A stretch of DNA of 63,405 nt, counting the filler, from Reclinomonas americana ATCC 50394 (taxonomy: Eukaryota), in the NCBI GenBank assembly GCA_048213135.1. It is 12 parts of 12 records of this genome, joined end to end, with 100 filler letters (N's around TTAATTAATTAA, not from the genome) between each part and the next. Parts side by side here need not be neighbours in the genome. Positions count along the whole stretch, not along the records: positions 39,699 to 49,025 come from AFZH01019083.1; 11 more parts are not named here. One strand, 5' to 3'. The position numbers and the translations under genes were made by a program. This document shows, in pieces, positions 1-63,405 of this stretch. Position 1 is the stretch's first letter. The number at the start of each line of letters is the position of its first letter. The notes under the pieces were generated by a model that had not been told where the DNA came from, did not search any database, and saw nothing but the letters and a program-made list of their open reading frames with translations.

Positions 1-12900: not shown

Positions 12901-15900
12901 GCGTGCTGACTTGCTTGCAGCAGTGAAGTGTAATTGACTCTTATCAATCACACTCCTGCAGTGGTCGGCTAGGAGCTGTGGCAGACGCAATTGTGCTGAC
13001 TCCCAAAACCGAGGGCCAGCATCCCACCATATCAACGACAGAGGATTCGGATCTGATCCTGGCCCCGGCGTCGTTCTTGGTGCACATTCAGAAGCGATTG
13101 CAGGTGCGTTACATGTGTGCATCACCACCGTGCAGTTGTCGGTGTATTCCACGTGCACTTACGACATCGCATATGCAGGTTGACGAGTGGGTCAAGACAC
13201 CACTCGTGTACGCAGATACGCTAGTCAGCACCTCCGCTCTGACGCTGTCGTCGCCCAGCATTGTGCAAGTGAATGCACCTGGGCTGCTCGTGTCCGGTGG
13301 TCAACTGCAATCGTCTAGCGGTGGCTTCACCATGCCGGGCAACTTGGACGTGGGTGGCACGCTGCACGCGTCAGTGCTGAGCATCAGCCAGCTGCAGACT
13401 CCCGACATATCCTCCACAGCGGCACTCACCCTTCGTCCAACGACGTCGTTGGTGGTGGCCACCTCGTTGGTTACCTTGCAGAACAGCGGCTCATCAGTCA
13501 CCATTGGCAACGCCAGCGGCGACATGCTGCTCGCTCCTGCCTCGGGCACCTTGAGGTGAGCATGTACCACGGCACAGCCAAGGTTCACAACTCTGCGGCT
13601 AACATCTTGCATTGCTCGGTCCACAGTCTCGTCGGCAATGCGTTGCAGAGCTCGGGGGCACTCTCGCTGTCCACAGCCACTGGTGGCATGTCGCTGTCGC
13701 CTGCCAATCGGCAAATCAACTTTGACATTGATCAGCTCATCTTGCGGCCGCAAGGTTGGTTATGCACGCGCTGTTTTGTGTCCATTGCCTTTGTGCTGCG
13801 ATTGACTGTGATGCGTAGGCGCAACCAACGGACTCATTGGCACGTCGGCGAATGCGCTTGTCATCGCGCCGGCTAATCGGCAGCTGCTGTTTCGTGGACG
13901 CTTTTGTCTTTTTCTCTCTCGCACTCGTGCTTTCTGCACACTGAACACTCGAGTGTGTGTTTGTGTGCGTAGTGCGAATGTGGATAGCGTGACTGCCGAC
14001 GTCTCGCTGAGCATTGCTGCGGCGGCCGGCGACATATCGTTGAATGCAGCCACCGGCAGCACTGTTCGTATCGTCGGTGACGGTGTCATCAATGGGTCAA
14101 CAGGTAACGCCGTGCGGATGTGTTGCCATCTCCTCCTCTCCGGAGTCGCTCACCTGTCGTCGCATGCGCAGCCAACGGCCTGACTTTGCAGTCGGCCGGA
14201 GCGGTGACGATTCGCGCGGCAAGCAGCGGTGTCTCCATCACTGGCGGCGTCAATACTCTGCATGTGGGCTCAACGCTGGACATTGTTGGTGCCTCCAACT
14301 TGGTGCAGAGCGCAAGCACGTTGGACTTGCAGGTGATTTTATTCGTGGACGCCAAATTCACGTACATATCGAACGCCAACTGACAACAACAAATGTGCTG
14401 CACAGGGCACCAGTGGTGGTGTGCGAGTCGTGGGCACCACTCCACTACTCACTGTCGGCACGTCGGCGCCCAACGCACTGACGGTGAACGGGAGCACAAG
14501 AACGATTGCATCTGTCGGCGCCGCGGATGCGAACGTGAGTTTCACAGCACGCCACCGAATCGCGCGCGCGTGTGTGTGGCGAATTGGTTGCTAAAAGATC
14601 ACTCACTGCGATACAGGGAGCTGGAGTCGTCTTTTCACTGGCGGCCGGCAGTGTGCGTGTGACGGGCGGTTCACGACTGCTGGATGTCAATGGCACTGCC
14701 ACGCTGGGTGGCGCCACCACGGGCACCATGTCGCTCACCGACACGGGCACCCTGCAAACAGCCTCCATTACTCCTGCGTGAGTCGTGGTTATTGCTTCCG
14801 CTGTACTACTACAACACAGTCATCTGAATGGTGCCCTGTTGTGTCGCACAGTGCAATCACGTCGTCCAACACCATGACTATTTCCACATCGAGTGGGGTG
14901 TGTGTTCGTGATCGCCGCTGCGTGCTGCCACTGATGACTTACTGTGGAGTGCGCATGGCAGCGTCTGCGGCTGTCTACGCCACTGCAAGTGCTGATGGTG
15001 AACGGCGTGTCGGATGCGTTCAAGTTGGTGGATGTGGCCGACAACACCAAATCGTGGTCGTTTGCCATCAATGGGCAGTTCCTCGACGTCAACTCGTGGG
15101 TGGCTGACCCCACCTTTGCTCGCAATCTGCGAATGGATGCCGTCTCGGGCTCACTGGCTGTTCGTGGTCTCGTTGCGTGCGTGTGTGGGGTGGTGGTGGT
15201 GCATGTGCGCCCTCGCGTGTACCTCGTGCTGAGTGATGAGCGAGCTCACCCTCTTTCTCTCTCTCTCTTCTCACTCTCTCTGTGGCCTCTCCTACTCTAG
15301 CGTCGATATGTGTCCCCTTTGCTAGATAGCAGATTCGACATGTCTTCCTGTTTCTCTATGTCGAGGGTGATGTGCGTCCCCTCATCACTCACTGCGTAAG
15401 ATACATGCTTGCCATTCCCGGAGCACAGGTTACTTTCAACAGCTCACTGCGCTTCAAGAGCGACGTGGAGTCCATCGATGGGGCGAGCGCGCTTGCTTCA
15501 GTCCTCAAGCTGCGCGGAGTCACATACACACGTCGGGTACGTATGCCACCTGTTCACCTGAGTTGTCGATACGGGTGGTGGTGTGTGTGTGTTGGACACA
15601 CTCACTCACGCACCCACCGCCCACATGCACTCATATTGATCGTGATGGTGTACCAGGACTTGCCACTGTCGACAAGACGATGGAGTGGTCTGATTGCCGA
15701 GGAGGTGGCAGAGGTGTTGCCAGAGGTCTGTTTCAATCGTCGCGATGACGACAGTTGTATTTTTTCTGCTCACTCACTCACTCACTTGTTTGCCGCGTTG
15801 TTGCTCGTTTGCAGCTGGTGACGCGTGACGAACAGGGTCGCATCGAGTCACTGTCGTATGTCGAGCTGGTGCCGTATCTGCTGGAGTGCGTCAAGAGTCT

Positions 15901-16060
15901 GAGCCAACAAGTCCAAGTGGAGAGGGCGCGAAATCGTGACATGGAGCAGCGCCTGCAGGCCATTGAGACGCTGCTGATGACACGCCCCACTCTGGTGGCG
16001 AACTCGCAGCAGCGGGGAAGCGTGGCGGTGGAGGACGACGTGCACACCACCAACGACTAA
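9993..16060 (+). CDS. Type II membrane protein: acidic/Pro-rich N-terminus, single TM helix, long beta-strand-rich fibre, C-terminal Peptidase_S74 (ICA) intramolecular chaperone plus coiled coil; 5' end in gap
   Basis: About two dozen introns can be spliced in frame. TM GLLTGLIVLVILCAVILYLFIG at 11636-11701. ICA motifs: NSSLRFKSDV (15438-), LKLRGVTY, GLIAEEVAEVLPE|LV, SLSYVELVPYLLECVKSLSQQV. Confidence 0.85.
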
Positions 16061-17290
16061 ATTTGGAAATTGCGAGACAGTTTGTTCGCTTTGCGGTTGT
16101 TGAGGTCGATGCGCGAGATGTCGGGCGCCACCGCCTGCCTGCCTATTGGGCGTCGCGCCGCAAATTAGTGACCCAGTGTGGTCGATTCAGAGCTGTTGGT
16201 GCATGCGCTGCTGCTCTGAGGTGAAAGTGAACGCGACTAACCGAATTAGGCATGTGGACCATTGGCGAACAGGACGAGCGTGTGTGTTTTAGTGGGTGCA
16301 GAACGCTGGCAAGCGAGACGTGCATGCATCGTGGAGGAGAACCGAGCGCACGACCCGTGGTAGGGTGGCAGTGTGGGAAACGGATCACTGGTCAGCGAAT
16401 TCAGCAAGTATATGTGATATTTCTCCTGACTGCCCCACCGCGTTGACTGCCCTGCCATTCGTTTTTGCCTCCATCGGTTGTTGGGTGGCATTGGTGAGAG
16501 GGGAGATAGTGTCGGAGTAACCACAGCCACGCCGTCACACAAGAACGCACACACGGACCACATACATATCTGCGTGCCAGACAGAGCAGATTATTGGTGG
16601 CTGCATTTCGGTCTCCGGCTTCTGTTTTCGTCGCTGCCCGTTACAAGTTGTCTCTCATAGTTGCGTATGGGGCGAGGCAGTGTGGGGAGTGGGAGAGAGA
16701 GACAAAAGAGGTGGTGTGTGTGTGGAGAGGAGGGAGAGGGAGAGGGAGAGGGAGTGAGAGTAGTGAGTGTGTGAACACACACGCCGGCATTTGCTGAATG
16801 CATATTCACTGTGTTTTCGTACATTGAAAGACGCAACACCCCACGCAATCGGGTGGTGGTGTACTGCACGCCTCTTTCAGGCTAAACTGCTTCTCTCTCT
16901 CTGTGTCTGTGTGTGTGTGCCTTCGATGCAGTCGCACACGAGAACTTTTTCTGTGTTCTCGCGCGCACGTGTGTCCGTATCTTTTACGGCCTCATTTTGG
17001 TTTTCTGAGAACGTCTATCAATCTCATTTCTCAGTCTCTCTCTTCGCACTCTCCACCAATACACTCGCGCACACTCGCAGCGCGCAGCACTCATTCTCTC
17101 TCTCCTTCTGCGTGTTAGAGTGCACACTGGCTCTTTTCGGAAAGAGCTTTCACGAGCGAAAGAATAGAACGTGTGCTTTGAGTGGAGACAATTTTCGTCC
17201 TTTCTCTTTTGCTCTATCGTTGTTTCGCACGCACGCGCACTCTGTCGCACGCATCTACACTTGGAGACGTGTGGGGTCGGGTGGGCGGTG

Positions 17291-18438
17291 ATGGAAGGCG
17301 ATCAACAGTGGGTGTCACACTGCTGCGTTCTCGCCAAATTGCTCACTCACTCGCTGACTGCACACGCACACGCACACAGAGCGACACCATCCGGTGAGGG
17401 TGGGGGAGAGGGTCGTCGAATGGGTCGACGGAGGCGCGGGGAGCGTGTCCGTGATTACGAGAGATTCACGGAGGAGGCGCGTCGCGTGCTTCGAGTCGAG
17501 TTTGAGCACAACGAGGTACGACGACGCTGAAAAGTTTGCAACTCTCACTCACTCACTCACTCCCTCCCTCACTCCATAACAGTACCCCAGCTCGCACCAC
17601 AAGCACGAGATTGCTCGTGTGATTGGCCGCTCGGCCAAGAGTGTCAATCGTTGCGTGTTTTGTGCTGCATGCATCATCTTCATTATATACGGTCGTCGCA
17701 TTATAACCGATTTGTCGACCGCATCTAACATGACGTGTGTGCGTGTGTGCGTGTGCCCCCCTCTGCCTGTACGCAGTGTGGTTTGAGAACGAGCGCAAGA
17801 AGAAGCGACGGTCGTCGGCGACCGAGTACGATGTCGTGGCGGCGGCCGGCGGCACCACTCCCACCACTGCAGCCGCAGCAGCAGCCGGAGCTGCACAGCC
17901 ACTGTTGTCGCTGACCACCACCACCACCACGACAACAACAACCACGACAAGGTCGCTGCCGTCGCCAGCCGGCGGCAAGGCGGCGCTGGGAGGACGTAAG
18001 CGAAGCCTGCCGACTGGAATATCGAAACTTAATATGGTAGCGGACGCTTCCGTCCACCTTGACGGCGATGCTGGCAGTGGTGACGGTGACGAGGATTATG
18101 GCGATGACGATGACGACGACCTGTACAGTGACGTGAGCGACGACGAGGATCTGCGGAAGCGTCCACGACTTGAGTCGCCGCCAGCGCCGTCGCCCCTCGG
18201 TTCCACCCCGCTGCGTGTGGCGGCGCGCGGCAACAAGCCNNNNNNNNNNNNNNNNNNNNNNNNNNNNNNNNNNNNNNNNNNNNTTAATTAATTAANNNNN
18301 NNNNNNNNNNNNNNNNNNNNNNNNNNNNNNNNNNNNNNNCTGATGCCGCCAGCCGCTCCGCCGCCGCCGCCACCACCACCACCCCCACCACCACCTGCAT
18401 CCGCAAGCTTGCCTTCACTGCGCATGGGCTTCCTCTAA
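17291..18438 (+). CDS. Non-TALE homeodomain transcription factor (probably continues across the gap to a Pro-rich C-terminus)
   Basis: Spliced: RFTEEARRVLRVEFEHNE|YPSSHHKHEIARVIGRSAKSVN|LWFENERKKKRR, with L16, F20, YP25-26 and WFxN48-51. Post-gap LMPPAAPPP...RMGFL* is the inferred end. Confidence 0.85.
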
Positions 18439-19751
18439 ACGAGGACGCACAGTGGAGGTTGCGCCGGTATTTTAGTGGTGTGTGGACGACGACGACGACG
18501 ACGACGAGCAAGGAGAAGACGAGGACGAGGGTGGCGCCATGCCTGCAATTTTTAATTCCTAATCTCCCCTCTTCCCTCTCTCTCTCCCCTCTGCCCTGCA
18601 GCGTCGCTAGAACCTATAATCTCTCTACTGTTGCTCTTTATCCTGTTTAAACGAGACGACGATCGCGTGTCGTGGTGTGTGTGTGAGTGAGTGCGTGTCA
18701 TGTCTCACTGTATCGGTAATGACACCTACCCTCTCCGTGCCGCCTCCAGCGAGTCACTCGCGGGATGCCGCCGGGTGAATGCGGAGACATGTGTCGCCAC
18801 CGCCATCTCTATTGTTGCTGCGAGTGGCGGTGGTGGTGGTGGTGGTGTGTGGGTTCTAAATGTCTTCCTCTCCTTCTTTTTGTCTGCATTTCTCTCTCTC
18901 TCGCCGTAAGCCAGCCTATTAAACACTGCGTGATGAGGTGACTACTGCATGTGCATGCGCGCAACTGGCTTTCCTCTGCGTGTGTTTGCGTGTGTGCATC
19001 ACCGCGAGCCGCAACCGGTTTTGCACCACAAGTGCAACGGCTCTTGCAACACAAAACCACGTGAGTGGCGACGCGAAAGAAGCAGTGTGTGTGCATGTGT
19101 GTGCTCTCCTCTACCGCGTGCACGCGCGCGTGTGTGTGTATGCATTCTCAATGTCACTATTGTGTGGGTGTGAATGCGCGCGTGCATCACGGCTCATCAT
19201 TGTCAGCACAAAAGGAGAAAAACAGTAATGACGCCTTCTCAAGCGCACCTATGCACCGTGGCCCTCTGTTGTGAGCTGCTGCGGCCCAGCGTGAATCGCG
19301 CGTGTGCGAGTGGGCAATGTGGCACTGCTGCAGTGTGTGCCCGCAGCGTGTTGTGGTGGTGCAACATGGCCACTCACACACACGCACAGCTGCACGCGTG
19401 CATGCATGCGTGCATGCGCGTGAGATGGCCAGTGCGTGCGTGTGAGAGAAGAGGTGCCACTCTCTCTTCCACACATGCTCTCTGTCTCACTGTGTGCGTG
19501 GATTGTGTGGGTGATTGATTGATCTCGGAAATTCGGTTTTGCACCCTCCTGCTCACGAGGAAAATGCATGACACAGCTGTTCTTTCATGCTTCCCCTGCA
19601 CGCCCTGAGTATCTTGCTCTCCCACTTTATTACATCATGCAACCGTGCCAGAAGTGGTTCCTCGGGTTGCCCTCACACATCGATCTTTATATCGATTGCC
19701 TAGGCCTATTGGTCGACGTCATTGGCAATACTTGCAATCGGGCCGCTGTTT

Positions 19752-20630
19752 TTACAGCACGCAGCAGACACTGTTTCCGCGGTTGATCTCACGCAGTTTG
19801 CGGGAGGCCCGACGCACGTTGCCGTCGATGTGGTCCTCATCTTGCATCGCCTGCGCAAGCGATTTTTTGTCAGGACAGAGTTTCGTTATTCCTTTTTATG
19901 CGGCTGCGCACGTGCATGTGCGTTGAAAGACGAGCACACACACGCACGCAGGCAAGTACACAGACAAGGACACAAGTTTGGTAGGCACAGAGGTGCAGAA
20001 AAGCGCAAAGTGCATCGCTGGGATCGCAAAAATGCCGATATTTAGGGTTTTGATGAACACCTGCAAGATGGATCTAAACGATCGAGAGGAGGCTGCGCAG
20101 CGCGGTGCTCCCGCACTTATTATGGAGAGCATCATCCACTCAGTAGTCTGAGTGGCAACGGTCTCTGAACTGCATTTGCATGCCAGGACTGGTTTTGCGA
20201 AACCAATCGTACGTGTGACGGAGAGAAAGAGAGAGAGAGAGAGTGTGTGGCAGTGACGCCTCCGTTGCTCTCTTTGCAACGCTCATGGCAGTGCAACGAA
20301 AAAGACCAAAAGCACACGAGACAAAACGGCGCCTCTCGCTGGATGGCGAGAACACACTTTCTCGATATCGTCATCATGATTCCGTGGTGGAAGAAGACAT
20401 CCACCACCGGCGACGTGAACGCACTACCATATACACAGGCATCGTACCTTATCCAATGTTCCTTGCTGGCGGTCGAGTTCCGACTGCGTCTCCTTGGCCA
20501 CTTGTTGTGTAAGGGCAGCTCGTCGCAGCATGCGTTCCAACACACGCTCCGAGTCGCTCTGCACCGCATGCACCTCTTGCATGGCCTGCTGCGGTGTCTC
20601 CGCGGTCGCTATGCGGCTGCGATTGCTCAT
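19752..20630 (-). CDS. Small (93 aa) Qb-type SNARE ending in CCVL (CaaX), no transmembrane helix
   Basis: Exon1 20630-20448, intron 20447-19851, exon2 19850-19752. Product ...SERVLERMLRRAALTQQVAKETQSELDRQQGTLDK|AMQDEDHIDGNVRRASRKLREINRGNSVCCVL*, a continuous SNARE heptad with central Q. Confidence 0.75.
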
Positions 20631-21182
20631 GTGTGTATGTCCCACGCTGTGTGTGTCTGTGTCTCGGTCTCTCACTCTCTCAAGAGGCAATAAGAAACGT
20701 ACGACACCGGACAGTTGTATTTATGGAACTCGGGTCCACTGATGCATGGCGCCAGGCGAAAAGGAGCCGTCGCTTCCCGGCTTCATCGAGCCACCCGATC
20801 CGTACTGCCCTGCACCTGCAGAGTACGCAGGTGGCGGGATATTCACCGAGGCAGACGTGTTGCGGGTGGTCGTGTTGGGGTTGTTCGAAAACATCAACAG
20901 CACAGCCCTGCATCACCCGCACGCTCAGCAGGCGCCGGCGCATTACATGCGGACGGAGAGACACATACCATAGCGGAAGCACCAACGACACGGTGCGGGC
21001 GACGACGCTGGCAAATGAGTTGAGCGCGTCTTGATCCTGCGCAGTGTGTGAGTTCTCCACATACCTACAGTGGACAACAACANNNNNNNNNNNNNNNNNN
21101 NNNNNNNNNNNNNNNNNNNNNNNNNNTTAATTAATTAANNNNNNNNNNNNNNNNNNNNNNNNNNNNNNNNNNNNNNNNNNNN

Positions 21183-21214
<32 letters not shown>

Positions 21215-22149
21215 GTGAGTGAAAGAGGTGTCTGGGAGAGAGAATGCAAGGGGGAGAGAGAGACAACGAGTGGCGCACGAGGTGAGTGTCACACAGATGT
21301 CGACACGCACACACACACATACACACACAGAGAGAACGAGTGGAGGGGAGAGAGAATGAGTGAGAGAATGAGTGAGAGACAGGAATCCGCGCCAAGAGTA
21401 AGTGTGTGTGTGTTTTTCTGAGAGTGTTTGGTGTGTGCGTTGATGGCCTCACCGCATGCATCCGTATGCACTGTCACCATCGCGCACACAGGCGATGAAG
21501 CTGATGTGACTGACGCTCATGACAAGAGCTTGCTCACTCACACACGCGCACTCAGTGGTGTGTGTGTGTGTGTGTGAGAGAGTGGTGTTGGTGTGGGCGA
21601 GAGGTGCAGATGCGCACAGGAACACACTGACTTGTTGGTGGCAAGCGAGCTCGCTGTGGTGTGACGGGAGGACAGTGAGGAATCGTCAGACGACGGAGTC
21701 GAATATTCGTCGTCGAAGTCAGTCTGCCGATGGGAATACAACTATGGAGACGGGCATCAATTCATTGTGCTTCAGTGGACGGTGGCCAGAGGCCGGGATA
21801 TCATATCGATAGAGGGCATGTAGATGGAGAAGAAGACGTGGAAGACAGATTTCGATGGCTGGCAGAGAGACAGGAAAACAGGAAGAATGACGGAGAGTTG
21901 CAGCATGCGTGGAACACTCGCGACGGACAACGTTGCAGAACGAATTACGGACGCGCCGCCGCGGAGACGACGCCAACTGCGCCATTGGCTGCTGCTGCGG
22001 AACGTTCTTTGGCTTGGCGTGTGATATCTGTCCATGCAACTGCGTCTTGAACCTTCTCAATAGTCCCATGGAGAATGGTCTTCGTCATTTCCAAATCCGA
22101 AGTCTTGTCGGCGCTGTGGTTCCACACCTTGAGCAACGAAGATCGACGG

Positions 22150-25100
22150 TCAGACACAAGGTTGTAGGTTAACAACAGCATAACTGGTCATTACCGACTG
22201 TCCAGTGGGGCATCTCAAATGCAACTGAATACTGTCACCTGCCAACGACGAGGACGGCCGCTGTTCGTGCTGGTAATCCCACGCAGCGCAAAGCTGGGTT
22301 TCCAGATAATTATTCAGTGACTCGAAGTCGTACAGCCGTTGCTGTTGATCCCAGTTCAATCGAGCAAACCGGCCAGGGCCAATCGGGCGTCGAGACACCG
22401 GATCTGCGCAGTCAGAATTGTCGCAAATCATAAACACTAAGCGAGAACCAACACTTCCTTGTTCACACTGACCTCGGCGGAGTTCGTCCACCATCTGATC
22501 TTCAAGTGCAGCTGCGAGCACGGTTCCACGAAGGCCAGCGTCCCCGACATGACGACCTTCTCCATCGGCAGCTGGGGCCATCCCAGCACGGCTCATCGAG
22601 GGCTTGAACGATTCGGCCGCTTGCCACGCGACGAGTTTGCTCTGCATCTTGAACTGTTTGGCGATATCGTTGTCGTCACGCAGCTTGCGGGCCACGTGCT
22701 GAGCGACAACGTGGAAAATGTTGCACGTGTGGTCGACCGAACTCATGGAGAGAAGAATACGACAGCTATCGATGGCTTGAGTCAACAGCTCCTGTCGATC
22801 GGTGCACTGACGGCGGAAAGCGACCATGTCCTCGCTATTGATGGCATTGCAGAGGTTGGAATGAAGTTGATCGTGATCCATGTGACGCAGTCGGTAGTGC
22901 CAGTCACTGAGAACCACGAGGTTGATGTGCTCCACGTGCACATGAGAGTCTCCTGTTGAAGCATCAGGCACCTGTATCGCATCGTCTCCCACTGGCGCTT
23001 CGGGCGCCTGTATCGCATCGTGCTCCGTTGGGGCGTCGCTCTCTGTAGTAAATTGCCAGGATTAGCGTCACACAAGCAACGAAGATAAGAAAACCATCGA
23101 TCTAAATTGCATCACCTGAAAGCGCACAAAGCAGATCCTTATGGTTGCGATACAGATCCTCTGCATGAATATTAACTTGTTTTTGCTGTTGGTCGACCAC
23201 ACCTCTGAGAACCTCCTTGAGCGGCTGTATCTCCGACAATCATTCCATATATCAGGGAAAACTAACACGCACGCAGCATACAAATACACGTTCAAACCTG
23301 CCCACACTCCTCCAGCGGGAAGATGTGCAGAAGATGGGCGCACCCAACCCACACCTGATCCACAATAGCGAGTACGTCATCGTCGGCTACCAGAAAGCGC
23401 CAAGCTGTTGCCCCTTCGTCAGTCTCAGCTGCTGTATGCAATGGCAACACAAGCCGAGCTCAGTAAGATGATGCACAAAGCCACATTGCTGCTACGGCTC
23501 CTTGCCTGTAGACTTCTCTCTGTACGCGACGTAGAATTCCTTCGCAGCTCTATTGAGTTCGTTATTCACGACCCTGACGAGCAGACGTGCTAGAGCCTGC
23601 GAGTGGCGCGCACAAAGAGGTGAGGATGCACGCGCAGTATACCTGCTTGTCATTGCTGTGCGTGTGGGATATCGTTGCTGTGCGTACCGAAGTGTCGGAC
23701 GTGTAATCGAAGACTCGTCGAGTCACGAACAGCTGCGTGCACACGTCGTGAAGACCGTCCTGTAAGTGCACGTCGGCGATCAGCATTGGTGGTTGAATTC
23801 AAGCAATGGTAGGGACGCAGAAGCAACCAACATACCGCTTGAGAAAGAATGTGCTTCACACATTGCTGTTGCGCAGACTGGAACACGTACTGCGAGAGCT
23901 GCTTCACGCCAAAGTTATCACGGATACGACGAATGTCATCTTCAGCAGCCGCCCATTTGTGTTCGGGGACTGCATCAGTGGCAACCCGGCACAGCCTCTC
24001 GCACCACTCGACTTCCTGATTTTCAAGCTCAATGAAATCTGCAAGGAGTCAATAAATGTAAAGGATAGTGTATGCAACAGATGCCAGCTGCAGACTTATA
24101 ATTACGCACTGAAAGACTTGGGATCAGTCGCCGTGAGGAATACCCGTCGACCTTGTTCACGGAAGCTGACAACGACATCCTCTGCCGAGTGGACTCCACA
24201 GTGTACCACTTGCTCAGCAGCTACGACGCGCAGAGCAGCTTCGCGAACTCCCGGGCCGATGCTGCTTTCGATCAGTTTGTCGGCTTGGCAGAGTGCCAGT
24301 ACAAGGTTGTTGGCAGAACGCACACTCTGGAATTCCTGCGGCATTGTTGCTCTCAGTAACTCCGCGTCAATGAAAACATAAAGTGTGTGATATAACGAAC
24401 ATTGCTGACGAGTACATGCGATAGACAAGTGGATGGATTTGTGATGTCGGGGGCTGCATGGCATACCACAACAGTTGAACTGCGCAAAGCGTCCAGATTT
24501 GTTTTGGTGATACCTTTTAACGCCATTCCGGCGTGCACATTTGTCTACGAAGCAATGCACAGTATGTGTGTAACAGGCGTGCAGTTACCCAGGTGATGAA
24601 ACAGCACAAGGCTCACCGGTTGCATGCCGGGGAGATCAACCAGTTCAAAGTCGCACAGGTCAGGGTGCTCGATGCGAAGGCGAAGTGGGTCCGTGTCAAA
24701 GATAAACTGGGTTAGATACAGAATTAACAACACACGCTTTCTCCTTGTGAAGGTCAACTCATATTTACCGTTCTTTTACCGCGCTCGCGTTCTGCTCGAA
24801 GCTCCGCAAAGTGTTCGCCAATGACATCTTGAAACGGACGAGGGTTGGCAAGCGTTCCAGGTTTCAGCCTGAACTTTTGGTGCGACTCATCTGCTTCAAG
24901 AGTGAGTATGCATGTACATTAACAAGTCACAAGTATTGCGTCGAAACAACAAGCATGAACGCACCGATCAATTCAAGCTCGACAACATCGAGAGCTGCAG
25001 TCTCTCCGTTCATAGAGGCCACGAACTGGAGTGTTCGACCCCTGAACGTTGCTGTACACCAATACAGCTTGTCGGCAATTCCTCGCATACCATCATGGCT

Positions 25101-26166
25101 GAAATCCGCGTCCTGCTCTTCCCAGCCGTCAACGGCCCACAGCCGCTCTTCGAACCATTGATCTGAAAGACACAGTAATAAGAGAGTCTGCAGCATGGGT
25201 ACAGCAGACGACAACACGAAGTGTTCACCCAAGGTTCCGAGGAAACGGCTGAGCTGCACTTCAGTCGGACAGAGACTCACGCACCCTGCGCCAGACGGCG
25301 CGAGGAAAAAACATAGAACTCTGTTCAGCAATGCGCTCTTGCCGGCAGACTGATCACCGCAGACTGAGATGACGTATATATAGACAGAGGAGTGAACTGT
25401 CAGTCGAGAACTGTCACTCACGTACACGAAAATGGCAAGACTGAAAGTGACTCACAGACGGCTTTCATCGCATACGGCTGGAGGCAACTGTTGCCAAGCA
25501 TCTCTGCCGGGACTGCCCGTGGGAGCACCTTCTGTAGATCGCCCAGGAGGCGTCGCAGTTCACGATGCGTGGTCACAAGCAGGTTTAGCGGCAGTAATCG
25601 GATGTCCTTCGCGAGCTCGATGGAACCAGAACGCTCGACTGCACCTCCCTCACTGGCACTGACACGCAGGAGGCTCTCTGCGCAAGTGGACGCACTTGGT
25701 GAACAAGAGCGTACGCGATCGGTGGCCACGGCAAGTCAATTTGAGAAACAAGAAGACACGCAACCAATAAAAGGCTGCAGAAAACGGTACTCTTCGAGAC
25801 GTCGCAGCGTCACTTCATGGCTGTTCACTCGATCACGCACAAGACTTTCTTCGTATACTGTTAGAAGAAAGAGAAACACATGCTTGTGAGGCGAACAACA
25901 CGCACAATGCCTCGGGAAAACCACACACAAACGGAACTGAAATTGGATATCGTTGCTACTTCCTGCAACCAGGCCGGCGGTGGCGGTGTGTAGTCTAGTT
26001 GAACGTGCTGGCGGCTTGCAAGCTCACCAGAACCAGAAGCGGCACCAGGTCGCTGCTGCGTGTACATGTGCTGCCCGGAATCTGGTGCAGCAGCGCCTAC
26101 TCGTTTCGAGAGAGCTCCGAACGGTGACGACCCAGATCCAGACGCTGCTCCGCGCTTGCCAGACAT
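22150..26166 (-). CDS. Divergent dynamin-superfamily GTPase, possibly with a C-terminal U-box/RING-like domain (multi-exon; linkage of the last exon inferred)
   Basis: G1 CGDQSAGKSALLN, G2 region APSGAGCVSLCP, G3 LRLRIEHPDLCDFELVDLPG, G4 region RRVFLTATD. Distal ORF 22150-22992 carries DPVSRRPI...LYDFESLNNYL...LRCPTGQ. Confidence 0.7.
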
Positions 26167-26765
26167 GTTTTCTGCTCGGCAGGAACAAGCAAATGAATCA
26201 ATACAACACAGAATGTTCGCAAACGCGACGGGGACTCGCCGGGGGACGCGAGAGGGGACGTACCTGATTCGGCACTGTACGCAATATAGACCCTAAATGG
26301 ACCACGAATTCCGCTCCTACACCGCCTGTGTGTGTGCTGCGTTGCGTGGCGCCAGACTTCCAAACCCTCTCACATGCAAGCAAACACAACACTTGCACAA
26401 GAAACCAAAATGTATACTGCGTCTCTTGTGCATACTCGATCAAACACTCTCAATATCATGCACGTGTCTGATCGGGGAATTATGGAGACAGAGAAAGAGA
26501 GTGAGTGGGAAAGGAGAGAGAGGAGGCACTCCAGCGCCATCGCTGCCACTGTCGATTTGGTGGCAAGCAGCCAACAACAAATGGTTCTCAAATCGACGAG
26601 AGCGATTGCACGCGTGGTTGTGTGCGCAGCAAAGAAGATAGACGACGGGGAAGAGGAGGAGAATGAAAGAATGAAAGACAAGGGGAAAAAGCTGCAGCAG
26701 CAGTTACGCATGCCTGTGCACGCAGGCTGCTGGAGGGGTGTGTATGTGAGTAGCAGTCGCGCAGC

Positions 26766-29348
26766 TCACATGTGCTTGGTGAAGTCGACCGGCAGCTCCT
26801 CGATGGACGTGTCGTAGAACGCCTGTGCATGAGATGAATGTGGGGCGTGAGTCATGGCCTGCCTCCCCCACACGAAGCACGATTCTCCCCCATCACGCAC
26901 CTCGAGTTCCTCACGAGTGGTGCGATCACGGTCGGTGACAAAGTTGATCGCCACTCCCTTCTTGCCGTAGCGGCCGGAGCGACCGATGCGGTGCATGTAC
27001 TGCTCGCGATCCGACGGCATGTCGTAGTTGAGGACCAGCGACACGCCGGCCACATCTGCAACAGCGTCAGCACTGCGCTCTGGCCCTCTATCGCAGATAA
27101 ACGACAATCAACGCTCACCAATGCCACGACCCGCCACATCTGTGGCGACCAGGATGCGCGAGGAGCCGGAGCGGAAGGTGGCCATCACTTCCTTGCGCTC
27201 GGCCGGCTCGAGTTCTCCGTGGAGGGCCGACACGGTGAAGTCGTTCTGTCGCAGCATGTGCACGAGCTGATCGACGCGGCGTCGAGTGTTGCAAAAGATC
27301 ACGGCCTGCGACACCGACAGTGTGTCGTACAGATCACACAGGGTCGGGAACTTGAACTCGTCGCGGCCGACGTGCACGTAGAACTGCTTGATGCCCTACA
27401 CACACACACACAAGTGAGGAGTGGGATGAGTGGAGTGGCGTGGCGTGTGCACACGAACCGCCAGGCTCAGCTGCTCCTTCTTGACGAGAATGCGCACAGG
27501 GTCGCGCATGAACTTCTCAGTGATCTGCAGCACCTCGGGCGGCATGGTGGCACTAAAGAGGCCAACCTGTGTGCGATGAAGGTGAGGGAAAAGGGAAGCG
27601 AAGGGAGAGAGATGGGAGAAGGGAAAGGAGAAGAGAGAAGATGTGCAAGGGGGAGAGGAAAGGGGAAAAGAGAGGGAGAGGAGACAAGAAAGGAAGTGGG
27701 AGAGAGACGAACAGATGGAGAGAACAAGAGGATGGAGGGACGGAGGGAAAGTGGGAATCACAGAGAGCGAGAGAGTGAGCGCGAGACAGAGAACAGAGAA
27801 CTTGGGAGAATGACTATCATGGTGCACGAGAGAACCAATAGCGACACATTGTGCCTCACTTCCACAACTGCATGTACTGCTGGAGGAACAGCTCCTGATC
27901 GTCTGCAACTGATTGCTAACCAGTGTACACTAATGGAGAGACAACTGTGCCTGGTCGCAAGATCACGGAAAGAAACACTATCGACAGATGCACACGATGC
28001 ACCACACTACGAGAGACAGCTCTGCCACCATGCGCAAACTGTGTGACTGCGATGTGCGCAGATGGAGAGACAGCTTGTGCCTGAGCACAGGATCACAGTG
28101 CATGAAAGACCGATTGCCTATTCACACTGCGTCTGCACCTGCCATACAAAGTGAACGCACTGTGCACATCTACAACAGTGTGCACTGACGGAGAGACAAC
28201 TCTGCCTAGTCACACAACAGCAATGCAAGAAATCGACACAGAGATGTACACGGTGTATAACACAGATTTGCCTGATACAGTGAGCCTGCACCTGCCAAAC
28301 AGTGTGCACGAATGGGGAGACTGCTGAATCACTGCCCAACAATGCTTTCTCTCCCCTTCTCCCTTTCCCCCTTCCCTTCCCCCCTCCTCCCTCCACCAAA
28401 CCTGCGTATCACGCGGCAATGTGGAGAAAATGTCGTGCACACTCTCCATGAATCCGCGATCAAGCATCTACACACACACAAACACACACAGAGTCATTCC
28501 TCCACTCAACAACCACCCAGCACCTCCTCACACCACCAACCTCATCGGCCTCATCCAGCACAAACGCTCGCACGTACTTGGTGTCGAGTGCACGCCGGTG
28601 GATCAGATCGCGCACACGACCGGGTGTGCCGACCACCAGATGCACTCCGGCCTGCAGCAGTGCCACGTCCTCGGCCACCGGCGAGCCGCCAATGAGAAGC
28701 ACACATCGGATGGTGAGGAAGTCGGAGAGGTTGCAGACGACCTTGTAGATCTGGTCGGCGAGCTCGCGAGTGGGAGCGAGGAGAATGGCTTGCGGGACGC
28801 GCTGGTCCTCGTTGATGGACTGCAGCACGCTGATCACGAAGGTGCCACTACCAACAAAGGGAAGCGTGTAAGGCGAACAGAAGGGCAACAAAGCATGATA
28901 AAAAACAAGCAGCAAGCGCAACGTCTTGCCGGTTCCGGACTGGGCTTGCGCGAGAATGTCACGGCCGGTGAGGAAGGCCTTGATGCCACGCTGCTGGATC
29001 GGCGACGGCTCCTCGAAACCGTACGCAAAGACACCGCGAAGCAGGTCGCGCTTCAGGCCAATCTCCTCAAAGGTGCGGCAGACCTCGGTCCAGTTGGTGG
29101 AGGTGGCGATTGAGTCGTCGGTGTCGTCGGCTGCAGAGGCGGCGGAGGGAGGCAGAGTGGCTGCCGAGGTGCATACGTGAGTGGCCTATTTCGGGACACC
29201 TTCTACAGACACACACACTGGACCCGTCGACATGCAGCACGCAACTGGTGGTGGTCGTTGTTCTCTGGGGGGTGCCGTCGACGATCGGGTGATCAGCGTC
29301 GGCGATGGAAATGTTCTTGAAATCAGTGGTAATGTTCTCTGTGGTCAT
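26766..29348 (-). CDS. EIF4A: Eukaryotic initiation factor 4A (DEAD-box RNA helicase)
   Basis: [77 protein letters not shown]. Confidence 0.95.
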
Positions 29349-29390
29349 ACAATTGGGGGTAAAAAAACCCAGGTTGGCGCGCTTGGCGGG

Positions 29391-29397
29391 TTTTATA
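29391..29397 (-). promoter_or_regulatory. Candidate TATA box of eIF4A
   Basis: TATAAAA on the minus strand about 43 nt upstream of the eIF4A ATG, in the divergent eIF4A / NEPRO-like intergenic region. Confidence 0.5.
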
Positions 29398-29587
29398 GCC
29401 GCTCGACGTCGAACGCGAGACCCATTTTTGGGTCTCGCCGACGTCCGCCACTCGGAAAAATGATGGCGAGAGAGAGTCAGGCAGTGCAGATGCTTGATGC
29501 GCTAGTAGTGTAAGCAGAGCTCCCGAAGTGGCAAGTGCCAAGGATTGCGCTGAAAGACGGAAGTTGTAGCATGCAGGACGCGTCGTC

Positions 29588-30062
29588 ATGTTTTCCGACC
29601 CGCGTGCACGCCTCGCCGCCCATCGTGCTCTCCGTCGCCTGGTTGACACATGCACTCGCTTCTCCTCCTCCAGCAGCAACAGCAGTGAAAGCTGGCTCTT
29701 TCCGGTTGCTCTGCGACAGGAGCTGCACACTCTGCACGCAGTCATCTCTCGCAACCGTGCCTCGCAGCGCAAGCAGGAGCACTGGGTGGAGACAGAGAGA
29801 GTGCGTGACACCGTGATGTTCTCTCTCTCTCTCTCATTGTCTGTGTTGTGGTCTGATGCAGTTGTCACTAGGTCGTGCGTCTGTTGAATCGCGCAATGGC
29901 AGTCGAGATGCAGGTGTGCAGGCGAGTGAGTGCCGCAATGACCGAGTCGACTCCACTGCTGCAGCAGACGTGCGTTGTCGTTGTTGTGCAAGAGGGAGTG
30001 TGGTGTCTGTTGCAGTGCGGGCTGACTCTGCGTGTGTCTTTGCATGCGTGTTGCCTCTCTCT

Positions 30063-30136
<74 letters not shown>

Positions 30137-30286
30137 NNNNNNNNNNNNNNNNNNNNNNNNNNNNNNNNNNNNNNNNNNNNTTAATTAATTAANNNNNNNN
30201 NNNNNNNNNNNNNNNNNNNNNNNNNNNNNNNNNNNNCGGTCGTCGTCGTCGTCGTCGTTCGTTCGTTCGTTCGTCTCGTCGTCGTC

Positions 30287-30355
<69 letters not shown>

Positions 30356-31419
30356 CCTCTCCCTGTACATATGTGTGAATCTGTGTGTCTCTTTGTGTCT
30401 GCCTGTCTCTGCCTGTACATGTTTCTTTGTCTCTCTGTGCATACTGCATTCTCCCTTGTGTGTGTGTGTGTGGATGCTTCTCTCTCTCCCTCCCTCTCAC
30501 TCCCTTCCTCTCTCCCTCTCTCCCTCTCTCACCAGTGGCCTGGACTGCGCTTCGGCGACCACGTGGCGCACATGTGTGGCCGAGCTGCTCGTGCTGGGCG
30601 CGCTTGTCGTCTCCGAGGTGCGCCTCTCTTGCCCCCATCTCTCCCCCTCCTCTCCCCCTCTCATCCCTCACCAGGTCCTCCCCCGCCTCTCCCGCGCGTC
30701 CACCCTGCTGCTGCGCACGATTTCCATGTCGCACTTCTTGCCCATTTGCACCACGTTGTATGCATCCATGGCGCGCTTCAATGTGCTGCTCCGTCACGCC
30801 ATCATGCAACTGGAACCGCTGTATGTGGCACTTGTCGACATGCAGAATACGGCACCGACTGCAGAAGAGGAAGAAGAAGAGGCGGAACAGGTGGTGATTG
30901 CTGCTGGCGCATCTGTGGTCTCCGAGGCCGACATGCGACGGGCGCTGGCGGGTGCGCAGGGCGGATGGCAGCGCATCTGCCCGCGTGAGAGGTTCCTTTC
31001 CGCATCTCTCGTCTCATTCTCATTCCCTCGCTGAACACGCGGCGCACAGACTGCAGCGTGGCTCCTTTCACATTCAGTTGCCCGACGCAATGTCTGCCGT
31101 GGTCGCCGCAGCAGGCGGTACGAAGGCAGAGGAGGAGGAGGAGGAGAATGTCACCATGCAAGTAGATTCGCAGAATATCGAACACCAGCACGAGGAGGAG
31201 GAGGAAGAAGTGGAGAAACAGCAGAGAAGACGACGACGACAACGACGCCGCAGCCTGCAGGACTTTCTGTTGAGCCACTTGCCCGCAGAGGTGTGCACGC
31301 CCGACAAGTGCCAGGCCCTCCTGCGCGAGCTGGAGCCTGAGATTCGCCAGCTGAGAAGGCGGCGAACTTTGGCGAGAATGAGTGGGAAAGAAAAAATGCT
31401 GACAAAAGCGGCAATATAG
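29588..31419 (+). CDS. NEPRO/Rmp1-like (DUF4477, RNase MRP-associated) protein, spanning a gap
   Basis: LRQELHTLHAVISRNRASQRKQEHW (resembles the E..L...rN..QhR...w motif) and LLLRTISMSHFLPICTTLYASMARFNVLL; acidic/basic C-terminus. Confidence 0.55.
30056..30350. repeat. (CT)n and (GTC)n/(GTTC)n microsatellites flanking a gap
   Basis: Long pure CT runs either side of the 30137-30236 spacer; a similar (GA)n run starts at 21183. Confidence 0.95.
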
Positions 31420-31990
31420 AATCTGTCGTTTTCCCTCCGGATCCGCGCGGGTTGCTGCCACTCTCACTGCGTGTGTGTGTGTGTGAGGCGACGAGAAAGG
31501 CAATGCCTGGCCATACGTGGTGCTGTATGGCCATGGAACAAACACGCGCGTGCGCGCACTCACCGAGTTCGGACCGTCTCGGCACCCCCCCCCCATGCCG
31601 CGGAGAAACGACGAGGAGAGGCACCGGCGGAGACGGAGGAGAGGCGCTCGGAGCACAAGCGGCCGCAGACAGCGCCTGAATGCGGAAGATTTTCGATGCG
31701 TGCGCCATGCGGAGCGAAAAAAGTTTTCACCATTGACCGAAAGCGGTAATACCGTGCACACAAGACACACGCAGCACGCAGATCGCAGCTTTCCACAGCT
31801 GGCCCGCATAGTAGACATACATGTGCGTGTGTGTACACATGGAGAATGCCAGGCGGTGGTCGTTTATTACCCGAGCGTGAACGACGCTTTTGGAGTGTTG
31901 CTTTTGGACGTGAGAGCATCTCCGTTCGATCGCATCCTATTGTTGAAAGAGAGAGACGAGAGAGTGTGACACAGAAAAATGATCGACTTT

Positions 31991-33309
31991 ATGCACAGCG
32001 AACAGCGCTCTGCATCATCGTCCACGACACTGTCGATCACACGCACAACAACAACAACAACAACGACGACGACTGCTGCTGCACCATCAGCAGCAGCGGC
32101 CCTCTCTTCCTCTTCTTCTTCCATCATCACCACCACAACAATAGTGACCGCACCACTGGCATCACCAGTGCCTGTGCGACCAACACCATCCACTGTACGA
32201 GCACCACTGACACTGGTCACACAGCAACGTGCCAGTGATATGGTCAATCCAGTGCCTCCATTGTACGCCAACGCACCACTCTCACCACAGCCGCGCAAGA
32301 AGACCTGCTCAAGGTTTGGAGGAAATGAGAGGGGAAACAGAGAGAGAGAAGAGAATGAGTTTTGGGTGAAAGTGCCATCACACACACGTGCTCGTCATCT
32401 CCGCCCACTTCTACACAAGAAAACCGTGTGTGTGTCTCTCTCTCTTGCTCATCACTCTCTGTGTCCATGCGTCGTGTGTGGGCAAGGGCTATTAGTGGGG
32501 TGTTGGATTATTCTCGTTCTGGAGCATTTTGTGTTTTGTGTGTTGCGTGTCATCTCGCACGCGTTATCACACACTCTTTTCGCTCTTCACACACGCTCTG
32601 TGTGTGCGCGTCGTGATTCTTGTTGTCAGTGTGAGTGCGTCATCGGAGAGTGGTTTTTCGGCAATCTTGTTTGTGTACGTATACGCACACCGAGACGGAT
32701 GTCTTGCGTCGGTTGCCTTTTCCGCACGCTCATCCAATACGCGCGGACNNNNNNNNNNNNNNNNNNNNNNNNNNNNNNNNNNNNNNNNNNNNTTAATTAA
32801 TTAANNNNNNNNNNNNNNNNNNNNNNNNNNNNNNNNNNNNNNNNNNNNTCGCCACTGTACGCCGCGCAACTCGGACCCGGCGGCGTGCCAGTAAGGCGCG
32901 GTGTCATGCCTGTGTCGGCACCGGCACTGATGACCTCCATGTCGATTGTGGCGGCGGGGGCGGCGGCGAATGCGGCCTCGGCAGCCACACTGCTGCCCTT
33001 TGTGTCACCACCATCAAGACCCACCGTGAATCCGTTCCTCCACCCGCGCGACTCACCACCCGTCATTGTGTGCACGCCATCGCCGGCCACACCAATCGGA
33101 CCCAGTGGCGACGAGGTGCACCTGTCGGGTGTCGCCAGTGCGCTGTCGGGAGCCGGGGCTGTGGCCTCGGGTGTGAGTGGCGGACACGTGGATGCCGACG
33201 ATGCGGAGGTTTGTCTGGCAATGGCGTGTGTATAGGAGATTTGTTGACTTACCATTTCTTCCCTTTGTGCACACAGTCGGAGGTCGAGACGTTTGTCTTT
33301 GAAATGTGA
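31991..33309 (+). CDS. Hypothetical low-complexity protein (N- and C-terminal parts flanking a gap)
   Basis: S/T/A/P-rich ORF MHSEQRSASSSTT...PRKKTCS, and post-gap exons ending DADDAE|SEVETFVFEM*. Joining across the gap is inferred. Confidence 0.4.
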
Positions 33310-34171
33310 TGTGATGTGTGTGTGTTATGATTGTTGTGTTGTGTTGTTGCTGTTGTTGTGCCACCAATCCTGTTGTTTGTGTTGATTCTTGTTGTTTCTG
33401 TTTGTTTGATGTGGGATGATGGAGGGAGGAGTGTGTGCTTGTGTGCGTGTTGGCGTGGTCAGCCGCTGCGGGTGCGTCGGGAAGTTGCCCGACGCTTGCC
33501 CTATGCATAATGAGCGAGACTGACTGCCTTCACGCACTCGCCCCCCCTTTCACATCTCCACTGTCACTCTGGACCACTACCACCACCACCACTTTCCACC
33601 ACTTGCTGCGCTTTTCTTTGTCGCACGCAAGAGAGTCATTGGCCATGTTAGAACGTGCACTGGGTCTGCCTTTTTTCCTCTTCTTTTCCTTCTCGTACCG
33701 TCCGTTTGTATGTTGTACGACTGTTGTGCATAATTTGGGTGTCTTTTGTTGTTAGGATGCCGTGTGGGCGGCAATGCTTTGGCGTGTGCCTATGAGGCAT
33801 TGTGGACGTCGCACGGTTCATTTCTCTTTTTTCCTGCTTCAATATTGTTTTGCATTCGTTTCTCTGTAGTGTGTTGTCTCTCTCTCTCTGTGTGTACGTG
33901 TGTTGGGCATGTGTGCGCGCCGTTGCGCGCGCCACACCATCACGTAATGAAAAACAAAATTATCGATGAAACATATCGACCGTTTGATCGACATCGACTG
34001 AACTTCAATCCAATCTCTTCGAGGCACGCGTTGACAACACAAGGTGATGATGATCACTTGTGTGGCGATGATGATGATCGCTCTCTCTTTCTTCTCCTTG
34101 TCCTCCTCCTCCTCCTCGCCATAGAGATGAAAAGAATACCGCGTCTCATGTTGGTTTCATAAACACACAGA

Positions 34172-35277
34172 ATGGCGACTGTAAGGACTCTGATGCGCCC
34201 CCTTGCGCGTGCCACCTCCACCAGCAGCACTGCATTCGCCGATGTCAGGTCGCCTTGTCTGCTGGAGGGCCACGCTCTGCACGACATGACACGTCGCATG
34301 GCGCGTTGCCTCTCCTCCTCACGCGTCACCGCCGTCGGTGAGTCACACACAGACACAGACACACACAGGAGAACGCACACAGCTCATCTGCGGTTGCAGA
34401 TGTGACGAATGCGGTGCATGTGTTGCTGGCGTACGATGAGTCGAGTGTGGCGGGCGAGTTGCGAGAGTTTCTGCGCGTGTTGGCGATGCAGACGCCGGTG
34501 ACGTGTGATGAACTGGCACTGGGGTTTGCGTCGAGCGATGGGGAGGTGTTGTTGAGTGGCGAGGCAGTGATGCGGTTGTACAACCTGTTCCGATCGCGCA
34601 ATGTCGACGATGAGGAAGAGGAGGAGCAGGAGGAGGAGAGCGAGGAGGCAGAAAGTGAGGAGGATAAGCTGTGCATGGTCGAGGTCGAGTGTGCAACGTT
34701 GTTGAGGTTCCGTTGCTACGCTGTTGTCCGTCTTTTTGGTGTTGTCTGACCGCCGACGCGATGGGATAGTGTGTTGCGATCGAGTGAGATCACGGCGGAT
34801 CATGTGGCGGTGGCGCTGTCGCGGTTCGAGGCGTTGCAGCGCATTGTGCAGTCCAGACTCCACGAGGATGCACGGTGAGAGAGGCTCGGAGACAGCGATG
34901 CACGTATGTGTTGTCTGACTTGCTCGTGTGCAGTGTCGCGGAGGCTGGCGAGCAGCTGGTGGTGCGCCGTGCGGTGGGTGGATCGCCGTGCGTGTCGCCG
35001 GAGCAGTCGACCACCGCTGCTGCTGCTGCTGCTCCTTTGTTTATGTACTCGCCGGGACGTGCGGGCCCGGCCTCGGCACGTCTGCGCAGCCGATGGGAGC
35101 GTGTGCAGAGAGAGTTGTGTGCGGCCACGCGCTCGGCTCTGGATCGCTCCATCTGTCTGGCGCATGAGCTGCGCGATGTGTGCTGATTGTAGTAGTTGGT
35201 TGGGTGTTGTTGTTTGGTGTTGTTGTTGTTGTTGTTGTTTTGATAGGTTTTACGAGTAGTGAAGGCAAATGTGTGAT
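34172..35277 (+). CDS. Hypothetical protein with central acidic tract
   Basis: In-frame exon chain MATVRTLMRPL...|DVTNAVHVLLAYDESS...DDEEEEEQEEESEE...|VLRSSEITADHVAVALSRFEALQR...; no family recognised; 3' end approximate. Confidence 0.5.
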
Positions 35278-35401
35278 CCATAGGTAGCTGCGACAGTGTG
35301 GAGAGGGGTGAGATGAGGGAGAGAGAGAGACAGGTGACGCGCAGGGCAGTGTCCGCAGGATTGACGTTCGGATAAAGTTTTTGCCCGATTTCACAACGAG
35401 A

Positions 35402-35721
35402 ATGCTTCGCCATGTGTGGTGAGTTGTGTGTGTCAACTTCTGTGCGAGCCTCTTGCTTCCTCTCACGCCTCAAGAGGTTGTGCTTGTGTGCGTCCGCATC
35501 TTATGTGCTGACATCTCCTTCTCACTCGCAGTCGACCTGCTGGTGCTGCCGCTGCTGCCGCTGCTGCATTCTGTGCTCCTCCCATTGTGCCTCGTGTGCG
35601 ACTGCACTGTGCTGCTCAGTGTGCTGCTCTCTTGCCATGGTAAGGGAGGGTGTGAGATTGCATTGGTTCGATTTACAAGTCATCATCATCTGCGCACCCA
35701 CAAACAGTGCACCGTGCTATG

Positions 35722-35752
<31 letters not shown>

Positions 35753-37139
35753 GTGTGCACTCACGCAGTCCCTGCTTGATACGTACGCAGCGTCGAGAAA
35801 TCCGAACGCAATCACCGTCACCGCAATGTTGGCCTGCTGGTCGCAGCCGCTGCTGCTATCACAGCGACAGCGTCGGCAATCGAGTCAGTGCGCGCCAGCG
35901 AGGAGTACGACACGTCGACGCAAGCAAGTGCGTTGCCGCTACCTTGTTTGCGGTGTTGTGATACCAGTCTGATATCGCGGTGCAGCTCCGACGCCCGACA
36001 TGCCGACCATTGTAGCTGACCTCACCTTTGCTCCTCTCGTGCCGCCTCCCATCAAGCGCAAGCACCCGGTGCGTCTGATTGTGGAGATGACTAGCACGGT
36101 GGTGACGCGCCCGGTCAGCGCACAACACAAGTACACCTTCTGGACCTACAACGACGGTGTTCCCGGTCCTTTCATTCGCGCCCGCGTCGGCGACGTGCTG
36201 GTTCGTCGTGGCTGTTACGAAGAGTACCATCGTCGACACCATCACTGACCGCCGCGCGCAGGAGGTGCGACACAAGAACCTCGACGTCAACGGCATGGCG
36301 CACAACATTGACTTTCACGGAGTGACAGGCCCTGGTGGTGGTGCTCCCGTGCTGCTCGCCGAGCAGGGCGAGACTAAGATCGGCGTCTTCAAGTGCCTGC
36401 AACCGGGTCTCTTTATCTATCACTGTGCCGCTGCTCCCGTGCCCGTTCACATCATGAATGGAATGTACGGGCTGCTGTTGGTGGAGCCGGAAGAGGTAAG
36501 ACCTTCTTCTCCTGCTGCCTCACTGCATTTGATCTCACGCTGTGCGTTGCTGCAGGGCCTCCCGCCAGTCGACAAGGAGTTCTATGTCATGCAGAGCGAG
36601 ATCTACGGGGAAGAGTCCACCGACGACAGGACCGAACTGGAGGCGTCGTACCTGAAGGGATTGGCCGAGGATCCGACGTACGTGGTGCTGAATGGCAAAG
36701 TGGGAGCGCTGACGGACAAGCCGCTGATGGTGTGGTCGAGAGGAGAAGAACTACCTGTCGACTCAGTTCGTTGACTTTGTGCTTGCCGCAGGTCACACAA
36801 GGCGATCGAGTGCGCCTGTTTGTCGGCAACGGTGGACCCAACCTGATTTCCTCGTTCCATGTGATCGGCATCATCTTCGACAAGGTGTACCGCGAAGGAG
36901 ACTTGATAAGTTCACCGGCCCGCGGCATTCAGACGACGCTGATTCCCGCCGGTGGTGCGTCCGTGGTGGAGTTTGACGCACTTGTGCCCGGCAACTACAC
37001 GCTGCTCGACCACGCCATCTTCCGCTTGGACAAGGGCTGTGTTGGATTCCTGAAGGTGCTCGGCAGCAATCCACACCAGGAGATCTACGGCTACTCGGGC
37101 ATCCCGCTGCCGTGCCCTGGCTGCAAGCTGCATGACTGA
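35402..37139 (+). CDS. nirK: Copper-containing nitrite reductase (eukaryotic/AniA-type) with putative mitochondrial presequence
   Basis: [68 protein letters not shown]-terminal PCPGCKLHD*. All T1/T2 Cu ligands are present. The 5' exons (MLRHV...) are inferred. Confidence 0.95.
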
Positions 37140-38227
37140 GACACCTCACCACCGTCCAATGAACCCCATGTAACAGTTGGCTTCGTCATGCAAGTGCAAT
37201 TGTGCAAACTTACTGTAAACTGTCTTTCCGTCCAGTGGGACCGTGCCTCTTTCGTTTCTCCCTGTCGCTGCGAGCCGACTACGGTGCGTCATGACCTCCA
37301 TGTTCCGCTGGAGCTGATCGTACTTAACCGTCCCTCCCTCCCTCCTCGAAACAATAGGTGGTCGTCATCCGCGCGAACATGGAGTATGAGGAGGAACCAC
37401 TTCGCTTCTTCCTCAGCTGTCTCAGCGGTGCCGTTGACGTGGAACTCATCTTGAGGGTTTTCCAGCGAGAGGACGTGCGCTTCTTCGACCGTGTGACGCT
37501 GAGCAACACTGGCAGTTCTGGGCACCAAGAAGCCGTCCAGTGCCTGCGCTTGCTGCGGAGGCAGCCACCAGGAGACGTCGACCTGCTCTTCACTGCTGAC
37601 CAGCTTGCCACACTGTCGCTGCGCTTGAGTCTTGTGCGAGTGTGCCACCAGAACGCTGCTGGCGACGGCATGCCGGACTGGGATTTCAGCTTTGACGAGT
37701 TTGGCAGCAGCACGTTGTGGCCTGCAGTCGGTGCGGGCCAAGAAGAGCACGCCGATGTGCCTTATGAGGAGGAGGAGGAGAATGAGGAGGAGGAGGAGTT
37801 GCAGTTTGTCAGCAACAATGACCTGCAAGCTGTGCTTGCTGCGCGCACCAGCGCTCTTGAGCAGGCCCTGCAGGTGCCCGCCACGGATGTGTTCAGCAGT
37901 GACGAGGAGGAGATGTATTCCATGGCCTCGTTCTTCCACCTGTCGCCGGAGCGCCTGGCAGGTGCGTAGCGGCCGCGGTCGATTGTTTTGCTGTTTCCGC
38001 AGTGCTCCATCTGACGAATCCACAGAAAAGCAACGACGTCGACAGCATAATAGAAGCTGTGCGTAACGAGATTCAAGGATGCGATGAAGCCAGCCGATAA
38101 CTGTGGGTGAAACTTGTTTCAGTTTCTGTCTCGACAGAATTCGAGAGCAATCGCCGTGCCCTGCCTGCAAGCTGCTGCACGACTTGAGACACCTCACCAC
38201 CGTCCAATGAATCCCATGCAACAGTTG
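37109..38227 (+). repeat. Imperfect ~70-bp direct repeat (37109-37179 and 38153-38227)
   Basis: gccgtgccctggctgcaagctgcatgactgagacacctcaccaccgtccaatgaaccccatgtaacagttg versus gccgtgccctgcctgcaagctgctgcacgacttgagacacctcaccaccgtccaatgaatcccatgcaacagttg. Confidence 0.95.
37358..37969 (+). CDS. Orphan protein with acidic C-terminal half (start uncertain, likely an upstream exon)
   Basis: 203-codon open frame preceded by an AG acceptor at ~37357; EEEEENEEEEE tract; no family recognised. Confidence 0.5.
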   Translation: MVVIRANMEYEEEPLRFFLSCLSGAVDVELILRVFQREDVRFFDRVTLSNTGSSGHQEAVQCLRLLRRQPPGDVDLLFTADQLATLSLRLSLVRVCHQNAAGDGMPDWDFSFDEFGSSTLWPAVGAGQEEHADVPYEEEEENEEEEELQFVSNNDLQAVLAARTSALEQALQVPATDVFSSDEEEMYSMASFFHLSPERLAGA

Positions 38228-38233
38228 TCTCCT

Positions 38234-41200
38234 TCACTTCCTAGTCGCGCCCAACTTCAACCGAGTGCCCTTGCGAGCCGGCGCAGATGCTGACGACTGT
38301 GCCAGAGAATTCGTTGTCGTGGAGTCATCGTCGCCACCCAAATCAATCAGCTGATGCTGTGCCAAGTGATGCTGGTGCAGGTGCTGGTTGTCGGCAGCAC
38401 CACCACCGCCGCCGCTGCCACCACCACCACCCAACGAAAAGTCGGGAGCGTTGCCGAAAACAGGATCATCGCCACCATCCAGACTCGCATCAATGTCCCA
38501 TCCGTCAGTGACGTTTGACGAGGGAGCTGGTGGTGGAGACGGGGAGCGCGATCGCTGGCGCGACTGCAGAGGCTTGGCTGGTGCGCTGAAGGGGTGCGAG
38601 GCAGTTGTTGCTGCTGTTGCTGCTGCGCCTGCTGCGTGGTGGTGTGCGGCGGTCGGTGGTGGAGTGGAAGTGCCACCAAACGGAGTCTTGCGCGCTCCCA
38701 GTGCTGGTCGCTTGGCGCCGACGCGTTGCGGTGGCGGTGGATCATCATGCTCTGTGCGTGGCACTAGTCAGCACCCTAAAGGAACATCACGACTTGAAGG
38801 GCACGCAACTCTTCGACTTGAACGCATCGAATCCGCCAGGCGAATCGTCGGCATCCTCCCACCGATCGTCGTCGTCGTCGTCATCGTCGTCATCCTTCTT
38901 CTTGTGGGCCGAATGCGGCGTATTGAACAGGCGCTTCGGACCACCGGCCGCTGCTGCCGACGACGGACGTGCCGCTGGCACCAGTGACGGTCCCGGTCCA
39001 CCGCCTCCGGAAGCTGCTGCCGCAGAGTAGTGATGGTGACCGGCGGAGGCGGTGGCGGCGGCAGTGTGACCGTCTGCACCAGGCTCCGGTGTGGAGGGTG
39101 GTGAACGGTCCTCCTCAATGGTCTTTTTCACGAGCTGTGGTGGCGGCGTTGGAGGATTGAGTACACCAGCGGAAAGAATCGGAAAGTGAGAGAACACAGA
39201 CGCAAACCTTGGTGGCCACTGAGGACAGCTTGCCGGCGGCCCAGTTGAACAGCTTGGATTTGAGAGAGCCGGCGTCGGGAGTGCTGGTGCCGTCACCACT
39301 CATTGCAGTCGCTCCTCCGTCTGTGGTTGCTGAGGCGGTCGATGCGCCGACAGTGGCACTCGGTGTGCCAGGCTGCGACATGCGAGCAGCGGCGGCCGCA
39401 CGGGCATCCTCCTCGGCCTTGCGAACCATCTGGGGAGCGAGGTTGTAAGTCGTGGGCGTGCAGCTTTTTGACAGACGGAAAGACGCAACGGCTTCAGAGT
39501 TTTCCTTCAACGCCACAGTCACACCAGCCATGAGATCGAATGCCGCATTGCGCACATCCCTACGTGCGTACGCGTCAGTCAGTCGTGCGAGCTCGGCANN
39601 NNNNNNNNNNNNNNNNNNNNNNNNNNNNNNNNNNNNNNNNNNTTAATTAATTAANNNNNNNNNNNNNNNNNNNNNNNNNNNNNNNNNNNNNNNNNNNNTG
39701 GGGACGACACCATCGGGACGCAACAGTGTGGGATCCAGAGTCATGGAGGCCGCTGCCGGCATGATGCGATTGGCCAGCATGTCGGGCGAGTACACTCGTA
39801 TCGTGGCCAGCATGGCGCAGAGCGACGCCACTCGCGAGCGGAAAAAGGGATCCTTCAGAATGCGCAGGAATGCCGGAACCAACACTCGATCGCGATCCTG
39901 TGCACGGGGTGAGTGGTTGGAGTGAAGAGAAGGAACCAACAACGAAAGTACAAGGAACGGCACCTCTGGAGCCACATGATTGGCAATCTTGCCAAAGCAA
40001 ATGGTGGTGTTGGTGCGAATAGCGGGCTCCGGGTCGCCCTGCAGTCGCCAAAAGTGGCCGAGCACATTGTCGCGAATCTCCTTGGGCGACATTTTCGGCA
40101 CAATGTGAACCATGCCCTTTAGTGTCATCTGTGGGTGGAAGAATGAGTGAGGAGAAGCGCACAATGCATTATAAGATACACATCGTATGAACCTCTCGAA
40201 TACGCGGCTGTGGGTCGACGAAACCGTGCTCCAACTTTGGGAACACGGCCTTGGTCACATTCTCCGACGACAGATACGGTGCATACAAGTGCAGCGAGTC
40301 CAACAGCTGCAAGCGTACGGCGGGATCTGGACTCTCAAACAGCGTCACCAGTCCCGGCACAATCATCGACTCGTACTCTTGCTGCGACAAACGTGCGCCG
40401 ACGCGAAGCAATGCCGACAGCGCACACGACGAGCCGGCTCCGTACTGAATCGCTGTCACAATGGCCGGCAGTACGCGGTGCTTCAGGACGGCGTCGGGGA
40501 AGGCGTCGGTGTCGAGCGTGCGGAAAAACTCGTCACGGGCCTCCTGCGACTGCACCTGCACCTCGTCGAGGAACGTCACGGCGCGCACGAGTGCATTGTC
40601 AAAGTACGAGTTCTCCGCCAGGAGTGCAGCGCACGTGGGCCCGCGTGTGGCGGCCGCCGGTGCACACAACCGCTGAAAGTCGGCCTTCATGGACGCCGGC
40701 ACGGTGCGAGACGAGGCACGCAGCTGCTGCACCTCCCACGGACCGTCCACCGACGCACTCTCGTCAAACACCTGCGCCATGAGCACCGCCAGTCCCCACA
40801 GATCCACCGCGTGCACCGGTGCAGCGTCCACTTGCTGGTACTGACCGGCCTTGATCTCTGGCGGGCACTGTTGTGTTGTTGAAAGGAGATGAGCGAGTGA
40901 GTGATCGATGGAATGGAGCTAAAAGGGTGGGAGAGACGACGCAACAAAGGGCAACATGGCGGCAAACGCAGGCAGCGTGAGTGGTGGCAGTGGGGGCGCG
41001 GCTGGCGAGGCTGCACCGGGCGGGCTGAACATGCCCGAGGGCGCTGCCGACGCGCCACGCTGAGTGGTGAACTGCAAGTCGCCGAGGCGGAACTCGCCAC
41101 CACGAGTCACAAACACCGAGTAGAGACACACGTGATGGTGTGCGTACTGGCGCTCGTGGAGGAGAGAGAGGGCGCGCTGTGACGAGGAGCAGCAAGGGTA

Positions 41201-42504
41201 AGCAAAGGCATGTGAAGGAAAAAGGAGGAGGACGGTAGTCGTACCAGAATATCGTGGAGCCCCCACGCCACATGGTCGGGCTGGCCGCGGATCCCGTCGA
41301 CAACGTCGCACAGTGGCGTTACGCGTTCGGTGACCACGTAGATGACGTCGGGGAGGTCGACGCCGCTGTGAAGAGAGAAGGATGATGAGGGTGATGGGGA
41401 AGGGAGGTGATGGAAGAGAGAGAAAGAGAGAATGGAAGATATGATCCAAGAAGGAGCGACTGATCAGTGATCACCATCAAGGAGCAGAGGATACGAGGCA
41501 GGAAATACGAGGAGCTGTCAAGACAGCAACTGATCATCAGCGAGAGACGTCCACGATCAAGTGGAGGAAGCAGCGGCGATCAAAGAAGGTGACAAGACAA
41601 CGACTGAACTGTGAACACAGCACGTTTGACGAGTAAGGTGACAGACAGGCCAAAGAAGGAAACGAAGAAGCTGGCACACAGCGACTGATCATTATCAATC
41701 AGGTGGAGGATGGGGACAAGGAGCGACTGATCGCGAGAAGGTGCTGACAGGTAAAGGAAGAGGTCACAGAAGCTGTCAGGACAACGATTGATCATCAACG
41801 AGGGGGGTTAACGAGGACGCGAGAGACGCGAAGGAAGAGGGACTGATCGCGAGAAGGTGACAAGACAACGTAAAGGAAGAGGTCACAGAAGCTGTCAAGA
41901 CAACGATTGATCACAGCGAGGAGAGTGAACGCGGATGCGAGAGATGCGAAGGAAGAGGGACAATGATGACGAAGGAGCGAATGATCAGTGATCAGAGCAC
42001 CATCAACGAGGAGAGTGATCAGGAAAAGTACTCAAAATCATCCTCGTCTTCCTCCAGACACGCAACTCAATGTATCGCAACACCGTCGGCAGCCGCATCG
42101 TCTTGAGCTTCTGGAGTCCATTGAGTGCAACACGCAGTTTCTCTGTGGTGCACATGAGTGACAAGACAGAGAGAGAGAGAGTACACGGAAAATGACAAGT
42201 GGCACGCACCCGGCGATCCAGTTCGCTTATCAAACACAAAGATCGACACCTCCTCTCCCGTGCTCTATCGAACGCAGTGGTGAGCAACACCAACAACAGT
42301 GTGAGATCTATCTCCTCAGAGAGCGCACACCTTGTTGGTTCCGTGATGCAGTGTCCACACCGAGTGCGCCGAGTACACTGGCGACGCAGCATCGCCAATC
42401 GTGTAGGCAAACGCCTGTGTGAACAAAGCGTGTCACATACCACACAAACACACAAAGAGAGGCGCGATCAGGAGGCGACTTACAGTTCCTTGCGCTTGGC
42501 CCAT
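38234..42504 (-). CDS. SCYL1: SCY1-like pseudokinase with HEAT repeats (SCYL1/Cex1 family), spanning a gap
   Basis: LQKLKTMRLPTVLRYIDG, VVTERVTPL, SVFVTRGGEFRLGD, RLQGDPEPAIRTNTTICFGKIA, FLRILKDPF; C-terminus KLGATRK*. Confidence 0.9.
41725..41960. repeat. Two-copy ~116-bp tandem repeat in the 701-nt SCYL1 intron (41366-42066)
   Basis: Units begin gactgatcgcgagaaggtg at 41725 and 41841 and share taaaggaagaggtcacagaagctgtca...gacaacgattgatca. Confidence 0.85.
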
Positions 42505-43239
42505 CGCAACAACCGCAAGCACAAAAAAAACGAACTCGGACACAACGTCGCCGAGGACAAGTTGCAACAAGAAGGCTGTTCTGCTTGTGTACACGTGTAC
42601 GTGGTGGCGTACACGCTGGGAAAGGCGCATTGATGGCGCAACGTGCACCTGTGTGCGTGCAAGTGTCGGATCACGTGCACACACTTCCAAACGCGCGCGT
42701 CCAAGATTGCAGAACGTCGATTAGAACGTCTGTGGAACGCGGAGGAGTTGGGATTCCCACCAGTTCTCGCTGCGTAGAATTATTGGCTGCAGCCGACCCG
42801 GTACTCTGTCGCACAACGTCGCGATCGACATCGATATCGAATTAATCAATTGCAACGTTCAGCCGCACTCTCGCCTGGCGACCGCTTCGCCTGCAGGTGA
42901 ATGTGTGGCAGAGGAGCTACCGCGCCTGCACTCGCCATTGATTCGTGGCCGTGTCGGCGTCTTCGTGATTGCTGCTGTCGCGATCGCGATAACGATCGCA
43001 GACCAGCGACGAGGATGTAAAGAATTAAATCAACGCGTTATGATTAACGCCTCCTCACCAGCTTGCATGCGCACCTCCAACAACAGAGGCGATACTGGCG
43101 GTGTTGCTGATATATGCCTGTGGAAGACGCGCACACATATGCATGATGAATTCGCCAGGCGTTGGTTGTCCGTCCATATGATGACAGCAATGACGACGCG
43201 CACAATCGCAGCTTGGCTCTCGTAATCAAGCAACACTTT

Positions 43240-46200
43240 TCATTCGATAATCAATGTGAACTGGCCACACGCCTCGCGCAGTGCACGCATAACGTCGAGC
43301 ACCTCCTGTGCCGTCGGTCGGTCACGTCGCATACTCATGCACCGCATGCCGAGTTCAAACATTGGTTCTGCGATGCGAGGCGTCCACTCCACACCGCCAT
43401 CCACTAGCTCCATGGGACGGAGAGAGGCAGGCGACCGATCCCATGTACACAACCACTCGCGGACAGTCGTCGTGGGCTTGCTAATGACAAGCTGCACGAG
43501 GACAATGCCCACGGCGAATATATCGCTTTCCGGCTGGGGGCTCCTCGAATGCATGTGGAGTGGATCCATGTAGTCGAGTGTGCCGATAGCCGTGGTCGTC
43601 TGCGGGTCAAGAGGGAATGAGAGAGCGGCACATCGGCAACAGACGGAGGTGCAAACCTTGCCATCAACAATGGAACGCGCAATGCCAAAGTCACCGAGGC
43701 ACGGCTCCAGGCGGTGGTCCAGCAGTACGTTGGAGGGTTTAATGTCGCGGTGCACCACCTCGTTCTGTGAGGGAGCGATGAGAAGGAGTCACGTATATAG
43801 AGCAGAGTATATAGACCTTGTGCAGGAATGCCACGGCCTCGGCCAACCCGAGACCAATCTGCACACGCTGCATCACGGAGAGTGGCGTGTGACCGGCGCG
43901 CGGTGGAAGCAATAGCACGTCTTCCAGGTTGGGGACTCTGCGTGGCTCACCGTGAGAGTGATGATAACTCAGACAAGAAGAGAGTGGAACGCACTCGAGA
44001 GCCTTGTACACGAGACAGCGCGCCTTGTCGTCGCCCACGGCATAGCCGACGAGAGGGACGATGCGTCGATGGCGCAGGTGGCCGAGAGTGGCGACCTACT
44101 GTAGGGTGAGTTGCCGGAGTAATGCAGAGTACAAAAAAGTGACAGACCTCGCTTTCGAAGGATGCCAGTGTCCACGGTGCATCTGGGTCGAGCACCTTGA
44201 TGGCAACATGCATCTCGTGGAGTATGGAGATGAAGACCGCGCCCTGCCCTCCTTCGCCGACCTTGAGGCGTGGGGAGAACGAGTTGGTGGCGTGCACGAT
44301 CTCGTGCCACTCAAAGCGGCGCACTGAGGGGTCGACTGTGCGGTAGAAGGTGAGTTGTGTAGAGATACGTAGAAAGGAGATGGGGGTGGAGAGACCTTGT
44401 GCGAGGAGGAGATCTTGACGAAGTTGGGATACAAGCTGGTCACGCTCCTCAAGGCGAGTAGTGAGGTCAACCTTGTCGCGTAGAGCCACCGCCAGCTGCT
44501 GTGAGACGATCGATAGTTGACTCTCCACGTCCGAGAGCTTGGTTCCTACACGGGCACCCTCCGCTTGCAGCTGTGTGATGGCGTCATTCTTGAGTTGCAG
44601 CTGAGTGACGAGGGCGGCATACTCCGGTTGCAGTCGGGTGGCAAGCTCCAGTGTTTCGCAAAGCCGTGATCCGAGACCGTCTCTTTCGCGCTGGGTCGAA
44701 GACAGCTGGGCAGCAAGCTGGTCCCGATCGTGCTGCAACGCATCACGGCATGACTCCAGTTGGATAATCTGCCGCTGCGACTGCTGTTCCGCCGCCGCCA
44801 GTTGTCCACGAGCGGCATCAAATTGATCACGCATGGTCAGCATGTCGAGAGCAGCAGCCTCAAGATGCCGTTGGAAAGTAGCATTGTCGGCCTGCAGTTG
44901 TGCGGTAAGTTGATCGCGCTCTGATCGCTGTTGTTGCTGAGCAGTGACGAGGTCGCCCTGAGCAGTTGCGAGTTGCGTGGCGAATTCGCTCTTCTCGTAC
45001 CGGGCGGAGGCGAGCTCGTCATGAAGTCGAGAGACATCCTGCTGCGCCTTCCGTTCAATCTCCGCCAGTTGCTGACGGGCAGCAGAGAGTTCGGCGGCAG
45101 CAGCATCTCGTTGACCGCGAGAGGCGGTGCTTTCAGTCACAAGCCGTGCGGTAAGCTGATCGCGCTCTTCTCGCAGCTCCGTGGCTACTCTGGTTTGCTC
45201 GTCAATGGCCACGCGGTTGGCTTGCAGTTGCTGCTGGGCTGTGGCGAGTTGCGCAGTGAGGTCGTCATTCTCGCCACTCAGTCGAGAGAGCTGTTGCCGT
45301 GACTCCTGTTCCGCCACTTGCAGTTGATTTTGGAAGGCGGCACACCTGGCCTGAAGTTGGCTGCAATCAGCTTTCAGCAGAACCTCCTGGCGATCGGCGG
45401 TGGCAAGGTCTGCCTCTCGCTGTCGCTCCATAGCGACCAGACGCCGACGAGCGGTGGAGAGTTCGGCGACAACGGCATCATGTTGCTGACGAGTGGCGGT
45501 GTTGGCAGCCTCAAGCTCTGCAACAAGCGTCTCTTGCTGACCGGCGACGGCGCGCTCCGCCTGCAGCTGGCGCTGAGCGGTAGCGAGATCATCGCGAAGC
45601 TGCTGTGACTGCTGTTCCGCCGCCGACGACTGCTGTCGATACGTGACGCGTCGAACGTGTAGTTCTTGCTGGGCGGAGGTGAGTTCGCTGTGCAACCGAA
45701 CAGCATGCCGTTGTAATTGTTGCTCCGACCTCTCGCGAGCGGCGATGCGCTCCGCCGCCAATTGTTGTTCCATGGCAGCAGCACGTGTGGCGGACCTCGC
45801 TGACTCCTCGCGCAGGCGATCTTCGAGGTCGGCGACATGTGAATGAGCTTGAGCAACTTGTCGAAGCAGGGGATCACTGCAGACTGGCGGATAGTCAGCG
45901 AGGTGGCAGCTAATCACAGAATCGGACATGCGTAATGGCTACAAACCTCGTATCGTCCGGTCCATGCTACCACTCACAATGCGCTGACCATCGGGAGTGA
46001 CGGCGACACATCGCACCCAGTTAGTGTGCCCTTTAAGCCGTCGCATTTCTTCCCCACTCGCCAGTGACCACACACGCACTGTGTTGTCGACGTGATAGCC
46101 ACTCACAATGTGCTGACCATCAGGAGTGACGGCGACAGAACACACCCGAGAAATGTGTCCTTCGCGATCGAACCGCCGCATTTCCTCACCACTCGCCAGT

Positions 46201-46891
46201 GACCATACTCGTATCGTGCCATCCTCGCCCCCACTCACAATGCGCTGGGAGTCGGGACTGACAGCAAGAAACCACACCCTTGCAGTATGACCCGTCAACC
46301 GTCGCACTTCTTCACCACTCGCCAGTGACCACACTCGTATAGTGGCGTCCTCACTCCCACTCACAATGTACTGACCATCTGCAGTGACGGCGACGGATAC
46401 CACTGCGTCAGTGTGACCCGTCAACTGTCGCACTTCTTCACCACTCGCCAGTGTCCACACTCGTATAGTGGCGTCCCCACTCCCACTCACGATGTGCTGA
46501 CCATCGGGAGTGACGGTGACAGAGTACACCTGTTCAGTGTGTTCTTCCAACCGTCGTACTTCCTGTCCACTCGCCAGTAACCACACTCGCACTGTCATGT
46601 CCTGGCTCCCACTCACTACATGCTGGCCGTCGGGAGTGACCGCGACAGAACGCACCCAGTCAGCATGTCCATCCAACCGTCGCACTTCCTCTCTACTCGC
46701 CAGTGACCACACTCGCACTGTCAGATCCCGACTCCCACTCACTACGTGCTGGCCGTCTGGAGTGATTGCGACAGAAAGCACATAATCAGTGTGCCCCTCC
46801 AAGACCTGAGCCGCGGTCGTTAACACGGTGAGCGTCACAGCCTGTGGCAATAATGGGCCTGACAACATGACCGTACCTTCGTCTTCACCAT
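43240..46891 (-). CDS. WD40 propeller / long coiled coil / IRAK-Pelle (RLK-type) Ser/Thr kinase
   Basis: MVKTK|VLEGHTDY then seven ~42-aa WD40 repeats. A 63-nt intron (45946-45884) joins in frame to the coiled coil. Kinase motifs: RRFEWHEIVHATNSFSPRLKVGEGGQGAVF, VAIK, HRDIKPSNVLLD, LGDFGIAR, GTLDYMDP, SDIFAVGIVL. Confidence 0.85.
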
Positions 46892-47268
46892 GATCACGTG
46901 CGAGAAGTCCGACTAAATTTCCGCAAATTCGAAGCGATCGACGTCGCATGCCGACATCGATGAACCCATCCCTGTAGCTGCAAGTCGCATTGCAGATCCA
47001 GATGCAAGCACATGTACGTTATAAGCAGGGCTACGTACTGTCCCCAACGATTGTGACCACTCCGAGAATTCGAAGTCGACGTTCACAAGTGCAATTCAGC
47101 AATTCGCACACGCACACACACACGCTCTCCTCACTCGCTCCCGATCCACTCACTCACGCGGAACGCATACACACCACACAACTCGCTCGATCCACAGGGT
47201 CGACATCGAGCAGTTCTATTCTTGGCTTGTGCTTGTCCCGCACCATCACTCACTCACTCTCACACACG

Positions 47269-49025
47269 ATGGCGAGTACGTTTGGTGCCAAGCTGCTGAT
47301 TGAGCGCAAGGGCCCGGCTGCAGCGGGTGGCGTGAAGGAGTGGCGACGGTTTCAGCTGCCTCTGCACTCACTGCACGAGTTGACTCTCGAGCTGAGTCGC
47401 CTGTGTGGAGGCAAGTACGCACACACACTGAAAGAGAGAGCACAATGAGAGAGAGAGAGAGAGCATTGATGACGGCAGACAGGTACTTCGTAGACCACTC
47501 TTCGCGTGTGTGTGTGAGTGTGTCAATGTGGGGTGTTGTGTGTTTGTTTGAGAGAGAGTGCGCGCGTTTGTAATTGACTGCTGCCCCCTTTTCTTCAAGC
47601 ACACACACATGCACATTCTCCGCGCACTGCGCACGCACACACGCGACAATGACGAAAATGACATGATTGCCGAGCAGGCTTTTTTTCACAGTGAGAAAAA
47701 GCACTGAGCTCTTTTCCCCCCTTTTTGCTCTCTCACTCTGTGTCTCTCTCCTTGTACTCACATAACTTTCCATGTGATTTAGAGTCATTGCCGGCGGCCT
47801 TTGTGTTGCACTATCAGGACGATGAGGAGGATTGGATTGCGCTGACGAGTGATGAGGACATGCTGGAGTGCCAGAGTGTGCTCTCCAGTGGTCCTCTGCG
47901 GCTGCGCGTGATGGGTGAGTAGTGCGGGGGAAAGAGGGAGATCGAATTTGTTTGGGACCATGTTTTGTTGTCCTCGGTGTCGGATGCTTCTTCAACATGC
48001 CTCTGGCGCCCCCCCTGTTGTTTCTATCTTTGCATTCTTCTTTCACTTTTTCTGTTCCGCTGCTCGGTCTTGTCTCTTGAGCCTCACTCGTGTTGGCGTT
48101 GCATTCCTCCACTCTGTTTCTTTCTCTCTCCTGCTCTGTGGATCTCTCTCTCTCTCTCTCTCTCTCTCGCTCTCTCCGCCCTTCTCTATGAATCTCTCTG
48201 TTATTTCCATCCAGTGTGCATGCTTCCTCCACTCCGCTTGTCGGTCTTGTCTCGTGAACTATACTCGTGTTGGCGTGAAGGCGATGAACGCAACGTGGGG
48301 CGTCGCCAATGCACACGTATGTGCGGGCGGGGACGATGTAGAGCTGTGGGAGGAGGAGTAGGAGGAGAATAAGATGATGAAGGGGGAGGAGAAGAAGCAA
48401 GGGAGGAGGAAAAGAGGAGGAGGAGGAGGAGGAGGAAGAGGAGCAGAAGCAAGTGCATTCCTCCGCTCCTCCTTCCCCCTGTTATTTCCATCCAGTGTGC
48501 ATGCTTTCTCTGCTCTTGTATTCCGCTGCTCTGGCACCCTTGATCGTCATTCTTTCGTTCGCTCTCTGTCTCTGTCTCCCACTCTCTCCTGCTCTGTGGA
48601 GCTATCTTCCTCCCTTCCCTCCCTTCCCTCCCTTCCCTCCCTTCCCTCCCTTCTCTCTCTTCCCTCCCTTCCCTCACCTCTCCCTTCCCTCCCTTCCCTT
48701 CCCTCACTCCCCCTCTCCCTTCCAGAGGTCGACGAGGAATCCAAGAAGCCCCACTTTTCGCGCTCCGCTCTCCAGCGCGCTCTGCTGCCGCCCGCGCCGC
48801 CCGCCACCGACGGCGAGTCATCATCGTCATCGTCGTCGACGACCACGGCCACCGCGCCCACCGAGTCCGGTGATGCAGGCTCTTCGTCGGGCACTGCTGG
48901 CACGGTGGCGGCAGGCGGCCGCGATGCGTCACCCACGGAGTCGCACAAGACACGGCAGCCGGTGGTGCGCCCGGAGCCACGCGAGGAGGCACGTTATGCG
49001 TACGCGGAAGAGAGCGCATCTGCAT
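47269..49025 (+). CDS. PB1-domain protein (N-terminal part; continues into gap)
   Basis: GAKLLIE...EWRRFQL (basic Lys/Arg face) and OPCA motif LHYQDDEEDWIALTSDEDM. Confidence 0.8.
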
Positions 49026-49191
49026 NNNNNNNNNNNNNNNNNNNNNNNNNNNNNNNNNNNNNNNNNNNNTTAATTAATTAANNNNNNNNNNNNNNNNNNN
49101 NNNNNNNNNNNNNNNNNNNNNNNNNCTTTTTTCTCCGCATGTCGTCGTCGTGCAAATGTCATTTTTCACTCACCGCCGCGGGGCGTGTTAG

Positions 49192-49301
49192 ATTTCTGGT
49201 CGACTGCCGACCGCGACATTGCGAAGCAGTACGAGGAGGACCGACAGGCGTTCAACGAGCTGGCACGTGAATGCACTGCCAAGCACGCCATGAGCGCATA
49301 A
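49192..49301 (+). CDS. Final exon resembling the C-terminal helices of a ubiquitin-conjugating (E2/UBC) domain
   Basis: DFWSTADRDIAKQYEEDRQAFNELARECTAKHAMSA* resembles the UBC C-terminus (EIA..Y..DR..Y...AREWT.KYA). Confidence 0.7.
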
Positions 49302-49509
49302 GTCGATTTCGCGTGTTTCCAATGTTGCTGTTGTCTGTTTGTCTGTTGGTTTGGTTGTTTGGTGAGCGTGCGTGGTGCGTCGCTGATGTTGACCAGTGTA
49401 ATCCTCTATGCGTATTCTGTGTGCACCTCCTGTGTCACCACTGACGAGCACTTTATTTTTCTTTGTTCACCACCTCCACTCCACACCACACCACCACTCG
49501 CTGTTCGTC

Positions 49510-50826
49510 TCACGTCAGCGTCGTGGGATTCGTCGTCGTGGTCGTCGGCTGCGTGCCCGTACCCCACGTAATCGGAACGGTGGTCGCCGTGGTGCTCTGC
49601 TGCAGGGGAGCCGTCTTCTGCGTTTCCCAGGAAACCGGAACGCTCGAGGCCGACGTGCTGCCAGTAGTGCCCGTGGTCGTCGTCGTCGTGGTTGCCGTGG
49701 TTCCGGCAATCGGCGGCACCAGCATCTTGTCGCTCGTGTGCACCACCAGCACCTGTGTGCCACAAGGTGAGAAACAGCAACTTGCTGGAGTTCGTGTTTT
49801 TTTGAATGTACCGAGCACGGCGCGTGATGCACGATGTAGTCGCACGTGGTGCTGGTGAGAGGCAAGCGATTAGTGTGGTTCGAGGAATTGACAACACGCG
49901 CAGGAACATACCCCAGCATGCGGCGCAGCTTGCCTTCGCCGCCGTACCCGATGAGCAGAATGTCGATACTCTGCGTCTCGGCCGTGCGCAGCAGTGCATC
50001 GTTGGTGGGACCGACGGCCACCTGCACGAAATGGTGAGTTCGTGACTGACACACAGCGAAAGCCACTCGGACTCGAAAACCCAACAATAGTCGACACATG
50101 AATCGACTCCTTGGTGATCGACTGGTTCGCGAGGGACTATTGGGTGTGAGTTGAGAGTTTACGACAGAAATGATTGGCACAGTGGCAGACGAAACGTTGA
50201 GCACATACACGGCGCGCTGGAGTATGCGAGCCGCGTTTTCAGTGTCTGTGGTGCACCAGTCAGCTTCATGATAACTCTTTCCCCCCTTTTCCCAAGCACA
50301 GACCTTCGGAACTCGGCTCCGGTTCGTACTGCAGGCGCCAGATTCTTTGTGAGCACATACCACCAGCGACGACGCTGTATCGCACGCACTCACCGGATTC
50401 ACCGCCACGTCGTCGAGGTGGGTGACGGGGAAGTCGACGACCGGCGAGAAGAATCGGCCGAGCGCCTTGGTCGCCCGCGTCAACACATTGCCGGCCTCGT
50501 TCACCTCCTCGCCCACCTTGACGCCGGCTTTGGTGGCCGAGCTCTGGATGTGCAGCTGCGTCGCCTTGCCAGCCGGCACCGCCGTCGCCAGAATCACAGT
50601 ATCGCCTGCAGTGTTGTATTCAGCATAATGTACACGATCGGAGACCACTCTCTTCTCACCTGCCCGCGCCACGGTGCCCGCTCGCTCCACGGCAGCCAAC
50701 GAGGCGTCCGTGCCATCAACGCATACCTGCGAGATTCCGTGAGCTCAAACAAGAGAATCATTCCACCTGCATCGCCTCCTCTCTTGCTGACGCGCGCCCC
50801 TCCCCACAACACACCATCCAACGCAT
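49510..50826 (-). CDS. Universal stress protein (UspA family) with Thr-rich tail
   Basis: MRWM|VCVDGTDASLAAVERA...IDILLIGYGGEGKLRRMLG...CDYIVHHAPCS|VLVV. Confidence 0.85.
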
Positions 50827-51031
50827 TGCTTCTTGTTATTCCGATCGCAATCCGAACACCTTCTTGTTCACGTAGTTGTTGCTGCCGTGCGCTCCACAAG
50901 TGCCCAACAAACAAAGTCTGGCAAACAGTGAGGACTTGTCGCGACAAACAATGCATGCACTTTCTCGCCACAAACTGCAATCACATACTCAACGTTTCCT
51001 TTTTGTTGCGGATAGCAGAGAGCAAGAAGAG

Positions 51032-51873
51032 ATGCGCTACGTCATCGGCGTGGATGGTTCCCGCTACGCACGCAATGCGTTGATGCGAGTGGCACGACTG
51101 GCCAAAGACGGTCAGTGAAGTCGCACTCTCTCTGTCTCTCTCTCTGTCTCTCTCACACACTCGCACACAGGCGATCAGATCTGGCTCACTGCCGCCGTGC
51201 CCTACTACTACTTTGACGGCGAGGTCAGCGTGCGCACACACACTCTCACACACTCTCACACTCACACAAGACTCACACAGGCAGTGGACGCTGCTCTGAC
51301 CGTGGGCGCGGGCTTCTCAGGCGACGACTTTGACGGGCCCTTCCGCGACGAGATGGACCCCACTGCCAAGGCCGCAGCAGAGCGCATTCTCTCACAACAC
51401 AAGTGCACACTGGAGGTCCTCTCACACACACATACAGCTTCTCCGCGACTTCCGCTGCTCACTGTTGGTTGGTGGCACAGGAGGAGCTGCAGAAGCGCGA
51501 GGTCGGCACACACACTGATGTGTTCAAGGTCATGGCGGCGGGCGAGGCTCGAGAGGTTCTCATGTATGTCGCCAAGCATTTCCATGCGGATATCATTGTC
51601 GTGGGAACGCGAGGGCATAGCAAGCTCAAGCGAATGCTGCTCGGAAGGTCAACCTCTGTGTGCGAGCATGTGCTTTTCTCTGGTGCTTTGTGTGCTGCTG
51701 ACTTTGTGTGAGTGAGCAGCACGGCCACGTATTTGGTCAATCATGCAAAGACGGCGGTGCTGGTGGTCCGACCGGACGATGAGGGCGAGGGAGAGGGGGA
51801 GGAGGCAGAGGAGGATGCGCATGTGGTGTCCGTGGAGGCTGCAGAGAGGCAGACACTGGAAGAGCACAAGTGA
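51032..51873 (+). CDS. Universal stress protein (UspA family)
   Basis: MRYVIGVDGSRYARNAL...ADIIVVGTRGHSKLKRMLLGSTATYLVNHAKTAVLVVR. Confidence 0.92.
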
Positions 51874-51946
51874 TCTGTGTGAAGCGAATCTTTTTGAGAT
51901 TCCCCTGTGTTCGCATTTTTTTGTTAAGTCAGTGAGAGCAGAGAGG

Positions 51947-52788
51947 ATGACGCGCTTTATGGTGTGCATTGATGGCTCGGAGCACAGCTACCGCGGTGCA
52001 GTACACTGTGCACGACTGTGCAAAGAAGGTGCGGTCACAAACACACACGCGCGTAGAATGATCGTTTCCTTGCCTCATTGTTTGCGTCACAGGCGATCAC
52101 GTGTTGCTTGTCGAAACAGTGCGTTCCCTGCTTCTCTCTCTGTCTCCATCTGCGTGCGAGCTCACTGGTGACACAGGTAAAGACACCATCGCCACCTGTG
52201 TTCATGGGCGCCGCAATGGGACTCGGACCACTGCCAGAGGCCACTCTGGAGCCCGACACTGAAGGTGCGATCCGACTTGTCTTCCTCGCGATTGCCGCAC
52301 GAGCTGAGCATCATCGCGTGCAGATGTGGAAGCTGCAGAGAAGCACCTGCGCCACGCTGCTCATGTGATGCAACGGGAGCTGCCGGAGGGCCGGCATGTG
52401 CTGGTCTCGGAAAAGGTGTACCCGGCTGCGTCCTCCAAGGAGGTGCTGGTGTCGCTGGCCGAGTCGGAGAACATCGACGTTGTGGGTATGTGATGGGCGT
52501 AGTCTCTACTGCGCGTGCGTGTGTGTCACAGGCGAGTTGTGTGCAGTGGTTGGCACGCGAGGACGCGGGGCGATCAAGCGCGCCTTGTTGGTGAGATCTG
52601 CTTGCAATTGTGCGAAGTTGCTTGACAACTGATTCTCTCTTGTTGTAGGGGAGTGTTGCCGATTACCTGGCGACACACAGGTACGCAAGGAGGGGGCAGT
52701 GTGCGTGAGTGGGGCCGTCGACTAAACACCTCTGTGTCTTGCATGCAGTCCGTGCTCTGTCCTCGTCGTCCGTCCTGAGTCCGAGTGA
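51947..52788 (+). CDS. Universal stress protein (UspA family)
   Basis: MTRFMVCIDGSEHSYRG...IDVVVVGTRGRGAIKRALLGSVADYLATHSPCSVLVVR. Confidence 0.92.
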
Positions 52789-52860
52789 GCAACGAAGAGG
52801 AGGAGCGCACACCGCTCTGTTGTTTTTCTTATTGTAAAACGCACCCCCTTGCAACGCACC

Positions 52861-54622
<1,762 letters not shown>

Positions 54623-54670
54623 AAATCCTTTTCTTGCATTTGTTTGTCGATATTTCATTAGTTAACAGAT

Positions 54671-57600
54671 TCATTCGCCGTGCATCTCGGCCTCCGTGCC
54701 GTCGCTCCGGAGCTCCACCGCTCCCTCGCTCGACGGCTCACCCATTTCCTTGTCAACCGCATCCTCCTCCTCCTCCATCTCCTCATCCTCTTCGTCCACC
54801 TTTTCGCCCGCCGCCCGCCGTCTCTTCAAGTCGAGTTCCGCGGTCTGCTGCCGGCCGCGAGAGCGCGCACCGGCGAGTTCCTCGATCGCCACCCGCCGAA
54901 TAACATCAAAATCGACGTTGGTGTGCTTGCCCCAGAACTCGCACCGGCCCCACTCGGCCCACGAATGCTGCTTCGTCGCAATTCCGTGCATGATGCGGGC
55001 CACTCCGCGACCCGTGGTCACCGACGTGCTGAAGCGGAACACAAACACGCGCACGTCGCCGCGCACCACGCTCAACAGCGACGGGCTGACGTTCAGTAAG
55101 GTCGCCGCCAATGCCGGCGTTTCGCGTGCACCGAGCGGCGTCTCGTTGGTAAAGTACTCGTCCAGCAGCGGCAACACGTCTCCGCCGGCATCGTCGCCGT
55201 CGGCCGCCGCCGCCGCCGCAAGGTTCGACAGCACGTGCCACACGTGATCGACACGCGCGACTCGCGTACGGTGCACCTCGGTCAGCCGCTCGCTGACCAC
55301 ACGGTACGCCGCCTCCACATCGCCACTGCCGACATCGCTGCGGACCATTACACACAGCGCCTCGCCGGCAAACTCGAGACTGATGACGCGCTGCACGCGG
55401 AGGTCGCTGAGCTCGCGCACCACGTCAGCAGTGCTGATGCCCAGCACCTCGGCCAAGTGGCCCACATCCACATGCATGCGGTTGTTGACGGTGGTGGCCA
55501 GCGTCGCCACCGCACCCAACAGCGGGTACTTGTCGCACACGTCGGCCGTCAGCTCCTTGAACGAGTTGATCTGCGCCGTGGCACACACGCGTGGCTGCAG
55601 GCGCACTTTGGCCTCCGGCTGCGCCTCCAGCAACGACAAGGCCGTCTCCGCCACCTCCGGCTTCATATCAAACTGCCGCTCCACCGTCTCCACGTTCAAG
55701 CTGCGCTCGAACGCTGTACCCTCGTCGGCCAGCGGATCGACCTCGTCGTGCAGGCGACGAGGCGCCAACACGGCCTGCACAAANNNNNNNNNNNNNNNNN
55801 NNNNNNNNNNNNNNNNNNNNNNNNNNNTTAATTAATTAANNNNNNNNNNNNNNNNNNNNNNNNNNNNNNNNNNNNNNNNNNNNCTTGCGGATGCAAGTCT
55901 CGTCGACCGTGTCGGAGAAGGCCAGACTGCGCAGCATGTAAAAATCGTCCTTGGTGATGAAGACGTGCGCAAACGCATCCTGTCCATCGCGACCGGCGCG
56001 CCCCACCTGCACGCACGCACCCACGAGTCGGTGTGACGAATCGAGGAGCACATGACGAGACCAACGACCATCACCCACCTCCTGCACATAGCTCTCCACA
56101 CTGCGCGGCAGTCGGTGGTGCACCACAACACGCAAGTCGGGCTTGTCGAGGCCCATGCCGAACGCCACCGTCGCCACCACGATGCGCAGCGAGCCACGCA
56201 TAAAGTCGTTTTGTACACGCTCACGCCGCTTGGCATCCATGCCCGAATAGTACGCCTCGGCTTGGAAACCGGCAGAGACCAGCGCCCGCACTACGTCGTC
56301 TGCGTCCTTCTTGAACAGCACATACACAATGACACCGCCTGCGTCGCGTGGCTATGAGTGAGATGAAATGCACGGACAGGAGGAGCAGCATTCACGTCAC
56401 CTTTCAGGGCCGCAATGTTGGGACGACGCAGGAACGCGACAACCGCCGTGGTGGGATTCGAGGTTTGCGAGGCCGACAGGTGCAAGTTGGAGCGGATGAG
56501 CGGCACGCGCACCGTTCGCTGCAGCTCCAGTGCGTCGCACACACTACACATGTCGATCAGCAAAAAGGCACGACAAGATGATGAGAAGGGACAACAACAA
56601 ACCTGCGCTCCGTTTGCACGTTCGCAGTGCCCGACAGCGCCAGCACGAGTGACACGTCGAGCGCACGCAGCGCACAATGCAACCGCAGGTACGAGGGACG
56701 GAAGTTGTGCGACCACTCCGACATGCAGTGTGCCTCGTCGACGCACACAAACAGCGGCAAACCGACTTCGCTCAGTCCGCGCAGGAACGGTGCCGACAGC
56801 ATGCGCTCGGGTGACACAAACAGAATGCGGATGCCCTCCAGGCGCACGCGATCCAGCAGTTCCTTGACCTTGTTTGGCGGCTGCGTGTGCGCATGTGTGA
56901 GAAGAGAGAAGAGTGACGAGGTGCGTGGATGAGCGGCGATGCTTACCAGCCGCCCGCTGAGAGCCAGAGCCGGCAGCGTGCTCGGCAAGTGCGCCAGCTG
57001 ATCTTGCATGATGGAAATGAGCGGGCTGATGACTACTGTGAGACCCGGCAACAAGAGCGCCGGCAGCTGATAGCAGAGCGATTTGCCGCCGCCAGTCGGC
57101 AGCACCGCAAACGTCGACTCGCCACGCAGCAGGCTGCTGATAATGTCCAACTGGCCCGGTCGCCACGATTCGTGCCCAAAGTGCTTGTGCACGACCTGCA
57201 CGGCATTGGAATGAGCGACCACGAGGCTACTACAAAGACACGGAATCGTGTGCGGACCTCCAACAAGGCCGCCGAATCGGCATAGCGCTCCGACATGGAC
57301 TCGAACACCGCCTCAGTGTAGCGAAGGCTCGCGAGACCGAGAGCGGCAGCCGACTCCTCGTCCACCACCATGTCTGTGACCGCAATGGCAGCCTCCTCGC
57401 CGCCCATACTGGATGTTCCGGTCGACGCTGCCGCCACTGCGGCTGCCGACGTCGAGTTGAACAGTGTGCCCTTCTCCTGGTCGACGGCCAGTCGTGCCCG
57501 GACACCGTGCTTGCGATCGAACGATGACGACCACGAGACGGAGCGGTAGGTGCCGGAGGAGCTGCGGAAGCCACGGCGACCGCGATTCCGACCGGGAATG

Positions 57601-59456
57601 TTTAGGCGCTTGAAATTGGAGCAGCCGGTGCCGCCCACATTCGATTTCTTCTTGCTGTTGCCAGTGGTGCCCGATGCCGCCGCCGAGGCAAACTGGTGAC
57701 GTGGAAAGTGAATTGAGTGTGCAAGGAAAGAGAGCGAGAAAGAGAGAAAAGGAACAAAGTGCCGCACCACTCCACCCAAAGCACGCCGCCTCCTCAATTC
57801 GGCCAACTCCTCAATCGTCATCGGCCCACGTACTCTCTCTTCCCCGACCTTGCCTGCTGACGGCGCGAGTCGCGGTGACAACAGCGACTCCAGCTCACCA
57901 GCCTCGAGGGAGTCCACCATTTCCGCAAACGGCGACGGTCGATGCGAGGAGGCCACACTCGGCGAGAAGGCGAACCCGGGCTGCATCAGCAGCGACGGCG
58001 ACGGCGGTACCATGTACTCAGCAGCGTGTCGCGGCACTGGTCTCATGACGCTGTCTCTTGCCGCCACAAGACCACCACCCTCGTCACCGTCGTCGTCGTC
58101 GTCGTCACCATCCATCGACACCACGGCAGTTGTCGCGACGGGCAGTTGGAGTGGCGGTGGTCGTGGACGCTCCGGACGCAGCGGCAACAACTCGGGACTC
58201 GCTCCTCCATGCTCCACCATTCCATCCTCATCCTCCTCGTCTTCGTCATCAATCACCTCGGGCACCTCGACGACCGCCGGTCGCGCACTCGACGACAACG
58301 GGGCAGCGGGGAACTTGACTGGCGAGGTGAGGAAACCGACGGCGCCCTGCGACGATGACGTGGAGAAGCCGCACGACAACCTGCGTTCCAACAAGTGACG
58401 GTGAGAGTCGGCGGGTACTTGTGTGTGTGCGTGGAGTGAGCGTAACTTGGCCATCCGCGTGCCCTCCTCATCCTCACCGAACAGGAATCCAGTCGCCTGC
58501 GCCTGCGCCGTCGGTGCGCGTGCCGCAGGTGGTGGCGGTGGTGGTGGTGGTTGTGGTGGTGGTTGTGTTGGAGCACGTGCAGCCGGCGCTGAGGTCTTCG
58601 ACAACGATGACGACGAGAGCGACGCGGCGTCAAAAGTCGACTGCGGAACCCAACCGCCGGCACTCTTCTTGCCCTTGCGCTTGCGCGACTTTTGGTCCAC
58701 CAGCACGTCGGCAAACGACGAGGAGAGCGACTTGGACGAGAGAGGTGTGCCAGGTGTTGTCGGCGTCGGTGACGGTGAACCGAAAGCGGCGGCGGCGGCG
58801 GCGGCGGCCGCCGCCGTTGATGATGATGACGACGATGATAATGGTGTCGGTGGAAACATGTTGAGAAAGCCCGACAAGCCCGTGGGTGTCGCGTCACCAG
58901 TGCGCCGTCGTTTCACTTGCGAGCCGAGTGTCGACGGCGCCGAGGCCGACGACAGCGAGCGCGACGACGCGTCCACCGCATGCACCGACACGAGGAAGGA
59001 GGCGGGATTGGAGAGACCACTACCACCCACTCCGCCCACGCCACCGCGCGACAGCGAGAACGAGGAGGCGGAGGACGATAGAGAGGTGGGCGTGGTGTTG
59101 CCGAGCCGCCGCGCCTCCAACACACTGCTGCTGTCGTTGCTGTACTCGCGCTTCCTCCCGGCCAGTTGCGTCACTGCGGTCACTGTTGTCGTCGTTCCCT
59201 CTGTGCTCTTTCGCAAGTGCTCCTTTAGCTTGCGGTACCGCCGACTCACCGCCGCTGCGCGATGCCACAGTGAGTGCGCGCGCGGAGAGAGAGAGAGACA
59301 AGAGGTGTGCGAGGATGCGCAACAAATGGCGGCATTCTGACGAAAGTCATTGTTCTCCGGCATGCGACCGTGCTGCTCGCGGAACTCACGCTCCCACTGC
59401 TTGAGTGCCTTGCGCAGGTCGACCATCTCCTGCCGATGCGACATGCCGCCCTCCAT
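54671..59456 (-). CDS. RECQL4: RecQ4 helicase with Sld2-like N-terminus, spanning a gap
   Basis: N-terminal LRKALKQWEREFREQHGRMP...YRKLK. Helicase motifs LPTGGGKSLCYQ, VDEAHCMSEWSHNFRPSY, ATVAFGMGLDKPD, YVQEVGRAGRDG. Confidence 0.92.
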
Positions 59457-59492
59457 CTCTACTCTCTCACACGAGGGTTGGCAATGATTTGT

Positions 59493-59520
59493 GGCGGGAA
59501 GACAAACTCGCGCGCCAAAA
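59493..59520 (-). promoter_or_regulatory. Two E2F/DP-like sites upstream of RECQL4
   Basis: TTCCCGCC (59500-59493) and TTTTGGCGCG (59520-59511) on the minus strand, within ~65 nt of the ATG. Confidence 0.55.
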
Positions 59521-59537
59521 CACAATCTTCACCAAGC

Positions 59538-59799
59538 ATGGGGTGAGCGCACCAGGCGATCTGCGTGTCCCTCATCGCTGCTCACTCTCCTCTGTGTCTC
59601 TGTGCACAGTGACGCACAGCATCCGTCGCGTCTGCGCTCATTCGTGGTGGACTTTCTCTTGCCTGTGCTGCTCATGGTGGCAGTGGGCGCGCTGCTCAGC
59701 TACGCAGCCTATCTGTATCCCATGAGTGCCATGGCCGTGCTGGTGGCGCTCATCTGCCTTGGTGGCTGGCTCAATCGTCGCCATTCAGCGCATCACTGA
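59538..59799 (+). CDS. 64-aa two-TM membrane microprotein
   Basis: ATG GG|intron|T GAC gives MGDAQHPSRLRSFVVDFLLPVLLMVAVGALLSYAAYLYPMSAMAVLVALICLGGWLNRRHSAHH*. Confidence 0.65.
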
Positions 59800-59803
59800 T
59801 TGT

Positions 59804-59826
59804 GGCGGGAAAGTGGGTTTCGCGCC
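59804..59826 (+). promoter_or_regulatory. Two E2F/DP consensus sites upstream of CDC6
   Basis: GGCGGGAAA (reverse complement TTTCCCGCC) at 59804-59812 and TTTCGCGCC at 59818-59826; ATG at 59862. Confidence 0.65.
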
Positions 59827-59861
59827 TCGCGAGCGGGGGTTTGCCACAATCACTTTTACAA

Positions 59862-61128
59862 ATGCCCAAGCGCGCACGGACCATTGACTTTGTCGGTGAG
59901 TGGAACGCTATATATGTGCCTGTTTCGTCTGCGTGGACTCACTCTCTCCCTTGACAGCGATCAAGCCGAAGCGACAGCGTGTGCGTGATGCGTGTGATGG
60001 ATTGATCAAGGAGGAAACGTGTGAAAAGGTGCCTCCGCCTTCGCCTGTTGCACGTGCGCGGCGACGATGTGTGACTGCGACGGCGGCGGTGGCGGCGATG
60101 GAGGAGGAGGAGAGCACACCGGCGGTGCAAGGTCGGTCAAAGTGTGTGTGTGCGTGTGCGTGTGTGACCATGTCTTGGTGGCTGACAGCACTGTGCGCGC
60201 GCGCTCGTGCGTCTGTGTGTGAGCAGAGAGCTGTGCTATGGAGACGACAACGACAACAACAACGTCGATCACGACGCCGGCGCCGACAACGACATGCGAC
60301 ATGAGTCCGGAAGGTGCAGTTGCCATGTGCTTTCGGCAATGATTAGTCGTGGTGTTTGTGCGTGCGTACTGACTTTCTCTCTCTCTCTCTCTCTCTGCCT
60401 CGCTTGTTTTGCTGTGTGTGTTGCAGAGATGATGCGAAGAGTACGCGAGTTGCTGCATACGTCGTTTGTGCCGCCGGATGCGTGGCGTCAGGGTTTGCCA
60501 TGCCGACAACGTGAATTTGCCGCCGTGTGCGATTTTGTACGGGAATGCATTGCGCGGCAAAGTGGCGGTGCGCTGTACGTGGCGGGTCTCCCGGGCACGG
60601 GCAAGACGGCGACAGTGACGGCGGCGTGTGAATCACTCGGACGCAGTTTGCGAAAGGCGAGTGACCAATTTTCCTTGTGCTGCAGCGCCTCTCGCCACCC
60701 GATGCGCATGCAAACCGAGTTGTCGTTTGCTGACCTTTTAAAAANNNNNNNNNNNNNNNNNNNNNNNNNNNNNNNNNNNNNNNNNNNNTTAATTAATTAA
60801 NNNNNNNNNNNNNNNNNNNNNNNNNNNNNNNNNNNNNNNNNNNNCCGACTGCGGTCTGCTGCAGATGCGCGATCCATCGTCGTCGTCATCCAGCAATGCG
60901 GGTGGACGACGGAATGGTGGTGGCGTGGCGGCGGCAGCGGTGGCTGCCAGGAGCTTCAAATCTACACAACAGCGGAGACCGGAAGATCGCCTCGTGCGAC
61001 TCAGCCTCTCGGTGGACGAAGTGGCTGTGCTGCTGGGTGAGACCTCGGGACACCTCAATTATGTGCTGCAAGGGCAGCAGGCGGTGGTGGACCGCGACCC
61101 GCTGTGGAAGCTCGATGCGAGGAAATGA
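59862..61128 (+). CDS. CDC6: Cdc6/Orc1-family AAA+ replication initiator (most likely Cdc6), spanning a gap
   Basis: Short N-terminus without BAH domain (MPKRARTIDF...); LPCRQREFAAVCDFV...GGALYVAGLPGTGKTATV; post-gap winged-helix-like RLVRLSLSVDEVAVLL. Orc1 is not excluded. Confidence 0.75.
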
Positions 61129-61184
61129 ATGAAATTGCACTTGTTTACGGCTGAAAACGAAGGAACAAAAGAAAGAGAAGAGAG

Positions 61185-62634
61185 ATGGGCAACACCAAGT
61201 CCAAGCCGCGGCCGACGTTTTCGCTGCACGCGGTGGTCGAGAAGATCGGGCAGGCCAACAGCTTCTCCAGCAAGTACCACGGTTGGTGCATGCACGCGCA
61301 CATTCCTAGCTCCACTCCTGTCCACTCATTCTCGCACACTCTCACACAGTGGATGCGGTGGTGAGCGAGTACTGGACGTTTGACCTGTGGTGGCGGGAGC
61401 AGCCGAGTTGCGCACGCGCGTCTGTTTGCGCATCACGGCGCATGTGTTTGATTCTGACATCAAGAACGCTTGTGTAACACAGTGGGTCTCTTCCCGGTGG
61501 AGCGTGCCGCCGTGTCGGCAGACGACGATCCCGCTGTTCCGTTTGACCCAGCACCCGAGAACCTGGTTCTGTTGCGTGTGCATCATCATCATCGTGTCAC
61601 CTAATCATGACTGCCACTGACCTGGTGACGCGGACAGGCCGACAATGGACGGCGCGCAGCTGGCCTCGTCCACGGTGCCTCGCAGTCGGTTACCTCCGTC
61701 TCCATCGCGCTCCGCTGCTGGCTCCTCGTCGACGACGGTGAGTGCGTCGGCGGCTGGCGGCAGTTCGTCGGCTCCGTCGTCGGCCACCTCGTCGCCCGCC
61801 AAGTCGGTGGTGTCGCTGGAGGTGGACGAGAGCAGCGAGTACCTGCGACGTGCGCACCGCGCGGAGCACTATGCGCAGCGGGCGTCGACGGTGATGTACA
61901 GCGGCGATGCGTCGTCGCTTCCGTCCTCGGCGGCACCGACTGCAGCAGCTGGTGGTGGTGGAGGACCTTCTGCCGCAGCGGCGGGAACAACAACAGGAGG
62001 AGCATCGGCGACGGCGACGGCTTCGGCAGCGGCACCGTCGGCATCGCCGTTCGCGGCCATTGCCTCACGAGTGACGATGACTGGTGGTGCGGCGGCGACG
62101 GCAGCACCGACGACGATACGACCGGAGCTGGAGGCGTGGCTGTTGCGACCAATTCTCGACGAGTGGCGACTGGAGTCGACGCACGAGGCACTGTCGCCGA
62201 GTCAGATGGAGCGATTGCGCATCTCGGCACGCTTGGTGCACTCGAGCGGCGCGGAGCGCGAGCGTCGTGTGCTCACCTGGAGCGCGTTTTATCGCGTGTT
62301 GGAGATGCTGCAGGCGTCGCTGTGCATGCTCAACCCGTCGGCTCCCGAGATTCAGGTCGCCGAGGCTGAGGAGTGTTGCATCTGCATGGAGCGCCGCTGC
62401 GACGTGGTGTTGGGTCCGTGCCGGCACGCTTTTTGTTACCAGTGTGCCAAGGCGTGGAGCCAGAAGCACTTTAGCACGTGTCCGCTGTGCCGCCGACGAA
62501 TGCAGGTGGACTCGCCGGATACGTGGGAAATGCCGGCGCCGCCCACCGTGGCCGAGTCATTGGTGATTGTTGCCGAGCTCATTCGCACGGGCGGTAATGC
62601 AGGAGGTGGAGGTGGTGGGGGGACGCGAAGATAA
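61185..62634 (+). CDS. RNF141: RING-HC E3 ligase, RNF141-like, with N-myristoylation motif
   Basis: MGNTKS start; EECCICMERRCDVVLGPCRHAFCYQCAKAWSQKHFSTCPLCR...DTWEMPAPP. Confidence 0.75.
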
Positions 62635-63180
62635 CCGTAGTTTGAAGTACCATATTACATGACGCCATGTCGTTTACTCTGCTGGGTTTGCAACCACCCC
62701 GTCCACCACGGCGTCTTTGCATGCACCGCGCTGCAGGAGTCAAATCTGATATTGCAATTGTCCAGTGGCGTGAACTGGGAAAGAAGACCCGTAGATCTAC
62801 TTCTACAGATCCCTGCAGCGAGGAGGAAGCCCTTTATCAGCACGAGACAGCCCGTGGCCAGCTTGCAGTTCTATTTTTACCTTTGCTTCGATATTTCCCA
62901 GCTGCAAGCGCACATCCGGTCCGTGCCTTTGCCGGCCTGCTGTACCGGGCCGTCGCCGTCGTCCCTCGTGATTCTCACGACGACCGTTGTGGAAACAGAG
63001 CGAGAAAAAATAGAACCTTCGAGCGGGCCCAAGTGGTCGATTGTCCCGCCCGGCCGCGAGCATCCGGACCGCGGATTGCGCCTTTCACTCACAATTGCGG
63101 CTGTTTTACACGCACGCACCACTTCACACCAAAAGCTCGGGGTTTTCCTTTAACCACACACTCAGTGTTTGCTAATCGAC

Positions 63181-63405
63181 ATGGCGGAGGCGAAGGTCGT
63201 CATTTTGGGCTCCGGTGGTGGTGAGTGTTTGTGTTTGAGAAAAGTATGGGGTTTTCCCGCATCATTCTCTTTGTGACTGAAAAACGTGCGTGTGCAGTGG
63301 GCAAGTCTGCTCTGTGCATCCAGTTCACTCAGGGCAAGTACATTGAGAAGGTGTGTGCGTGTGGCGTGGGCGTGCGTGAGGTTGGGTTTTGTGTGTGTGC
63401 GTGCG
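63181..63405 (+). CDS. Ras-family small GTPase (Rap/Ras-like), 5' exons; runs off the right edge
   Basis: MAEAKVVILGSGG|VGKSALCIQFTQGKYIEK|. Confidence 0.9.

What the first reader, a model, noticed from the sequence alone, without database searches (positions are those of the whole stretch)
43240..46891. WD40 / coiled-coil / IRAK-Pelle kinase: candidate protist intracellular immune receptor
Seen: two ORFs that look separate join in frame through a 63-nt intron (G|GTTTGT...CCAG|TC), giving a 7-bladed WD40 domain, a ~480-aa coiled coil and an intact kinase. The kinase has RLK/Pelle hallmarks: F.W.EI..AT..F...KVGEGG.G.V, LS..QR.QI..G.AEA.AFLH, GT..YMDP. The WD40 and coiled-coil parts are nearly intron-free, unlike neighbouring genes. 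Established: RLK/Pelle/IRAK kinases drive innate immune signalling in plants and animals, and highly similar WD40 arrays are the sensors of fungal HET-E-type NLRs. Inference: a sensor-stalk-kinase receptor without a NOD domain, assembled by domain shuffling.
Basis: partly seen in the sequence, partly recalled or inferred. Interest (0 to 1): 0.75.

Follow-up and report, generated by a model that had tools for sequence, protein, structure and literature searches.

The report
WD40, coiled-coil, plant-type RLCK kinase gene
This is most likely one eukaryotic gene for a cytoplasmic signalling kinase of the plant RLK/Pelle type, carrying an unusual WD40 propeller and a long helical stalk; nothing tested here shows that it is an immune receptor.

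Summary
On the minus strand, a 7-repeat WD40 ORF and a coiled-coil/kinase ORF join in frame through a 63-nt GT..AG intron (45946-45884). Three further short introns split the kinase, giving a 1161-aa model.

The kinase is RLK/Pelle-like. All three separately encoded kinase pieces find mainly plant RLKs/RLCKs and IRAKs in the PDB. The family's pre-kinase helix/TxxF signature is present. The five best single-domain matches among 1.84 billion representatives are kinase-U-box proteins of plant subgroup RLCK-IXb. In a tree the kinase is sister to that group plus a Chara braunii WD40-coiled-coil-kinase protein (89/87 support).

Corrections:
In-frame ATGs are at 46949 and 46868.
- The APE glutamate is Leu.

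The immune-receptor reading is not supported by the tests I could run:
- The WD40 repeats are 68% identical, below the 85% criterion for HET-E-type repeats.
- Their mean dS is 0.66, so there is no sign of recent concerted evolution.
- There is no NOD, death domain or U-box.
- Paralogues and expression could not be examined, because no genome or RNA run was available.

Verdict: a new domain variant of a known kinase kind, of moderate interest.

The parts
46950..47268 (.). Intergenic region of about 320 bp shared with a divergently oriented PB1-domain gene. It probably holds the promoter and 5' UTR and limits the gene at its 5' end.
   Evidence: The PB1 ORF 47695-47919 (+) scores Pfam E 1e-8. 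Its first ATG is read from the sequence at 47269. The WD40 frame has an upstream stop above 47018.
45947..46949 (-). Exon 1: a leader of about 50 aa followed by seven WD40 repeats. The start is ATG 46949 or the alternative in-frame ATG 46868.
   Evidence: (PF00400 E 3.6e-83, 7 stretches).
45948..46796 (-). WD40 repeat array: 7 units of 42-44 aa, the last one ending at the splice site. Mean pairwise identity is 68% for protein and 74% for DNA. Six variable columns lie at the d-a loop/start of strand a, at the b-c turn and at the end of strand d.
45884..45946 (-). Intron 1: 63 nt, GTTTGT...CTGACTATCCGCCAG, phase 1. It contains the TAG that ends the WD40 ORF (45941-45939) and an ATG at 45929.
   Evidence: Not verified by RNA.
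44148..45883 (-). Exon 2: helical rod plus the pre-kinase motif and the kinase N-lobe (G-loop, VAIK, alpha-C Glu).
44412..45872 (-). Alpha-helical, coiled-coil-like rod of about 487 aa, rich in A/Q/L/R/E, with one break at exon-2 residues 250-255.
   Evidence: no Pro in model residues 340-753; heptad score about 8.8 sd above shuffles. (AF2 helices 4-249 and 256-490, pLDDT about 64).
44274..44315 (-). RLK/Pelle N-terminal regulatory element: FEWHEIVHATNSFS, a helix plus the TxxF cap, directly before the G-loop.
   Evidence: Sequence. The signature is described in PMC10916322 (passages). PDB hits begin in this segment. It is 53% identical to PUB51 over 57 aa.
44096..44147 (-). Intron 2: 52 nt, GTCTGT..GTAG.
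   Evidence: The kinase alignment runs across the junction without a break.
43817..44095 (-). Exon 3: kinase subdomains IV-VIa, Tyr at the gatekeeper position (LVY), an insert of about 25 aa, and ...AFLHK.
43765..43816 (-). Intron 3: 52 nt, GTCTAT..ACAG.
43657..43764 (-). Exon 4: catalytic loop HRDIKPSN and DFG.
   Evidence: PF00069 E 5.7e-9.
43600..43656 (-). Intron 4: 57 nt, GTTTGC..CGCAG. It is in frame and has no stop.
43240..43599 (-). Exon 5: activation-loop threonines, GTLDYMDP (APE Glu replaced by Leu), the C-lobe, ...RRDRP.., and stop TGA 43242-43240. No U-box follows.

Best explanation
This is one protein-coding gene of an unidentified eukaryote, with five exons on the minus strand and a model of about 1161 aa.

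It encodes a soluble Ser/Thr kinase of the RLK/Pelle family. No membrane segment or signal peptide was noted, but none was searched for. The nearest known subgroup is plant RLCK-IXb (PUB-VI), which is built as USP, long helix, kinase, U-box. Here the helix-kinase core is kept, a 7-bladed WD40 propeller stands in place of USP, and there is no U-box.

Proposed working, all inferred:
1. The variable top face of the propeller binds a partner protein or peptide.
2. The helical rod of about 490 aa holds two or more chains together, or folds back at its central break.
3. Partner binding or clustering relieves inhibition and lets the RD-type kinase domains phosphorylate each other on the TTT stretch of the activation loop.
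4. The active kinase then phosphorylates downstream targets.

Shown here: domain content, order, motifs and family affinity. Inferred: splicing, oligomerisation, activity, and the cellular process, which remains open.
For: Gene model:
- Long open frames, with canonical short introns that resemble each other and those of a neighbouring gene.
- A PB1 gene 320 bp upstream on the other strand bounds the 5' end.
- The two-gene alternative would leave only 9 nt between the stop (45939) and the next ATG (45929).

RLK/Pelle affinity:
- N-lobe piece: 36 of 36 PDB hits at E<=1 are CERK1/LYK, LecRK, BIK1, BRI1, PBL2, IRAK1 or IRAK4. Six of them are below E 0.01.
- Exon 3: 14 of 18 hits are named plant RLK/RLCKs or IRAK1. 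The four at E<0.001 are all BRI1.
- C-lobe: 10 of the top 11 rows are plant RLK/RLCKs.
- The TxxF pre-kinase element is present.

RLCK-IXb affinity:
- The best five single-domain scores (60-71 bits, against 48 or less for the rest of the 150 listed) are kinase-U-box proteins or fragments of them. They include Tarenaya PUB51, a Diphasiastrum USP-kinase-U-box and a Gonium Ank-kinase-U-box.
- Idiosyncratic motifs are shared (..LQL.T.KP....LG.RC...RR.DRP..).
- The careful tree puts the kinase on the plant-RLK side (97/96). There it is sister to RLCK-IX plus the Chara WD40-CC-kinases, with support 89/87.

Same domain order elsewhere: the Chara braunii protein P0070 has WD40, a helical linker of about 100 aa, then the kinase, three times over.

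Helix and oligomerisation by analogy: PUB33's helical domain is predicted to form a coiled-coil dimer. PUB33 self-associates in yeast two-hybrid, and its N-terminal part inhibits kinase autocatalysis (bioRxiv 10.64898/2026.02.10.704836, passages).
Against: - No RNA evidence for any splice site, and no orthologue to compare. No relative was found in two word-based protein searches, and the 24 metagenome loci share 36% identity or less wherever the match exceeds 90 residues.
- Tree support for the RLCK-IX sister position is moderate (89/87). The branch is long (1.2).
- The tree holds only the best library hits to this kinase. It has no IRAK/Pelle, RIPK, LRRK, MLK or RAF references, so 'inside RLK/Pelle' rests mainly on PDB rankings and the pre-kinase motif.
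- Best identity to any relative is only 37-38%.
- APE Glu to Leu, the insert of about 25 aa and the short activation loop could mean weak or no activity.
- Two defining RLCK-IXb/PUB-VI domains, USP and U-box, are absent.
- The Chara WD40 is only generically similar to this one (phmmer E 2.8e-13), so the two fusions may be independent.
Confidence: 0.6

Rival explanations
1. One reading: an intracellular immune receptor. The WD40 array senses a pathogen-derived ligand, the rod acts as a stalk, and the IRAK-like kinase starts a defence signal without a NOD domain.
For: - The WD40 repeats are far more alike than ordinary WD40 repeats (68% against the usual 20-30%, the latter figure recalled).
- Nearly all variation sits in six columns next to the d-a loop and the b-c turn. 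By general WD40 topology (recalled) these form the top binding face.
- The nearest solved propellers include bacterial consensus-type WD40 proteins and Apaf-1.
- Plant RLCK-IXb proteins associate with pathogen effectors and affect immunity (bioRxiv 10.64898/2026.02.10.704836, passages; PMC12803775, abstract start only).
Against: - Repeat identity is below the 85% threshold used to define highly internally conserved NLR repeats (PMC4986451).
- Mean dS of 0.66 and dN/dS of 0.21 outside the variable columns indicate old, constrained repeats, not concerted evolution. At the six variable columns dN is about equal to dS and saturated, with only 10 of 21 pairs computable.
- No NOD, TIR, death or other cell-death domain.
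- It is an RD kinase.
- No paralogue in the 63-kb window.
- Family size, polymorphism and induction are untestable here.
Confidence: 0.1
2. A structural or cytoskeletal scaffold kinase. The long rod and the propeller anchor the kinase at a centrosome, flagellar root or similar structure, where it phosphorylates local substrates.
For: - WD40 plus very long coiled coils is a common build of centrosomal and ciliary proteins (general knowledge).
- There is a weak Rootletin match on the rod (PF15035, E 0.0041, below the cut-off).
- The rod is five times longer than the helical linker of the Chara relative.
Against: - The Rootletin hit is sub-threshold and typical of any Q/A/E/L-rich coil.
- Nothing in the neighbourhood links the gene to cilia. 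The dynein heavy-chain fragment lies in another contig of a stitched scaffold.
Confidence: 0.15
3. Two separate genes: a WD40-only protein ending at TAG 45941-45939, and a coiled-coil kinase starting at ATG 45929.
For: - Both ORFs are complete on their own. An in-frame ATG lies 9 nt after the stop.
- 84 alternative in-frame joins show that joinability is cheap.
- There is no RNA proof.
Against: - A 9-nt gap leaves no room for a terminator and a promoter.
- The intron has the donor type, length and pyrimidine-rich CAG end of the gene's other introns.
- The relative in Chara has WD40 and kinase in one predicted chain.
Confidence: 0.1
4. The kinase is a pseudokinase or scaffold. The gene is real but signals by binding, not by catalysis.
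For: - APE Glu is replaced by Leu, the activation loop is unusually short, and there is an insert of about 25 aa in the C-lobe.
- The related Chara domain has HCA in place of HRD.
- Some RLCK-IXb members, and the related ZED1/ZRK group, are pseudokinases (passages).
Against: All residues usually used to call activity are present: GxGxxG, VAIK Lys, alpha-C Glu, HRD Asp, Asn and DFG Asp.
Confidence: 0.12

Closest known systems
Plant RLCK-IXb / PUB-VI kinases (e.g. Arabidopsis PUB33, PUB51): USP, long alpha-helix, RLCK kinase, U-box
   Same: - The kinase domain is the nearest in sequence: the top five single-domain hits, 30 of 57 residues (53%) identical in the N-lobe and 37-38% over the whole domain.
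- It has the same pre-kinase element.
- A long helical region lies directly N-terminal to the kinase.
- It is cytoplasmic and of the RD type.
   Different: - WD40 propeller in place of USP.
- The rod is about 490 aa, much longer.
- No U-box: the stop comes about 25 aa after the kinase, and there is no U-box match anywhere in the window.
- DFG instead of the DVG seen in the aligned relatives.
- APE Glu is lost.
Chara braunii hypothetical protein GBG83112.1 (P0070): three tandem WD40, helical linker, kinase units
   Same: Same order of WD40, helix, pre-kinase motif and kinase. The kinase falls in the same clade.
   Different: - Its WD40 is divergent, not consensus-like.
- Its linker is about 100 aa.
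- Its first kinase has HCA in place of HRD.
- It is a predicted chain of three units that may be fused gene models.
Animal IRAK/Pelle kinases
   Same: The N-terminal extension with TxxF, Tyr at the gatekeeper position (a hallmark recalled, read from the alignment) and HRDIK. IRAK1 and IRAK4 are among the PDB hits of all three pieces or of two of them.
   Different: No death domain. Plant RLKs score higher than IRAKs with every piece.
Fungal HET-E/NWD-type NLRs and Apaf-1 (NOD plus WD40 sensors)
   Same: Consensus-like WD40 propeller with variation focused on a few surface columns. Apaf-1 is a strong PDB match (E 2e-58).
   Different: - No NOD.
- Repeats are 68% identical, not 85% or more.
- dS of 0.66 speaks against ongoing repeat homogenisation.
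- The effector is a kinase joined through a rod.
Bacterial Ser/Thr kinases with WD40 (PkwA type) and cyanobacterial WD40 repeat proteins (PDB 2ymu)
   Same: The WD40 domain is closest to these among solved structures (2ymu E 3e-143, PkwA 1e-92). It is 44-51% identical over all seven blades to many bacterial loci.
   Different: In PkwA the kinase is N-terminal and of the bacterial type (domain order recalled). Here the kinase is C-terminal, RLK/Pelle-like, and split by spliceosomal introns.

Membership tests
RLK/Pelle (IRAK) kinase family | Protein kinase catalytic domain of the TKL type | tested here: met
   Exon-wise Pfam results: PF07714 E 3.6e-4 (exon 3) and 2.1e-5 (exon 4); PF00069 E 5.7e-9 (exon 4) and 1.8e-5 (exon 5). 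The spliced domain matches a kinase HMM end to end (positions 2-297 of 298).
RLK/Pelle (IRAK) kinase family | N-terminal extension next to the kinase: an amphipathic helix plus the ST cap TxxF (consensus FSYEELEKAT[D/N]NF[S/D]). PMC10916322 reports it as present in RLKs, RLCKs and IRAKs and absent in Raf, Roco and MKK. | tested here: met
   FEWHEIVHATNSFS has 7 of 14 positions identical, including A-T-N-x-F-S. Only text passages of the paper were seen. Its Fig. S10 was not seen.
RLK/Pelle (IRAK) kinase family | Groups with RLK/Pelle members rather than other kinase families | tested here: inconclusive
   PDB rankings favour RLK/Pelle for all three pieces. The tree places the kinase on the plant-RLK side of a 97/96 branch against 7 non-plant rows. 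No IRAK, RIPK, LRRK, MLK or RAF references could be put in the tree.
RLCK-IXb / PUB-VI | Kinase domain clusters with RLCK-IXb | tested here: inconclusive
   The top five single-domain hits are of this group. The kinase is sister to RLCK-IX plus the Chara clade at 89/87, not inside it.
RLCK-IXb / PUB-VI | [quoted passage not shown] | tested here: met
   The architecture comes from passages of bioRxiv 10.64898/2026.02.10.704836.
RLCK-IXb / PUB-VI | N-terminal USP domain | tested here: not met
   Exon 1 is WD40 only.
RLCK-IXb / PUB-VI | C-terminal U-box (present in 9 of 20 Arabidopsis RLCK-IXb proteins) | tested here: not met
   The stop follows the kinase. tblastn with three U-box kinases finds only kinase segments in the window.
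IRAK/Pelle proper | N-terminal death domain | tested here: not met
   No Pfam match other than WD40 families in exon 1.
NLR / STAND receptors (HET-E type) | Central NOD (NACHT or NB-ARC) ATPase | tested here: not met
   No such Pfam hit in any exon or in the 131 other ORFs of 140 aa or more scanned.
NLR / STAND receptors (HET-E type) | Highly internally conserved repeats (over 85% identity over at least 100 aa) with signs of concerted evolution | tested here: not met
   Mean 68% (range 55-76%) for protein and 74% for DNA. Mean dS is 0.66. The criterion comes from PMC4986451.

The most novel reading that the evidence does not exclude
The gene may belong to an old, modular family of 'variable sensor, helical stalk, RLCK-IXb-type kinase' proteins. 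The front domain would have been swapped repeatedly: USP in land plants, ankyrin in Gonium, WD40 in Chara and here.

In this organism it would work as a NOD-less cytosolic surveillance receptor. The WD40 top face would bind a foreign or modified-self protein, and stalk-mediated clustering would fire an IRAK-like kinase.

If so, kinase-based innate sensing of the plant/animal RLK/Pelle kind would reach into a lineage that is apparently outside land plants and animals.
Probability: 0.1. Interest if true: 0.8.

Novelty: new variant of a known kind. Interest (0 to 1): 0.42.

Why it matters
RLK/Pelle kinases are the main currency of innate immune and developmental signalling in plants, and IRAKs serve animals in the same way. 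How far the family reaches, and how its modules were assembled, is still being mapped.

This locus shows the helix-plus-kinase core of the little-studied RLCK-IXb group joined to a WD40 propeller. The organism's sampled eIF4A-family protein is only 40-54% identical to the database proteins compared, although typical-length eIF4As were not searched. Together with the Chara and Gonium relatives, this points to repeated swapping of the front domain on a conserved stalk-kinase chassis. That makes 'what does the front domain sense?' a testable question.

It does not by itself show a new immune system.

Tried and rejected
- Whole genome of the window: none is held, so paralogues with other sensor domains could not be counted.
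- RNA evidence: no RNA holder was listed for 43200-47100, so no reads could be laid.
- Word-based protein searches with exon 2 (longer proteins) and with its last 139 residues (near lengths): nothing at E<=0.001.
- Third protein search, with the eIF4A-like ORF, meant to place the organism. The best identities were 40-54%. I had restricted it to proteins of 423 aa or more, which leaves out most eIF4As, so it says little. A PDB search of the same piece gave no taxonomic hint either. The organism stays unidentified.
- Metagenome scan with the C-lobe: 24 loci, matched only through the generic HRD-loop pattern. Identity was 36% or less wherever more than 90 residues matched. No orthologue was found.
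- ESM Atlas: best scores 0.82-0.88, below the 0.9 lead threshold. All were Streptophyta fragments.
- Earlier findings of this scan: nothing.
- Complex prediction of two copies of the rod (exon-2 residues 1-495): no verdict (score 0.17, mark 0.32).
- Usp ORF at 49518-50744 as a possible front half of a second RLCK-IXb-like gene: no specific similarity to PUB51. Dropped.
- Rfam and tRNA scans of the window: none found.
- Bacterial origin of the WD40 exon: bacterial loci reach 44-51% identity over seven blades. No matching eukaryote-wide comparison was possible, so this stays a lead.
- Literature searches for this architecture:
  - 'RLCK-IX' plus 'WD40' gave 2 papers, both unrelated by title.
  - TKL, WD40, kinome and IRAK gave 6 papers, 5 of them listed. 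I read passages of one, the Phytophthora infestans kinome, which lists WD40 only with a kinase of the 'OTHER' group.
  - One search was rejected for a slash in a term.
Full report
**What is in the sequence**

Two long minus-strand ORFs abut each other: 45939-47018 and 43947-45938. Reading the strand and checking coordinates by script gives a five-exon model:

| Feature | Coordinates | Notes |
|---|---|---|
| Exon 1 | 46949-45947 | |
| Intron 1 | 45946-45884 | 63 nt, GTTTGT..CCAG |
| Exon 2 | 45883-44148 | |
| Intron 2 | 44147-44096 | 52 nt |
| Exon 3 | 44095-43817 | |
| Intron 3 | 43816-43765 | 52 nt |
| Exon 4 | 43764-43657 | |
| Intron 4 | 43656-43600 | 57 nt |
| Exon 5 | 43599-43240 | ends in TGA |

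The spliced CDS is 3486 nt with no internal stop and encodes 1161 aa. The finding's upper end, ATG 46891, is out of frame with the WD40 ORF. The in-frame ATGs are at 46949 and 46868. Using 46891 would need a further 35-nt intron, shorter than any other intron seen here.

**Is intron 1 real?**

No RNA run could be listed and no orthologue was found, so splicing is inferred. In-frame joinability alone is weak evidence, because 84 GT/GC..AG pairs around the stop would also give an open joined frame. Several points single out 45946-45884:
- Its donor and size resemble the three kinase introns. Those introns are supported by uninterrupted alignment of the spliced kinase to relatives.
- GTT-type donors and introns of 65-80 nt recur in the eIF4A-family gene at 26.8-29.1 kb, mapped by homology.
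- It keeps the whole seventh WD40 repeat and restores the Val of the repeat's T-I/V-R-V pattern.
- The alternative of two genes leaves 9 nt between the stop and the next ATG.

The 5' end is bounded by a divergently oriented PB1-domain gene (Pfam E 1e-8) that starts about 320 bp upstream. A missed upstream exon carrying another domain is therefore unlikely.

**Domains**

- **WD40.** Exon 1 gives PF00400 at E 3.6e-83 with seven stretches. A single-sequence AF2 model has 26 strands in the four-per-blade pattern (pTM 0.65, pLDDT 61).
- **Helical rod.** Exon 2 begins with a region without proline over model residues 340-753. It is 65% A/Q/L/R/E. Its heptad score is 0.396 against 0.237 +/- 0.018 for shuffles. 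AF2 predicts two helices, at exon-2 residues 4-249 and 256-490 (pLDDT about 64).
- **Kinase.** The kinase is encoded by the end of exon 2 and exons 3-5. G-loop, VAIK Lys, alpha-C Glu, HRDIKPSN and DFG are present. The APE Glu is Leu, there is an insert of about 25 aa after the hinge, and the activation loop is short but carries TTT.
- **Absent domains.** No U-box, death domain, TIR or NOD was found in the gene or elsewhere in the window.

**Which kinase family?**

Each separately encoded piece was compared with all PDB sequences.
- The 100 residues ending exon 2 hit 36 sequences at E<=1. All 36 are plant RLK/RLCKs (CERK1, LYK3, LecRK, BIK1, BRI1, PBL2) or IRAK1/IRAK4. Six are below E 0.01.
- Exon 3 hit 18 sequences. 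Fourteen are named plant RLK/RLCKs or IRAK1, three are 'ScRIPK'/hypothetical entries I cannot place, and one is a phage tail protein. The four below E 0.001 are all BRI1.
- The C-lobe (exons 4-5 read through the in-frame intron) hit 391 sequences. Ten of the top 11 rows are plant RLK/RLCKs. Further down, NEK2, PknB, MKK7 and IRAK4 score only slightly lower.

The segment before the G-loop, FEWHEIVHATNSFS, fits the helix-plus-TxxF element. PMC10916322 (passages) describes that element as a signature of RLKs, RLCKs and IRAKs that Raf, Roco and MKK lack.

**Which subgroup?**

I ran an exhaustive HMMER search of the C-lobe against 1.84 billion representatives. It found 20,329 proteins at E<=0.001 but only one below 1e-30, a plant protein with 15 repeated kinase fragments.

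Ranked by best single domain, five of the 150 listed hits stand apart (60-71 bits, against 48 or less for the rest):
- Tarenaya PUB51;
- a Diphasiastrum USP-kinase-U-box protein;
- a Gonium ankyrin-kinase-U-box protein;
- two unnamed fragments that end in a U-box start.

The N-lobe is 53% identical to PUB51 over 57 residues.

A quick tree of 113 kinase domains and a careful tree of 55 agree. In the careful tree the window's kinase lies on the plant-RLK side of a 97/96 branch. On the other side are seven non-plant rows: oomycete, Tritrichomonas and metagenome proteins (names). It is sister to the RLCK-IX/U-box kinases plus the three Chara braunii kinase domains, with support 89/87 and a long branch (1.2).

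Limits:
- The rows are the best hits to this very kinase, chosen by me (55 of 113).
- No IRAK or other TKL reference sequences were available to the tree.

**Relatives with other front domains**

According to passages of bioRxiv 10.64898/2026.02.10.704836, the RLCK-IXb/PUB-VI group has this build: USP, a long alpha-helical domain, RLCK kinase, U-box. In Arabidopsis 9 of 20 RLCK-IXb proteins carry the U-box. The same passages report the following for PUB33:
- its helix is predicted to dimerise as a coiled coil;
- the protein self-associates in yeast two-hybrid;
- its N-terminal part inhibits kinase autocatalysis.

The group is linked to pathogen effectors.

Only 1 of the 150 listed library hits carries WD40. 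It is Chara braunii GBG83112.1, built as WD40, a helical linker of about 100 aa, the pre-kinase motif and a kinase, three times over.

The stalk-kinase core thus appears behind USP, ankyrin or WD40 in different lineages. So do the intron at the exact end of the propeller and the lower GC3 of the WD40 and rod parts (55-58%) compared with the kinase exons (67-73%).

**Is the WD40 array HET-E-like?**

The seven repeats are 68% identical on average (range 55-76%), and 74% at the DNA level. Six alignment columns carry four or more residue types. They lie just before and within the start of strand a, on both sides of the conserved Asp of the b-c turn, and at the end of strand d. By general WD40 topology (recalled) that is the top face.

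This is the pattern of a consensus scaffold with a blade-specific binding surface. However:
- The criterion for highly internally conserved NLR repeats is over 85% identity (PMC4986451, passages). It is not met.
- Mean dS between repeats is 0.66, and dN/dS is 0.21 outside the variable columns.
- At the variable columns dN is about equal to dS and saturated, with 10 of 21 pairs computable.

The repeats are old and constrained, so there is no sign of ongoing repeat homogenisation.

The nearest solved propellers are a Nostoc WD40 protein (E 3e-143), PkwA, designed consensus propellers and Apaf-1. Many bacterial loci are 44-51% identical over all seven blades.

**How it most likely works**

Shown: a soluble-looking protein with a propeller, a very long helical rod and an RD-type RLK/Pelle kinase close to RLCK-IXb.

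Inferred: the propeller's variable face binds a partner. The rod oligomerises, or folds back at its single break, which would place the propeller beside the kinase. Binding or clustering allows trans-autophosphorylation of the TTT stretch, and the kinase then signals. The PUB33 data give the analogy for both the helix-mediated self-association and the N-terminal inhibition.

The cellular process is open. I put an immune-sensor role at about 0.1, a structural scaffold-kinase role at about 0.15, two separate genes at about 0.1, and a catalytically dead kinase at about 0.12. These overlap in part.

**Novelty**

IRAK-class kinases in protists are already described. For example, five are reported in Phytophthora infestans (PMC3019232, passages). 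RLK/Pelle-type receptors are said to dominate in plants and charophytes (PMC10463195, passages).

I found no description of a WD40-coiled-coil-RLCK-IXb architecture in the searches. These cover only the held library, and supplements of the preprint are closed.

I file the gene as a new variant of a known kind. It works like, and is related to, RLCK-IXb kinases. It fails two of that group's defining features (USP and U-box), so it is not a member in the strict sense.

**Caveats**

- The window is a stitched scaffold of 12 contigs joined by 100-base spacers. 'Neighbours' beyond 39699-49025 may not be neighbours.
- The organism is unidentified.
- All structural models were made without alignments.

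Noticed in passing
window, 11 sites (e.g. 2308-2407, 39599-39698, 49026-49125): Each N run is a 100-base spacer of 44 N, TTAATTAATTAA (stops in all six frames) and 44 N. The window is therefore a pseudo-scaffold of 12 contigs of 2-9 kb, and gene order across spacers is not reliable. The gene studied lies wholly inside contig 39699-49025.
   Followed up: yes
window 47269-47922 (+): A divergently oriented gene with a PB1 domain (Pfam E 1e-8 on ORF 47695-47919). It starts about 320 bp from the WD40 gene's first ATG.
   Followed up: partly
window 26784-29101 (-): An eIF4A-family DEAD-box gene with at least 6 introns. Donors are GTTGCG, GTTCGT, GTGAGC, GTGCGT, GTTGGT and GTTTGG. Five introns are 65-80 nt and one is about 840 nt, the last containing several similar copies of a short element. 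The protein is only 40-54% identical to the database proteins compared, but typical-length eIF4As were not searched.
   Followed up: partly
window 55923-59528 (-): ORFs with an Sld2/Drc1-like N-terminal motif (E 1.4e-6) followed by a DEAD/helicase core (E 1.2e-18). This is the build of a RecQ4-type helicase.
   Followed up: no
window 49518-50744 (-): An ORF with a universal-stress-protein domain (E 5e-10), in the contig next to the gene. USP is the front domain of plant RLCK-IXb kinases, but this ORF shows no specific similarity to PUB51, and the contig ends before any kinase could follow.
   Followed up: partly
window 15330-15818 (+): An ORF with a match to Peptidase_S74, the intramolecular chaperone of endosialidase-type tail spikes (E 1.6e-7). 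This is unexpected in a eukaryotic contig.
   Followed up: no
window 1-612 (-), 24930-25451 (-), 61621-62631 (+), 40172-40918 (-): Other recognisable pieces are a dynein heavy chain N-terminal region, a dynamin GTPase start and a C3HC4 RING finger protein. There is also an ORF with a kinase-like subdomain-IX motif plus a sub-threshold HEAT repeat, possibly SCY1-like.
   Followed up: no
P0070 (Chara braunii GBG83112.1), P0142 (Gonium pectorale KXZ51279.1): Two algal 'hypothetical proteins' carry RLCK-IXb-like kinases behind WD40 (Chara, three tandem units) or ankyrin repeats (Gonium, with a U-box). This suggests that the front domain of this kinase group has been exchanged several times.
   Followed up: partly
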